Source: an uncultured Gemmatimonadales bacterium (GTDB taxonomy: Bacteria; Gemmatimonadota; Gemmatimonadetes; Longimicrobiales; Gaopeijiaceae). Taken from it: a stretch of 64,000 bases of DNA. The notes under the pieces are model-generated. The model did not search any database. It was not told the origin of the DNA and worked only from the letters and a program-made list of their open reading frames with translations. Positions 1 through 64,000 of this stretch are shown here, in pieces (the stretch's first letter is position 1; each line of letters begins with the position of its first letter). Position numbers and translations under genes: made by a program. The DNA is taken from NCBI GenBank assembly GCA_963809895.1, contig CAWELD010000003.1, positions 1,536,001-1,600,000 on the forward strand. Direction: 5' to 3'.

Positions 1-11
1 GTCGGCGCCCG

Positions 12-446
12 TCATCCGAAGATCTTGTGCGCGAATTTCGAGACACCCTCGCCCGCCGGCACCTGCACCGTGCTCCGGTACACCTGGGGATTCCAGAGCT
101 CCACCCGGTCCAGGTTCCCGTTCAGCATCACCACGCCCTCCAGCTCCGCCGCCTCCTTGAGCCAGGCGGGGATCAGGATGCGGCCCTGCTTGTCCGGCGA
201 CACCTCCACCGCGTTGGAGACGATCTCGCGCACGTGGTGCCAGGCAGCCGGCTCCGACTTCCTGAAGTCCATCAGCCGCTGCTGTACCTCTTGCCAGACC
301 TGGGCCGGGAAGAGGGTCAGGTAGGGCGGCTCCCACTGCAGGAGGACGAAGCGGTCTCCGTCGGCCTCACGACGGAAGGCCGACGGGAGCGAGACGCGCC
401 CCTTCTCGTCCAGCTGGTGCTCGTAGCGACCGAGGAATCCGTTCAC
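12..446 (-). CDS. mraZ: Division/cell wall cluster transcriptional repressor MraZ
   Basis: FLGRYEHQLDEKGRVSLP and DKQGRILIP SpoVT/AbrB-type repeats; 144 aa. Confidence 0.95.
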   Translation of the reverse strand: MNGFLGRYEHQLDEKGRVSLPSAFRREADGDRFVLLQWEPPYLTLFPAQVWQEVQQRLMDFRKSEPAAWHHVREIVSNAVEVSPDKQGRILIPAWLKEAAELEGVVMLNGNLDRVELWNPQVYRSTVQVPAGEGVSKFAHKIFG

Positions 447-450
447 CGGT

Positions 451-484
451 GTGGCACGGAGTGGGATGGAGTGGGATTAAGTGG
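451..484. promoter_or_regulatory. MraZ-binding GTGG repeats
   Basis: GTGG at 451, 461, 471 and 481 (exact 10-bp period) immediately upstream of mraZ, matching the known autoregulatory repeat pattern. Confidence 0.75.
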
Positions 485-702
485 AGGGTGATGGTGCCAA
501 GATATGGCTCGTTCCCATGGGGCGCAAGGCTCCCATTTCGGGTGAAATCACAAGGGGCGCAGCGAAGCCGTCGAGGTCGGGAACGTGGCGTATTCTCGCG
601 CCAAGACGCTCGCTGACGGCAGGGGCGCCCGAGCGGGTGTTTCCGAATAAATACCGAAGTGATCTTCGGTTCTTTTTCGGTATTCTCGGAGAGGGCGGAC
701 GT

Positions 703-901
703 TGGACTTCGCAGCCAGCGACGGGGGCTCGGTGGGGCGATGGCTGCGGACTCCAGGATTATCCTGGACTTTGCAGCCGGCGCCTTCGGCTCACCGGCCG
801 ATGGCTGCGTTCTCCAGGACTATCCTGGACTTTGCAGCCAGGCGACCGCGCCGCGCCGGACTGTGGCTGCGTTCTCCAGGATCATTCCGGAGTCCGCAGC
901 C
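703..901. repeat. REP-like palindromic repeat array (37-bp units, ~61-62 bp period)
   Basis: GGCTGC..TCCAGGA-N3-TCCTGGA..GCAGCC-type units at 742-778, 803-839 and 865-901, plus a half copy ending at 716; intergenic. Confidence 0.8.
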
Positions 902-1039
902 GATGGGCGGAGCGGGGCCGGAGAGGTGCGCCGCGGATCCGCGGCGTGGGTCCTGTCGGACCGGGTGGTACCAACGAAAGCGGCGCCGCGGGGCGAACCC
1001 CGCGGCGCCGCAGCGCCGGATCAGCGGCTCAGCGTGGCG

Positions 1040-2797
1040 TCAGCCGCCCCGCTTGATGATGAGCTGCTGGATCTCGATGTACTGATCCGTGGCGTTCAGG
1101 ATCTGGTTGATGTTCACGCTGGGCTGCGTGTTCGCGTACGGCGTGCCCGACTGGAAGAGGGTCTTCGCCTGCTGGAAGAGCGGCAGCGTCTTCTTCGCCG
1201 TGTCCAGCGTCTCGGGCTTCTCCAGGTCGATGGCCTGCGAGTAGAGCACCCAGCCGTGCCAGAAGTCCAGCATCTGCTTGGTCTCGGCGTTGACGTCGAA
1301 GGTCTTCGCCATCTGGATGCCCTGGAGGGCGTAGTTCCAGTTCTTGTTCTGCACGCCCTTCTGGTAGGCGTCGGAGAAGATCACCTTGGACACCACCGAC
1401 GGATCCTGTCCCCGCTCCACGGCCTTGTGGAAGAGGGGCTCGGCCTTGTCCCGGTCGCCCGCGGCCATGTAGAGGTTCGCCTGGCGCACGTACAGGTTCT
1501 CGAAGTCCGGATCGATGCTCTCGATCTTGGCCAGCTCCTGCACGGCCTGGTCCGTCTTGTCCTCGCGCTCGAGGACGGTGGAGTACACCGACAGCAGCAC
1601 GGGCTCCTGCGGATGGGTCTGCAGGACGCGCTGGGCGAACTGCTCGGCCTGCTGCAACTCGTCGAGCTGAATGTACGCCACCACGACGCTCCGGAGCTGA
1701 CTGACACCCATGGAGTCGGCCCGCTGATCGTACATCTTGGTGTAGGCGTCGATGGCGGTGCGGTAGAGCTCGGCCACCTGAGGCGGAACCTCCTGGTCTT
1801 CACCGCCCTGCTGGCCGGCACCCTCGGGAAGCGCGTTGCGCGCCGCGGCGAAGGCGTAGTTCCCCAGGTCGCCCAGGAGCTCGGGGCTCTGGTCCTGGCC
1901 CTGGAGGCCTTCCTGGATCAGGAGCATGGCGCCTTCAGGGTCGCCGGCCTTGAACATGTCGTAGGCGATGTTGCGGCGGACGTCCACGGCGCCCGGGTTC
2001 AGTTCGAGGTAACGGCCGTAGAACGTGCGACCCTCGTCTTTCTGACCCAGGGTCGTGGCCAGATACCCGGCCAACTGAAGGCCCTCGTCGTGGTAGGGGG
2101 CCTGCTCCAGGAGCGTCTCGAGCTGGGAGAGCGCGTCCTCGAGGCGGTCCATCTTCCAGAGGGTCACCGCCCGCTGGTACATGACGCCTTCGTCCTTGGG
2201 GTTGAGCTCGAGCGCGTCGTCGCAGTTGCGCAGCGAGCTCTCCCAATCGGAGCTGTTGGCGTAGTCGGAGCAGAACTGCTTGAAGCGGATCTGCTGCACG
2301 TAGGTGTCGAAGGCGTCGACGATGCGCTGCGCGGCCTCTTCCTTCTGGTCCTTGTTGGACTGGAAGGGCTCCACATCGAACTCCTGCGAGCTTCCGAGAT
2401 CGATGAACTTGATCTCCTGGAAGTCGCGCTCGTCACCACTCTCGGTGTACGACGCGCACAGAGCCACCTGCGCGTTGATCTGGGCGCCGAGCTGCCGGGT
2501 CTTGGTGCAGTCGAGCTCGTCCATCTTGAGCTTGAACCGCCGCAGCTGGTCCTTGATCTCGTCTTCCTCGATGGGCTGATGCGTCGGAAGCTTGTTGATG
2601 GCCTTCCTCAGCTCCTTCGCCACGTCCTTGCCGAAGTCGTCGTCGGCACCTTCGAGCGGGAACAGATTCGGAATGAGTACGCGGAACCGCCCACCCACCT
2701 CCTGCTGGGCCGAAAGATGCCCCGCAGGGGTCAAAGCAGGCGCTACGAAGAGGGCGGCCGCGAACGCTACTACTCCCAGCCTCAGCCGTCCGATCAT
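1040..2797 (-). CDS. Exported tetratricopeptide repeat protein
   Basis: Signal peptide MIGRLRLGVVAFAAALF..., multiple TPR-like helical repeats; start moved to ATG 2797. Confidence 0.85.
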   Translation of the reverse strand: MIGRLRLGVVAFAAALFVAPALTPAGHLSAQQEVGGRFRVLIPNLFPLEGADDDFGKDVAKELRKAINKLPTHQPIEEDEIKDQLRRFKLKMDELDCTKTRQLGAQINAQVALCASYTESGDERDFQEIKFIDLGSSQEFDVEPFQSNKDQKEEAAQRIVDAFDTYVQQIRFKQFCSDYANSSDWESSLRNCDDALELNPKDEGVMYQRAVTLWKMDRLEDALSQLETLLEQAPYHDEGLQLAGYLATTLGQKDEGRTFYGRYLELNPGAVDVRRNIAYDMFKAGDPEGAMLLIQEGLQGQDQSPELLGDLGNYAFAAARNALPEGAGQQGGEDQEVPPQVAELYRTAIDAYTKMYDQRADSMGVSQLRSVVVAYIQLDELQQAEQFAQRVLQTHPQEPVLLSVYSTVLEREDKTDQAVQELAKIESIDPDFENLYVRQANLYMAAGDRDKAEPLFHKAVERGQDPSVVSKVIFSDAYQKGVQNKNWNYALQGIQMAKTFDVNAETKQMLDFWHGWVLYSQAIDLEKPETLDTAKKTLPLFQQAKTLFQSGTPYANTQPSVNINQILNATDQYIEIQQLIIKRGG

Positions 2798-3034
2798 GAG
2801 GTGTCTCCTGGGCTTTTCGCCCGGTGCAGTTCCTTTCCGGCCCCGCAGGGGGACCTCCGACTTCGTTTCGGCGATCTCTACCGCCGTTGAACCTTGAAAG
2901 GTTCCAATGTTCCGCCGGCGGGGGCGGAAAGCCCGGCAATCTATCCCCGGGTGCCGAACCGGGTCAACGGTTCGGGCGCGTATGTGTTCCACTGATCATA
3001 CTCCGTGCCAGCGTCGATCTTACAGTCGTGGCGG

Positions 3035-3499
3035 TCACGGTTCGTCGGGCTCCTCGCTGCCCTGCGGACGGCCACCCGGGCCGAAGGGCCCGTCCTGCGC
3101 TTCGATGGCTCGCCGGATCTCCGGCGGCATCGACTTGGTGGCGCCGACATCGTAGTCGTACATGACCTGCAGTGTGCTGCCACTGACCAACAACTCTCCG
3201 TTCTCGCCACGCACCTCGTAGTCCATTTCGAAGTGACGTTTGCCCAGGCGAGACACCCGGACACCGACGCGGAGGCGCTGAGGATACAGCACCCGGCGAT
3301 GATACCGGAGTCGCGCCTCGGCGAGGATATAGTCGACGTCGGCCAGATCGGAGCGGCCAACGACCTCGCGCCAGTAGGCCGCCCGTGCTTCTTCCATATA
3401 CACCAGAGCGTGCGAATGGTGTACGTGACCACCGATGTCCACGTCCTTGAAGCGCACGTCTACGCCGTGCGCGAAGCCGAAGGGGGCGTCGTCGGACAA
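3035..3499 (-). CDS. Acyl-CoA thioesterase (4HBT/FadM hotdog family)
   Basis: VRFKDVDIGGHVHHSHALVYMEEAR motif; probable TTG start at 3499. Confidence 0.85.
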   Translation of the reverse strand: MSDDAPFGFAHGVDVRFKDVDIGGHVHHSHALVYMEEARAAYWREVVGRSDLADVDYILAEARLRYHRRVLYPQRLRVGVRVSRLGKRHFEMDYEVRGENGELLVSGSTLQVMYDYDVGATKSMPPEIRRAIEAQDGPFGPGGRPQGSEEPDEP

Positions 3500-3547
3500 G
3501 GTGTCGTGGGGTCGAGGGAGCGGCGCGGGCGCCCTACCTTCTAAGGC

Positions 3548-4675
3548 ATGAGCACGAGATCCACAAGGCAGGCGGTGGCGGTGGTGGGCGGTGGGGTCAT
3601 CGGTCTGGCGGTCGCCGAGGCCCTGGCGCGGCGCGACCACCGCGTCATCCTGGCCGAGCGCGGGCGGGTGGCCGAGGAGGCCACGTGGGCCGCCGGCGGC
3701 ATGCTGGCGCCGCTGAGCGAAGCCCGCCATCCGGGACCGTTCCTGGCCCTGGCGCTGGAGAGTCTGTCCCTGTACCCGGAGTTCGTCGCGCGCGCCGAAG
3801 CCGCGTGGGGTGCGCCGGTGGGATTCCGGCGCTGCGGCAAGCTCCTGGTGGCCTTCGACGACGGTGACGCCCAGCGGCTCCGTGCCCGCTGGCGATGGCA
3901 ACACCAGGAGGGCCATGACGTCCGGCTCCTGGCGCCCGACGAGGCTCGGGAGGTAGAGCCGTCGATCTCGTTCGCCGTCGAGTCGGCCCTGCATCTGCGC
4001 GCCGACGCCCAGGTCGACAACCGTCGGCTCGGCACCGCGCTCGCGGCGCTGGCCCGGGGCGCGGGCGTCGAGATCCGGGAGGGCGCACCCGTTCGGGGGC
4101 TCACGGCCCGGGGCGGGCGCGTCACCGGGCTGGAGCTGGCCTCGGGCGAGCATCTCGACGCCGACCGCGTCCTGCTGGCAGCCGGGGCCTGGTCCGGCGG
4201 CCTGGAGGGTCTCCCCCGCCCCATTCCCGTGCGGCCCGTCCGCGGACAGATGCTCGCTCTGGCGGTCGAAGACCCACTCCCCGCGGGCCTGGTCGGCGCC
4301 CCCGGTGCCTACCTCATTCCCCGCGAAGGGGTCGCGGGCCCGTTGGTGGTGGTGGGTGCGAGCGAAGAAGACGTGGGATTCCAGCGCGGTACCGATGCGG
4401 CCACGTTGGGCGCGCTGCGCGCCGCGGCAGTCCGCGCCCTGCCCGCGCTGGCCGCCGCGCCGGTGGTGGAGCGCTGGTGCGGGTTCCGGCCCGGTACGCC
4501 CGACAACCTTCCGGTGCTGGGTCGGGATCCGGACCTACCCGGGCTCGTGTACGCCACCGGCCACTTCCGGAACGGGATCCTGCTGGCGCCGGTCACCGCC
4601 GAGCGCATCGCGCGGCTGGTGACCGACGACGAAGCGGCCGGGCTGGAGGCGTTCCGGCCCGACCGCTTCGCGTAG
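3548..4675 (+). CDS. thiO: Glycine oxidase ThiO / FAD-dependent oxidoreductase
   Basis: GGGVIG FAD-binding motif, ATWAAGGML, GHFRNGILLAP. Confidence 0.85.
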   Translation: MSTRSTRQAVAVVGGGVIGLAVAEALARRDHRVILAERGRVAEEATWAAGGMLAPLSEARHPGPFLALALESLSLYPEFVARAEAAWGAPVGFRRCGKLLVAFDDGDAQRLRARWRWQHQEGHDVRLLAPDEAREVEPSISFAVESALHLRADAQVDNRRLGTALAALARGAGVEIREGAPVRGLTARGGRVTGLELASGEHLDADRVLLAAGAWSGGLEGLPRPIPVRPVRGQMLALAVEDPLPAGLVGAPGAYLIPREGVAGPLVVVGASEEDVGFQRGTDAATLGALRAAAVRALPALAAAPVVERWCGFRPGTPDNLPVLGRDPDLPGLVYATGHFRNGILLAPVTAERIARLVTDDEAAGLEAFRPDRFA

Positions 4676-4729
4676 ACGAGTCCCGGGCCCGGCCGGAGAA
4701 CCGGCGCGGGCCGCGACCTCAAACGGCCA

Positions 4730-5761
4730 TCAGTTGCGGCGCAGGCGGATCGACCCCGAACCGGTGTCGATCTTGATGAGGCCCCTGCCGTTGCCGATGC
4801 GGCCCTCGATCTTGTCCCGGCGCATGGTGGTGACCTCCACCGCGAAGTCGAGGTCGATGCCGCCGGACCCACTGTCCAGATCCACCTCGGCGTTGATGTC
4901 GTCGGGCAGCGAGACCGTGACGCTTCCCGACCCTGTGTCCACGATGAGCCGTTCCACCGAGCCGTGCAGGTCGGTGGTGACCGACCCGGAGCCCGTGTCC
5001 AACTCCACGTCGGGTGCGGTGACGTCGCGCAGCCGGATGCCGCCCGATCCCGTGTCCACCACCAGGCGGTCGGTGGAGATGGATCCACCCTCGACCCCGC
5101 CGGAGCCCGTGTCCACGCTGACCCGTGGGCCCGACACACGGTCGAGGGTGACCGATCCGGACCCGGTGTCCACGCTGAGCTCACCCTGGATGTCGGCGAC
5201 CTCCACGGAGCCCGATCCCGTATCCACCCGGAGCGCCCCGGTGATGCCGCGAGCGCTCGCGCGCCCGGACCCCAGGTCCAGGAGGAGGTCGCTACGGATC
5301 CCCTCGGCCTCCGCTTCGCCCGCCGCCACGTAGACCGCGACGTCGTGGCCGGGCGGCACCGCGATGACGAGATCGGCGTGGGCATCCAGACCTCGCCCGC
5401 TTCCTCGCACCCGCACCCGGTCACCACCGTCGCCGAAGGTGCCGTCGTCTCGCACGCGCACCGTGGTGGACCAGTTTCCCCGGCCCGGCGCCGAATAGAC
5501 GACCTGATCCGAGGGATAGATCACCCGGAGCGTGTTGCGGCCACGGATGTCGTCCGTCTCCACCCGTAGCTGAGCGCCGTCGTCGCCGCCCCGCGTCATG
5601 CGCACCGTGACGTCGTTGCCGGTGCCGGCCACGACCTGCACGTGGCCCGCCAGGTTGTAGACTGCCACCCGGCTCCCGCTCACCGTGAAGGACTCCTGCC
5701 CGCTGACGGGCATCGCCACGGCCAGGGCAAGCGTGGCTACCCATGCAGATCGAATGTGCAC
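4730..5761 (-). CDS. DUF4097 family beta-strand repeat exported protein
   Basis: Signal peptide; repeated VDTGSGSV motifs; probable GTG start at 5761. Confidence 0.8.
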   Translation of the reverse strand: MHIRSAWVATLALAVAMPVSGQESFTVSGSRVAVYNLAGHVQVVAGTGNDVTVRMTRGGDDGAQLRVETDDIRGRNTLRVIYPSDQVVYSAPGRGNWSTTVRVRDDGTFGDGGDRVRVRGSGRGLDAHADLVIAVPPGHDVAVYVAAGEAEAEGIRSDLLLDLGSGRASARGITGALRVDTGSGSVEVADIQGELSVDTGSGSVTLDRVSGPRVSVDTGSGGVEGGSISTDRLVVDTGSGGIRLRDVTAPDVELDTGSGSVTTDLHGSVERLIVDTGSGSVTVSLPDDINAEVDLDSGSGGIDLDFAVEVTTMRRDKIEGRIGNGRGLIKIDTGSGSIRLRRN

Positions 5762-5775
5762 GTCGGATCTCCCGG

Positions 5776-6675
5776 TCAACGAATGCGAATGGAACCGTTT
5801 ACGGTTTCGAGCCGAAGGGTCGGCCCGCCCTCTCCGAGCATGCCCGAAGCGCTGTGCCGGCTGATGCGCCCCTGCAGCTTGAGCGGGAGCGACGAATCGA
5901 GCCGGCCGTTGAGCCAACGGGCCTCCAGGTCGGCGTTCACCGCATCGGGCACGTCGAGCTCGATGCTGCCGTTCACGGTCTTGAACTCCACGCCCTGGTC
6001 GGAGAACCGGCCCATGGAGGCTTCGATGGAGCCGTTCACCGTGGCGGCGCGAGCGAATCCAGTGGTGGAGACCTCCACGTCACCGTTGACGGTGGCCGCG
6101 TCGACGTCGCTCTCCAGCGAGATCGCCTCGACCTCGCCGTTCACCGTGCGCGCCTCGAAGCGCACGCCACGAGGCACTTCGATGTGGAAGGCCACCTTGA
6201 CGTCGTTGTTGCGCGTGTTGTTGCGGCCTCGATCACCCGAATCGCAACGGTTGGAGTCGTCGCGGGAAGGATAGACGGCGCACACCGTCACATCGCCCCC
6301 GTGCTCGACCACCTCGATCCTCACCTCGGACGGATCGCTGCGGCGCGCGCGCTTCTCCGCCGTCACCACCACCTCGTCGCCATCCGCCAGCACGGCTTCG
6401 ATGGGACCGTTCACGCCCTTGATCTCCAGCGTGCGACCGGCCTCCACGCGCCCCGACCATCGGAACTCGTCGCCCTGATCGTCAGAAGCCTGGCGGGCCT
6501 GGACGGTGCGCACCTCCACGACCCGGCTCTCGCTGCCGTGGCCCGTGACCCAACCTACCATGTCGCTCAGGAACGCCAGTCCCGCTTCCCGTGCTCCGGC
6601 CAGGCGGGGGGTCACCACCACACCTGCCACCATCGCCACGGCCAACGCCCAGCCCGCTCCATTCCAACGCCGCAT
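5776..6675 (-). CDS. DUF4097 family beta-strand repeat protein
   Basis: Repeated TVNG motifs; signal/TM segment; strong GAGGAGG RBS before ATG 6675. Confidence 0.8.
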   Translation of the reverse strand: MRRWNGAGWALAVAMVAGVVVTPRLAGAREAGLAFLSDMVGWVTGHGSESRVVEVRTVQARQASDDQGDEFRWSGRVEAGRTLEIKGVNGPIEAVLADGDEVVVTAEKRARRSDPSEVRIEVVEHGGDVTVCAVYPSRDDSNRCDSGDRGRNNTRNNDVKVAFHIEVPRGVRFEARTVNGEVEAISLESDVDAATVNGDVEVSTTGFARAATVNGSIEASMGRFSDQGVEFKTVNGSIELDVPDAVNADLEARWLNGRLDSSLPLKLQGRISRHSASGMLGEGGPTLRLETVNGSIRIR

Positions 6676-6768
6676 GATTCCTCCTCCTCGTCTTCTTCGA
6701 GACTCGTCTTCCCGCAGCAACTCCGTCCTGCCTGTCCCGCTCGCCGGTCGCCAGCCGCCCTAGCCGCG

Positions 6769-7593
6769 CTAGCCGCCGTGACGCAACCGGATGTCGCCAT
6801 CGAACGCCTGCAACTCCAGAACCGCACCTCCCACACCCATCACGAAGCTCAGCGGCTCACCGGCGTGCAGGCTCCTCACCTGCACCGGGAAGCCCGGCTC
6901 GAACTCCCCGTCGAACGTCGAAACGGAGACCGCGGCACCGGTGCCCTCGGGCACCGTGACCGAGATGTCCCCGTCGTGAGTGGCCAGACGCATCCGGGAT
7001 CCCCGGAGCACCCGCCCCTGAAAGACGATGTCGCCGTCCAGCGTCTCCGCCGACAGGGTGTCCACGGCGATGTCGTGGAGCGTCAGGTCGCCGTCGGTGC
7101 TCTGCACCGCCAGGCGCCCACGAGCGCCCCGCACGTCCACCTCACCTTCCACCGTGCCCAGCTGTACGTCGCCGGACAGGTCCTCGACGGTGATGGTGCC
7201 CGAGACGCTGCGGACGTCGACCGCCCCGGACAGGCGTTCCAACGACACGTCGCCTTCCAGCGTGCGCACCGTCAGATCTCCTCCCAACCCCTGCACGTCC
7301 ACGTCGAGCTCCCGACCGGCGATGCGCACGTTCATCCATGCGGGCACCGAGAGCCGCACGTCTTCCCGTCGCGCGCGTCGACCGATGTTGCCGCTCAGGA
7401 CGATGCGGTCGCCGTCACGACGCAGCTCGATCCGGTCGGCAGATTCCAGGGCCACCTCGCTCCGGTCCCATACCCGTACGGTGATGGACCCCGACCGGGT
7501 TTCGACCTGGAGCCTGTCGCCCCTCGAGGCGGCCATCACGGTGTCGGCCGGTGGGGAGACCAGAAGCCCCGCGGCGAGGAGCAGCGTCATCAT
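6769..7593 (-). CDS. DUF4097 family beta-strand repeat protein
   Basis: Repeated T-x-(D/E)-G-D motifs; signal peptide. Confidence 0.8.
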   Translation of the reverse strand: MMTLLLAAGLLVSPPADTVMAASRGDRLQVETRSGSITVRVWDRSEVALESADRIELRRDGDRIVLSGNIGRRARREDVRLSVPAWMNVRIAGRELDVDVQGLGGDLTVRTLEGDVSLERLSGAVDVRSVSGTITVEDLSGDVQLGTVEGEVDVRGARGRLAVQSTDGDLTLHDIAVDTLSAETLDGDIVFQGRVLRGSRMRLATHDGDISVTVPEGTGAAVSVSTFDGEFEPGFPVQVRSLHAGEPLSFVMGVGGAVLELQAFDGDIRLRHGG

Positions 7594-7594
7594 G

Positions 7595-8320
7595 TCACGA
7601 GCTCCAGTCCACCAGGTCGGCGGCCTGCTTCAGGTAGTCGCGCTTCCGCTCCATGGCGCTGCGCAGATGCCCCTGGACGTACGCGTTGCCCGGGTCGACC
7701 TCCAGCGCCGCCCGCGACTCGGCGATGGCGCGCTCGATGACGGCCAGGTTCTTCTCCAGGATGCGCAGCGTGTTGGGATCCAACCGGTCACGACCCGCGT
7801 CCAGCACGCCTTCCAGCTCCTCCACCTGCGCCGACAGGTCCTCCCCGTGTCCCTCCTCCTCGGCGGAGACGTTGGAGGCCATCGTGGACGGCACCGCCGA
7901 CGTGGCGGCCACGCCGGGTCCCGCCGGGGCCGTCATCGGGCGGAGCGCCCAACCCGCCGCCCCCGTCGCCAACGCCAGCGCGACACCGGCGGCAGCGAGC
8001 TGCCCCAGGGACAGACGGAAGGTGCGACGCCCGAAGGCCCGGGCCGGCTCCACGGGAAGCGGCACCACCTCGGCCTCGTTCAACCGACCGCGGATGTCCG
8101 GCCACAGGTCGCGGGGGGGCGCCACCGGCCCCATCTCCCGGGCGAGGCCGCGTACGTCCTCGAGCTCCGCCGCCACCTGCGCGCACTCGGTGCAGGCGCC
8201 CAGGTGATCCGACACCGCCCTTCGCTCGTCCCGTGGCAGGGAGCCGTCCAGGTACTCGGAGAGCCTGGCCAGGTAGTAGTCGTGTGATGCGTTCATATCC
8301 GTCTCGTGCGTTCCGTTCAA
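7595..8320 (-). CDS. Zinc-finger (zf-HC2) transmembrane anti-sigma factor
   Basis: LSEYLDG...HLGACTEC (HxxxCxxC), one TM helix; directly downstream of an ECF sigma gene. Confidence 0.85.
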   Translation of the reverse strand: MNGTHETDMNASHDYYLARLSEYLDGSLPRDERRAVSDHLGACTECAQVAAELEDVRGLAREMGPVAPPRDLWPDIRGRLNEAEVVPLPVEPARAFGRRTFRLSLGQLAAAGVALALATGAAGWALRPMTAPAGPGVAATSAVPSTMASNVSAEEEGHGEDLSAQVEELEGVLDAGRDRLDPNTLRILEKNLAVIERAIAESRAALEVDPGNAYVQGHLRSAMERKRDYLKQAADLVDWSS

Positions 8321-8844
8321 TTCAGGTGTCCACGCAGCAGCATGCGAGCCCGGTGAAGTTGGGACTTGGAGGTCCCCACGCTGATCCCCATCAGACCCGA
8401 GATCTCCTCGTGGCTGTAGCCCTCCACATCGAAGAGCACGAACACCTGGCGGGCACCCTCCGGGAGTTGTCCCATCGCCGCCTCCATGTCCATGCGTAGC
8501 CCCGGTGTGCGGGCGCGGGCCGTGAGGGATTCAACCAGCCCTTCCGCCGGCACGTGGCGCGCCTCCCGACGCCGGAGCGTCTCCCGCCTGGAGAGGATCA
8601 GGTTCACCGCCAGGCGATGGAGCCAGGTGGAGAAGCTCGCATCGCCCCGAAACGTCGCCAGCTTCCGCCACGCCCGCAGATAGACCTCCTGCGTCAGGTC
8701 ATCGGCCGCGTCGACGCCGGCCATGCGGCGAGCCAGCGCGTAGATGCGATCGACCGTGGACCGGTACAGGCGCTCGAAGGCTTCGGCATCGCCCGCGGCG
8801 GCGCGATCCACGTCCCGTCGTTCGGGCGACATGTCTGCGTGCAC
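8317..8844 (-). CDS. ECF RNA polymerase sigma factor
   Basis: DLTQEVYLRAW, FSTWLHRLAVN, GTSKSQLHRAR (regions 2 and 4). Confidence 0.92.
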   Translation of the reverse strand: MHADMSPERRDVDRAAAGDAEAFERLYRSTVDRIYALARRMAGVDAADDLTQEVYLRAWRKLATFRGDASFSTWLHRLAVNLILSRRETLRRREARHVPAEGLVESLTARARTPGLRMDMEAAMGQLPEGARQVFVLFDVEGYSHEEISGLMGISVGTSKSQLHRARMLLRGHLN

Positions 8845-8910
8845 GGCTGCGGGCTTCGGGTTCGGAGTCAGGGTTCGCTGTCCCGGTGCGTCTCTGTCAC
8901 GTTACGCCCT

Positions 8911-8943
8911 CTTGGACGGGTGCTCGAGGCCCGGGGTTGGAAC
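8911..8943 (-). promoter_or_regulatory. Putative ECF-type autoregulatory promoter
   Basis: Minus strand reads GTTCCAACC...CGTCCAA upstream of the sigma gene, resembling the ECF -35 AAC / -10 CGT pattern. Confidence 0.4.
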
Positions 8944-9082
8944 CGGGCTTCGCGCGCTCGAGGCCCTTCGGCCGCCTCGCGCCTTGCGTTGCCGGGCGCG
9001 GCGTGACAGCCTGGACACGATCGTCCACGACACGGCCGTCACGCCAGCGTCGCGCACTCCAACGCCCGGACACGAGGGCCCC

Positions 9083-9412
9083 ATGCAGATACTCCCCATC
9101 GACCTCACGTCCATCGTGGCCACCGTGATGGGCATCTCCATCGTGCTGATCCCGGTGATGGGGCTCACGGCCCGCTTCGCGCTGAAGCCGTTGGTGGACT
9201 CGCTGGCCCGGGGGTGGGAGCACAAGGGCCTGGAGGAGAACCTCGCCATGTCCGAGCGCCGCATCGCGCTGCTGGAGCATCAGGTGGAGCACCTGGAAGG
9301 CTCGGTGCGCCACCTGGAAGAGGCCCAGGCCTTCGATCGCCAGCTCGGTGCGGGGACCGCAGCCGAGGAAGGCGCCCGCAGCCTCCCCGGAGATCGGGAG
9401 AGCACGGGGTGA
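9083..9412 (+). CDS. Small membrane protein with coiled coil
   Basis: GAGG RBS, N-terminal TM helix then coiled coil; GTGA overlap with the next gene. Confidence 0.75.
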   Translation: MQILPIDLTSIVATVMGISIVLIPVMGLTARFALKPLVDSLARGWEHKGLEENLAMSERRIALLEHQVEHLEGSVRHLEEAQAFDRQLGAGTAAEEGARSLPGDRESTG

Positions 9413-10143
9413 CGCTGGAGATCATCGGCCACCGCGGCTTCAGCGCCCGGGCTCCGGAAAACACGCTGGCGTCGGTGGAGGCGGCGCTCCGCGCCGGGGC
9501 CGACGCGGTGGAGTGGGACGTGCACGTGGCGGCCGACGGCACGCCGGTCGTCATCCACGACGCCACCCTGGGCCGCACCACGAACGGCGTGGGCCCGGTG
9601 CGGCGGCGCACGCTGGCACAGCTCCAGGGCCTGGACGCCGGAAGCTGGTTCGACCCTTCCTTCGCCGGCGAGCGCATCCCGTCGCTGGCACAGGCGCTGG
9701 ATCGGGTCAAGGGCCGCGTGGGCAGGGTGTACACCGAGGTCAAGGGGTACCGCGAGCTGGAGGACCTGGATCGCATGGCCCGCATCACGCGCGACGCCGA
9801 CATGGCCTACGACACGGTGTTCATCTCCATGGACTGGGGAACCCTGGACCGCATCGCGGGCCAGGACGACGAGGTGGGGATCGGCTTCATCGTCGACCAG
9901 CGCAGCCGCTACGAAGAGGCGCTGGAACGGGCCACCGGCTCCCCGCGGGCGATCCTGGACCTGGACTACCGCCTCGTCCTCCTGGAGCCGGAGCTGGCGG
10001 CGCGGGCCGTGGACCGCGGCGTCGACGTGGCCGTCTGGACCGTGGACTCGGCGGATGACGCGGAGACGCTTCGGGCCGCGGGTGTGACGCGCTTCACCAC
10101 CAACCAGGTGGAGCGACTGATGGAGTGGCGCCGAGGCTTGTGA
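9409..10143 (+). CDS. Glycerophosphodiester phosphodiesterase
   Basis: IGHRG...PENT, EWDV, IHD, VWTVD motifs. Confidence 0.9.
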   Translation: MTLEIIGHRGFSARAPENTLASVEAALRAGADAVEWDVHVAADGTPVVIHDATLGRTTNGVGPVRRRTLAQLQGLDAGSWFDPSFAGERIPSLAQALDRVKGRVGRVYTEVKGYRELEDLDRMARITRDADMAYDTVFISMDWGTLDRIAGQDDEVGIGFIVDQRSRYEEALERATGSPRAILDLDYRLVLLEPELAARAVDRGVDVAVWTVDSADDAETLRAAGVTRFTTNQVERLMEWRRGL

Positions 10144-10152
10144 CCGGAGGCC

Positions 10153-11934
10153 TCAGCCGGCCATGGGCAGGGTGAAGCGGAAGGTGCTCCCCCGCCCCAC
10201 CTCGCTGTCCACCCCCACTTCGCCGCCGTGGGCCTCCACGATGCCCCGGACGATGGCAAGGCCCAGTCCCGCTCCACCCCGCTCGCCGTGCTCCGGCTGC
10301 CAGAAGCGGTCGAAGAGGTGGGCGCGGTCTTCCTCGGGAATCCCCGATCCGTTGTCCGATACCCGGAGCGTCACGGTGCCGGCGTCGGGGTCGGCGACCG
10401 CGCCGAGCTCGATGACCCCGTGTTGGCCCGTGTGGCGCAGTGCGTTGGCCACGAGGTTGGAGAGCACCTGGAGGATGCGGTCCCGGTCGGCCTCGACGGG
10501 CGGCAGCTCACCCACACCGTCCTCGATGCACAGGGAGAGATCCTTCTCGACGGCACGCGGCTCGAAGAGCTCCGCCACCTCCACCAGCAGACCCTGAACC
10601 TCACAGGGTCCCGGCCGCACCGACAGCGCCCCGGCATCGATGCGCGCCACGTCCAGCAGGTCCTGGATGAGGCGGTTCATGCGCTCGGCGGCCCGCTGCA
10701 CGATCTCCAGCTGCTGGCGGCGTCGGTCCTCGGGCAGCGGAACGTCGAGCAGAAGCTCGGCGGCCGCCGACACCGATCCCAGGGGATTGCGGAGGTCGTG
10801 ACTCACGACCGCGAGGGTCTGCTCCCGGGCCTTCACGGCGTCCTGCAACGCCTTCTCGGCTTCCCGCACCTGGGTCATGTCCGTGAGCGTGAGTACCGCC
10901 CCCCGATGCCGGCGACCGTCCATCATGGGCCGCAGGGACCAGCGGATGGGGAACGCCCTTCCCCGTCGGTGGCGCGCCACATCGTCGCGTGCGGCCTCCA
11001 CCACACCCAGATGGACCGCCTCCATGAGGGGGCACTCGTCCTCGCCGTGATCGGCGACCCCCGTGGCTCCGCCGTGCACGAGCTCGTGGACCGAGCGGCC
11101 CCGGGCCTCCTCTTCCGTGAAGCCGAGCAGCCTCGTGCCGGTGGCGTTCAGCGAGATCGCGCGCCCGGCCAGGTCGACGCTCAGGACCCCGTCGCCCGTG
11201 GCCTCGAGCACGGCGTCGCTTTCGCGCCGCGCCCGTACAGCCTCTCTGCCTCGGACCTGCGCTTCGTGGACCAGGGTGCGCAGGCGGCGGCCCAGGAATC
11301 CCACCGCCACCGTCGCCCCCAGGGCCAGCGCCACCAACGCCACCGTCAGCCGCATCTGGAGCGAACGGGCCCCGTCCATGCGCTGGCGAGCGCGATCCAT
11401 GTCTTCGGCGAGGGTCTCCCGCAGGCGTTGGGCTCCGTTCAGGACCGCGTCGTAGCTCTGCTGGTCTTCGTCCACGCGGTCGAGAAACGCCTCCCGTCCC
11501 TGTTCGCTGGCGATGGCGTCGCGGTGGGCCAGGTGCCAGCTGCTGGACGTCGTGAACCAGGGCAGCACCTGCTCCCGTGTGCGCTGGTCGGCACGGCGCA
11601 GCAGGCTCTCCAGGCTGTCGGAGATCTCACCTTCGCGCACCACCAGGGCCTCGTAGCGGCGCCTCGACTCCGCGTCGCCCGTGAGCAGATACCGCTGGAA
11701 CCGCGTCATGGCCCGGGCCTGGGTGAGGGCCAGCTCGGTGGCCTGGTTCCGCGCCGGCTCCAGGACCTGGGAAATCTCGTCGTCGACCCGGGCCACCTGC
11801 TGACCGACCCAGAAGGGGATCCCCGCCAGCGCCAGCAGCGCCACCGCGATGAAGAGGAGGGTCCAGGTGCCCGCCTCCACCGGAGGCCGCTCGGCTGCGA
11901 CATCTGCCATGGGAGGGGTCTCGAAGGCGTTCAT
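10153..11934 (-). CDS. Membrane sensor histidine kinase with PAS domain
   Basis: Two TM helices, PAS region, SHDLRNPL H-box, N/G1/F/G2 boxes. Confidence 0.92.
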   Translation of the reverse strand: MNAFETPPMADVAAERPPVEAGTWTLLFIAVALLALAGIPFWVGQQVARVDDEISQVLEPARNQATELALTQARAMTRFQRYLLTGDAESRRRYEALVVREGEISDSLESLLRRADQRTREQVLPWFTTSSSWHLAHRDAIASEQGREAFLDRVDEDQQSYDAVLNGAQRLRETLAEDMDRARQRMDGARSLQMRLTVALVALALGATVAVGFLGRRLRTLVHEAQVRGREAVRARRESDAVLEATGDGVLSVDLAGRAISLNATGTRLLGFTEEEARGRSVHELVHGGATGVADHGEDECPLMEAVHLGVVEAARDDVARHRRGRAFPIRWSLRPMMDGRRHRGAVLTLTDMTQVREAEKALQDAVKAREQTLAVVSHDLRNPLGSVSAAAELLLDVPLPEDRRRQQLEIVQRAAERMNRLIQDLLDVARIDAGALSVRPGPCEVQGLLVEVAELFEPRAVEKDLSLCIEDGVGELPPVEADRDRILQVLSNLVANALRHTGQHGVIELGAVADPDAGTVTLRVSDNGSGIPEEDRAHLFDRFWQPEHGERGGAGLGLAIVRGIVEAHGGEVGVDSEVGRGSTFRFTLPMAG

Positions 11935-11999
11935 GATTCAGCTTAGCCGGGCCCGCGGTCCTGCGACAGTGGCGCCAGAACCCCCGGGGCGGGTCTCCC

Positions 12000-13169
12000 T
12001 CACTCCCCGACCGAGGCCGTGTGCGGGCGCAGCCTGGACATCATCACCGCGGCCAGCCGCTCGGACAGATCGGGTAGCCCGCGGGACAGGTGCGGCGGGG
12101 CGTCGGCCGGCGCGGACTGGTCGGTGACCACTGCCAGGAACCGCCCCGCGTCCGGATCGTCGGGCCGCCACATCGCCGGGCGATCCCCGGAAGCAGGGCC
12201 GGGAGCCCGGACCTCGACGGCCGGCACGGACTCGCGCTTCCAACCCTCCGCCACCACGATGTCCGCGTCGCGGGCGTAGCGGCGCACCAGCTCCGTCAAT
12301 CCCGGCTCACCGTCCGGCCCCCAATCCCCCATGACCACACCGTCCTGGGGCCCCGCCAGGACCACCCGCGCGGCGCCACCTTCGTGTCGGAGCCTCCACG
12401 AGTCGGTGCCCGGCGTGTCGATGTCGAAACCGTGCCCGTGCTTCACCGCCACGACGCGCAGACCTCGAGCCGTGAGCGCCTCCACGAGGCCCACGGCCAC
12501 CGTGGTCTTGCCCGCGTCCTTCCATCCCACCACCGACACCACGGGGGGCAGATCGTCCACCAACGACTCCGCCAGCGCGCGGTCGTCCGGGCGATTCACG
12601 TTCAGGAGGAGGAGCTCGGGCTCCAGGGACCGTCCCTCCGCCAGCTCCGCCGGGGCCAGCATGATGCGTCGCCCCACACCCTGGACCCAGCGGCGAGCCG
12701 AGCGGTCGCCGGCCCGGTCCAGATGCTCGGACAGACCCGGGAGCAGGCCCACGCCGTACACGCCGAGCAGCGGCTGCACCCGATCGGGCTCACCGGCCAC
12801 GGCAGCGGTATCCCGAGGCCGGGTCGAGGCGCGCCAGGCGCGCACCAGGCGGGCCACGGCCGCGGTGTCCACCAGGGGGAGATCGCAGGCGAGGACCACC
12901 GCCCCGTCCAGGCCCTCGTCGCCGGCCCAGGCCAGCGCGGCCTCCAACCCGGCCAGGGGACCGGCGCCCGGGCGTTGGTCGTCACGCCGGGGCACGTCCG
13001 GCGGAACGTGCGCCGACGCGCCCACCACGCCCAGGCGATCCACCGAGGGCGCCAGGGCGGCGAGGGCGCGCGCCAACAGCGAGCGCCCGCCGACGGTGGC
13101 CGCTTCCTTGGGGGATCCGTAGCGGCGGCTGTCCCCTCCGGCCAGCACCGCACCCAGCAGTCGGCTCAA
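12000..13169 (-). CDS. mobAB: Fused molybdenum cofactor guanylyltransferase MobA / MobB
   Basis: LAGGDSRRYG..K and LACDLP (MobA); VVGWKDAGKTT, VKHGH, AEGWK (MobB); TTGA overlap with fdhD. Confidence 0.85.
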   Translation of the reverse strand: MSRLLGAVLAGGDSRRYGSPKEAATVGGRSLLARALAALAPSVDRLGVVGASAHVPPDVPRRDDQRPGAGPLAGLEAALAWAGDEGLDGAVVLACDLPLVDTAAVARLVRAWRASTRPRDTAAVAGEPDRVQPLLGVYGVGLLPGLSEHLDRAGDRSARRWVQGVGRRIMLAPAELAEGRSLEPELLLLNVNRPDDRALAESLVDDLPPVVSVVGWKDAGKTTVAVGLVEALTARGLRVVAVKHGHGFDIDTPGTDSWRLRHEGGAARVVLAGPQDGVVMGDWGPDGEPGLTELVRRYARDADIVVAEGWKRESVPAVEVRAPGPASGDRPAMWRPDDPDAGRFLAVVTDQSAPADAPPHLSRGLPDLSERLAAVMMSRLRPHTASVGE

Positions 13170-14068
13170 GCTCCGGCTCCGTCCTCGCGGGCTGCAGCAT
13201 CGACGTCGTCGGATGCCACCACACGCTCCTCGCCCGTGTAGAGGTTGAACCCCCCCTTCCGGACGAAGCCGGCCAGCGTCATGCCGAACCGACGGGCCAG
13301 GTCCACGGCGAGGCTGGAGGGCGCGCTCACGGCCACGACCATGGGCACACCCGCCGCCAACGCCTTCTGGACGATCTCGAAGGACGAACGCCCGCTCACC
13401 ACCAGCGCGTGCTGGAGGAGTGGCAGACGCCCCTTGAGGAACGCTTCGCCCAGCACCTTGTCCACGGCGTTGTGGCGGCCCACGTCCTCCCGGGCCAGCC
13501 ACACCTCGCCCGACTGGTCCACCAGCCCCGCTGCGTGCAGCCCACCGGTGCGGTCGAAGTCACGCTGGGCGGCCCGCAGCCGGTTCGGAAGATCCGCCAC
13601 GGTGTCGGCGTCCAGCCGGATGCTCCCCTCCAGCGGGAGCGGCGCGCAGCCCTGGAGCTCCACCGCCTCCAGCGAGGCCTTGCCGCACACCCCGCACGAC
13701 GACGTCGTGTAGACGTTGCGGCTCAGGCGGTCCAGGTCCACGCCCTCGGCCCGCGCCAGGCGCACCTCGACGATGTTGTACTCCTGGTGGCCCTGCCCCG
13801 AGCGACAGTAGGTGAGCTCGCGGACGTCGCGCCGGTCGTGGAGGACGCCCTCGGTGAGCAGGAAGCCCGCCGCCAGCTCGAAGTCGTGGCCCGGCGTGCG
13901 CATGGTGACGGCCACGCTGGTGGAGGCCCATCCCGAGGGCGCCGGGAGCGCGACGCGCACCTCCAGCGGCTCCTCCACCGTCAACTCGTCCCGCACACTC
14001 CGGTCGTCGCGCCCGGGCCGGTGGCGGCGGACGGGAACCCTGACGACGCTACGACGGGGACGAGCCAC
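13166..14068 (-). CDS. fdhD: Formate dehydrogenase accessory sulfurtransferase FdhD
   Basis: TMRTPG, SSCGVCG, TGGLHAA, EDVGRHNAVDK. Confidence 0.95.
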   Translation of the reverse strand: MARPRRSVVRVPVRRHRPGRDDRSVRDELTVEEPLEVRVALPAPSGWASTSVAVTMRTPGHDFELAAGFLLTEGVLHDRRDVRELTYCRSGQGHQEYNIVEVRLARAEGVDLDRLSRNVYTTSSCGVCGKASLEAVELQGCAPLPLEGSIRLDADTVADLPNRLRAAQRDFDRTGGLHAAGLVDQSGEVWLAREDVGRHNAVDKVLGEAFLKGRLPLLQHALVVSGRSSFEIVQKALAAGVPMVVAVSAPSSLAVDLARRFGMTLAGFVRKGGFNLYTGEERVVASDDVDAAAREDGAGA

Positions 14069-14083
14069 GGCGAACCTCGAAGC

Positions 14084-14575
14084 CTACAGGAAGATGGCTC
14101 GCACGACCCAGATCACCAGCCAACCGAGGAGCGCCGTGAAGACGGCCTTGCCGGTGCTGAAATCCAGGGCCTGGCGAATCCCCACGACGCCCGCCACCAG
14201 CATCCACACGGCGACGACGGGCAGGATGAGCCAGCCGAGCAGCGGCACGATGGCCAGAAGCGCGAGGACGCCGGGCGCCTGGGCGAAGCCGAGGGTCCGG
14301 AGTAGCTCGCCCCAGGTCGCGGTCCCCCGGAACAGCCGGGTGCCGATGAAGTAGGTGACCCCCGCCCACACCACCCAGCCCACGAGCTGGGTGACCCCGA
14401 CGCCGACGATGCGCAGGGGTCCGAGCCCCAGCGCGCCCACGGCCTGGCAGGCGGCGACGATGACCACCACCGCCGCGGCCTGCCCCGTGGCGGTTTCGTC
14501 GTGCTCCACCTCCTCGTACACCGAGAGGTCGAGGGTGGCGGCGCCCATCATGCGGTCGGTGAGGCTGCGTGCCAT
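14084..14575 (-). CDS. YIP1-family membrane protein
   Basis: YEEVEHD...QA motif, about five TM helices; GGAGGAG RBS. Confidence 0.75.
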   Translation of the reverse strand: MARSLTDRMMGAATLDLSVYEEVEHDETATGQAAAVVVIVAACQAVGALGLGPLRIVGVGVTQLVGWVVWAGVTYFIGTRLFRGTATWGELLRTLGFAQAPGVLALLAIVPLLGWLILPVVAVWMLVAGVVGIRQALDFSTGKAVFTALLGWLVIWVVRAIFL

Positions 14576-14970
14576 GGCGTCTCCTCCGGAAGTGGGGATT
14601 GGGGGCCGAGCTCTGCGGGACGCCCCACACCTCCGGCGCCCCCTCCCGATGATGGCGCAGGGCCGCCGCCCGGCGCCAGGGTCCGCGCCCGCAGCCAGCT
14701 CCACCGCCAGGAGCACCGCGGCTTGTACGCGTGGGTCTTCATCTGCGTTCCCGGGGGACTGCACGAGCGGCGTCAGGAAGGGCGGACCGAGGGGATTGCG
14801 CTCACCGACGCGCAGGGGACCGACGGTCGCGCGGCGGCAGCGTCTCGCTCCGCAGGCGCCGAGGCGGAGGCCGCGTCTCCGTCGACATGGACACAGGGGC
14901 CCGGACATGCAAGAATGGGAGTCTGGAACAAGCGCGCGCACCGACCAAGGTCTCTCCAAGAAGAGCTCCG

Positions 14971-15966
14971 ATGATCTCGACCTCCACGCCCACGGCTGGG
15001 CCCCACGCCGACCCTCTCCGCACCCACGCCAAGGCCGACACCTGGTTCCGGCTGCGGAGTCCGCAGGAGCTGCCCGATCAGCTCCGCGATCTGGCGCACC
15101 GGGAGCTCGACCTGGCGGCGGAAGGTCTGTGGGTGTCGCCGGGGCCGGCGCTGGACGCGGGCGTGCTCTATGCCCGCAGCGCGGTGGAGAAGGTGCGCAC
15201 GTTGCTGCGTCTGGTACGGGCGGGAATCCCCAAGAAGGTCAGGAAGGACCACAACGGCCGCCTCAAGGCGCTGGTGCGCCAACTGGCCGAAGCCCGCGAC
15301 ACCGGGACGCTGGAAGACGTGGTCGAGCGTCTGCGCCAGGCCACCCGCGAGCCCGAGCTTCGCGACGGCCTCATGGTCCTCGGGGGTCGCCTGGCCGAGC
15401 GCCGTTACCGGGACAGCGCCGCCCACCGGGACGGGCACCTGCTGTCGCCCATCCGGGAGGAGCTGGAGCGCCTGGATGCGGAGGTTCTGACGTGGCCGCT
15501 GGAGGGTGACGGATTCGCCCTGCTCGCCCCGGGTCTGGCCCGGGTGCAGCGCCGCGCCGCCAAGGCCATGCAGAAGGTGGCCGACGGCAAGACCTCGGCC
15601 AAGCGCCACCGCAAGTGGATGCGCCGCTCCCGGGAGCTGGGATACGCCGTGCGCTTGCTGGAGCCCACCTGGCCCTGCCCCCTCAATGCGCTGGGTCACG
15701 AGATCGATCGCATGTCCGGACGGCTGCAGGAGGCCGACGAGCTCGACCGCCTGCTGCGGCTTGCCAAGGCCGACGAGACCCTGTTCGCGGCCCTCCCCGA
15801 CGACGCCCTCGTGGAGCGCGTGGGACGGCTTCGGGACCGCTTCCGCACCGAGGCCCTTCTCACTGGACGCCGGATCTTCGCCGATTCCCCCGACGGATTC
15901 CGGAATCGTGTGGGCTGCTGGTACTCGGCCTGGTCCGACGAGGCCGGACACGCCACCGAGAACTGA
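14971..15966 (+). CDS. CHAD domain protein
   Basis: Helical, degenerate CHAD motifs (RSAVEKVRTLLRL, LAEARD, RHRKWMRRSRELGY). Confidence 0.7.
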   Translation: MISTSTPTAGPHADPLRTHAKADTWFRLRSPQELPDQLRDLAHRELDLAAEGLWVSPGPALDAGVLYARSAVEKVRTLLRLVRAGIPKKVRKDHNGRLKALVRQLAEARDTGTLEDVVERLRQATREPELRDGLMVLGGRLAERRYRDSAAHRDGHLLSPIREELERLDAEVLTWPLEGDGFALLAPGLARVQRRAAKAMQKVADGKTSAKRHRKWMRRSRELGYAVRLLEPTWPCPLNALGHEIDRMSGRLQEADELDRLLRLAKADETLFAALPDDALVERVGRLRDRFRTEALLTGRRIFADSPDGFRNRVGCWYSAWSDEAGHATEN

Positions 15967-16045
15967 TCGTCGCGTTTCCCCGCGAGGAACCCATTCTGCC
16001 GATCGGCGCACACCTCGCCGCGAGCACGTCCCCGGAGCGTCGCGC

Positions 16046-16098
16046 TTGACATCCGCGCTGAGTGCTACAAAAATAGCATGGTGCTAATTTCGTAGCAC
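16046..16098 (+). promoter_or_regulatory. blaI promoter with two palindromic operators
   Basis: TTGACA at 16046-16051; TGCTA-N6-TAGCA at 16063-16078 and GTGCTA-N6-TAGCAC at 16081-16098. Confidence 0.75.
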
Positions 16099-16140
16099 GT
16101 GAAGGACAGCGACGTGAACCGGCCCGATTCCGGGGGACCC

Positions 16141-16530
16141 ATGCAGGACCGACCATACACCGATCTGAGTCGCCGCGAGCGCCAGATCATGGACATCCTC
16201 TATCGGCTGGGCTCCGCGGCGGTGGCGGAGGTCCAGGCCGAGCTTCCCGATCCCCCGAGCTATTCGGCGGTGCGCGCCATGCTCGGGAAGCTGGAGGACA
16301 AGGGCCATCTGAAACACACGCAGGACGGCGCCCGGTACGTGTATCATCCGAGCCATCCCAGAGAAGAGGCCCGAGAGTCGGCCGTGCGGCGCCTGCTGCG
16401 CACCTTCTTCGACGGGTCACCGACCCGGGCGGTGGCGGCGGTGCTGGACCTGTCGGACGAGGCGATGGACGAGGCGGAGCTGGATCGGTTGGCCGAGATG
16501 ATCGACGAAGCGCGAGCGAGGGGGCGGTGA
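16141..16530 (+). CDS. BlaI/MecI/CopY family repressor
   Basis: LSRRERQIMDILY, YSAVRAML..LEDKG, FFDGS. Confidence 0.92.
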   Translation: MQDRPYTDLSRRERQIMDILYRLGSAAVAEVQAELPDPPSYSAVRAMLGKLEDKGHLKHTQDGARYVYHPSHPREEARESAVRRLLRTFFDGSPTRAVAAVLDLSDEAMDEAELDRLAEMIDEARARGR

Positions 16531-19080
16531 TGAACGTGACGATGACGTGGAATCCGACGGGACTGAGCGGCCTGCTTCTGGAGACGGGGCTCAGGAGCCT
16601 CCTGCTGCTCTCTCTGGTGGCGGGCGTGGCGTTGCTGCTCCGCCGGGAGTCGGCGGCCAGCCGGCACCTGGCGTGGTTCGCGGGATTGGCGGGCGTGCTC
16701 CTCCTCCCCTTGGCGACCCTGGGGCTGCCACGATGGCACCTGCCGGTACCGGCTTCGGCGTCGGAGCATGCGGCGTCGGTGATGGGCTCACTGGCGCCGG
16801 CGCGCGGACCGGCCCCCCGAGGCGCGGCGGTGGACGCCCCGGCATCGCGGTTGGAGGCCGGGCCCCCGGTGAGCGCGGTGGCTCCGACGGCTTCCGCGCA
16901 GCGCGAATCGTCGGCGCCGCGCCCCCTCGACGCGTCGGTGGCCGCCGGCGAGGAGACGCCGCCGAGCCTCCCCCTCCCCACCCTGCTGCGCACTGGTATG
17001 GGCGATCGGCGCGGGGCTGCTCCTGGTGCGGCTCGCCGCCAACCATGTCGCGACCCGCCGCCTCGAGCGGGGCACCGTGGCCTTTCCCGACGGTCGCGTG
17101 ACCCGCGAGACGGCGGCCATGGCCACCCTCCTGGGCCTGGACCGCCCGGTGCGCATGCTGCGGGGTGCGGAAGGCACCATGCCGGTGAGCTGGGGCCTGG
17201 TGCGCGCGACGGTGCTCCTGCCTGCGGGTGCGGAACGCTGGCATCCCTCGCGCCTGAGGGCGGTGCTCCTGCATGAGCTGGCGCACGTGGCGCGCCACGA
17301 CTGCGCCACGCAGGCCCTGGCCGACGCGGCCCAGGCCCTGTACTGGCCAAACCCCCTGGCCTGGGTCGCCGCGTGGCGGCTCCGGGTCGAGCGCGAGCAT
17401 GCCTGCGACGACCGCGTGCTGGAAGCCGGTGCCCGGGCGTCGGAGTACGCCCGCGAGCTCCTGTCGCTGGCCCGGGGATTCCAGGCGGGCCCCGCGCTGT
17501 CCACGGCGGCGGTGGCCATGGCACGGCCGGGCCGCCTGGCGAGCCGGCTCCGGGCCGTGCTGGCCGAAGGGCGCCGGCGCTCGTTGTCCCGCACTGCCGC
17601 GCTGGCCGTGACGGCGGGTGCGGTGCTGCTCACCGGGGCGGCCTCGGCGGCCACGCCGGCGGTGGCGGCTCCCGCGGCCGGGCCTGCAGAGACGACCGCG
17701 GCAGCCTCCCGGACGACGCCCAGCGCTCCCGCCGCCGACCAGGCCTCGGGGCCCGCCCCGCTGGCGCTTCCGCCGCAGGCGATGACCTGCGGCATGGAAG
17801 CCACCGGGTGGCAGAGCATGTCCCACCACTCCGACGACGGCCGTGAGCGCCTGCAGTGGTCCAAGCCCGGGTGCGAGGTCGACGTGCGCGTCGAGGGTGA
17901 GGTCCGCTTCAGCGACGACTTCATGGACGTGGCGAGCCTCGGCCGCAACGCCCTGTTCCGCATCGAGGAGAACGAGGGCCGCACCGAGCGCCGTCTCGAC
18001 GTCACGCCGGGATCCGGCGGCGACCCGACCTACGAGTACCGTGTGGACGGCCGCACGGAGCCCTTCGACGCCCAGGCGCGCGCCTGGTACCAGGGCATGC
18101 TCCTGCAGGTCTTCCGGCGGGGCGGCTACATGGCCGAAGAGCGCGTCGCCGCCCTGCTCAGGACCGGCGGCGTGGACGCCGTCCTCCAGGAGCTCGACCT
18201 CATCCCCTCGGACTACGTGTCGGCGCGCTACGTCGAAGAGCTCATGCGCCAGGCCGACCTCAGCGAGGGCCAGGTCGTGCAACTGGTGGACGAGGCGAGA
18301 GACCGGGTGGACTCCGACCACTACCTGGCCGGGATCCTGACGGCGCTGGCCGAGAACCACGATCTGACCAGTCCGGTCATGGACGCCTTCCTGAGGGCGT
18401 CACGCTCGCTGGACTCCGACCACTACCGGGCCCAGGTCCTCACCACGGCGCTGGACAAGGGCACGCTGCAGACGGGACAGGTGGAGGCGCTGCTGGCGTC
18501 GGCCTCGGAGATCGACTCCGATCACTACCTGGCCCAGATCCTGGACTCGGTCGCCGAGCGCTACGCGCTGAACCCGTCCATGCGCGGCGCGTACCTGCGG
18601 GCCGTGGAGTCCATCGAGTCCGACCACTACCGCACCCAGGTGCTGTCCGGGCTCCTGGACCGCGGTGACCTGGACGCGGGCGAGCTGTCCGAGGTGCTAC
18701 GCGCCGCCGGGTCCATCGAATCCGATCACTACGTCACCGAGATCCTCAGGAAGGCCTCGACCCGGGAGCTGTCGGGCCCGCTCCAGGACGCCTACCTCGA
18801 CGTGGCCCGGGGCATCGAATCCGACCACTACAAGGCGGAGGCGCTGACCCTGCTGGTGCGGCGCGACCAGGTTTCGAGCGGGTTGTTGGCAGGCGTGCTG
18901 GACGCCACGAGCTCCATCGCGAGCGACCACTACAAGGCCGGCCTCCTGGTGGAGATCGCCCAGCGTCACACGCTGAGCGGCGACCTGCGCGACGCCTACA
19001 TGCGAGCCATGGACAGCGTCGGATCCAAGACCTACCGGGGCCGGGTGGCCGAAGCGCTCCTGGATCAGGGGGGCGACTAG
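16527..19080 (+). CDS. BlaR1-like M56 peptidase with C-terminal helical repeats (one frameshift near 16989)
   Basis: SAASRH..W N-terminus, HELAH, EREHACDD; removing one base at ~16989 joins PLPTLL to ALVWAIG. Confidence 0.85.
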
Positions 19081-19119
19081 CGTCGGCTCCGGGGGTCGTC
19101 CCCGGCGAAGTGGTAGGAA

Positions 19120-19195
19120 TGGGCGCTGAGGGATTCGAACCCCCGACCTCCTGCTTGTAAGGCAGGCGCTCTAAACCAAGCTGAGCTAAGCGCCC
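19120..19195 (-). tRNA. tRNA-Val(TAC)
   Basis: GGGCGCTTAGCTCAGCTTGGTTTAGAGCGCCTGCCTTACAAGCAGGAGGTCGGGGGTTCGAATCCCTCAGCGCCCA folds as a cloverleaf with anticodon TAC; CCA not encoded. Confidence 0.97.
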
Positions 19196-19202
19196 TCGGG
19201 GT
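19153..19202. repeat. att site, left copy (tRNA 5' half plus 7 nt leader)
   Basis: Matches 36817-36866 at 49/50 positions (19179 A vs 36843 G). Confidence 0.95.
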
Positions 19203-19260
19203 GTTTGCCGCTAATCCACGCGACAAACGGGGCTGACAAACCTAGCGGAAGTACGGGCGG

Positions 19261-19282
19261 TGTGCACGTAGCTGTGCACGTT
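19261..19282. promoter_or_regulatory. Putative integrase arm-type sites (left)
   Basis: TGTGCAC at 19261 and 19273 (12-bp period); the same arrangement occurs at 36691/36703. Confidence 0.7.
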
Positions 19283-20526
19283 CACGCCCGCTCCCGAAGC
19301 TCACCGCCGCCGAGCACGACGTTGAGCATCGTCTCGGGGTCGGCCTGCTGGTACGAGTCCTTGAGCGCCTTCGTGCTCTTCCAGCCGCCGGCCGCCGCAA
19401 CATCCACGTCGGGTAGGTGCTTCCGCTCCGTGGCCCACTTCCTTCGGTAGGCGTGCCAGAGGGAGCCGTTTTGCGGTTCGACGCCGGCCAGCTTCTCACC
19501 GGCCCTCAGCCACTTATCTGCGAGGTGGCGGGTCATGGGCTGTTCCCGGTCCTCCGGCGACGGGAACAAGGGCGCCGCGCCGATGCCCGGCCGGTCCTTG
19601 CGGATACGGTCGAGCGCAGCCCGCACCGCCGGTCCGATCGGGACGACGGTCTCGCGGTTCGTCTTGTCGGTCTCCGCTGGCCAGCGGATCGCTCCGTGGG
19701 GTCCTTCGTCCAGCAGGAGGTCTCGGTACCGCAGGGCGCACACGGCGGAGATTCGCCGGCCAGTGCCGTTCACGATGTCGAGCAGCTCGCTCAGGTAGCT
19801 CCGTTGCGCCTTTCGCTGGTCCGTCCAGCGCGCCTCCATCTCGACTTGGTCCGACACTGCCCGGATGGCTTCGTATCGGTCCTGCGTCGCCACAGGGCGC
19901 CGAGGGTTCTCTTCGTGCGGTGCGTCGAAGCCTCGGACGGGGTTCTCGCGCATGAGGTAGTGGCCCTCGGGCATGCGCCACTTCGAGGCCCAATTGAACA
20001 CCCACCGCAGCCACTTGCAGTCGGCCTCCACGGTCCGGGCGCGCACCGGCCGGGGCTTGGTGTCACCCTTGGGACGTCGGCCTCGCGCGTCGATCATGCC
20101 GGACGCCCGAGCGTCGATGAACCGCTCCCAGTCCCGCAGGGCCACGTCGTGCGGGTCCAGATCACTTCCGAGGACCCGAAGCCACATCTCGAACCGTCGC
20201 TCGTCGGCGCGCTGCTCGCGCTGGCTCTTGCGCGGCGTCCTGTGGCGCCTGTAAAGGCCGAAGACTTCACCGAGGGTGGTCTCCCCCTTCGAGTGCCGTT
20301 CATCGGCGTCAGCGACGCATGCAGCCTGCTTCAGGGCGTAGGCCTTCGCACGGTCCCGGTCCCGGTAGCCCAATGAGCGCCGAACGTGTGCTCCGGCGTC
20401 CCCTTTGTTGGGGTCCCAGTACCGGACGTACAGCGGTCCCCCCGGGGTGCGCTCGTAGACGGTGATGGTGTTCGGGCGGTCCCCCGCCGAGAACGACCAT
20501 CGCTTCCGCTTCTTCCGCTTCACCAC
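19282..20526 (-). CDS. Tyrosine integrase
   Basis: Catalytic R (GTGRRIS), K (DKT), HAYRR, GGW, Y; next to the tRNA att site. Confidence 0.92.
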   Translation of the reverse strand: MVKRKKRKRWSFSAGDRPNTITVYERTPGGPLYVRYWDPNKGDAGAHVRRSLGYRDRDRAKAYALKQAACVADADERHSKGETTLGEVFGLYRRHRTPRKSQREQRADERRFEMWLRVLGSDLDPHDVALRDWERFIDARASGMIDARGRRPKGDTKPRPVRARTVEADCKWLRWVFNWASKWRMPEGHYLMRENPVRGFDAPHEENPRRPVATQDRYEAIRAVSDQVEMEARWTDQRKAQRSYLSELLDIVNGTGRRISAVCALRYRDLLLDEGPHGAIRWPAETDKTNRETVVPIGPAVRAALDRIRKDRPGIGAAPLFPSPEDREQPMTRHLADKWLRAGEKLAGVEPQNGSLWHAYRRKWATERKHLPDVDVAAAGGWKSTKALKDSYQQADPETMLNVVLGGGELRERA

Positions 20527-20599
20527 GATCCCTCCTGATGCTGTAGGCGAGTGGCGAGAGCCTCATGCCCCCGCTCACGCCTATCCTGCGGTCCATCCT

Positions 20600-20971
20600 T
20601 CATGACGCAAGCCTCGTCTCGCGAAGCTCGGCGGCGATGTCGGGGCCGTCCTGACTCGCGGCGCCGGGGAATGAGGGGTGGTTCGGGCGGGTGGGTAGGT
20701 CGCAGCGCCGGATGCGTGGGCTCCCCGACTCGCCGGCGTTGGGGATCTTGCCTTCGGCGACTCTCTGCTGGAGCGTCGAGTACGCGTAGCCGGACTCCTC
20801 GGCGGCCTCCTGGAGCGTGAGTGACTGCGTCCGCCACGCGTGGATGGCATCGTCCAACTCGCCAGCGTAGCTGCGGGCCATGGATGCAGCGTCGTCCAGC
20901 CCCCTTCGGTCGAACGTCTCCGCCTCGTCGAGCCAGCGCTCGCATAGGTCGTGCAGGGGCTCCACGTTCAC
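20600..20971 (-). CDS. Excisionase-like HTH protein
   Basis: LTLQEAAEESGYAYSTLQQRVAEGKIP...RIRRCDL winged-helix pattern; upstream of the integrase. Confidence 0.75.
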   Translation of the reverse strand: MNVEPLHDLCERWLDEAETFDRRGLDDAASMARSYAGELDDAIHAWRTQSLTLQEAAEESGYAYSTLQQRVAEGKIPNAGESGSPRIRRCDLPTRPNHPSFPGAASQDGPDIAAELRETRLAS

Positions 20972-21186
20972 GGCGCGGGCACCGCCTCGGGCTCGGGGCT
21001 GCTATCCACTTCGGCGTCGTGACGTTGACGACGGCACCACTTTCGCGACCCGAACTGCGCCGCGCCGACTAGGTTTGCTTGAGCCTGAATGGAATCAACA
21101 TCATGGACGCGGACGCCAATCCACCTCGGTGGATCGAGGGCCTGGCGTCGCTCGCAGGGCGAATTCAACGAACCGGGTGCACTCAT
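20968..21186 (-). CDS. Small hypothetical protein
   Basis: ATGA and GTGA overlaps with both neighbours. Confidence 0.4.
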   Translation of the reverse strand: MSAPGSLNSPCERRQALDPPRWIGVRVHDVDSIQAQANLVGAAQFGSRKWCRRQRHDAEVDSSPEPEAVPAP

Positions 21187-21989
21187 GACTGCACCTTCGA
21201 GGCTTCGCACCTGGCACAGAGCGTGGCGGTTGGGCCGACTCTCGCACCGCACATGTCACAAACTGATCGCCCTCCTCTAGATGGCACCCGGAACGAGTCG
21301 TTGCGCCTCCCTTCAACGGCGCCACTGACTTCCGGCCGGCTCGCCCGCGCGCCTGCGCTAACCACACCAGTATTCCCACGATAGCGGCTGTTCTTGCCTT
21401 CATTGTCTTGGGTCTGATGCCTATGTTGCTTGGGGGTGTCGGCAAGGGGCTCCGCGGACTCCGAGCGGGGGCCGGCGCCCTGGGCTTCCTTGGGCGCCGT
21501 GGGGGGGGGTCGCTCGGACCCATCGGTATGGGTATCGGAGCATCGACGTCCGATTCGCTCGTCATTGCAGTGCGGGCACACCCCCGACTTCTTCCATCGG
21601 CCGCAATTGCCACAGGTCGGCGGCTCCACTTGGAATCGTGGTAGCCGGCGATGCGGATCAGGGTGGGGCGCCCGGTACCGGGGAAGGTCTTCCGATCAAT
21701 TTCACCGTGTTTCTCGAGCTTCTTGAGGAAGCGCGATACCTTCGATTGGGTCCAGCCCCACCTTTCTTCGAAGAAGCTGCGGGGACCCGTGGCAGGCACC
21801 TCGCGGGGTAGAGTAGCCTCCCTGCTCGCTACCGTCAGGCGCCCATACGGCCGGCGTTCGGAGGTCGACCCACGCCTCACGATAAGACACCTCATGACGA
21901 GTGGTCGACGGGTGTAATGGATGCTCTCGGTCCGAGAAGGGAGCGCGCGGAACTTTGATCCATCCGTTCTTGCCGGCGAAGCTCGTCAT
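21183..21989 (-). pseudogene. Phage replication-initiator-like HTH protein with Cys-rich zinc-ribbon C-terminus (frameshifted)
   Basis: GWIKVPR..EAWVDL..RG, then ERWGWTQSKVSRFLKKLE..TLIRIAGY in another frame, then CxxC pairs in a third frame. Confidence 0.55.
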
Positions 21990-22730
21990 GACCTTCTCCG
22001 ACTCGGGAATTCTCGTCGACATTGCTCCCGTTCACGTTGTCCTCGGTGTTGCACAGTAGACACTGCGTCGTCACTTGTCCTTCCTAATCTGAGTTTCTTG
22101 CTCCGAAAGCAGGTGAGGCACCGAGGGCCTCACTCTCCGCTCTTAGGCCTGTCCGTCGGCGCGCAGGCACCCCCGCGAGTATTCCAGAGTCCTCTTCGAC
22201 AGCCTGCCACGTTGCTGATGCATCTTGGTCCTGGGCTTGAGTCGTGGTCGGCGCGCCAACAGAGGGTTGGCGTCAGACGGATCGTAGGGACGAGTCCTCC
22301 GATTCCTCAAGGTCTTGCTGTTATACTGTGAAATCGCCTCATCTCTTACGTTGGGGTAGGGTCCCAGCAGTCCTCCGACGCCACGCTCGGCTCGGCGCGT
22401 GGGGTACCCATGACAGAAGGGGTAGCCTCGTCAGCGACTCCACCATAGAAGGGTGCGGAGCCCTCTGTTTGTCGGAGCGACTTGGGCCTTACGTTGGGCT
22501 ATGCCGGTTGACCACGATCGGTCTCTTGGTGGCGAACCACTGGCGATGAACACCGATCCCGGCTCGGATTCCTCCTTGACGTGCGTCGCAGGGGAGCGGT
22601 CCTCGAACACGCGCCTTCGTCCGCGGGGGCTGCCGATGCCGTGGTGGCGGCGTGGCCCTGCAGGTTGACATGGCCCGTGATCGGGTCAGTCTCACGAGCA
22701 CCCCTCTTCACCTCAGGAGCCTCCTCGAAC

Positions 22731-23141
22731 ATGCGACTTCTCTCCACCGCCCTGCTTGCCGCCTGCCTCTTCGCCCTCGCCTGCCGCACCACCTTCTCTC
22801 CGGGGGCGATCAACGCGCCTATGCCGGCACAGCTCGTGTCCACGGGGCTGGCCCGCGACTGGGGGTGCACGAAGCCCCAGGTTGAGAACCGAGCAAGGTT
22901 CTTGGCCGACAGCTTGGAGTACGGCCTGTACTACATTCCCGAGGTGGGCTGGGACGCGTGCGAGCTGCTCGCGCGTGATGGCCTGTGGGATGAGATCGAG
23001 GAATCAGACTCCCTGGCCGTCTGGCACTACTACGTGGCCGGGCGAGACCGGACCGTGACCCTGCGAGCCGACGAATACGGGCGATGGACGGTGGATGAAG
23101 TCGACTGGGAGGAAGGCAGAGGCCCGAACCGACGCCGCTGA
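22731..23141 (+). CDS. Putative lipoprotein
   Basis: AGGAG RBS; MRLLSTALLAACLFALAC lipobox-like signal. Confidence 0.65.
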   Translation: MRLLSTALLAACLFALACRTTFSPGAINAPMPAQLVSTGLARDWGCTKPQVENRARFLADSLEYGLYYIPEVGWDACELLARDGLWDEIEESDSLAVWHYYVAGRDRTVTLRADEYGRWTVDEVDWEEGRGPNRRR

Positions 23142-23238
23142 CGTCCCACATGGCGGGGGGCAAGGCCAATGAGCGGTTGGCTTCCGTCAGGGCGCCGGCC
23201 GGACCTGCCATCGAACCCTCGCGGGCCTCCCGAACTCA

Positions 23239-24036
23239 TCACCAAACCACCCGTTCCCATTCGCCGCCCGCCCGAGCACGACGCGCCGCGGCCACGATCG
23301 CCATTCGTTCAGCCACGGTAAGGTCATCAGAGACAACGTTCGCGGTATTCGCTGGATCGACCAGACGAGCAGTTCGGAACTCGTCCCCGAGGTAGCGAAG
23401 CACCTCTCCGAAGTTGTCAGCCACGGCCCCCGTGCGCCGTCCCCGAGTCGCGTTGAGTACCGCCAGTTCGAGTGCAAGCGACGGGAACTCGAGTCCGTGA
23501 AGTGCACGCCATATCTTCGTGAGCCGTACCTCCTCCAGCCGGCCGGAATCACGCACGAGGTTGATGTGCTTCGCCACGTCGGTCTGTGTCCAGCTATCTG
23601 CCTTTCGCCGGTACAGAGAGTGTCGGTTCACGAACCCACTCTGAATCCGGGCGGGCACGAGATCGATCTTGTGGTCCAAGACTTCCACACCGATCGAGAC
23701 GTTCTGCGCCCTGGGGCTCCAGCCCGAAAAGCCCGCCCGCTGGAACAGGGTCCAGTAGATCTGGGAAAGCGTCTCCGGGACGTCGTGTCGGACGGAGATG
23801 AACAGGTCGAGGTCCGTTTGACCTCCCACGGCGGTTCCCTTGGCGTTCGATCCGGAGACTTCGATCCCTCGTAGGTACTGTCCGCCCCACTCGCGCACCA
23901 CAGGATCGATCCATGCACGGAGCATGGCGATCGTGATCGGGCCTGCGCCGGTCGGGTAGCGCCGGAGCACCTGGCGGAGGTAGCGGTCTCCCTCAGACTC
24001 GAGCAGCAGCCCGAGGAGGCCCGAGTGCGTCGTCAT
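23239..24036 (-). CDS. Second nucleotidyltransferase (minimal CD-NTase/OAS-like)
   Basis: SGSNAKGT..TDLDLF, third Asp in IDLVP, EVRLTKIW, FPSLALEL, LVDPANTAN; TGATG coupling to nucC. Confidence 0.85.
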   Translation of the reverse strand: MTTHSGLLGLLLESEGDRYLRQVLRRYPTGAGPITIAMLRAWIDPVVREWGGQYLRGIEVSGSNAKGTAVGGQTDLDLFISVRHDVPETLSQIYWTLFQRAGFSGWSPRAQNVSIGVEVLDHKIDLVPARIQSGFVNRHSLYRRKADSWTQTDVAKHINLVRDSGRLEEVRLTKIWRALHGLEFPSLALELAVLNATRGRRTGAVADNFGEVLRYLGDEFRTARLVDPANTANVVSDDLTVAERMAIVAAARRARAGGEWERVVW

Positions 24037-24791
24037 CAGCCGTTTCGGAGCTCCTCGCTCCAGATATCGAGGTCCATCGCGAGCGCAGTCCCAAGGCGCT
24101 GGAGTTCACGCATTAGTGCTGTGAAGAAGCCCACGAGCGCGGTGTCCTGATCGTACACGACCATCTCTCCGCCGTCCGTCGGCAGTTCAAACGCGCCGGC
24201 CTGTAGGGCTACCCCCAGCTGCAGCTCATCCTGTCCGTGGAGCTCCTCAAGGACGTTGCGGAACGTCTCCCCGAACGGATCGGCGTAGCTGGAGTCTACG
24301 GCCAAGATGCCACCAAGGATCAACTGGTCCGCCGGGTCCTTCCCCTTCTTCGGCTCGCCCTCGTAGGTGTAAATCGGTCCCGAAGTCCGGGCCAACGCTC
24401 GCACTGACGCCACTTTTTCCGCCGTCTCCCGAAGGGTGGCGCTGGAGATCTCCTGCTTGGCGTCGAACACAGCGTAGACACTCTCCGCTGGAACGAAGCA
24501 GGCCGTGCCCGCTTGGAAGAGAAACGGGGAGTACTGAGCGTCGTGGATGATGACGTCGAGCTGTCCAGAGACTCCACCCGCGTGATCTACGACGAACCCG
24601 CTCTGGACGGAGTACCTTCGCGGGAGGTAGGACGCGAGCATGTCTCGCCACCGCAGCTCGGCAGCAGCACCCTTCTCACCCTGATGAGGCATGATCCGAC
24701 GGTTGGCCGACAGTGCGGCCTCCATCTCGTCCTGCTTGGCCCGCATCAACTCGGCCACCGTAGGGGCCCGATCAAGGCGCTCAAGCGTCAT
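24036..24791 (-). CDS. nucC: NucC-family cyclic-oligonucleotide-activated endonuclease (DUF6602)
   Basis: H.GEKG..E.W..ML..YLP.RY, QLDVII.D.QYSPF.F, VPAESVYAVF(D)AK, KVASVR.L.RTS, GT..MD...W C-terminus, colinear with NucC as recalled. Confidence 0.9.
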   Translation of the reverse strand: MTLERLDRAPTVAELMRAKQDEMEAALSANRRIMPHQGEKGAAAELRWRDMLASYLPRRYSVQSGFVVDHAGGVSGQLDVIIHDAQYSPFLFQAGTACFVPAESVYAVFDAKQEISSATLRETAEKVASVRALARTSGPIYTYEGEPKKGKDPADQLILGGILAVDSSYADPFGETFRNVLEELHGQDELQLGVALQAGAFELPTDGGEMVVYDQDTALVGFFTALMRELQRLGTALAMDLDIWSEELRNG

Positions 24792-25239
24792 CCTCGTCTC
24801 CGTCCTTGCTGGGAAACTCCTGGTGAGAGCTCGGCCCGAGCCAGGCGCCGACCTGCTTCCAGACCTCGTAGTACTGCAGCCACAGTGCGGCCCACATCAC
24901 GACTGTGCCGGCAAGCGACTCAACGTCCTTCCAACGCCACTCCTTGGGCCAGTGGAGGCACAGGCTGCCGTCAGGCCATCGATGCGGCGCATCCGGATCG
25001 AGCCGTGGGCAGTCCACAAATACGCTCGGTGGTCCCCGCCGTTCGTACACGACCCGAATCCTGTACGAGTCGGAGTGGGGGCTGGGCTGTAGGTCTCCCG
25101 TCCACGTCACACGCCGGTCCCTACCCACCCCCGCTTCCAAACCCGGGAAGTCCCGCGCCATCGCCGCGATTTGCCCCCGCGGGTCCCGCGGCCGGCGATA
25201 CTGGCCCGGGCCGTGCCCGAGACTACTTCTCCGGCCCAT
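24781..25239 (-). CDS. Prokaryotic E2 ubiquitin-conjugating-like protein (CBASS type II short)
   Basis: WTGDLQP..Y.I.V.Y, PHRWPDGSLCL (catalytic Cys), WLQYYE.W..G.W.G; ATG 25239 overlaps the cyclase stop. Confidence 0.8.
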   Translation of the reverse strand: MGRRSSLGHGPGQYRRPRDPRGQIAAMARDFPGLEAGVGRDRRVTWTGDLQPSPHSDSYRIRVVYERRGPPSVFVDCPRLDPDAPHRWPDGSLCLHWPKEWRWKDVESLAGTVVMWAALWLQYYEVWKQVGAWLGPSSHQEFPSKDGDEDDA

Positions 25240-26269
25240 GGAAGGTCGTCGGCCTGCTTTGAGACGATCCAGAGGTCGCCGTCGCCGAGATGGCACCGGA
25301 CGACGAGACGAATGCCTTTCCGGGCGTGGCGGCTACAGCGGCTGCGAGCGCTTCGTTCTCCACTTCGGCCTCCGACGGCCAGAGCGTCGGGTAGACCTTC
25401 CGCCAGACCGCATGCGCGTCCTCGTCGCAGTCCGCGTCGACTGCCTTCCGCGCGGCCGCCGCCGCTTCACGAACCCTCCGCATGAACGCCTCGAACTCGT
25501 CTCGTCTCCAGCCAGAGGAGATCACTGTGTGGAGCTGGGGGTCCAGCACGCGTGGCACACCATCCCCATCATCCATCAGCTTCTCCCACTTCGACGCCAC
25601 ATGCTCGAAGAAGTGGCAGACGTTCTGCGCGGTGGACCGCCCTTCGAGGACCACGTTCCCCCCGACGACCGAGTGGTAGACGATCACCTCCAGGAGGTAG
25701 CTCTTCGGGCGCCGGTACACCATCTGCTCGTCCCGCCACGCCTTCACCAGCTTGATCAGCGGGATGAGCTTCTTGGCGTGATCCGCGTTGGCGGCCGAGA
25801 GACTCTTCCCGTAGCCGAGGGGGTCGGAGTTGATCCACTCCTGCTTGCTGCGATCCGGTATCCGCAGGGGAGCCTCAAGGCCCTCGTCCGCGACGGCCCC
25901 GACGATATCCAGGCAGAGGTCGTGAGCCGGGAAGTCAAGCCGGATCGAGCGCCGCTGCGGCGAGGCCTCTGCGGAGGCATCCGGATACTCGCTGAGGACG
26001 GTCTTCAGCTCACGGAGAACGCTCTCCGGGGTCCGGTCGAGGGCCTCATCCGGCAGGAACACCAGCGTATCGACGTCCTTGATCTCGCCGATCGCCGTGT
26101 GTCGTCCATACGACCCGATCAAACGTGAGTGTGGCGACGCCGTCTCGAAGTCGTGTTCCTTGAGCCACTCCCGAACCTCTCCGGGCAACCGCTGAGCGGC
26201 CGTGAGCCGGTCGTCAGATGGATTGACCTTCTTGAGCAGGGCCGAGAACGCGAAACGGGATGAAGCCAC
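25223..26269 (-). CDS. CD-NTase cyclic oligonucleotide synthase (CdnD-like)
   Basis: GSYGRHTAI..DVD, LDIV, PLRIPDR..EW..SDP, KLVKAWR, PKSYLLE; flexible tail ending TTFHG-PEK; GGAGG RBS. Confidence 0.9.
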   Translation of the reverse strand: MASSRFAFSALLKKVNPSDDRLTAAQRLPGEVREWLKEHDFETASPHSRLIGSYGRHTAIGEIKDVDTLVFLPDEALDRTPESVLRELKTVLSEYPDASAEASPQRRSIRLDFPAHDLCLDIVGAVADEGLEAPLRIPDRSKQEWINSDPLGYGKSLSAANADHAKKLIPLIKLVKAWRDEQMVYRRPKSYLLEVIVYHSVVGGNVVLEGRSTAQNVCHFFEHVASKWEKLMDDGDGVPRVLDPQLHTVISSGWRRDEFEAFMRRVREAAAAARKAVDADCDEDAHAVWRKVYPTLWPSEAEVENEALAAAVAATPGKAFVSSSGAISATATSGSSQSRPTTFHGPEK

Positions 26270-26398
26270 GGCGAACCTCCAGCGGGATCGAAGACACCCA
26301 GAACTGGAGATCTGCCCGCGTGCTGGGGAGAGGCTCCGCAGCGCAGGCCGCTACCGTCGAGTGTCGAAATGGTCTGTGGGCACACTCGTACCCTTCGC

Positions 26399-26471
26399 AA
26401 TGTGGCGTGAAAGCCGCGCGAGGTCAACCCTATGCAGTGGTATGAACTTAGGAGGCCACAATATGTTGTGG
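26399..26471 (-). promoter_or_regulatory. Putative CBASS promoter with tandem NrdR-box-like operators
   Basis: Minus strand TTGACC(26427-26422)-N17-CACATT(26404-26399); 16-mers CCACAATATGTTGTGG (26456-26471) and CAACCCTATGCAGTGG (26425-26440), 31 bp apart. Confidence 0.55.
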
Positions 26472-26547
26472 TACTTCGGCCCCTGTTCGGGAGCGCGGCA
26501 TCGTCGTCAAGGCCAGGAGATTCGCGAACACCGTTTCAAGGACTTTC

Positions 26548-26736
26548 TCAACGGGCGGGGTTCAAGAACTTTCCCGTCCCGGCATCCGCCTTGGGCTTGA
26601 TGAGGTCTCTTTCGTGCGCCAGCTCGTCGAGGTCCCGTTGCGTGGCCGAGAGGGCCTTGTCGGCCTGGACCATTTCCCGGTAAAGCTGCTCGCCGGGCCG
26701 AACCACGTCGATCGGCAGGAAGTAGGTGCGGGCCAT
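26548..26736 (-). CDS. Small coiled-coil hypothetical protein
   Basis: ATG directly after the upstream TAG; GGAGG RBS inside the upstream gene. Confidence 0.55.
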   Translation of the reverse strand: MARTYFLPIDVVRPGEQLYREMVQADKALSATQRDLDELAHERDLIKPKADAGTGKFLNPAR

Positions 26737-27000
26737 CTAGGCCACCTCCCCGTCGGGTCCAAACGCAATGTCCAAGAACCTGGCGGCCTGCCGAAATCCC
26801 CGAGAGATGGCATCGTCTTGAGCCTGTTTCTCCCGTTCGAGCATCTCGGCCTGGTGCTCGACATGCGCCGCACCGTTCTCCAACAGCTCGCGCACCCATT
26901 CCGACGTCCACTTCCCGAGCAGGGACGCCGCATGATGAACGCGGTCGTACATCTCGGGGGTCATCCTGACCGTCAAGGTCTCTGACTTCGTTCTCGCCAT
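26737..27000 (-). CDS. Ribbon-helix-helix DNA-binding protein
   Basis: KSETLTVRMTPEMYDRVHHAASLLGKWTSEWVRELL RHH pattern; AGGAGG RBS. Confidence 0.7.
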   Translation of the reverse strand: MARTKSETLTVRMTPEMYDRVHHAASLLGKWTSEWVRELLENGAAHVEHQAEMLEREKQAQDDAISRGFRQAARFLDIAFGPDGEVA

Positions 27001-27174
27001 CTGTGGTGGCCCTCCTGTCTGCAATGCGAGTCGCGGACGCCGCACCTCGTGTGCGACTCGTCACGGCGACCCGCCCAGGTCGTTCGCCTCCCAATCTGAA
27101 GATCCGACCGGAATGGGCAACGCAGATGTCGGCACATCCGAAATACGTTGCGCGCACCTGCGCGTCAGGCCGGG

Positions 27175-27217
27175 TTGCTTCGATGTTGAAGCGTACGTAT
27201 AATTCATTATACTACGC
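27175..27217 (+). promoter_or_regulatory. Sigma70-like promoter overlapping a palindrome (possible recombinase site)
   Basis: TTGCTT(27175)-N17-TATAAT(27198); inverted repeat GTATAAT-TC-ATTATAC flanked by GCGTA/TACGC. Confidence 0.65.
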
Positions 27218-27246
27218 ACCGACACTGCGACGAGGGGCCCCCTAGC

Positions 27247-28257
27247 ATGTCCGGGAAGCAACTGGAGATCGGCAACCTTCTGACCGACGCCAAGACGCCC
27301 TCGCTGGCGAGCGACGGAGGCTCGTTGGAGCAGCTCGCGAAGACCTTCAAAGATGGCCTCAGCGAGAACACGCGGCGCGCCTACGCACAGGATCTCCGGG
27401 ACTGCGCTCACTTCCTGGCGCGCCATTCCGGCGAGGTCGACCCGGACGTCTCCGAGCTGCCCGAGGGTGCGGCGTACGTGGCCCGGAAGCTTCTGCCCAA
27501 TGGCCAGGGCATGGCCAACGCCCTTGTAATCGGGTACCGGAGCTATCTTGGGGAGAAAGGCCGGGCCCCCGCCACGGTCAACCGCCGCCTCGCGGCAGTG
27601 CGCTCGCTGGTGAAGGCGGCCCGGTTGTTCGGGATCGTGACGTGGAAGCTGGAGGTCTCCAGCGTGAGGTCGCGGTCCTACCGGGACACGTCGGGTCCAG
27701 GGCTCAAGGGCTTCAAGAGAATGATGGCCAAGGCCAGGGCCGACGACACAGCCAAGGGTGTGCGCGACCGCGCAATCCTCCGGCTGCTATGGGACCTGGC
27801 CCTCCGCCGGTCCGAGGTCGTGGGGCTCGATGTCGAGGACGTCGACCTGGAGCGCGGGCGCCTCATGGTCCACGGGAAGGGGCGAGGCGAGCCTGAATTG
27901 ATGACACTACCGGACGGGACGAAGGCCGCGCTCGGGCGGTGGCTGGAGGTCCGAGGCGAGCACGATGGGGCCCTCTTCACGAACTTCGACCGGGCCAGTA
28001 AGGGCGACGGGCGCCTGAGCGGCACCTCGGTCTACCGGATGGTATGCCAGCGCGGAGAAGATGCGGACGTGAAGGACGTGCGCCCCCATGGCATCCGGCA
28101 CGCTGCCATCACGCACGCGCTGGACAAGTTCGACGGCGACGTTCGGACGGTATCGAAGTTCAGCCGACACCGGGACGTGCGCGTGCTCATGACCTACGAT
28201 GACAACCGCGAAGACCTCGGCGGCGAGGTCGCGTGTACGGTGGCGGCTGCGGTGTAG
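27247..28257 (+). CDS. XerC/D-like tyrosine recombinase (resolvase)
   Basis: SAM-like N-terminus (SENTRRAY, ATVNRRLAAVRS), LRRSE, HGKG, HGIRH, SRH, Y. Confidence 0.92.
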   Translation: MSGKQLEIGNLLTDAKTPSLASDGGSLEQLAKTFKDGLSENTRRAYAQDLRDCAHFLARHSGEVDPDVSELPEGAAYVARKLLPNGQGMANALVIGYRSYLGEKGRAPATVNRRLAAVRSLVKAARLFGIVTWKLEVSSVRSRSYRDTSGPGLKGFKRMMAKARADDTAKGVRDRAILRLLWDLALRRSEVVGLDVEDVDLERGRLMVHGKGRGEPELMTLPDGTKAALGRWLEVRGEHDGALFTNFDRASKGDGRLSGTSVYRMVCQRGEDADVKDVRPHGIRHAAITHALDKFDGDVRTVSKFSRHRDVRVLMTYDDNREDLGGEVACTVAAAV

Positions 28258-28389
28258 GAGGAGGATGTCGAGCGTGCGGCTCGCTCCAAAGCTGAACAGG
28301 GCGGCCAGCTCCTGCTACGTCTCGGAATGTTCTCTCCGTGCATGCCGCCAAGAACAGCCCCCCCAATTCGGTGAGGATGGAGTCTTCAT

Positions 28390-29790
28390 CCGAGAGCGAG
28401 CGCATGCGAAAGGGGGCGCGAGTCGGGATGTTGTCTGAGGTCACCACGCGTCCGGCCTTCCAGCGTCGGAAGAACACGGGCTCTCCACCCCACCCAAGGA
28501 AGGAGGCCGGGCCGGCAGAGAACCGCTCCCAGAGCACATCGCCTTCTCTTCGAGACGGTTCCGTAGCCATGTCGCGATGGGACATGCTGCATGAAGCCGT
28601 TGACGACGCCGGCGACCGCTCTGGTGGTCGGCGAGCTAGCCATGTGAGATCCACGGTCGCCAGGCCCTCATCATCTATCCACGGTCTGATCGGGGGTGAC
28701 GCGTCCTGCACAGCCTCGGCTAGTTCCTCGACCGCCTTTCGTGGCACTGCCAATACGCTTGGCAGTCTTGCGGACCGCGATGATGCCATGGCCACCGTGT
28801 ACGGAAACTCCCTGTGCTGGAGGGCGTCCCTAATCGGATAGAAGCTCTCGATGGCTTTCGTAGTCCGGTCACTCGACACGAACTCCGCTAGGCTTGAGTT
28901 GTGTTGACCGATCAGCTTCATTGCCCGTGATTCGCCCTTCCTGGGAAGGCGAAGGGTCCGCTCATGCTTCCTGAGATTCAGGGAGTACACATCGTCGGCG
29001 AGAGCGGCCAAGTCGTCAAACGCCCCGGTGGCCAGCATGTACTGGAATGCCAGATGGAAGAGCGCGCGAGCCTCCGTGTCGTTGTTCGCGGTCTTGAGCG
29101 AGGCGATTTCGGCTGCATCCGTGGTGCGACACAGGAAGTCCAATCGCCTTGCGAGCCCCGAAAGCCGCCTCTCGCGTCTGCCTCCCCCAAAGAACCATGC
29201 CCGCCTGAAATCGGGGAACACGAGGTCCTTTCGGAAGAGGTAGTAGAAACCTTCGTTACCCCAAACCCCGGGTTGGCCTCGAAGTGTTCACGCGCGACGC
29301 ATAGGAGGCGAAGATGGTTCAACAGTTCAGGCCAGGTGCAATAGATGGCGTACCTCCGGCCCGACCTCGGTAATGACGACACGGCCGCATGAGACCCCAC
29401 GACGAGATCCACATGGCGCCTCAGGAGGACCGCGAGGTATTCGATTGCCGCACCCTCCGATCCCTCGCCCTCAAGGCTACGAAAGTGCTCATAGGTCCGG
29501 TGCGGACCTAGCAAGGAGCGCGACGTGGGCCGGTGCAACACCACATGGCCCTCGTCGACATGAACCTCCCCGATCGTGGCTTGATTCCCTGCCAAGGGCC
29601 TTGGGAGGTCTTGGTGCCCCGGTATGAGGCAAAGGTCGATGAAGTCGTAGTCGGCCAACTCCGCCAACCGACCGATGGCATCGTCGGACATGCCGACGAG
29701 GGCGGTGGGCCCGACGATCACCGACACCTCGGGTTCGACCCATCGCACCCGATCGTATGGATTACCTGTATCAGTACTGAAGCGGGTCAT
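28390..29790 (-). pseudogene. HEPN-motif protein split by frameshifts; end coordinate approximate
   Basis: ORFs 28978-29850 and 28187-29221 join near 29255; RDALQH (RxxxxH) at ~28814-28831. Confidence 0.5.
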
Positions 29791-29989
29791 TCCTCTCGAA
29801 CGGGTCGAAGGTGGTTTCAGGTGACTTCCGATAGCCGACATCCGGTCCAAGCATCGCAGCCCGCGCCCTCCGCTGTCGAGCAGTTCCCGCGTTGCCCTGA
29901 CCCTCAGCAGCCCTACCCTAGAGTGCGTAAAGACGCATTATCGTACCCAAAGATAAGCCGAATCTGGCAAATTACAAGCACATTCGAGG

Positions 29990-30780
29990 TGATCCCCATC
30001 GGTGGCAATCTGACCCGCGGGGAACGCGCCGCCCGGCGTGACGCATGGGCCAAGGAAGACGGGTTCCCCACCTGGCACGAATACGAGGGCTACGCGGAGG
30101 GACTTCAGGGCCACGAGGTCTGCGGCTCCCCGAAGACCAAGGAGGAAGCGCCAGGACTTCCCGGGACCGGGTCCGAAACGACCCTGTCTCCGCTATCCGG
30201 TCACAGGAATGACGCGCTGCAAGCTCCATGGCGGCGCTTCCTTGGTCGGATCCGCCAACCCGCACTTCCGGCACGGGAAGCGAGAGTCGCTTCGTCGGGC
30301 TCCCTGACAAGATCCGGGAACGGGCCGAACAGCTCTTCGAGGACCCCAACCTCATCTCGCTCCGCGACCGGATCGCCGTGAACGACGCCCGCGAGCGCGA
30401 GCTCTGGGAGACGCTGGACAACGGAACGTCCGTGGAGTACTGGGAGAGGGCGCGGAACGCCCTCGAGGACATGCGGCGAGCCAGGGCCAACCGGGATGCG
30501 GGGCCGCCTCGCCGAAGCGTTAGACGCGGCTGGACGCGGTCGACGGATCAAGCGCTGCGACAGGAAAGCCATCTGGAGCCAGATTCGCGAGGTCCAGGAG
30601 CACGGGCGGAAGCTTCGTCGGGAGGAACGGCAGCTCATGGAGGCCGCCAGTCACTACCTCAGGGCCGACGAAGCTAAGCTGTTCGCGATCCGGATTCTGG
30701 ATATGGCCATCGAGAGCATCCGGCAGGTCGCTACCGTCGGCGAGCAAGAAGGCGATCTCGGACCTACTCGAAGCGCGTGG
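29990..30780 (+). pseudogene. HGGxSTG-domain phage protein (terminase small-subunit-like), multiply frameshifted; boundaries approximate
   Basis: EVCGS.., PCLRYP..TRCKLHGGAS..NPHFRHG, then a helical region spread over three frames. Confidence 0.55.
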
Positions 30781-31569
30781 AGAGCGCTACTGGAGTCAAG
30801 CCGGGGGCTGACCCCTTCATGGGCTTCGTCGAGATCCAGGGGTCCCTCGGCGGGTTATGCCGTATGGTGCTCCGATCCGGCGCGCGGTCATATCGGAATT
30901 GGCAAACGGCCGAACCCGAACCCACAGAGGTAGCGGCACGGCTCTTCGGCCGGGTGGATGTCGCCGCAGGTCTCGCAGATGGCGAGCCCGAGGCGCTCCG
31001 CAAGGTCCGAGTCCTTCTCAAGAGCGTCGGCAACGCGGCCCCACGCCTCGACGCCTATCTCCATGATTCCAACGCCGCCGTCACTGACACCGTTCTGCAT
31101 GATGCTCCTCGGTAGGGGGAGGAAGGTCACTACCTTCCATCCATAGCAGCCGAGGTATCAGGTCTACAAGGTGTAGCCCGTGAAGGCTGGGCCGCCCCCG
31201 CAATTCCCGAAGACCCCAACTCTTGAGCGTATGGGATCATGAACAAGATGAAGAGATACCACGGCAGAGACGCTCATGGGTGCGGTAGGCGGCGCGTGAC
31301 AGCGGTAGCCGATCCTTCTTCGAGGCGGTCGAGTTCGGTACCCTTCGCTGGCTTCCGTGGTTGAGTCGCCACCGCCTGTTCGAACCCATCGGTGACATGC
31401 CGCCCACTAAGTACGAAGAGGCATTCGTTCGCGCTCAATACGCTCCCGCAGAGCTATTGAGACCCAACCGAAACTGTCTCCGGTGAACCCGGAGGGATTC
31501 ATCTTCGCTGATTATGGGACGCTTGCCCCGCCCAGTAGCGGACGCCATGCCCCCATGATGCCTATCCCT

Positions 31570-31776
31570 ACCCTGGTCCAGGTCGGCCTGCTTGATCAAG
31601 CTGCGGATCGTCTGGGCCGAGGGCTCGAACCCTAGACAACTCCTCAGGTGTACGACCTGCTCGGACCAGCTCGACCATCTGCTCCCGAAACTCGGGAGGG
31701 TACGGCGATCTCGATCTCGCATGATGAACTCCTTTCTCCGTAGAGATCTGGTGTCCACCAAACCGGGTCAACTCCA
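31570..31776 (-). mobile_element. IS3-family remnant (left IR plus truncated orfA)
   Basis: TGGAGTTGACCCGGTTTGGTGGACACC terminal IR at 31776-31750; YPPEFREQMVELVRAG..FEPSAQTIR..KQADLD with frameshifts; no orfB. Confidence 0.85.
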
Positions 31777-31803
31777 CTCTTCGCCCTCCGGCTCTCCACC
31801 CAC

Positions 31804-33012
31804 TCACCTAAGAGTGAACCGCACCAGCGCAGCCACACCCACCTCATCGACTTGGTACCCCCAGCCAGTCCCATTATTGATGTATCTCGGATAGAGCCCC
31901 GGCGGCGCCTTGAAACGCGCCAGTAGGACCCCGTCAGGAGCCAGAAGGTCAAACGTCGTACTGTCCCCGCGGGCAAACGGATGGGGGTCCAAGTCGGCAC
32001 GCTCAACCATGAGCGTTCCGCCGGATATCACTGCGAGCGACCGGACCTTTGGGCGGTACGCAGGCACAGGGAGCTTCAGCACCGCCGGGACAATGACGTC
32101 GGTAAGTGGGCACCCCGAGGTAGCGGAGCGAAACTGTTCACACCTCTTCCTCTCGCGCTCAACGTATTCATCGATCAATTGGGGAGTGACGGGTAAAGGG
32201 GGAGCATCCACCCTCAGAAGTCTCTCCAAGTTGCCCTTGGCGCTTCGCACGGCAATCTCGTAGCCACCGCCTCGACTGATGAAGACTCTGGCCTCATCGT
32301 CAAGCGTTGCCACGGGCGGGGATGAGAGAAGAGGGCCTACCACGTAACCGTGAACGACTCGAGCGTCATGACCGTACGCAAATAGCTCACGGACGAGCGT
32401 GGTGGCAGGCTGCGCGGGATCTACCCGATGAAGCTCTATCACGCCGCCAAGACCACTCATGTCCAATGCGGCAACGGTGGCGAACCAACCGTCCTGTGTC
32501 GCGTACACACGGACGAGATACCTTGGACCACCCGATCCGAACGGAACTCCCACGCTCCCAAGGTAGGTTCCTCGCGATGAATAGAAATGGGCGCCGCGCG
32601 AGTCGACGACTGCGACCGTGTCCCGGTGTACCGCCAAGCTTACCGGTCCATCAAATTCTCCCGGTCCCATGCCCCTCCTCCCCCATCCCGTGAGGAATTC
32701 TCCATCACGACTGAATACATAAACTCGGGCATCGAGCCCGTCCAAGACAAAGACCCTTCCGGTCCGCGGCGCGACTTGAACATCCGTGATGGAGCCGAAG
32801 TAACCCTGTCTCGCATCGTCTCGGAACGAATCAACACTCGCACTCACCGTCAACACAGGGAACGTCTCGGGTTCGGCATGCCATTCGCTGATCCGCACCC
32901 CACCGCTATCGACGACCGTGGCCTTGGCCGAACGCCCCAAAGGCCTACTGCAGGCGGTCAACGCGGAGGACGCCACCAGGCAGCAGGTAAGCGACAATCG
33001 GGTGGCTAACAT
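31804..33012 (-). CDS. 6-bladed beta-propeller (NHL-like) lipoprotein
   Basis: LTAC lipobox; GRVFVLD..VYVF..GEFL..WGRRGMGPGEF motif. Confidence 0.8.
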   Translation of the reverse strand: MLATRLSLTCCLVASSALTACSRPLGRSAKATVVDSGGVRISEWHAEPETFPVLTVSASVDSFRDDARQGYFGSITDVQVAPRTGRVFVLDGLDARVYVFSRDGEFLTGWGRRGMGPGEFDGPVSLAVHRDTVAVVDSRGAHFYSSRGTYLGSVGVPFGSGGPRYLVRVYATQDGWFATVAALDMSGLGGVIELHRVDPAQPATTLVRELFAYGHDARVVHGYVVGPLLSSPPVATLDDEARVFISRGGGYEIAVRSAKGNLERLLRVDAPPLPVTPQLIDEYVERERKRCEQFRSATSGCPLTDVIVPAVLKLPVPAYRPKVRSLAVISGGTLMVERADLDPHPFARGDSTTFDLLAPDGVLLARFKAPPGLYPRYINNGTGWGYQVDEVGVAALVRFTLR

Positions 33013-33121
33013 CAGGGATGCACCAAGAGACGGTGATTCGAAATGGGCGATGAGGCCCCCTCGCCACATTGGGCAGGGGGCCTCAAACGCAGGACCTCAT
33101 CTGGAACGGTCTCCTGCTAGG

Positions 33122-33595
33122 TCAGTCGAAGCGTTCGGCTGTAGTTCGCATGCGCTGAACGCTCTTGGTTATGATGGCCGGTGAGAGCGACAGGCTTGCC
33201 ACAACGGCGGAACGATCACAGGACAACAATTGCAGCGCGTGCCGCTCCTCGTTCACGGAAATCCAAGGTCCCAAGCGCGGGATCAACGCGACGAGTTCTT
33301 GAGTATCTCCAATCTCCGCTGCGTGCTGAGCCGCGCGATAAGCGACACCAAGGACGAAATCGTCTTGGGCGGGATTGCACGGCTGATAGTGGATAGGAAA
33401 CTCCCCGACGTCCGGCTCGCAACTGTCATGAGGGTACTCCAGCGCCCCCGAGGGGATCAGCGGAGCCCAATGGTAGCCAGAGCCACAACCATCCGCCACC
33501 TTGTTTGTGCAGAATGATCCTTGAGCGGACAGAGTCGCTGGCACGAACACGAGAACGAATGCTCCAAACCGCGATAGCCATGGACATACTCGCAT
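33122..33595 (-). CDS. Small secreted Cys/His-containing protein
   Basis: AAGGAGG RBS, signal peptide ending LSA-Q, HDSC..HYQPC, NEERHALQLLSC. Confidence 0.7.
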   Translation of the reverse strand: MRVCPWLSRFGAFVLVFVPATLSAQGSFCTNKVADGCGSGYHWAPLIPSGALEYPHDSCEPDVGEFPIHYQPCNPAQDDFVLGVAYRAAQHAAEIGDTQELVALIPRLGPWISVNEERHALQLLSCDRSAVVASLSLSPAIITKSVQRMRTTAERFD

Positions 33596-33634
33596 GGCGT
33601 CCTCCTTTAGAAAGGGATGAAAAAGGACGAGGCC

Positions 33635-34806
33635 CTACCCTCTTCTGTTAGTTGTTCCCATTTGCGCTGGCTGAGTCGAGAAGCGAAGAATGTACACTGA
33701 CCAGTTGCCGTCGTCGTCGGTGGAGCTGATTGCCACGGTACCGTTCTCCAGCACCTGGCATGGCACCCCGTGGAGTTCTATTGAGTCCACAAGCCGGTGC
33801 GACTTCCGATCAAACACCTCCACAATCGACCGATACGTCACGTCAGCAAAAGACCCGCCGGACCCGGACTCGTCCACGCGTTTCGTCAACAAGGTCCAGA
33901 CTTCTCGTTCGTTGACTAGAACGCCATTGAGAAATGCGGGCGATGGCTCATCCGGGGCCCTCGCAGCCGGAAACCACTCGGGGTGCCGCACGAGCGAGTC
34001 GAGGGGAGTGCCGATCGAATCCAAGACGTGGATTGTATAGTCCAAGGCTCTTGCCGACCATATCAGTCCTGACGTCACCCAGAATCGCCTTCGCGCTTCT
34101 TCGGGGTTTTCATTGAAGTTGAGATCGCTATCGCCGTCCGTCAGAGACCGGATGACCTTAGCGGATGGGCCGCTTAGATCAACGATATGGATCGGCAGAC
34201 CTGCGGCTTCAGGCGTGAAGATCGATGCACCCATTACGACGCGACGGGGCCAGTCGAGAGCCGCTACCTGTCCTTTGAACCCGGGCACACCATCGATCGT
34301 TCGTACAACATCGAGTTCTGGGCCAACAATCGTGATCTTTGGTGAGGCAGCGTCCACTACCACGATGGAATCGGCGATTGGAAGGCTCCAAACGGGCCGA
34401 ACAAATGTAGGGCCAGCCCCATTGCCTGACCTCACATGCCCGAATGGCCTTGCCCCGGTGCCATCGGCCCAAGTTACGATGGGAGCTTGGCCCGGGGCGA
34501 TCAACCAGTAGCGCCCATTCGAATCCCGATTCACCGAAATCGGAGGCGACGGAAGGCGCTTCAGAAGCTCGCTATCAGCGAGGACGGCGATCGTGTCGAC
34601 CGAGATCACGACCTCGTCCAACGATTGCGCTCGAATGGCATGCGGGCCCAACGTCACCCCCAGGGCCAAGACCGCAGCCGCCGCCAGACCACTGCCTCGG
34701 GCACCCTGACCCGTGGAACCACCTCCGCCCAGGAGCCTCTGGCCTTGCTGGTGAGTGATCCCATTCGAGACGTCAGGTCCCAAGGCGGCATTCGGGGTAC
34801 GAATCA
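33635..34806 (-). CDS. Divergent beta-propeller exported protein (start uncertain)
   Basis: Hydrophobic signal ending IRA-Q; GNGAGPTF, DSIVVVD, SIVEVFD blade motifs. Confidence 0.65.
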
Positions 34807-35059
34807 TTGCATCGGCCTGTGAGGAAACAAGAGAGGCTCGACCATAAGTACTTATACGCCCTGGCTTGCGATAAAGCAAGCATCCGCGCCATGCTACGGA
34901 ACCTAGGCCGCCCTAGAGGCCGAATGTGACGCGGTATTCTGCTGGCCGCGCGCCTTGGCGCGGAGGCCGCCATTGAGCGCGGTGGTTCGGCTGACGTGCC
35001 GGTGGCTCGATCCCCGAGCGGTTTGTAAGATTGGAATAGCCGAGCCGACCAGAGCTCGC

Positions 35060-35158
35060 ATGTCACAGACCACTTCGAAAGGCAGGATTCTCGGTGCAGT
35101 CCGTGGGCTCCCCGAAAACGCCACGGTGGCCGAGGCAAGGAAGCGTCGTTCTTACTGA
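35060..35158 (+). pseudogene. Truncated small antitoxin-like gene
   Basis: MSQTTSKGRILGAVRGLPENATVAEA resembles the N-terminus of small RelE/ParE-associated antitoxins; stops early. Confidence 0.35.
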
Positions 35159-35211
35159 CTCACGAGGTTCGAATTGGGTCTTCATCAGGCTGAAGCCGGA
35201 AGAGCGGTAGG

Positions 35212-36462
35212 ATGGATTGGCCGCTGATGACACTCCAGGGACGCAATTGGTCTTGCTGGTTCGGCGCCACCTGTGTGGTGGTTGCCGTCTTCGGGGTGGC
35301 CTCACCGGCCCGGGCCCAGGTCGTCACAGGCCATGTCCGCTCTTCCGAGTCGGGAACACCGATCCCGATGGCCCTGGTGACCCTCGTCGACGACGAGGGT
35401 GTGGAATGGCGTAGAGTCCTCACCGAGGCAAGTGGTCGGTTTTCCGTCCCGGCGCCTTCTGAACGCCAATGGACCGTCGTCGTTGAGGCCTTGGGCTTCG
35501 AGACGTACCGAGACACCGTCTCGGCGGGCGACTGGGAGGCGGGACCGCTGGACCTGCTCCTGGCTCCGCGGCCCATCGGCCTACCGGGGCTGGAGGTGGG
35601 GGTCAAGCGGCGTTGCGGGGAACGGTCGGGAGCTCCAGGCGTGATCGACGCATGGTCATACGCTCGTGGGCTGTTCAGCAGCTATTTCGAGCCAACGCAG
35701 GCGCGCCAGTACCGTCTCCGTTATGAACTCACGGTAGCCCGCGTCCTACCCAGGGAAGGAGGCTACAAGCAAGACCCGATCGTGGAATCCGTCGACACCG
35801 CCTGGCTCACAGAGTCCATTCCGGTCCAGGATCGTGACGCGGCCGAATTGGCCGAGGACGGCTTCATCGTCCCCGTGGTGCCAGGCCTCGATATGACCTA
35901 CGATTACGCCTACTATCTACCGGATCCGGGCGTCTTGCTGTCCAGCGAGTTTCTGGAGACCCACTGCTTCTTCCTGCGGCCCGAGTCCGACGGCGGCGAT
36001 TGGATCGGGTTGGGCTTCGAACCCGACCGGGTGTCGGATCTAGAGTATGACGTCGAGGGCACGCTTTGGATGCCGACGCGTGCGGGCGGGTTCCCTCGCA
36101 TCGAGTTTCGACACACGCACTACCCCCGCGAAAGTGAACTGTGGTTCTACGGGGGTCCTCGACAGGCCGCCAATTGGGGCTTCCAGCTCGATGCCCTTGG
36201 AGACAGAGTGGGCGGTTCGATGTCTCTGAGCCTCGTGCCGGACATCGGGTGGGTCGTGCACGAGTTGGAACTCCGCGTGCCCTACGTAAGGCGCCATCAA
36301 GCACCCGTTGCCGGCTCGGATTTCCGCCCGTACCTGAGACGTGGTGAGAACATCCGCAATCTCGAAGGGTGCTGTGGCCTCACCTTTCCGGCGCATTGGT
36401 ACCTTCACCACGTCGAGCTTCGGAGGTTCGTGTTGTTGTCCGCCCAAACAGGCGGTGGGTGA
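35212..36462 (+). CDS. Carboxypeptidase-regulatory-like (CarboxypepD_reg) domain exported protein
   Basis: Signal peptide ending ARA-Q; VTGHV..GTPIPMALVTL..GRFS..ALGF; FLETHCF and DVEGTLW motifs. Confidence 0.75.
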   Translation: MDWPLMTLQGRNWSCWFGATCVVVAVFGVASPARAQVVTGHVRSSESGTPIPMALVTLVDDEGVEWRRVLTEASGRFSVPAPSERQWTVVVEALGFETYRDTVSAGDWEAGPLDLLLAPRPIGLPGLEVGVKRRCGERSGAPGVIDAWSYARGLFSSYFEPTQARQYRLRYELTVARVLPREGGYKQDPIVESVDTAWLTESIPVQDRDAAELAEDGFIVPVVPGLDMTYDYAYYLPDPGVLLSSEFLETHCFFLRPESDGGDWIGLGFEPDRVSDLEYDVEGTLWMPTRAGGFPRIEFRHTHYPRESELWFYGGPRQAANWGFQLDALGDRVGGSMSLSLVPDIGWVVHELELRVPYVRRHQAPVAGSDFRPYLRRGENIRNLEGCCGLTFPAHWYLHHVELRRFVLLSAQTGGG

Positions 36463-36689
36463 ACATCGTGAGCATCAGCGCGCACAGGCGGCGACGGACC
36501 TCATCGACTCCAGATCAGTGACATATGCAAGATTCAAGTTTCAATGGCGAATCGCCCGGCTTTAACCGCCTTTGACTGCTGGTTGAGGCTCTGGTGCGAG
36601 CACTCATGGCGACCGTTCTAGCTGGGCTTCCGCTCTCGATCGAACCCGAGCCCAACGCGGTCCGAACGTGCGGGCGGGGCGCGTCGCCC

Positions 36690-36713
36690 CTGTGCACAAA
36701 CCTGTGCACAAAC
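36690..36713. repeat. Putative integrase arm-type sites (right)
   Basis: Perfect tandem CTGTGCACAAAC x2. Confidence 0.7.
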
Positions 36714-36816
36714 GAAGCCCCGAACCCCGTGAATCGCCGTCGCAGGCGTCCACGAGATCCGGGGCTCATGCCGCATTCCTACGCGACATCCGGGAAATCA
36801 GCCCAAAGGCCGGTGA

Positions 36817-36866
36817 GCTTGTAAGGCAGGCGCTCTAAACCAGGCTGAGCTAAGCGCCCTCGGGGT
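36817..36866. repeat. att site, right copy (displaced 5' fragment of tRNA-Val)
   Basis: GCTTGTAAGGCAGGCGCTCTAAACCAGGCTGAGCTAAGCGCCCTCGGGGT; 49/50 match to 19153-19202. Confidence 0.95.
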
Positions 36867-37101
36867 CGTGCCGCACGCGAGTCTGCATCGACCGACGCCG
36901 GAAGCTAGCGGCGCGGCCCGGGACGTGTACACCTCCCGAAACCCGCACCCCTCGCGGCCCGTCGTGCACGGGTATGAACACCCGCTGCACCATCGGACTC
37001 TCGACGCCCCGCCCGCCACGCCCCATCTTTGAGGCCCCGCGACCCTTCGGCCTCCATGTCGGCCCCCCCAACACCACGGCCCCGAGTGGCCCAACGGGGA
37101 T

Positions 37102-37785
37102 ATGACTCGAACACTCATTCTCGGCTCGCTCCTGGGCCTCTTCTCCGGTGCCGTGCCCGGCCCCTTCACCGCCATGATCGCGGTGACGGCGCTGCGCCAC
37201 GGGTTCTGGGCGGGCTTCCGCGTCGCCGTCATCCCCCTGGCGTCGGAGACGGCGGTGATGGCGCTGACGGCGCTCCTGCTGTCCCAGCTCCCCGGGCAGG
37301 CACTCCGCTGGATGGGCATCGTCGGCGGCGTGTTCGTCTTCTTCCTGGCCATGCGCACCTTCAAGGAGTCGCGGGAGAGCCCCCACGAGGAACCGGAGGT
37401 GAGCTCCGGCCGCCGCACCCTGGAGAGCATGCTCCTGGCCGTGTTGTCGCCAGCGCCCTGGGTCTTCTGGCTCCTGGTGGGCTCACCGCTCTTCCTGGGC
37501 GCCTACCATCAGGGTTGGGGCCACGCCGCGGCCTTCCTGGGCTCGTTCCTGGGGGTCTTCGTGGGGATCTACGTGGGCGTGGCGCGCGCCGCCTCGTTCG
37601 GGCACAAGCGCCTGCCGGAGCACTGGTACCGACGGATCATGGTGGGGGCCGCGGTGGGCTTGTTCCTGGCCGGGGTGGTGCTGGTCTGGCAGTCGTGGGT
37701 GGGCAACTTCCACCGCATGGTCACGGGCTCCCAGAGCATCCGGGACATCGTCCAGGACACGCTCCGGATCCACGGATCCCGGTAG
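37102..37785 (+). CDS. LysE family translocator
   Basis: GAVPGP..G..AG motif, LSPAPWVFW, multiple TM helices. Confidence 0.85.
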   Translation: MTRTLILGSLLGLFSGAVPGPFTAMIAVTALRHGFWAGFRVAVIPLASETAVMALTALLLSQLPGQALRWMGIVGGVFVFFLAMRTFKESRESPHEEPEVSSGRRTLESMLLAVLSPAPWVFWLLVGSPLFLGAYHQGWGHAAAFLGSFLGVFVGIYVGVARAASFGHKRLPEHWYRRIMVGAAVGLFLAGVVLVWQSWVGNFHRMVTGSQSIRDIVQDTLRIHGSR

Positions 37786-37841
37786 GGACCCACCGGCGGC
37801 GGCCCATACCGACGAGGCGGGGTCGCGCCCGGCGCCTGCGT

Positions 37842-38015
37842 TCAGGAGCCGATGAGAATCGGAAGCGCCGCCAGACCGATGTAGGCCAGGAAGGCCACGA
37901 GCATCCAGCGCACGAAGATCCGCCCTCGCTGCACGTTGGCGGTGGCCCGATTGGAGGCCACAAGGAGCGCCACGCCCAGCGCGACGATGACGGCGAGCAG
38001 GATGGGCAGGCTCAT
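37842..38015 (-). CDS. Small two-TM membrane protein (57 aa)
   Basis: MSLPILLAVIVALGVALL...; GAGGGG RBS; not in the ORF track. Confidence 0.6.
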   Translation of the reverse strand: MSLPILLAVIVALGVALLVASNRATANVQRGRIFVRWMLVAFLAYIGLAALPILIGS

Positions 38016-38029
38016 GGGCCGTCCCCTCG

Positions 38030-38230
38030 TCAGAGGATGATGGCCAGGGGCAGGAGCACCACGTAACCCAGCACCAGCAGGAGCGGCGCGGCCGTGATGG
38101 AGCCCTGGGCCAGCAACCAGTAGCCCAGGACCAAGGCCACGAGACCCGCCAACGCCATCGCCAGATTGACGCGGCTGAATCGGAGGGAGCCCACGTCTCC
38201 CTCGGCGGGGCTGGATCTACGCTTGGTCAT
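38030..38230 (-). CDS. Small membrane protein (DUF3098-like)
   Basis: FSRVNL...LGY..L....SITAAPLLLVLGYVV pattern. Confidence 0.7.
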   Translation of the reverse strand: MTKRRSSPAEGDVGSLRFSRVNLAMALAGLVALVLGYWLLAQGSITAAPLLLVLGYVVLLPLAIIL

Positions 38231-38293
38231 GGTGTCCAAGGCTACCGGGTCGGTGGCTTGCGATCAAGACGCCATCCCCCGCATCACGCCGCG

Positions 38294-39691
38294 TCACGAG
38301 CCCGGGACCTCCAACTCGAAGCGATCCACGTAGCGCTGAAGGCGCGATCGGGAGATCCCCAGCACCCGGGCGGCCTCGCTCTTGTTGCCCTCGGTGTGAT
38401 GGAGCACGTGCTGGACGTGCTCGGCCACGACGCGGTCCAGGCTGAGGTCTTCGCCCTCGGGTCCCGGTTTCCCCTGGCGAATGCCGCCGGTCCCTTCACT
38501 GGTCCCTCCGTCCATGCCCAGGTTCAGGTGCTCCGCCGTGATGGCAGTGCCCCGGGCCACGATGGCGGCCCGGGTGAGGGCATTCTCCATCTCGCGGACG
38601 TTGCCGGGCCAGGCATACCCTTTGAGCTGCTCCATGGCGGCGTCGGCGATGTGGCGCACGGCGCTCCCGGTCTCCCTGCGGATGCGCGCCAGGAGTGCGT
38701 CGGCCAGGAGCGGGATGTCGTCCCTGCGATCACGCAACGGCGGAACCTCGATCTCCACCACGCGCAGGCGGAAATAGAGATCCTCGCGAAAGCTGCCCTC
38801 CTCGACCAGCGCCTCCATGGGCTGGTGGGTGGCGGCGATGACGCGGGCATCCGTGTGCCTGGGAGCCTCGCCGCCCACCGGATAGTAGGTGCGTTCCTGA
38901 AGCACCCGCAGGAGCTTGGTCTGGAACTCCGGCGAGGTGTCACCGATCTCGTCCAGGAAGATGGTGCCGCTGCCGGCGAGCTCGAAGTAGCCCTTGCGCC
39001 CCTTCACCGCGCCCGTGAACGCGCCCTTCACGTGCCCGAAGAGCTCGGACTCCAGAAGGGTGTCGGTGAGCGCCGTGCAGTTCACGGCGATGAAGGGCTC
39101 CTCGGCGTGGGCCGAGTTGGCGTGGATGGCCCGGGCGACCATCTCCTTGCCGGTTCCGGTCTCGCCGCGCACCAGCACAGTGGCTCGGTTACGCGCCAGC
39201 ACGCCGATCATCTTGTAGATCTCGATCATGCGCGGATTGCGACCCACCACGTGCCCGCGATGCCCGGCCTCCGGCTCGTCGGTCTCCTCGACCTCGCCGT
39301 GCTCCTCCCGCACCTCGCGGTTGAGCTCCTGCTCCTCGAGGCATCGCTTCACGAGCTCGTCCAGCTCGCTGAGCTTCACCGGCTTGACCAGGTAGTCGAA
39401 GGCTCCGGCCTTCATGGCCGACACGGCGGTGTCCATGTCCTCGTGGGCCGTCATGACCATGACGTCGATGGTCGGACGGGTCTCCATGATCTTCTCCAGG
39501 AGCTCCAGTCCGCTGAGGCCGCCCATGCGGAGGTCGGTGACGATGACGGCGGGCTCGAAGCTCGCCACCTTGCCCAGCGCGGCCTCGGCCGACTCCACGG
39601 TCTGGACCTCGTGTCCGCTGTGGCGCAGCTTCTCGGCCAACGCCTCGCGGATGCCTTCCTCGTCGTCGACGATGAGAATACGAGCGCTCAT
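38294..39691 (-). CDS. Sigma-54-dependent response regulator (NtrC family)
   Basis: REC domain (ILIVDD, DLRMG), GETGTGKE, GAFTGA, WPGNVRE, Fis-type HTH. Confidence 0.95.
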   Translation of the reverse strand: MSARILIVDDEEGIREALAEKLRHSGHEVQTVESAEAALGKVASFEPAVIVTDLRMGGLSGLELLEKIMETRPTIDVMVMTAHEDMDTAVSAMKAGAFDYLVKPVKLSELDELVKRCLEEQELNREVREEHGEVEETDEPEAGHRGHVVGRNPRMIEIYKMIGVLARNRATVLVRGETGTGKEMVARAIHANSAHAEEPFIAVNCTALTDTLLESELFGHVKGAFTGAVKGRKGYFELAGSGTIFLDEIGDTSPEFQTKLLRVLQERTYYPVGGEAPRHTDARVIAATHQPMEALVEEGSFREDLYFRLRVVEIEVPPLRDRRDDIPLLADALLARIRRETGSAVRHIADAAMEQLKGYAWPGNVREMENALTRAAIVARGTAITAEHLNLGMDGGTSEGTGGIRQGKPGPEGEDLSLDRVVAEHVQHVLHHTEGNKSEAARVLGISRSRLQRYVDRFELEVPGS

Positions 39692-40701
39692 GTGCTCCCT
39701 TGTCGGTCTTCGTTGTCTTGGTCGGATGCTTCGGTTCCGGTGCCCGGCCCGTCGGCCGACTCCCCCATCCAATAGGCCGGAGAATCGGGAGGCTCGTCGG
39801 CGCGCAGTCGGGCCAGGTGCTCCCGATCACGGCGGCGGCGGACCCGGAAGAGCAGGAGCGCCATGACGGCCAACCCGGCCCAGGCCAGCGCCGAGTGCGT
39901 GAACACGTACACCCAGCCGTAGCGGCGGCGCACGAACGCCCGCCAATCCTCTTCGAACTGCGCGGAGCTCACCCCGTACACGCGCCGCAGGGCGGTCTCG
40001 AAATTCCGCTCGTCACGCCAGACGTCCAGGAAGACGCGCAGCCCTCGCTCGCCGCTGGAGTCCACAAGATACTCGACTGCGGTCGCGCCGAGGAGGTAGG
40101 CCCCTTCCGCCGACGATCGATCCCCGGGCCAGCGGAGGTCCAGGGAATCCAGCGGTGGCGTGCGCCCCAACGCCATGAGCACCCGGAGACGCCAGGCCGA
40201 CAGCCGATCCCACCCGGCGGCCCATTGGGCGTAGCCCTCGTCGAACCACCGGGGCACGCGTAGTCCGGGCAGGGCCTGATGCAACCCCACGTGGGCCCAC
40301 TCGTGCCTCAGGATCCGCCACAGCGGCTGTCCACGCGCCCGCTTCGAGGCCACGGCGGGGATCACGATCCGGTTCAGCCCGGGCAGGGCCACGGCGGCGC
40401 TCCAATCGGGGGGATGTCCGCCCGCCGCCCGGCGGAAGGTCTCCTCGTCCGACGCCAGGATGACCGTCACCCCCCGCGGAAGGTCCGGCGACAGCGCGGG
40501 CAGGGGCGTCTGCCCCTCAAGCGCCGCCAGCACGGCCTCGGCCCGGAGGGAGTCGGTCGGGTTGAAGAAGACCTGAACGCCGTTTCCCTCCAACACCCTG
40601 GAAGGCATCCAGCGGCGCTGGGCCGCCGCCGGGTCCGGCCCCGGACCACACAGGAAGAGCAGGACGGCGATCAGCGCCGCGCCAGGCCACGACCTGGACA
40701 T
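39688..40701 (-). CDS. Peptidase MA-like metallopeptidase, exported with C-terminal TM
   Basis: HEWAH plus PRWFDEG; signal peptide. Confidence 0.85.
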   Translation of the reverse strand: MSRSWPGAALIAVLLFLCGPGPDPAAAQRRWMPSRVLEGNGVQVFFNPTDSLRAEAVLAALEGQTPLPALSPDLPRGVTVILASDEETFRRAAGGHPPDWSAAVALPGLNRIVIPAVASKRARGQPLWRILRHEWAHVGLHQALPGLRVPRWFDEGYAQWAAGWDRLSAWRLRVLMALGRTPPLDSLDLRWPGDRSSAEGAYLLGATAVEYLVDSSGERGLRVFLDVWRDERNFETALRRVYGVSSAQFEEDWRAFVRRRYGWVYVFTHSALAWAGLAVMALLLFRVRRRRDREHLARLRADEPPDSPAYWMGESADGPGTGTEASDQDNEDRQGST

Positions 40702-42317
40702 CACCCCTGGGCGTCCAGCCCCGCGAGGAGTTGCCGTACCTCGGTGTTGCCCGGATTGAGCTCCAGGGCCCGCCGCCAGAGGAGCCGCGCCACGTCGTGG
40801 TCCGCGTCGGCGTGGGCGATGCTGCCCAGACGCAGGTAGACGTCGTCACCCAGCTTCGGATTGGCCTTGACCGCCTTCTCGTAGTGCACCCGTGCCCGCT
40901 CCGTCTCGCCGCGGTCGTAGGCCTGATCTCCCAGGGCTTTGTGGGCCTGGGCCGGGGCCGGATAGCGCCCGGCGGCCCGAGCGTAGAGCGCCGCCGCCGC
41001 CTTGTCCTCGCCTCGAAGCTCGAGCACGGCCCCCGTGTTCACCAGAATCGGTGCCGACTCCGGGTAGTGTCCCAACCCTTCCCTGCCCACCGCTACGGCG
41101 TACTCGTGCTGCCCGGCCATCCCGGCCGCGAGTACCGTGTATGCGTAGTAGAGCGGAGACGGCTTCCGGACCGACGGGGAGGTGCGGTGGAGCCGCAGGG
41201 CTTCCAGGGCCCGAACGACATCGCCCATGCGCAGCAGGATCACGCCACGGGCCAGCGCGACGTCGGGATCGCCGGGCCTGGACTCCAGGGCCCGATCCAG
41301 CACGGTCAGCGCCTCCTCGTAACGCCCGAGCATCTCCAACGCCAGGGCGCGGTTGCGGAGGACGCCGTGGAACGCCCCGCCGTCTTCCGGAATCGCCTCG
41401 AACCTGTCCAGCGCCTCCTGGTAGCGCCGCGACCTGAAGGCGATGAGCCCCAGCCGGTGGAGTGCCCTGGAATGCCGGGGCTCGCGTTCCAGTACCGCTT
41501 CGAACTCGCGGGCGGCGTCCTCCAGCATTCCGGACCGGTAGAACGCCGTGCCGAGCGCCAGATGCTGACCCAGATCGGCATCCTCGGGCGCGACGGTGGC
41601 GACTCCGCTGCCTGAGCGTTCGAGGAACCCCGCCTGGATGAGCCCGAAGAGCGCCTTGCCCACGTCGAACTCGACGAGCCCCGACTCGGCCACCAGTGCT
41701 TCCACCGTGCGCTCGCCGTCGATGAGCGGCAGCAGACGGTGCTGGGCGTCGGTGAGCTCCACATCGGGGTCCTCGGCCGGATCCTTCACGAGCGAGAACA
41801 CGAGGTCGAAGGAGGGGATCTTCTTCTCGATGAGGCTCCACTCGTCCACCCGGCGCGCACCCTCGAGCAGCAGGTTCTCCGCCGGGAGATTCACCAGGAA
41901 CAGGTCGCCTTCGTCGGGGGTCTGGTCGGCGTCGAAATGGAAGGAGCCCTGCGTCCAGGTGAAGAGGTGGTAGACGGCCTCCTCGATCTGGATGCGGATG
42001 AAGCGATTGAGGACGTCCTCTTCGAGCATCCCCGAGTGCACGAGGATCTCGCCGAGCCGGCGGCCCCGTTGCTGCGACTGCGCCTCCATGGCCTCTGCGA
42101 GCTGCTGGCGGTCGATGGCGCCGTTGCGCACCAGGAGCTCGCCGAGCCGGTCCGGTCGGTTCAGCACGGAGGCGAAGATCACACGGCCCTGGCGGAAGTA
42201 GACGTACCCGAAGTTCGAACGGTCGGTGACGGTGAGGCAGCCGGTCTTCCGCCCCATGGCCAGGAGCTGGAAGATGTCCGGCAGGCTCACGTCCTGGAGG
42301 GCGCCCTCGATGGCCAT
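40701..42317 (-). CDS. DUF4388 domain plus TPR protein
   Basis: MAIEGALQDVSLPDIFQLL..RKTGCL, RLGELLV, W.QGSFHF; C-terminal TPRs. Confidence 0.85.
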   Translation of the reverse strand: MAIEGALQDVSLPDIFQLLAMGRKTGCLTVTDRSNFGYVYFRQGRVIFASVLNRPDRLGELLVRNGAIDRQQLAEAMEAQSQQRGRRLGEILVHSGMLEEDVLNRFIRIQIEEAVYHLFTWTQGSFHFDADQTPDEGDLFLVNLPAENLLLEGARRVDEWSLIEKKIPSFDLVFSLVKDPAEDPDVELTDAQHRLLPLIDGERTVEALVAESGLVEFDVGKALFGLIQAGFLERSGSGVATVAPEDADLGQHLALGTAFYRSGMLEDAAREFEAVLEREPRHSRALHRLGLIAFRSRRYQEALDRFEAIPEDGGAFHGVLRNRALALEMLGRYEEALTVLDRALESRPGDPDVALARGVILLRMGDVVRALEALRLHRTSPSVRKPSPLYYAYTVLAAGMAGQHEYAVAVGREGLGHYPESAPILVNTGAVLELRGEDKAAAALYARAAGRYPAPAQAHKALGDQAYDRGETERARVHYEKAVKANPKLGDDVYLRLGSIAHADADHDVARLLWRRALELNPGNTEVRQLLAGLDAQG

Positions 42318-44203
42318 CAGTCGAGCTCCTCCACCAGGCGCTCCTCGAGCTGCGGCCAATCCCAGATGACCCGCTCACGAGACGGCCGCCACGCTTGCTC
42401 GCCCTGAGACGGGTCCGCCGGGGCAGCCGGAGGCGGCAGCGGTGCCGGGCTCTCCACCGCGGCCGGCGGCTGGGCCGCGACCGTCTCGTCAGGAAGGGTC
42501 TCCGACGCGGCCGTTTCGTCCCGCGCACCCTCCAGCGTGATGCCGTGCCACACGGTGCCCGCCTCACCCGCGCCCTGCGCGACGAACTCCACCTGATCGG
42601 CGCCCTCGGGCAGATCGCGAGCCGGCGCTTCCAGGACCAGCCCACCCTCGAAGCGTGAGCGCAGGCGGTCGTCGATGTGGGTGATGCGAGCCGGCGGGCG
42701 GTCGGCGACCAGCATCACCCGCGAGCCCCGACGCTTGAGCGCTTCGAAGAGGTGGAAGAACTCGTCCTGGGCCCGCTCGGTGTCGGCCAGGTCCTCCACG
42801 CCGTGAACCAGCAGCAGATCGAGTGTCCACCAGCGCTCGCGCCACGCCCCGGCCACACCCTCGGACAGCGCCCGGATGAAGTCCTGAGCGAAATCCGCCA
42901 CCGAGGTCACCGCCATGCGGGACTGGGCGTTCCGCTGACGGAAGACGCGCCCCGTCGCCGCCAGCACCGCCCGAGCGTTGCCCGGGGGGTTGCTCCACAG
43001 GAAGAGCGGATTGTACTTGGGCCGCTCGCCGGTGGCGAGCTGCTCCGCGGCGCGCGCGGGAAGCTGGGGAAAGTGGGGCGCCAACGCCTCCAGATCCGGG
43101 CCCTGGGCGAGCTCGGGAAAGGGCCGCACGCGCTCGCGCACGGACGCCAGCAGCGCCTCGGCCTCCTCCAGGCGATCCGGGTCGCGCACAAGCATGCTGG
43201 CCGCTTCGGGCCACGGGTTGCCGAGCCCCTCGAGCTCGGCGTCGATCTCCCGCAGCCGGTCCACGTCCTTCTGGAAGCGGGCGAGGCGCTCGTTCCACTC
43301 CCGGGGCGGATGGCGGTCCTCGAGGAGCGACCGCAGCCGGCTGGCGTCGAAGCCGTCGGCCTCGGCCGCCTCGGCCCCCTCGCGGAGCGCTTTCCGCCAG
43401 GTCTCTTCACCCGCACCGACGTTCATGACGCCGGAGATCTCGGAGAGGAGGTCCTTCAGGGGATCGGGAATCCCGTCACCGCGCTGGGCCGGCTCACCCA
43501 GCAGCTCGGCCAGATCGTCGACCTCCACCGGCCGCCCTTCGAGCTCCTGGACCGCCAGCACCCGGTTCAGCCCGCCGCCGAGCTCGCGCACGTTGCGGAA
43601 CGGACGGCGCGCCAGCGCTTCGGCCACCCCTCGCTGGAGACTCTGGCCACGCTCCTCGGCCTTGCGACGCACGATGGCCACGCGGGTCTCGAACTCGGGG
43701 GGAGCGATGTCGACGATGAGTCCGCCGGCGAAGCGTGACAGGAGGCGCTCGTCCAGGGCGTCGATCTCCGCCGGCGGACGGTCGCTGGCCAGTACGATCT
43801 GGCGGCTGGCGGTGGTCAGCCCGTCCAGCGTTCTCAGCACCATCTCCTGGGCTTCGGGCTGGCCCGCCAGGAACTGGACGTCGTCCAGCAGCAGCACGTC
43901 GAGCTCCAGGTAGCGTTCCCGCAGCGGGTCTCGCTCGCCTGCCGCCAGCGCCTCGGCCATCTCCTCCAGGAACTCCTCCATGGTGCGATAGAGCACCTGC
44001 GGCGCCTCGTCGCGCTTCCTGGCCTGGTGGGCCATGGCCATGAGGATGTGGGACTTGCCGAGCCCCGATGCCGCGTACAGGAAGAGCGGATTGTAACTGG
44101 CGCCCGGCGCTTCGGCGGCGCGACGGGCCGCAGCCGACGCCAGTCGGTTGGCCGGTCCCACGACGAAGTTCTCGAAGGTCAGCTTCGGATCCAGGTCCGT
44201 CAT
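42317..44203 (-). CDS. DnaA/Hda-like protein with tandem AAA+ domains
   Basis: TFENFVVGPAN, YNPLFLY.ASGLGKSH, LLLDDVQF, RLLSRF; second copy YNPLFLW..RLRSRFEGGL. Confidence 0.85.
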   Translation of the reverse strand: MTDLDPKLTFENFVVGPANRLASAAARRAAEAPGASYNPLFLYAASGLGKSHILMAMAHQARKRDEAPQVLYRTMEEFLEEMAEALAAGERDPLRERYLELDVLLLDDVQFLAGQPEAQEMVLRTLDGLTTASRQIVLASDRPPAEIDALDERLLSRFAGGLIVDIAPPEFETRVAIVRRKAEERGQSLQRGVAEALARRPFRNVRELGGGLNRVLAVQELEGRPVEVDDLAELLGEPAQRGDGIPDPLKDLLSEISGVMNVGAGEETWRKALREGAEAAEADGFDASRLRSLLEDRHPPREWNERLARFQKDVDRLREIDAELEGLGNPWPEAASMLVRDPDRLEEAEALLASVRERVRPFPELAQGPDLEALAPHFPQLPARAAEQLATGERPKYNPLFLWSNPPGNARAVLAATGRVFRQRNAQSRMAVTSVADFAQDFIRALSEGVAGAWRERWWTLDLLLVHGVEDLADTERAQDEFFHLFEALKRRGSRVMLVADRPPARITHIDDRLRSRFEGGLVLEAPARDLPEGADQVEFVAQGAGEAGTVWHGITLEGARDETAASETLPDETVAAQPPAAVESPAPLPPPAAPADPSQGEQAWRPSRERVIWDWPQLEERLVEELD

Positions 44204-44306
44204 CAGCGCATCCCGCGGAGGCGCCGAAGCGCCGGAGAGGTCCCAGTACTTCGTAAGATCGGGCGCGCCCCAGGGGAAAAAAAGGGCCGAGTGGGGCGGA
44301 TCGGGC

Positions 44307-45287
44307 TCACGACGCTCCCCCGCCCCGTGACTCCCGCGCCCAGCGGGCCACATCGGCCAGGTCGTCGGGCAGCGCCGCCCGGAAGTGCATGCGCTCGCCA
44401 CTCACCGGGTGGTCGAACACCAGCTCCGCCGCGTGCAGGAACTGTCGGGGCGTGCGGCGCGCCAGCTCCCGCGCCCACCCCTGGGCGGGCCCGCTCATGC
44501 CCCGCTCCCATCCCGGCCCGTAGACCTCGTCGCCCACCACCGGGTGACCCCGATGCGCCAGGTGCACACGGATCTGGTGCGTGCGCCCGGTCTGGAGCGC
44601 CACGTCGAGCAGCTCGGCGGCGAGCCACCGCTCCCGCACGCGTACCCGCGTCAGCGCCCGGCGTCCGCCCTCTCGCACCACCGCCATGCGCTTGCGGTTC
44701 CCGGGATCGCGCCCGACAGGCGCGTCGATGGTCAGGGGGGACTCGTCCAGGTGTCCCCAGGACGCGGCCCGGTAGAGCCGCTTCACGTGCCGTTTCTTGA
44801 GCGCCGCTGCCAGTCCCTGATGGGCCTGGTCGGTCTTGGCCACCACCAGCAGCCCCGAGGTGTCCCGGTCCAGCCGGTGGACGATGCCGGGACGGAGCCG
44901 CCCTCCCACGCCCGAGAGGCCGTCCAGGTGATGCAGGAGCGCGTTCACCATGGTGCCGTCGCGGTGGCCGGGCGCCGGATGCACCACCATGCCCGCGGGC
45001 TTGTTCACCACGGCCAGCCATTGGTCTTCGAAAACGATCTCCAGCGGGATGTCCTGCGCCTCCATGCCCACGGGCGCCGCCGGCGGCACCTCCACCTCCA
45101 CCTCCCAACCGGCCACCACCGGCTCCGACTTGCGCAGGCGGTCGGCGCCCGGCGCCCCGTCGCCGTGCACCCGGATACAGCCGTCTTCCAGGAGCTTCTG
45201 GATCCGGGTCCGCGACAGCTCGAGCCGCTCCGACAGGAAACGGTCGAGGCGCTCTCCCTCGTCGCCGGGCTCTACGCGCACCCGCAC
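44307..45287 (-). CDS. rluD: RluA/RluD family pseudouridine synthase
   Basis: S4 domain RLDRFL, NKPAGMVVHP, HRLDRDTSG, TGRTHQIRVH. Confidence 0.92.
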   Translation of the reverse strand: MRVRVEPGDEGERLDRFLSERLELSRTRIQKLLEDGCIRVHGDGAPGADRLRKSEPVVAGWEVEVEVPPAAPVGMEAQDIPLEIVFEDQWLAVVNKPAGMVVHPAPGHRDGTMVNALLHHLDGLSGVGGRLRPGIVHRLDRDTSGLLVVAKTDQAHQGLAAALKKRHVKRLYRAASWGHLDESPLTIDAPVGRDPGNRKRMAVVREGGRRALTRVRVRERWLAAELLDVALQTGRTHQIRVHLAHRGHPVVGDEVYGPGWERGMSGPAQGWARELARRTPRQFLHAAELVFDHPVSGERMHFRAALPDDLADVARWARESRGGGAS

Positions 45288-45297
45288 CAGGGACCCC

Positions 45298-48200
45298 TCA
45301 GCCGGCGTGACGGCGCAGCCCCACGGCGGCGGGGACCCCGTCCAGATCCGTCTCCCGCCAGGCCTCCCATCCTTCGGGATCACCTTCCGGAGCCACGGCC
45401 ATCTCCTGCGCCAGCGTCTCTCCGCTGACGAATCCCCGCCAGCCCTCCGCCGCCTCGCGCACGGTCTCGGGCCCGAACACGCCCAGCTCGATGCGGTCCG
45501 TGATCTCCAGCCCCGCGTCCTTGCGGAGGCGCTGGATCCGGTTCACCAGCTCCCGCGCCAACCCCTCCCGGCGCAGCTCGTCGTCGAGGGCCGGATCCAG
45601 GGCCACGGTGTGTCCTCCCTCGCTCTTCACCACCAGGTCGCCGCGGGCCTCCTCCACCACCTCCAGGTCGTCGGGCTCGAGGGCGTGATCCGAGCCGTCC
45701 ACCGAGATGTGCACCGGCTGGCCGGCCCTGAAGGCCGTCAGCGACGCCTCGCTCAGCGCCCGGATGGCTTCGGCGGCCTCGTTGGTGGCCTTGCCGAAGC
45801 GGGGTCCCAGATTGCGGAAGTTCGGACGCGCCGCCAGGCGCACGAGCCGCTCCGCCGAGGCGAGGAAGGCCACCTCCTTCACGTTGAGCTCGTCCTGCAC
45901 CAGCGCCAGCACCTCGGGGCGCAGCTCACCGGCGCCCGGGACCACGGCGTGCAGCGTGCGCAGCGGCTGCCGGACCCGGATCTGCACTTCCTCGCGGGCG
46001 GCGCGACCCAGCGACACCAGGATGCGCGCCGACGCCATCTCGCTGTCCAGCGCCGTGTCGGCCAGTCCCACCGGACTCGGGTAGGCGGCCAGGTGGGCGC
46101 TGTCGCCGGTGAGGGCACGGTAGAGCCAGTCCGAGACGAAGGGCGTCACCGGCGCCGCCAGCAGAGCCACCGTGCCCAGCACGTCCGAGAGCGTCCGGAA
46201 GGCCGCCCGGGCGTCGGCGGCGTCGGTGTTGCCCCAGAACCGGCCGCGGCTCCGGCGCACGTACCAGTTGGACAGGTCGTCGACGAAGTCCCCCAGTAGC
46301 CGGAAGGCGCGGGTGATCTGATAGCCGTCCAGCTCGCGCCCCATGTCGTCCACCAACGCGTCCAGGCGCGACAGGATCCAGCGGTCCAGCACGTTGCGCT
46401 CGCCCACGGGGGGATCGGCCTCCGACGCCCTCCAACCCTCGGTCCCGGCATAGAGCTGGAAGAAGCGGTAGGTGTTGGCGAGGGTGTCGAAGAACTTGCG
46501 GGTGGCCTCCTGCACGCCCTCGGGATCGAAGCGCTTGGGCACCCAGGGGTTGGACACGGTGAGGAAGTACCAGCGCAACGCGTCCACCCCGTGATCGGCG
46601 ATGGCGTCCCAGGGATCGACGGTATTGCCCCGGGACTTGGACATCTTCTGTCCTTCGGCGTCCAGGATCAGGTCGTTGACCACGACGTTCCGGTACGCCG
46701 GGCCCCGCCCCAGCATGGTGGCGATGGCCATGAGGGAGTAGAACCAGCCGCGGGTCTGGTCCAGGCCCTCGCAGATGAAGTCGGCCGGGAAGTGCGCCTC
46801 GAACTCACCCTCGTTCTCGAAGGGGTAGTGCCACTGGGCGTAGGGCATGGCACCGGAGTCGAACCAGACGTCGAGCACCCCCGGCGTGCGCCGCATGGTG
46901 CCGCCGCAGTCGCAGGTCCAGGTCAGGTCGTCGATGGTCGGCCGATGCGGGTCGAAGTCCTCGCCCAGGGGGCCCGCCAGCTCCGCGAGCTCGGCGAAGG
47001 AGCCCACCCAGCGCACGTGCTCCTCGTCGGCGTCACAGACCCAGGCCGGGAGCGGCGTGCCCCAGAAGCGGTCCCGGGACAGAGCCCAGTCCACGTTGCC
47101 CTTCAGCCACTCTCCGAAGCGCTTCTCGCCGACCTCGGGCGGATACCACGACACCTGGTCGTTGTTGGCCAGCATGTCGTCCTTGAGCGTGGACGTGCCG
47201 GCGAACCAGGAGTCGCGCGCCAGGTAGATGAGCGGCGAACGACAGCGCCAGCAGTGCGGATAGCTGTGGATGGCCGTGCCCGCGCGGAAGAGGTTGCCGG
47301 CCTCGCGCAGCGCCTCCACCACCTCGGGATCGGCGTCCTTCACGAACATCCCCCCGATCCTGGGGATGTCGGCGTCGAAGTGGGCCCCGTCGTCGATGGG
47401 CCGGAGCATGGGAAGCCCGTGGCGCTGGCCCGCGGCGTAGTCGTCGCTGCCGAAGGCCGGCGCCATGTGCACGACCCCGGTGCCGTCGTCGGCGGAGACG
47501 AAATCCTCACCCACCACGGTCCAGGCATTGGCGGGGTCGGCGGGCGCGGGCACCAGATCCAGAGGCCGAACGTAGCGGAGCCCCACCAGCTCGGACCCGC
47601 GATGCTCGGCGAGCGACTTCGGCATCCTCGCCCAGCACGGCCTCGAGCCGCTCCCGGGCCAGGATCAGGCGCGTGCCCTCGTGGAGCACCTCGACGTACG
47701 ACAGCTCGGGATGCACGGCCAGGCCGCTGTTGGACGGCACCGTCCAGGGCGTGGTGGTCCACACCAGGAAGGCGCGGCCGTCGGGCTCGCCGTCCTCGCC
47801 CAGCACCGGGCACAGGAAGAAGAGCGAGGGATCCTCCACGTCTTCATAGCCCTGCGCCACCTCGTGCGACGACAAGGCGGTGCCGCAACGGGGGCAGTAC
47901 GGCACGCTCTTGTAGCCCCGGTACAGCAAGCCACGGTCGGCGAGCTGGCGAAGGATCCACCACACCGACTCGATGTAGTCGTTGTGGAAGGTCACGTAGG
48001 GCCGCGAGTAGTCGAGCCAGTAGCCGATGCGCTCCGACAGGCTCTCCCACTCTTCCTTGTAGGTGAACACCGAATCACGGCACACCTCGTTGAAGCGGGC
48101 GATGCCCAGGGCCTCGATGTCGGGCTTGCCGCTGATGCCGAGCTTCTTCTCGGCTTCGATCTCCACGGGCAGACCGTGGGTGTCCCACCCGGCGATGCGG

Positions 48201-48451
48201 GTCACCTGGCGACCCAGCATGGTCCGGTGCCGGCACACCAGGTCCTTGATGGTGCGGGAGATGATGTGGTGGAGGCCCGGGCGCCCGTTGGCCGTGGGCG
48301 GCCCCTCGTAGAAGACGAACGGCTCGCCACCGGCGGTGTGCTCCTGCACGCGGCGGAAGAGGTCCTCCTCCCGCCACTGCCCGAGCACTTCCTCTTCCAG
48401 CGCCTGCAGAGACTCGGGGAACCCCGGGAACCCCTCGCGGTCAGTCGTCAC
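45298..48451 (-). CDS. ileS: Isoleucine--tRNA ligase (single-base frameshift near 47614, probably an assembly error)
   Basis: EGPPTANG, GWDTHGLP, WTTTPWT, KMSKS; deleting one base joins EDAEV to LAEHRG. Confidence 0.93.
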
Positions 48452-49112
48452 CGCCACGCTCCTCGTCCTCGTTGAGCTCGAGCCATCGGTCCGGATCGTC
48501 TGCCGGCGCGGCCTCGTCTTCACCGGTGCCGGCCAGGGCGTGCACGTCGGCATCGGCCGGCGGGAGCGCCTCGCCGCCCCCTTCTTCGGCCTTCCGCTTG
48601 CGGCGGGCCTCGGCACCCAGGTCCAGCTCCACCTCCTTCTTGTCCTCCAGGGGAGAGCGTCCCTCCTCCACCGCCAGGGCATCCAGCTCCCGCTCCAGCA
48701 GCTGCCGGAACGCGCCCAGGAACCGGCTCCGCCGCCGTTCCAGATCCTGGATGGACCCACGGCGCTCCTCCACCTCGCGGTCGGCCTCGGAGAGGATGCG
48801 CCGACCTTCGGTCTGGGCTTCCTTCAGGAGCAGGTCGGCCTCACGCTGGGCCTGCGCCTTGATCTCACCGCGAAGCTCCTGGGCGGTCACCAGCGCCTCG
48901 TTCACGGCGCGCTCGCGCTCGCTCAGCGCCTTGACCTGCTCCTGCAGCCGGTCGCTCCGCTCCCGGAGGGTGAGGTTCTCCTTCACCAGCTCCTCGAGCC
49001 GCTCCGCCACCAGCTCCAGGAAGGTGTCCACCTCCGAGGGATCGTATCCGCGCATGAGCTTGCGGAAATCGCCCCGCTTCTTGCGGACATCCAGGGGAGT
49101 CAGATCGATCAT
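48441..49112 (-). CDS. divIVA: DivIVA domain protein
   Basis: LTPLDVRKK..F...RGYDPSEVDTFL followed by coiled coil. Confidence 0.9.
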   Translation of the reverse strand: MIDLTPLDVRKKRGDFRKLMRGYDPSEVDTFLELVAERLEELVKENLTLRERSDRLQEQVKALSERERAVNEALVTAQELRGEIKAQAQREADLLLKEAQTEGRRILSEADREVEERRGSIQDLERRRSRFLGAFRQLLERELDALAVEEGRSPLEDKKEVELDLGAEARRKRKAEEGGGEALPPADADVHALAGTGEDEAAPADDPDRWLELNEDEERGGDD

Positions 49113-49162
49113 CAGGTCATCCTCGCTCGAAGGGTCCCGGAGGGCGGGACCCGGCCCGGACC

Positions 49163-49870
49163 TCAGTCGTCGACAGGGCGCTCACCGAAGAGCGCGGTGC
49201 CGATGCGCACCATGGTGCTTCCTTCCTCGACGGCGAAGCGCAGGTCGTTGGTCATGCCCATGGAGAGCTCCCCGCCCACCCGGGGCTCGTGCCTGCGCAC
49301 GTCCTGCAACGTCTCCCGCAGGCGCCGGAACGTCGTCCGGAGCACCGTCTCGTCGTCCACGAACGGAGCCATGGTCATCAGGCCCCGTACCTGCAATCTC
49401 GGCAACGCCACCATCTCCAGCACCCCGTCCACGGCGCGCGCCGTCGAGAAGCCGCTCTTGGCGTCCTCGCCCGACGTGTTCACCTGCACCAGCACCTCCA
49501 CGGTCCTCTCGGCCTCGTCAGCCACCCGATCGAGGCGTTCGGCGAGCCTCAGGCTGTCCACGGAGTGGATCAGGTCCGCCGCAGCGAGGGCCCGAGGAGC
49601 CTTGCGCCGCTGCAGGTGCCCGATCATGTGCCATCGGATGCCCTCGCGACCCACCTCGGCCACCTTGGTCTCCAGCTCGCCGACCCGATTCTCACCGAGA
49701 TCGTGGAGCCCGGCCCCCAGCGCCGCACGGACGGCCTGGACGGGGTGGCCCTTGGTCACCGCCACCAGCCGCACCGAGCCCGCCTCCCGCCCCGCGGCCG
49801 CCTCCGCGGTGGCGATGGCCTCCCGAACGCGGGGCAGTGTTTCGCGGAGCAGGCTGGGATAGTCCGTCAT
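49163..49870 (-). CDS. yggS: PLP homeostasis protein YggS
   Basis: LVAVTK, GENRV, WHMIGHLQ, LSMGMTND, VRIGTALFG. Confidence 0.95.
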   Translation of the reverse strand: MTDYPSLLRETLPRVREAIATAEAAAGREAGSVRLVAVTKGHPVQAVRAALGAGLHDLGENRVGELETKVAEVGREGIRWHMIGHLQRRKAPRALAAADLIHSVDSLRLAERLDRVADEAERTVEVLVQVNTSGEDAKSGFSTARAVDGVLEMVALPRLQVRGLMTMAPFVDDETVLRTTFRRLRETLQDVRRHEPRVGGELSMGMTNDLRFAVEEGSTMVRIGTALFGERPVDD

Positions 49871-49917
49871 GGCCACAGGTGGAGGGTCGGGCACGTCGGG
49901 GCAAGCAACAAACATAC

Positions 49918-49955
49918 GAAGAGGCCCCGCCGGAGCGAACCGGCGGGGCCTCTTC
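49918..49955 (-). terminator. Rho-independent terminator after tonB
   Basis: Perfect 16-bp stem GAAGAGGCCCCGCCGG/CCGGCGGGGCCTCTTC followed by a T-rich tail on the minus strand. Confidence 0.8.
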
Positions 49956-49981
49956 AACCCTTCGCGACCGGGCGCGCCCCG

Positions 49982-50671
49982 TTACCGAACCTGGAAGGTA
50001 ATGGGGAACGTCACCCACACCGGAACCTTCTTGTCCCGGTTCAGGGCCGCAGTGAACTGCATGATGTCCGCGACCTTGAGCGCCGCCTCGTCGAGCTGCG
50101 TGTGTCCGCTGCTCTCCGAGATCCGCGTGTCCTTCACGCGGCCGTTCTCGTCGATGAAGAACCAGACCTTCACCGTGCCGCCGATACCGGCGTCACGAAG
50201 CAGAGGAGGATACTCCCGCGACAACGCCTCCTGGACCTGGGACCGGTTGGTGATCTCCGGGCCCACGGTGTAGGGCGTGAAGGTGGGCGCCGCCCCGATG
50301 TCCGACTCGCCCGTGTTGCTGGGCGGCGGCGGCAGGTCGTCCACCGGATTGTCCTCGAACGTGGTCGACGAAATCGTGATGTCCTCCGCCACGTTGGCCT
50401 CGGCGATCACCGGCGTCGCAGGCCGGGAGATCTGCGCAGGCGGCGGCGGGATCTCGATCTCCGGCGGGAGATCGATGGCCTCGATCTCGTCGGCGGCGTA
50501 CGACACGTCTTCGGCGGTCATGTCGGGCCAGAACTGGAACACCACGAAGTGCACCAGGATGGCCGCGATCATCGACCCCCAGAACCAGTTGTCCCAACTC
50601 CGCTTCAGGCGATCGTTGGCCGTCTCGCCGCTGAAACCGGAGGAGGAGGGTACGGCCTGAGCTGCTGTCAT
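49982..50671 (-). CDS. tonB: Energy transducer TonB
   Basis: TM helix with His, Pro-rich linker, YPP..GIGGTV..SSG..LDEAA. Confidence 0.92.
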   Translation of the reverse strand: MTAAQAVPSSSGFSGETANDRLKRSWDNWFWGSMIAAILVHFVVFQFWPDMTAEDVSYAADEIEAIDLPPEIEIPPPPAQISRPATPVIAEANVAEDITISSTTFEDNPVDDLPPPPSNTGESDIGAAPTFTPYTVGPEITNRSQVQEALSREYPPLLRDAGIGGTVKVWFFIDENGRVKDTRISESSGHTQLDEAALKVADIMQFTAALNRDKKVPVWVTFPITFQVR

Positions 50672-51117
50672 CGTCTCGCCCTCGTCACTCGCTGCTCGAG
50701 CTCGGTCGCGAACACGACCCGGACGACGCCGGCGGACACGAGCTCCTTCTGCAGCTGATCCATGATGCGATAGGGGACCTCTCGGTCACCGCGGATGGAG
50801 ATCACCAGATGCCGATCGGACGCCGCGTACAGCGGCCCCACGTACTCCGACACCTGATCCATGGCGAACGGACGGTCGTTCATGTAGATGCTGCCGTCAC
50901 GCTCGACCCAGATGTTCAGGATGTTCTTGGCCTTCTCGTCGATCTTCTCGGTGGCCTGAGCCGCCGGCCAGTCGATCTTCCGCTCCTTGTCGGTCCGGAA
51001 GACCGTCGTGACCATGAAGAAGATCAGCAGGAGGAAGGCGATGTCGGCGAGCGAGGAGTCCGGGATCTTGTCCGAGGCCCGGGACTTCCGCTCGAATCCG
51101 CCACTCTTGATGGCCAT
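50668..51117 (-). CDS. exbD: Biopolymer transporter ExbD
   Basis: ADIAFLLLIFFMVTT. Confidence 0.92.
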   Translation of the reverse strand: MAIKSGGFERKSRASDKIPDSSLADIAFLLLIFFMVTTVFRTDKERKIDWPAAQATEKIDEKAKNILNIWVERDGSIYMNDRPFAMDQVSEYVGPLYAASDRHLVISIRGDREVPYRIMDQLQKELVSAGVVRVVFATELEQRVTRARR

Positions 51118-51120
51118 CGA

Positions 51121-51543
51121 TCAGTTCTCCAGAACCTGAAGTGAGATCTTGTCCGCGCCCGCCGTCTGCAGCGCATCCAGAACGTCGATCATGTACCTAT
51201 ACGGCGCGTCGGGGTGGGTCTTTACCGCGGCGATCAGGTTGGGGTTGCCCGCCACGTCCTGCCGCCAGATGCCCTCCACCTCGTCGGGACGCACCGTCTG
51301 GATGTCGGTGGATTCACCCCGCTTCACGTCGACGAGCCCGTTCGGCTGGATGATGATGTGCAGAATGTTCTTCTGGTTCACCTCCACCGTCTCCGACTCC
51401 TCCGGGAGCACGATGGCCAGCCCCTTGTCCTTCGGGAAGACCGTGGTGACCAGGAAGAAGATCAGGAGCAGGAAGGCGATGTCGGCCATCGACGACGACG
51501 GGATCTCGTCGCTGACCTTCGACTTCTTGTTGAGCATTGCCAT
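51121..51543 (-). CDS. exbD: Biopolymer transporter ExbD
   Basis: MADIAFLLLIFFLVTT. Confidence 0.92.
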   Translation of the reverse strand: MAMLNKKSKVSDEIPSSSMADIAFLLLIFFLVTTVFPKDKGLAIVLPEESETVEVNQKNILHIIIQPNGLVDVKRGESTDIQTVRPDEVEGIWRQDVAGNPNLIAAVKTHPDAPYRYMIDVLDALQTAGADKISLQVLEN

Positions 51544-51603
51544 AGCCGGGACCTCGTCAGGCGTGCATGCAGAGTACAGTGATTCCGGGTCTGGAGTTCC
51601 CGG

Positions 51604-52368
51604 TCAGGCTTGGGGTTCGTCGAGGGGCGGAGCCGGGGGCGACGCTGGCCGGGCGGCCTCACGGGCCCCTGCCGACGGCGGCGCCGACGGCGCCCGGATC
51701 AGGACCTCCTCCACGACCTCCAGGCGTCCGTCCTTCTCCATGTCCCACGCCAGATTCAGGATCCGCTGCGAGCCCTGTTCCATGTCCAGGATGAGCTCGT
51801 CGATCCGCGTCACGAAGAAGTTGTAGCCGATGTTGACCGGCACGGCGATGATGAGGCCGGTCGCCGTGGTCAGCAGCGCCACCTTGATGCCGCCCGCCAC
51901 CAGCCCGGGCTCGACCTCGCCGGCCCGCTCGATGGCTCCGAACGCCAGGATCATGCCGGCGACCGTGCCCAGGAAGCCCATGAGCGGCGCCACGTTGGCG
52001 ATGGTCGCCAGGATCACCAGCCCTCGCTCCAGGAAGCCCAGCTCGATGGCTCCCGTGGTGGAGATGGCCTGGTTGATCTCGCCGGTCCGCACCGTGCCCT
52101 GACGGATGCGCCGGAACCCGGCCAGAAGGATGGCCGCCGTGGGCCCGGGCGTCTCGGCCGCGATGGCCATGGCACCGTCCAGATCCCCGGCGCGCGCGGC
52201 TTCTTCCGCGCGGGCCAGCACGGACCGGGTTCCCCGGTGCGCCGCCCACAGCGTCCAGGCCTTGGCGATGATCACACCCAGCGCGATGAGCGAGCAGAGG
52301 ACGAGGGGATACATCATCCACCCGCCGTCGGCGAAGAGGGTCAGAAGCTGATATTGGGCGCCGTCCAA
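51604..52368 (-). CDS. exbB: MotA/TolQ/ExbB proton channel
   Basis: GGWMM, APLMGFLGTVAGM, ALLTTATGL; TTG start with AAGGAG RBS. Confidence 0.92.
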   Translation of the reverse strand: MDGAQYQLLTLFADGGWMMYPLVLCSLIALGVIIAKAWTLWAAHRGTRSVLARAEEAARAGDLDGAMAIAAETPGPTAAILLAGFRRIRQGTVRTGEINQAISTTGAIELGFLERGLVILATIANVAPLMGFLGTVAGMILAFGAIERAGEVEPGLVAGGIKVALLTTATGLIIAVPVNIGYNFFVTRIDELILDMEQGSQRILNLAWDMEKDGRLEVVEEVLIRAPSAPPSAGAREAARPASPPAPPLDEPQA

Positions 52369-52595
52369 GCCGCACTCCTTGTGAAGGCCGTATACCAAAC
52401 GGCATGTGATCCTCGGAGAACCGCGCCAATGTACGGGGGCCCTCCTGGGGTGTCAACGCGATCCTCCAGTTGCCGATACGTCGGCACCGGCCCGGGCATT
52501 TCCGCCCCTCGTCCGCGGCGTTCGCGATTCTCCGGAAGCAGGCGCGGCACATGCGCTCCAGGCGTCTTCGACAGTCGTCGGATTCCCGCTGCCGC

Positions 52596-53387
52596 TCAGG
52601 TGCCGGTGGCGAGCGTCGGCCGGGCAGGCTTCACGCCGGTGAGGATCTCCCGGAGCCGGTCGCCGGTGACGTCCCGCTCCAGCCTGCCGCCTCGGGCCAC
52701 CGAGACGCGGGACGTCTCCTCCGAGACCACGATCACCACCGCGTCGGTCTCTTCCGACAGCCCCAGCGCCGCCCGGTGCCGGGTGCCCAGCGACTTGTCC
52801 GGCACGGTGTACTGCGTGAGCGGCAGGATGGCCCCCGCCGCCCGGATCTGGTCGCCCACCACCAGCACCGCGCCGTCGTGGAGGGGAGAGTGGGGCGTGA
52901 AGATGGTCGTGAGCATCTCGGCCGAAACCCGGGCCTCGATGGTGCTCCCGGTCTGGGCGTATTCGTCCAGGCCCACCTCGTTCTCGATGGCGATGATGGC
53001 CCCCACCTTGCTGCGGGAGAGCCGTAGAACGGCTTCGACGATTTCGTCGGCCACCTCGCTCTCTTCCAGTCGGGTGAAGACCCGGAGCATGCGGCTCTGC
53101 CCGAGCCGGGCCAGCGCCGAGCGCAGCTCGGGTTGGAAGATCACCAGCGCCGCGATGGCGCCGTACTGGAAGAGGGTCTGGAGGATCCGCTCGATGAGCT
53201 GGAAGTCCAGGACCTGAGCCAGGAAGTAGACGAACGCCAGCAGGAGCACGCCGAGCAGCATCTGCATGGCTCGTGTGCGGTGGATGATCAGGAGGATCCG
53301 GTACAGAAGCACGGTGACCAGGAGGATCTCCACCAGATCCCCCCACCCGGGCCGGAAGAGCCGGAGCGTGTCCCAGATCCGCGTCAC
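52596..53387 (-). CDS. cdaA: Diadenylate cyclase CdaA
   Basis: Three TM helices, IFQPELR, LHDGA, GTRHRAA. Confidence 0.95.
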   Translation of the reverse strand: MTRIWDTLRLFRPGWGDLVEILLVTVLLYRILLIIHRTRAMQMLLGVLLLAFVYFLAQVLDFQLIERILQTLFQYGAIAALVIFQPELRSALARLGQSRMLRVFTRLEESEVADEIVEAVLRLSRSKVGAIIAIENEVGLDEYAQTGSTIEARVSAEMLTTIFTPHSPLHDGAVLVVGDQIRAAGAILPLTQYTVPDKSLGTRHRAALGLSEETDAVVIVVSEETSRVSVARGGRLERDVTGDRLREILTGVKPARPTLATGT

Positions 53388-54264
53388 CGCGCCTCTCCAC
53401 CGGCGTCCGCGGCGCCGAGAAGGGCCTCGGCCACCGCCAGGGCCTGGCTCACCGGCGCCACGTCGTGGACCCGGAAGATGCGTGCCCCCCGCTCCAGGGC
53501 CAGCACGCAGGCGGCCACGGTGCCCGCCACCCGCTCGTCGGAGGGCGCGCGCGCCACCCGGCCGATGAAGCTCTTGCGGCTGGGCCCCACCAGCAGCGGC
53601 AAGCCCAGGTCGGTGAGCTCGTCCAGGCGGCCGAGGAGCGTCAGGCTGTGGCGCGCCGTCTTGGCGAAGCCGATGCCCGGATCCAGCACGATCCGGTCGC
53701 GCTCGATCCCGGCCCTCTCGGCCCGGGCCACGGCCTCGCCCAGCTCCGTCCGCACCTCGCCCACCACGTCGTCGTACTCGGCCCGGTGAACCATGTCCTC
53801 CGGCGTGCCTCGCATGTGCATGAGCACGAGGCCGGCCTCTGCGCCGGCCACCACCGATGCCAGCGCCGGATCGAACGCCAGTCCGGACACGTCGTTCACG
53901 ATGGCCGCGCCGGCTGCCAGGGCCTCGGCGGCGACGGCCGCCTTGCGCGTGTCGATGGAGAGGGGCACGTCGAACCGCTGCGCAGCTTCACGGACGAAGG
54001 GCAGCACCCGGCGGAGCTCTTCGGCGGCAGGAACCGATTCGGCGCCGGGACGCGTGGACTCCCCGCCCACGTCCAGAATCCCCGCACCGGCTTCCACGAG
54101 GCGCTCCGCGTGGGCCAACGCCTCGTCGAGGCTGTCCAGGCGGCCACCGTCGGAGAAGGAGTCCGGGGTGAGGTTGACGATCCCCATCACCACCGGAGAC
54201 TGGAGGGCGACGCGCCGTCCCCTCGCCAGGCGCCAGACGCCGGGTTGGAGGGCGGCCGCCTGCT

Positions 54265-54268
<4 letters not shown>
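53384..54268 (-). CDS. folP: Dihydropteroate synthase
   Basis: MGIVNLTPDSFSDGG, GGESTRPG, DPGIGF, SRK, RVHDV. Confidence 0.96.
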
Positions 54269-56292
<2,024 letters not shown>

Positions 56293-56325
56293 GCTCTCGT
56301 GGGTTTCGAGCTTCGGGCGCCGGCC

Positions 56326-56880
56326 TCAGATCGAGGCGATGTAGGGCAGGTGCCGGAAGTTCTCGCTGTAGTCCAACCCGTAACCCACCAGGAAATCCGA
56401 CGGGGCGTCGAAACCCACCCAGCGCGGCTCCTTGTCGAGGGTCACGAGTCGCTTGTGCAGCAGGGCGCACACCTCGAGGCTCCTGGGCTCCCGCTCCTCG
56501 AGGAGGGGAATGAGCCGGGCGAGGGTGGTCCCGCTGTCGATGATGTCCTCTACGATAACGACTGCGCGATCCTCGAGGGACGCCTCGGAGTCGTAGAGCA
56601 GACGAACGTTGCCGCTGGTGACCGTGCCCGAGCCGTAGCTGGAGGCCACCAGGAAATCCACGTGGAGCGGGAGGGTGATTCTCCGAACCAGGTCCGCCAG
56701 GAAGATGAACGAGCCCTTGAGGAGCCCCAGCACCAGCAGGTCGTCGTCGGCACCGTAGGCGCGGGAGATCTCCGCCGCCATGGCGTCCACGCGCGCGGCG
56801 ATCTGTGCCTCGCTGTAGACGATCTCGCGAATCGCCTGTCCCCCGAGCTGACCCGGGATGGTGTCACGCGCTGTGGGCAT
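56326..56880 (-). CDS. hpt: Hypoxanthine phosphoribosyltransferase
   Basis: LKGSFIFLADL, VEDIIDSGTT, VGYGLDY. Confidence 0.96.
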   Translation of the reverse strand: MPTARDTIPGQLGGQAIREIVYSEAQIAARVDAMAAEISRAYGADDDLLVLGLLKGSFIFLADLVRRITLPLHVDFLVASSYGSGTVTSGNVRLLYDSEASLEDRAVVIVEDIIDSGTTLARLIPLLEEREPRSLEVCALLHKRLVTLDKEPRWVGFDAPSDFLVGYGLDYSENFRHLPYIASI

Positions 56881-58252
56881 CCTCGACCCCGATGTAGAAC
56901 TCGCGTTGGCCGGGCGTGGGGACGGCATCGACGCTCCTCGCGACGCCGGGCACCCAGAGGACCCGATCTTCGTCATCCGTGAGCACCGCCGTGCTGCGGC
57001 GCTCCCTGCGAGGCACCCGGGCCTCGCCCAGGAGCTTCGCGACCTTCTTCGTGCCATACGCGAGTCGCATCCGGTCACCGGGCCGGGGGGCCCGGATCCG
57101 AAGCGGGAAGCACATGGCGCCGGGAGCGAAGCCCGCCGCTCCGGCAGGAAGCCTCTCCGGCTCGAACCCCCACCGCACCCGGTACGTTCTACCCCCGAGG
57201 CACGCTTCCCCTTCACCCGGGTCCGGATCCCGGAGGACAAGCGGCTGGTCGGAAGCCACCGGATTCCCGTCCGGCACCCGCCGCTGCAACACCAGGGCAT
57301 CGAAGTCCCGCCGGAGGTGCAGAGCGCCGGAAAGCCGGATCTCGCGGCCGCTGCCGCCTCGGCTTGTAAACTCCATGGCCACCCGGGTTCCGGCCTCGGA
57401 GAGATCCACGCCGAGGTCGCGCGCGCACGCCCTGAGAAGCCTCCGACGAACCGCGGGATGATAGGCCAGAAAGGCAGGTCGGGCAAGGACGATCCCACCG
57501 CCCGAGCGCTCGTGAACGACCCCCTCGAGAAGCTCCGACTCCGCCTCGCTCCACGCCGCTTCGGCCCGGGCGGCATTGCGCGCCAGACGGAGCAGGGCCC
57601 GCCGCGCCCCCGGGGCCACGGCCTGCTCGGCCCTCGGCAGGATCTCGTGACGGAGGACGTTGCGGGCGAAGGCCGGGTCCCGGTTCGTGGGGTCCAGGCG
57701 GTGCCCGAGGCGCGCAAGACGGGCGTAGCCCTCCAACTCGGCTCTCCAGAACGGCAGCAGGGGGCGCACCCTGAGCCCGGACCGAGGCGCCATGCCCCGC
57801 AGGCCGCGCAGCCCGGTCCCGCGCAGCACCCGGAACAGGACGGTCTCGGCCTGATCGTCGGCCTGGTGGGCCGTCAGAATCGCAGTGGCGCCCCGGGCCG
57901 CCGCGACCCGCTCCAGGAAGGCGTAGCGCAGGTCCCGTGCTTCTTCCTCGCTGGCCGGCGGGCTGTCGGCCCGTGCCACTTCCACCCCGAGCCCCCAGGC
58001 ACGCGCGAGCCCTCGCACCCAGCGGGCATCCCCCGGACTTCCGGGGCGGAGGCCGTGGTCGAAGTGGGCCACCAGGAGCCGCTCGGCCGGGATGGAGCTG
58101 GCGAAGCGGAGCAGATGCAGGAGGACCACGGAATCCAATCCCCCGGACACCGCCACCAGGCGCGGCTCTTCGCCCTCGACGAGCCCCAACGAGGCGGCGT
58201 GGCGCGCGAATCGCCTGGCCAGGGTGCCCGCTTCGGAGGTCGGGGGATTCAC
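56864..58252 (-). CDS. tilS: tRNA(Ile)-lysidine synthetase
   Basis: AVSGGLDS, AHQADDQAET, RPLL, RNVLRH. Confidence 0.95.
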   Translation of the reverse strand: MNPPTSEAGTLARRFARHAASLGLVEGEEPRLVAVSGGLDSVVLLHLLRFASSIPAERLLVAHFDHGLRPGSPGDARWVRGLARAWGLGVEVARADSPPASEEEARDLRYAFLERVAAARGATAILTAHQADDQAETVLFRVLRGTGLRGLRGMAPRSGLRVRPLLPFWRAELEGYARLARLGHRLDPTNRDPAFARNVLRHEILPRAEQAVAPGARRALLRLARNAARAEAAWSEAESELLEGVVHERSGGGIVLARPAFLAYHPAVRRRLLRACARDLGVDLSEAGTRVAMEFTSRGGSGREIRLSGALHLRRDFDALVLQRRVPDGNPVASDQPLVLRDPDPGEGEACLGGRTYRVRWGFEPERLPAGAAGFAPGAMCFPLRIRAPRPGDRMRLAYGTKKVAKLLGEARVPRRERRSTAVLTDDEDRVLWVPGVARSVDAVPTPGQREFYIGVEDAHSA

Positions 58253-59094
58253 GACGCGGCTCCCGCGAGGCCCGGGGGCAGCGGCCGTCCCGCCTCCTCG
58301 TGGAGGACGCGGGCGAGGATGTCGGGACGGTCGCTCTGGACGGAGTCGACGCCGAGCGCCAGCAGGCGGCGCATCTCGTCCGGATCGTCCACCACCCACA
58401 CGTGCACGGGGATGTTGCGCCGGTGGGCCTCGCGGATCAGGCGGGGCGTCACCACCTCCCTGCCCCGCCAGCGCACGGGAATCTGGAAGACGTCGACGCC
58501 GGGCGTGTAGAGGAAGGCGAGGGGCGTGCGATGGAGCACGGCGAAGGGGCGGAGCTGACTCCGCGAGGCACCCCAGGGCCCGGGGTAACCGCGCACGTCA
58601 CGACGATTGGCCTCGTGCTCGGCGGCCACCAGGACCCGATGCGCCGCTCCGTGCTCGAGCACCAGCTCCACCAGCGGGCGCGCCACCTCCGGGCACTTGG
58701 CTTCCACGTTCAGGCGCGCGGCGGGAAGCGCCTCGAGGACCTCACGGAAGGTGGGAATGCGGACGCCGGACGCCGCGAAGGTGGCATCTCCGTGCGGGTT
58801 CTCGAAGCGGGCCCCGGCATCCAGGGTGCGGAGCTCGGCCAGCGTGAGCTCCGCCACGGAACCGGTGCCGTCGGTGGTGCGATCCACGGTGGCGTCGTGA
58901 AGCACCACCACCTGTCCGTCGGCCGTGAGGCGGACGTCCATCTCGAGGATGTCGGCGCCCCAGACCTCCACGGCCTGCCGGAAGGCCTCCAGGGTGTTCT
59001 CCGGCGCCAGGCGCGCCCCACCGCGGTGGGCGGTCAGGAGTGGCGCACCCGCCAGATAGGGGTGGCCGGGGCGGCAGCGAAGGAGGCGCCGCAA
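58249..59094 (-). CDS. Glycerophosphodiester phosphodiesterase
   Basis: AHRGG..PENT, EMDV, LHD, VWVVD, SDRP. Confidence 0.9.
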   Translation of the reverse strand: MRRLLRCRPGHPYLAGAPLLTAHRGGARLAPENTLEAFRQAVEVWGADILEMDVRLTADGQVVVLHDATVDRTTDGTGSVAELTLAELRTLDAGARFENPHGDATFAASGVRIPTFREVLEALPAARLNVEAKCPEVARPLVELVLEHGAAHRVLVAAEHEANRRDVRGYPGPWGASRSQLRPFAVLHRTPLAFLYTPGVDVFQIPVRWRGREVVTPRLIREAHRRNIPVHVWVVDDPDEMRRLLALGVDSVQSDRPDILARVLHEEAGRPLPPGLAGAAS

Positions 59095-59098
59095 GGGC

Positions 59099-59608
59099 TC
59101 ACGCCGTGCGGACGGCCTCCACGCGCTCCACCTCGTCTTCCGCCAGGCCGTGGTAGCGGTAGAGGATCAGGTCCATGAGACGATCGGTCATGACCAGCTC
59201 GCCCTGGAGTCTCTCTCGACTGTCCGGCTCGGGTCCCGCCAGCTCCTCCTCGAGCTCCAGGATCCGTCCACCCAGGAAGGCGAGGATGTCCTCCACCACC
59301 TGGGGCCTCGGCTCCGCCGGCGCCAGCGCGTCGGGGTTGGCCTCGGTCAGCAGAAGCCCGCGTACGAAGGCCAGCAACCCCGGAAAGGTGAGCTCCGAGA
59401 GCGGGGGGCCGTCGGTGGCCTCCTCGTCGGTGAGGTGCTCCCACTCCAGCTCGTTCCAGTAGAGGTCCAGCGCCTCTTCCTGCAGGTGGCGGCGCGCTTC
59501 GTCGGTCAGGGGCGAGTCGTCGCGGCGCGGCTCGGACAGGGGGCGTCCCAGCAGACGGGCCAGGCGCTCCCGGCGGCCGCGGACCAGCGTGGCAACACGA
59601 TCTCTCAT
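59099..59608 (-). CDS. Hypothetical helical protein
   Basis: Coding-like composition, operon context; LYWNELEWE motif; no family recognised. Confidence 0.7.
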   Translation of the reverse strand: MRDRVATLVRGRRERLARLLGRPLSEPRRDDSPLTDEARRHLQEEALDLYWNELEWEHLTDEEATDGPPLSELTFPGLLAFVRGLLLTEANPDALAPAEPRPQVVEDILAFLGGRILELEEELAGPEPDSRERLQGELVMTDRLMDLILYRYHGLAEDEVERVEAVRTA

Positions 59609-59751
59609 GGTGATTCCGTGACGGAGGGTGCTTCGGGGGACTGAGAAGATGGGCCCGCTGCCCACCTCGGGAAAGGTGGGGGTCATGGCGGCACGGAGGA
59701 CCCCGTCCCATCTTCGGCGCGCACCTGTCCGATCGTCATCCGGAGCACACC

Positions 59752-61035
59752 ATGTCCGTACGAGCACCGTTCCGCTTCGCCCTTCTCGCGACGCTCCTGT
59801 CTCCGGTGGCCCGGGTGGCGGCCCAGACCCCGACCCTCCTGGTGCCCGACCGCGTGTTCGACGGTGAGACCATGCACGCGGGCTGGGTGGTGCTCGTCGA
59901 GGGAGATCGCATCGCCGCCGCCGGCCCCCGCGCCGGGATGGACCTGCCGGGCGACACCCGCGAGCTCGCGCTGGACGGCGCCACGTTGCTGCCGGGCATG
60001 ATCGAGGGCCACAGCCACATTCTGCTGCACCCCTACGACGAGACCGCGTGGACCGACCAGGTGCTGCGTGAGGGCTGGGGAGAGCGGGCGGCGCGCGCCG
60101 TGGTGCACCTGCGCAAGACGCTCGAGGCCGGGTTCACCACCGAGCGAGATCTGGGCACCGAGGGCGCGGGCTATCTGGACATCGGGCTCCGCGACGCGGT
60201 GCGGAAGGGCGTGGTGCCGGGCCCGCGGCTGCTGGTGTCGGGGCCCGCCATCGTGGCCACCGGGAGCTACCAGCCCAAGGGCGCCCCCGAGGTGCGGCTA
60301 CCGAAGGGGGCGGAAGAGGCCGACGGCGTGGACGGTCTCATCCGGGTGGCCCGGGACCAGATGGGACACGGCGTCGACTGGGTGAAGGTGTACGCGGATT
60401 ACCGTTGGGGCGCGGGAGGCTCGGCGGCCCCCACGTTCACGGAAGAAGAGCTCGCCCGGCTCGTGGAGGTGGTGGAGTCCAGCGGGCGGCGCGTGGCGGC
60501 CCACGCCGCCACCGCCGAGGGCATGCGCCGGGCGGCGCTGGCCGGGGTGCACACCATCGAGCACGGCGACGAAGGCACCCCCGAGGTCTTCCGCCTCATG
60601 GCGGAGCGTGGCGTGGCGTTCTGCCCGACGGTGGCCGCGGGATGGTCCACGGCGACCTACGCCGGCTGGCGCCCCGGGGTGGACCCGGAGCCGGCGCGGC
60701 TCCAGCGCAAGCGGGAGAGCGTGCGCGCAGCCCTCGAAGCGGGCGTGAAGCTGTGCATGGGTGGCGACGTGGGCGTCTACACCCACGGCGACAACGTGCG
60801 CGAGCTGGAGCGCATGGTCGACTACGGCGTGCCGGCGCAGGCCGCGCTGGTGGCCGCCACCAGCGGCAACGCCGACATCTTCGAGCTCCCGGACCGTGGG
60901 CGCGTGCACGCCGGGCTGCTTGCCGATCTGGTCGCCGTCGACGGCAATCCGCTGGACGACATCTCGTCGCTGCGGCAGGTGCGCCTGGTGATGAAGGGCG
61001 GAGAGGTGGTGGTGGGCGGCGGGTCGGGTCGCTGA
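59752..61035 (+). CDS. Metal-dependent amidohydrolase (prolidase-like)
   Basis: PGMIEGHSH, GFTTERDLG, AAHA, IEHG, GGDVG. Confidence 0.9.
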   Translation: MSVRAPFRFALLATLLSPVARVAAQTPTLLVPDRVFDGETMHAGWVVLVEGDRIAAAGPRAGMDLPGDTRELALDGATLLPGMIEGHSHILLHPYDETAWTDQVLREGWGERAARAVVHLRKTLEAGFTTERDLGTEGAGYLDIGLRDAVRKGVVPGPRLLVSGPAIVATGSYQPKGAPEVRLPKGAEEADGVDGLIRVARDQMGHGVDWVKVYADYRWGAGGSAAPTFTEEELARLVEVVESSGRRVAAHAATAEGMRRAALAGVHTIEHGDEGTPEVFRLMAERGVAFCPTVAAGWSTATYAGWRPGVDPEPARLQRKRESVRAALEAGVKLCMGGDVGVYTHGDNVRELERMVDYGVPAQAALVAATSGNADIFELPDRGRVHAGLLADLVAVDGNPLDDISSLRQVRLVMKGGEVVVGGGSGR

Positions 61036-61127
61036 CCGTCCGGGCCGACGGGGGGCTCTTCGCCGGAGCCCGGGCCTGGACGCGTAACGCGGCGCAGGGG
61101 CGGGACTGGCGCCCCCGGGCGCTCCTG

Positions 61128-61619
61128 ATGCCCGTCCTGGCGTGGTTCCTGGTCCGACACCTGGCCGATCCGGGCTACGCGGGCATCTACGACGGGCTCA
61201 ACCTGGCGCTCCACGAAGGCGGTCACCTGCTGTTCGGCTGGTCCGGCAGCGAACTGCTCACGGCCGCCGGCGGAACGTTGCTCGAGGTGGCCTGCCCGCT
61301 GCTGGCCGCGGTGGCCTTCGTGCGCCAGCGCGACCCGTTCGCCGTCACCGTCGCGGGCTTCTGGTGGGGGACGACGCTCCTGGACGTGGCGCCCTACATG
61401 GCCGACGCCCGGGCCCGGGCCCTTCCGCTGGTCACGGTGGGCGACGGCCCGGCCACCCACGACTGGGCCTACCTCCTGGGCCGCTTCGGCCTGCTGGAGC
61501 AGGACTGGCTGCTGGCGGGCCTGACCCGGGACCTGGGCCTCCTGGTGTTGATCCTCTCGCTCAGCGCCGGGGCCTGGGTCCTGGTCGTGATGGCCCGAGG
61601 AAGTTCTTCGACACCGTGA
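61128..61619 (+). CDS. Membrane protein with HExxH motif (M50-like; start uncertain)
   Basis: LHEGGHLLFG, GGT, Y.ADA, HDW. Confidence 0.7.
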   Translation: MPVLAWFLVRHLADPGYAGIYDGLNLALHEGGHLLFGWSGSELLTAAGGTLLEVACPLLAAVAFVRQRDPFAVTVAGFWWGTTLLDVAPYMADARARALPLVTVGDGPATHDWAYLLGRFGLLEQDWLLAGLTRDLGLLVLILSLSAGAWVLVVMARGSSSTP

Positions 61620-64000
61620 TCTGGACCTGGAAGGGATTGGAGATCGTTCCCAGGTCCTCGTCGTCCTTGGTGAGCCAGAAGAAGTCGTAGGTACCTTCGT
61701 CGAGCGGCGCCATGGAGGGGTCGAAGGTGGCGGTGGCGGTGGCGCGCCGGTATCCCCCCATGTCCTGGATGGAGTAGTTGGCGCGTCCTGTGACGGGCAC
61801 GGCGATCTTCACCGAGTTGTCGAGCTCCACCAGTGCGAACAGCTGTGCCCAGTCGAGGTCGAAGGGATCGCCGCCCGAGCCTCCCGGGATCAGCGCCTCC
61901 AGCGTGTAGTCGGCCGTGGTGGGCACACCGGGGCAGCCGCCTCCCAGGTCGACGCACACCTTCGGGACACCGCTCAGGCCGTGAATCCAGTCCACGGTGG
62001 TGTGCGTGCCCGTGGGCGCGGTGATACCGGTGAGATCGAGGCCCCGCACGGTGAGGTTGTGGCCCACGTCCTTGGCGCCCCAGCGGAGCCCGTTCAGCGG
62101 GTGCCAGGTTCCGGTGGGCGAATAGGGCGGGTCGGCCAGCGTGCCCTGGATCGCCTGCAGGACCGGGTCGAGGGCACCGTTCAACTGGGTCGTGGTGGGG
62201 AAGGTGCCGTCGAAGGCCCGGGACAGGATGGCGAAGTTGCTCAGGTACACCTCGTCACGCCCGTCGTAGGAGTTGCCGAAGGCGCCGTAGGTGAGCTTGA
62301 GGTTGTCGGTGAGGTCCCAGCTCACCTCGAGCCGGGCGCCGATGGAGAGCTGGTCCGGATCCCAGACCAGATCGCCGAGCTCCGGCGGCTCCGGGTCGTA
62401 CACGAAGTGCGTCAGGAGGGTGTTCGAGGGATTCCAGGCCATGTCGAAGCCGCGCAGGCTGGCCGTGTACTCACCCGCTCCTCCGGAGAAGTCGGGCTTG
62501 AACCCCAGGGCCAGCGGCGTATTGAGCCGAATGAACCCGCAACTCCCTCCGAGAAGGTCCCGGTCACGCAGGCCTTCTCGTCGGTGACCCCGTCGTAGTT
62601 CCACTGGAGCTCAGGTCGAACCCGCCCAGGTAGGGGCCCGACGCCCCGCCCACGCCCGGATCGACGGGATCGTCCAGCTCGCCGCCGATGGACCAGGCCG
62701 GATCCGGATTGACGGCGAAGTCCTTGATGTAGGTGGCCCCCACCTTGAGCGAGAGGTCCGGCTTGTCCAGGTCCACGCCAAAGGCCAGGGGCTGCGCCGA
62801 GCCGTCGCGGAGGATCCGGTCACCCCGGAGTCCCGCGCGATCGTAGTAGTCCAGCCGCAGGTAGTTGCTGTAGCCGGCGGTCTGGGCGAGGTCACCGCCG
62901 GTGATCACGGGCGGCAAGGCCTGATCGAAGGGATCGGGGCCCGCGACCCACTGGCTGTAGTCGATGCCCGAGCCCTCATCGCCGAGAAGCGAGGGATCGT
63001 AGCCCGCGTTCGCCTGGGCCCAGGCCGCGAAGTCGGTGTTGGCGCCCACCCAGAAGTTGGCGCCGTAGGTGAGGTCGCCCCCGTAGATGGGAGCGGCCGC
63101 GTCCCAGTTCCACTGGGCCTGGACGTTCAGGCCGCTGCCCAGGTAGTCGGCGTAGGTGTTGCCGATCGTCAGGTCCACGGTGGACGCGTCGGAGAGCGTG
63201 GCGGTGGCACTGGAAAAGGACACGGGACCCGCGTAGCCCTTGATCCCGGCCGGCGACCCGAGGTCGGAGCGAATGATGAAGTCGACCACGCCCCCGATGG
63301 TCGACTGGTTGTAGATGGTGCCCACGGGTTCGGCCACGATCTCCACGGACTCGACCTCGAAGGGGCTCGGGTCGAAGTAGACGAAGCGGCCCGTGAACTG
63401 CCCGTCGCCGACGTTGTAGGTGGTGCCGTTCTGCCCGGTGACGGTGCCGTTCACCGGCACGCCGTCGATGTAGATGAGCGGCGGGTTCCTGAGCGTGAGA
63501 CTCGGGATGCCGCCACCGCCCCGCACGGTGGCTTCGGTGGTATTGCCGTCGACCACCAGACCCGGGGCCAACGTGACGACATCGTTGAGGGTGCGGGCTA
63601 CGGGTGTGTCGTTGATCACTTCCGTGGTGACGGTCGAGACCGGTGTGCCGACCTCTTTCTCCAGCCCACGGAGCGGCCCGGCAGCCGGTGCTCCGCTCGG
63701 TAGCGTGACCTCCTGGCTCGTCACCAGCACGTCGTCGAGGCGCACCTCGATGGTCCCGGTCATCCCCGGAGGGCCCTCCACCGTGAAGTTGGCGATGAAG
63801 ACGCCCGAGACGTCGTCGACGTCCAGGGGATCCCCGTCCAGCGTCTCCAGGCTCTCCAGGTAGAGGGCCGGCGGGGTCTCGGTGACCGTGACGTCGGCCG
63901 AGGCCTCCACGCCGGCCTGACCCGTCACGGCCGCCGTGACCGTAGCCGTCCCCGCGGCCTGCGCCGTGACCAGCCCACCGGCGTCCACCGTGGCCACGCT
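61561..64000 (-). CDS. Large surface protein with Ig-like (Big_2) domain; 5' truncated at the window edge; frameshifts near 62545-62615
   Basis: ATVDAGGLVTAQAAGTATVTA Big_2 motif; ORFs 62564-63997 and 61561-62604 are bridged by ELQWNYDGVTDEKAC in the third frame. Confidence 0.7.

Follow-up and report, generated by a model that had tools for sequence, protein, structure and literature searches.

A CBASS operon with two cyclases, a stand-alone E2 and a single NucC effector on a tRNA-Val island of an uncultured Gemmatimonadales bacterium

CBASS usually means one cyclase, one signal and one effector, and the systems are typed by their accessory genes. The window analysed here, a 64,000-nucleotide stretch of DNA from an uncultured Gemmatimonadales bacterium (assembly GCA_963809895.1, contig CAWELD010000003.1, positions 1,536,001 to 1,600,000), holds an operon in which two cyclases stand around one effector. 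What does a second cyclase do behind an effector that already has one?

The operon lies on the minus strand and consists of four co-oriented, overlapping genes: a CD-NTase of an E2-CBASS family (Cyc1; 25223..26269, 348 aa, GTG start), a ubiquitin-conjugating-like protein without E1 or JAB domain (E2; 24781..25239, 152 aa), a PD-(D/E)xK endonuclease effector (NucC; 24036..24791, 251 aa) and a second, minimal CD-NTase (Cyc2; 23239..24036, 265 aa). The E2 open reading frame was listed as 24781-25296; its start is most likely the ATG at 25239, giving 152 aa, as the homologue in another genome locus (L001) likewise opens with MGR and the PADLOC E2 profile match begins about 20 residues past this codon. 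Read in the sequence, the Cyc1 stop and E2 start overlap by 17 nt (ATGGGCCGGAGAAGTAG), the E2 stop and NucC start by 11 nt (ATGACGCTTGA), and the NucC stop and Cyc2 start share one base in TGATG, so that both coordinates and junctions agree with the overlaps described in the first-pass annotation of this DNA. The PADLOC run proposed there matched all four proteins to CBASS models far beyond chance: Cyc1 to Cyclase PDLC00822 (4.7e-59), E2 to E2 PDLC00876 (9.9e-39), NucC to NucC PDLC00745 (6.2e-75) and Cyc2 to Cyclase PDLC00803 (1e-75, across its full length). In NCBIfam, the generic CBASS cyclase models match Cyc1 and Cyc2 only below cut-offs, and E2 and NucC receive no name.

Both cyclases retain an intact GS...DxD...D triad, as had been noted for the first and last gene (Cyc1: G52-S53, D65/D67, D121; Cyc2: G62-S63, D75/D77, D125), and every one of these residues is invariant in 32 members of each family. 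The nucleotide-activated effector is NucC, whose coding region overlaps both neighbours. The active-site alignments and PADLOC matches thus bear out the earlier description of a CBASS operon with two nucleotidyltransferases, both apparently catalytically intact, together with E2 and NucC. Scans of 22500-27300 gave neither a minus-strand sigma-70 promoter close to the operon nor an intrinsic terminator (0 vs 2.6 expected); both are uninformative for a high-G+C organism.

As judged from its sequence, the operon sits on a mobile tRNA-Val island. The tRNA-Val gene (19120-19195, minus strand; ARAGORN) adjoins a tyrosine integrase gene (19282..20526, minus strand; Pfam Phage_integrase 9.5e-10). A direct-repeat search limited to 19050-34000 returned no att candidate; the whole-window search found two 50-nt copies, identical at 49/50 positions, which are putative att sites. 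The left copy (19153..19202) covers the 5' part of tRNA-Val, the right copy lies at 36817..36866, and together they bound a 17.66-kb island holding the operon. G+C is 0.60-0.67 within the island vs 0.70-0.77 to its left. PADLOC models run on 13 other island ORFs added no defence protein at E<=1e-4, the sole match being a weak one to mad1 (5.2e-4); neither these ORFs nor the operon genes matched HORMA, TRIP13, Cap2 or Cap3 models.

Cyc1 (Pfam SMODS 1.8e-16) had been called CdnD-like, and its nearest solved chain is indeed Bacillus cereus CdnD (9sa4; 9.5e-20, residues 7-308), followed by the CdnD enzymes of Pseudomonas aeruginosa and Enterobacter cloacae, which places it apparently nearest to clade D. 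Its motifs KDVDT and LDI compare with PDVDI and LDL in PMC13424991. The protein ends in ...TTFHG345 followed by PEK; across 32 relatives G345 is invariant within T-x-[FY]-[HY]-G and is followed by 0-6 variable residues. A search of 5 same-genus genomes did not find Cyc1. An E2 gene comes after the Cyc1-family gene in 70/70 loci with enough DNA to assess. The window E2 matches E2 models only and aligns with the Serratia marcescens E2 (8hsb_B; 9.6e-10), the cysteine of its ...SLCLHWP falling on that of ...RLCLFLP, which we take to be the catalytic residue of the Serratia enzyme. The first two genes thus carry the features of E2-CBASS (type II short): an E2 without E1 or JAB, a cyclase with a C-terminal glycine and an aligned E2 cysteine. 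Several relatives (L081, L082, L110, L123, L135/136) consist of Cyc1, E2 and NucC without a second cyclase; this module is therefore self-sufficient, and the first-pass suggestion that gene 1 plus NucC could already be a complete circuit appears to hold in the form gene 1 plus E2 plus NucC.

NucC (Pfam DUF6602 4.6e-27) aligns over residues 13-249 with NucC of E. coli MS115-1 (6p7o; 4.7e-37), and its IIHD and DAK fall on VVFD and EAK of that protein, in keeping with the PD-(D/E)xK fold family. According to bioRxiv 10.1101/694703, cAAA is a strong activator of NucC and cAAG a weak one, and cA3-driven assembly of trimers into hexamers with DNA cleavage is known for the E. coli and V. metoecus proteins. 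In the NucC tree, the window protein falls in a clade with those of L001, L081 and L082 (branch value 100), whose sister group (98) comprises a further 17 NucCs from Cyc1-E2 operons, and the 70 NucCs from Cyc2 pairs are placed elsewhere. NucC and Cyc2 are of separate ancestry. This affinity of NucC to the E2-module proteins, as opposed to those paired with Cyc2, makes Cyc2 look like an addition to a three-gene system that was already complete. The last two genes are also not a type I CBASS pair, since NucC precedes Cyc2, has this E2-module affinity and is accompanied by Cyc1 and E2.

Cyc2 nevertheless comes from a family with its own claim on NucC. It has 1507 homologues, and the family, a large one, consists of small CBASS cyclases of about 252 aa. 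In 67/80 genome loci the next gene downstream is a co-oriented NucC, forming a two-gene type I CBASS (in one, L017, the Cyc2 and NucC matches also overlap). Cyc2-type enzymes can therefore claim NucC as a partner of their own, and either Cyc1 or Cyc2 could equally be called the extra cyclase of the operon. Cyc2 has SGSN at 61-64 and lid residues T152 and H157, and it ends in ...RVVW, without a glycine tail. A single-sequence PDB search at 0.01 gave no match for Cyc2; the family profile matched E. coli CdnC (EcCdnC) at 2.5e-13. For the predicted structure (pLDDT 92.6), Foldseek ranks EcCdnC (2.7e-13) and P. aeruginosa CdnD (PaCdnD; TM 0.75-0.78) first. By sequence and predicted fold, the best match is EcCdnC, and PaCdnD comes second by a small margin.

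The first-pass annotation had called this fourth gene OAS-like on the strength of four motifs (SGSNAKGT, EVRLTKIW, PSLALEL, DPANTAN). All four are present in the translation, and 2'-5' oligoadenylate synthetases (OAS) do belong, like Cyc2, to the Pol-beta nucleotidyltransferase superfamily with its GS...DxD core. For OAS2, however, the profile gives no more than a 34-residue match at 1.6e-3, and for OAS1 nothing better than 0.13. The model likewise argues against the label: among the matches listed by Foldseek are CD-NTases, NF90/NF45 and CCA-adding enzymes, and no OAS. With the family assignment to PDLC00803, the label fails in any specific sense.

The cyclase-E2-NucC-cyclase layout is not confined to the window. 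The survey for this gene order that had been proposed found it in 21/30 assessable NucC-bearing relatives, a count inflated by near-identical contigs; the distinct loci are roughly 14 with four genes and 8 with three. A second nucleotidyltransferase is thus co-conserved with these CBASS loci, and the possibility raised at the outset that it might not be can be set aside. Cyclases of no fewer than three unrelated families (PDLC00803, PDLC00822-like and PDLC00823-like) occupy the last slot, and all second cyclases examined lack a Cyc1-type tail. Because the slot is filled by non-orthologous cyclases, its role is probably generic (signal making) rather than that of a bespoke protein partner. Apart from the window, L001 alone among the genome copies has these four genes, and it is decayed: Cyc1 carries a frameshift there and the GS loop is missing from Cyc2. 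With both cyclases damaged, L001 was rejected as an independent intact copy. Within the Cyc2 tree, the window protein falls in a clade (branch value 99) of 16 rows, namely the window, L001 and 14 metagenome proteins. All 14 full-length members of this subclade keep GS, DxD, D and T152, and 13/14 keep H157, a conservation that suggests selection on catalysis. We could not find this recurrent arrangement of two cyclases and one NucC described in the literature searched, and it is apparently an undescribed variant of CBASS; the classification surveys Millman 2020 and Burroughs 2015 may list such operons. One candidate for an earlier description, 10.1101/2023.05.21.541620, was rejected, as 'two CD-NTases' has a different meaning there.

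Which signal each cyclase makes bears directly on the purpose of the second. Product determinants of CD-NTases have been assigned to the GS motif and to lid-1 and lid-2 residues (PMC13424991). T152 and H157 of Cyc2 align with the T and H of B. cereus CdnD (BcCdnD), and SGSN, T152 and H157 together form the pattern of the cA3 makers BcCdnD, PaCdnD and EcCdnC. Because Cyc2 has all three determinants of known cA3 makers, the two-signal system that had been proposed is not favoured at the window locus. Cyc1, with IGSY, lid-1 Ser148 and lid-2 Tyr153, fits neither the His rule nor the Gln rule, and its product is therefore not confidently predicted. The second cyclase of the sister clade has a different pattern, NGSY with THPKRQ (T...Q), matching QGSI with THPlaQ of the cAAG synthase E. 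cloacae CdnD, and in this clade two signals may be at work. Since that pattern is cAAG-type and NucC responds weakly to cAAG, a common signal from both cyclases may not be general.

With gene identities, intact catalytic residues, gene order, coupling and recurrence of the layout established, the best reading is that two sensor cyclases under different control converge on a single cA3-activated NucC, which we give about an even chance. The operon would then be a composite CBASS anti-phage system, with two independent sources of signal for one endonuclease. In the E2-CBASS module, E2 would restrain or prime Cyc1. In the Serratia system, the C-terminal end of the cyclase is processed by E2, which makes thioester and isopeptide bonds and assembles the cyclase into poly-cyclase chains that switch it on (bioRxiv 10.1101/2022.05.25.493364; PMC12948482). 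By analogy, the window E2 is expected to cut the Cyc1 tail past G345, releasing PEK, and to link Cyc1 covalently. The second module would be the tail-less small cyclase Cyc2, from a family that forms autonomous two-gene type I systems, appended behind NucC and translationally coupled to it; it would presumably act independently of E2. The predicted product of both cyclases upon phage infection is 3'3'3'-cyclic tri-AMP, whose binding would assemble NucC trimers into active hexamers, so that DNA is destroyed and the infection aborted. Two differently controlled cyclases might widen the range of phage cues, or allow the alarm to survive a block of one input.

It is unlikely that the two cyclases instead form one regulated unit, with E2 ligating the processed Cyc1 glycine to a Cyc2 lysine, or Cyc1 and Cyc2 in a complex, the tail-less Cyc2 serving as acceptor, chain base or co-activated partner of an E2-driven cyclase chain. 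The activating chains built by the Serratia E2 are a precedent, no second cyclase examined carries its own Cyc1-type tail, and Cyc2 bears an N-terminal extension of 12-13 residues with a G-G-L-L-like motif, present in the window protein and 8/15 subclade members and absent from type I Cyc2 proteins, which could be a docking element. A specific interface is hard to square, however, with at least three unrelated families in the last slot, and Cyc2-family enzymes pair with NucC without E2 in most loci. A prediction of the Cyc1-Cyc2 complex scored 0.00, which speaks neither for nor against binding. Two different nucleotides are quite improbable too. Here what Cyc2 makes would tune NucC by way of weak agonism, competition or braking, serve as a decoy that saturates phage sponges or nucleases, or act on a target outside the operon; Cyc1 and Cyc2 do differ at all three specificity positions, the sister clade offers a cAAG-type second cyclase and a weakly cAAG-responsive NucC is on record, and the phage protein Acb2 sequesters cyclic trinucleotides (PMC10312549). 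Against this stand the exactly cA3-type determinants of window Cyc2 and the usual partnership of its family with NucC; loci with Cyc1, E2 and NucC alone imply a NucC-activating product for Cyc1 as well, and neither a second receptor gene in the operon nor a further defence protein among the 13 other island ORFs was found.

Cyc2 might also be no more than the remnant of an adjacent type I CBASS whose own NucC is gone, or a hitch-hiker in a defence island, with no integrated role; this too we hold to be improbable. CBASS modules do cluster and shuffle, Cyc2 genes adjoin other cassettes in L013, L062 (with a NucC fragment), L028 and L165, and the L001 copy is decaying. Yet Cyc2 is coupled to NucC through TGATG with zero intergenic space, belongs to a distinct subclade with intact catalytic residues, and has diverged between window and L001 much as the other genes have (Cyc2 69%, NucC 72%, Cyc1 75%), and the same slot is occupied in most relatives. 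A broader proposal is doubtful: that E2-CBASS operons with NucC generally work as machines of two cyclases, one clade-D-like and E2-conjugated and the other tail-less, in functional linkage through E2-mediated attachment or through two trinucleotides (cA3, cAAG-like) gating NucC. If true, this would describe a prokaryotic multi-input signalling hub computing on two phage cues, outside current CBASS types.

The convergence of two cyclases on one NucC, the preferred reading, can be set against known systems. The Serratia marcescens CdnG-E2-Cap5 operon (E2-CBASS; 8hsb/8yjy) also has a cyclase followed by a stand-alone E2, no E1 or JAB, and a near-C-terminal cyclase glycine with a few disposable residues; in the window, Cyc1 is nearest to clade D and not G (73.65% of E2-CBASS cyclases are clade G according to PMC12948482), the effector is NucC and not Cap5, and a tail-less second cyclase lies past the effector. 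To the type I systems of a small cyclase and NucC, of which an XpCdnC03-NucC operon is named in bioRxiv 10.1101/2023.05.21.541620, the window is tied by the Cyc2 family, which mostly pairs with NucC, and by Cyc2 itself as a minimal CD-NTase with cA3-type determinants; window Cyc2, though, follows NucC, and that NucC is of the E2-module lineage. The type III systems of E. coli MS115-1 (CdnC-HORMA-TRIP13-NucC) and P. aeruginosa (CdnD-HORMA-NucC) provide the nearest solved kin of Cyc2 and NucC (6p80, 6p82, 6p7o) and signal to NucC by cA3, as is predicted for the window; the window operon lacks HORMA and TRIP13 and has two cyclases instead of one. BcCdnD (type II; 9sa4), the nearest solved kin of Cyc1, belongs to clade D and makes cA3, but it partners Cap2/Cap3 and Cap4 and has lid residues T150/H155 against S148/Y153 in Cyc1 (PMC13424991).

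With an E2-controlled cyclase and a free one on either side of a single NucC, the layout would be an example of multi-sensor convergence in bacteria. In animals, several cGAS-like receptors feed one STING. The likeness to cGLR-STING signalling (10.1101/2023.05.08.539652), several sensor nucleotidyltransferases with one effector, is an analogy only, and no homology of wiring is claimed. The operon offers a handle on CD-NTase activation, as two of its enzymes can be compared against the same phages, and on the purpose of E2, as Cyc1 has a glycine tail and Cyc2 does not; it also bears on host resistance to phage sponges and nucleases aimed at the signal. Should the two cyclases be merely redundant, it would be a modest addition to the CBASS catalogue. 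The pairing may extend to the metagenome proteins of the Cyc2 subclade: for 3/14 of them a Cyc1 relative has an equal longest-contig size (7519, 7297 and 351140), and by this equality of size, as distinct from a reading of the DNA, the three may share a contig with a Cyc1 relative.

The operon proposed in the first-pass annotation is present as described, with four open reading frames on the minus strand: Cyc1, the first cyclase (25223-26269, 348 aa; PADLOC Cyclase 4.7e-59; Pfam SMODS), E2 (24781-25239; PADLOC E2 9.9e-39), NucC (24036-24791, 251 aa; PADLOC NucC 6.2e-75; Pfam DUF6602) and Cyc2, the second cyclase (23239-24036, 265 aa; PADLOC Cyclase 1e-75 over the full length; in Pfam, a sub-threshold NTase match only). 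E2 has 152 aa counted from its ATG, the start also used in the homologue at L001, an Acidobacteriota MAG locus. The junctions overlap as had been read from the DNA (17 nt, 11 nt and TGATG), and the GS...DxD...D residues reported for both cyclases are invariant in a 32-sequence alignment of each family. Every part belongs to a known family, and E2-CBASS and the type I Cyc2-NucC pair are both known kinds of system. For the combined cyclase-E2-NucC-cyclase operon, no description was found in full-text literature searches; a prior mention is possible in the main CBASS surveys (Millman 2020 and Burroughs 2015) and their tables.

Genes 1 and 2 form an E2-CBASS module. The nearest solved relative of Cyc1 is 9sa4 (9.5e-20), identified as the clade D, cA3-making B. 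cereus cyclase (PMC13424991); the P. aeruginosa enzyme PaCdnD and the E. cloacae cAAG synthase come next. The glycine of T-x-[FY]-[HY]-G is invariant throughout the Cyc1 family, and 0-6 variable residues come after it (TTFHG-PEK in the window). According to two reports on Serratia E2-CBASS, E2 cleaves behind such a glycine, binds the cyclase covalently and builds poly-cyclase chains, thereby activating the cyclase (PMC12948482; bioRxiv 10.1101/2022.05.25.493364). The Millman data set is cited with 616 catalogued E2-CBASS operons. The window E2 matches SmE2 of Serratia marcescens at 9.6e-10, with the cysteine aligned. A metagenome scan for Cyc1 gave 134 relatives, of which 80 were kept: E2 lies 3' of Cyc1 in 70 of these 80 loci, and the remaining 10 contigs stop within 300 nt. 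The effector of the Cyc1-E2 loci in this set is NucC in 32, and in others a 1TM, SAVED-TIR or SAVED-nuclease protein. At L092 (314-5067), Cas10-like and RAMP genes take the place of a CBASS effector behind the Cyc1-E2 pair, and at L073 (2846-6741) a solitary Cyc2 has a Cas10b gene as its neighbour; both cases may connect CBASS cyclases with type III CRISPR loci.

A further cyclase after NucC recurs among these operons. Two of the 32 NucC-bearing Cyc1 loci (L086 and L102) end too early to score; a further cyclase follows NucC in 21 of the 30 assessable loci and in none of the other nine (L081, L082, L110, L123, L124, L130, L135, L136 and L157). Several contigs nearly duplicate one another, which leaves approximately 14 four-gene and 8 three-gene loci once copies are discounted. 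In place of Cyc2, 20 of the 21 have as second cyclase a ~310-aa protein with 27-35% identity to Cyc1, best matched by model PDLC00822 and ending ~40 residues before Cyc1's tail. In L120 the further cyclase is of PDLC00823 type and stands two genes after NucC, an arrangement that tblastn also finds in genome G176; the gene in between at L120 (2659-4423) belongs to the 4-HFC-P synthase family (PF04476, 5.3e-39), and the cyclase behind it is of TGSY/T/H type. Among the 38 Cyc1 loci with non-NucC effectors, further cyclases occur only in L116/L117 (one sequence), where a PDLC00822-type enzyme and then Cyc2 stand behind an HTH gene. Cyc2 genes adjoin other cyclases elsewhere too (L165, L013, L028 and L062). 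L165 (G272:C253, 611-3987) is another two-cyclase operon, and its effector differs: a Cyc2-family gene comes first, then a 473-aa cyclase, then a SAVED-PD-(D/E)xK effector.

Cyc2 is a CBASS cyclase, not an OAS. The OAS-like identity suggested for the fourth gene fails at the level of the family profile, which matches OAS2 at 1.6e-3 over just 34 residues near the GS loop and gives OAS1 no better than 0.13; OAS is also absent among the listed structure matches to the Cyc2 AlphaFold model. The same profile matches E. coli MS115-1 CdnC (2.5e-13), B. cereus CdnD (5.4e-11) and P. aeruginosa CdnD (4.4e-8), and the model (pLDDT 92.6, pTM 0.86) has CdnC (2.7e-13) and PaCdnD (TM 0.75-0.78, rmsd ~3 A) as its top structural matches. 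Homologues number 1507 and are mostly ~252 aa long. Relatives turned up at 396 loci when one genome per species was scanned; in 67 of the best 80 of these, NucC lies directly 3' of Cyc2 on the same strand, so this family supplies the cyclase for a two-gene type I CBASS with NucC that is widespread. Within the same best 80 of 396, nine loci have no NucC match, L028 and L068 have NucC on the opposite strand, the Cyc2 and NucC matches also overlap in L017, and L001 shares the window's gene order. Residues 1-13 of the window Cyc2 (23998-24036) form an N-terminal extension with a G-G-L-L-like motif, 12-13 residues long in the window and seven of its closest relatives (P0002-P0007 and P0011), missing in type I Cyc2 proteins and placed in a low-confidence region of the model.

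The ancestry of the operon was approached with a quick IQ-TREE tree of 96 NucC proteins and a separate tree for Cyc2, also of 96 proteins. In the first, the window NucC is in one clade with those of L001, L081 and L082 (support 100), whose sister (98) comprises 17 NucCs from Cyc1-E2 operons; the 70 NucCs of Cyc2 pairs are placed elsewhere. The window Cyc2 groups with that of L001 and 14 metagenome proteins (99). The simplest history is gain of a Cyc2-type gene at the 3' end of a complete Cyc1-E2-NucC operon; on an unrooted tree, L081 and L082 could equally well have lost the second cyclase. In three cases among the 14 metagenome proteins, the longest contig equals in size that of a close Cyc1 relative, which hints that these Cyc2 and Cyc1 relatives share an operon. 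The four-gene operon has just one other genome copy, L001 (209-3183), which is decayed: a frameshift and a short deletion (gap near residues 210-226) split its Cyc1, and its Cyc2 has lost the GS loop through an in-frame deletion. Its E2 and NucC look intact, and the damage is possibly an assembly error. An unrelated-looking 323-aa gene is convergent on Cyc2 there.

The likely products were read from the XGSX motif and the two lid residues (lid-1, lid-2). For clade C and D enzymes, PMC13424991 associates a small first residue of XGSX, lid-1 Thr and lid-2 His with cA3 (BcCdnD, PaCdnD and EcCdnC), and Q/N-GS plus lid-2 Gln with cAAG. Cyc2 has SGSN, T152 and H157, the threonine and histidine aligned with those of BcCdnD. 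Cyc1 has IGSY, S148 and Y153, which match neither rule, and therefore only its effector points to its product. The sister clade, related Cyc1-E2-NucC operons with another second-cyclase type after NucC, carries NGSY and T-H-P-x-x-Q (THPKRQ) in its second cyclases, cAAG-type as in the E. cloacae enzyme EcCdnD (QGSI, THPlaQ). Such cyclases follow NucC in L098, L101, L103, L107, L111, L113, L115 and L131, and one occurs at L116 (5970-6956). A cAAG-type second cyclase stands in operons whose effector is nevertheless the cA3-preferring NucC, a puzzling pairing.

We give roughly even odds to a design in which two independently controlled cyclases feed one NucC and both make cA3. On this view E2 would either prime Cyc1 or hold it back, Cyc2 would behave as in type I systems, and cA3 from both would converge on NucC. 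Hetero-conjugation or complex formation between Cyc1 and Cyc2 appears unlikely, the strongest argument against a bespoke interface being that unrelated cyclases occupy the last slot. That the two cyclases make different nucleotides is also improbable for the window; the common NGSY and THPKRQ enzyme of the sister clade is the strongest case against a same-signal design as a general rule. Passive juxtaposition of Cyc2 is judged comparably doubtful; all 14 metagenome relatives retain GS, DxD, D125 and T152, and 13 of the 14 retain H157.

The two-cyclase operon lies within an integrative island of 17.66 kb (19120-36866), delimited by the two copies of a 50-nt direct repeat (19153-19202 and 36817-36866; 49/50 identical), which spans the 5' part of tRNA-Val. 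One integrase (19282-20526) adjoins the left repeat, and a second (27247-28257) and a NikA-like gene (26737-27045) lie inside. Island G+C is below that of the left flank, most other island ORFs have no family match, and PADLOC finds no other defence protein among 13 other island ORFs, bar one weak match. Of 400 other genomes in the phylum, 5 have a Cyc1 relative, and of five in the genus, none has; this scarcity, together with the island features, indicates that the operon is horizontally acquired cargo. Outside the island, an M56/BlaR1-type peptidase homologue (17026-19080, plus strand) carries in its C-terminal half seven tandem 102-nt (34-residue) repeats (18306-18938) with a conserved S-D-H-Y motif, and at 718-902 a 61-62-nt unit stands three times in tandem, its copies 69-73% alike.
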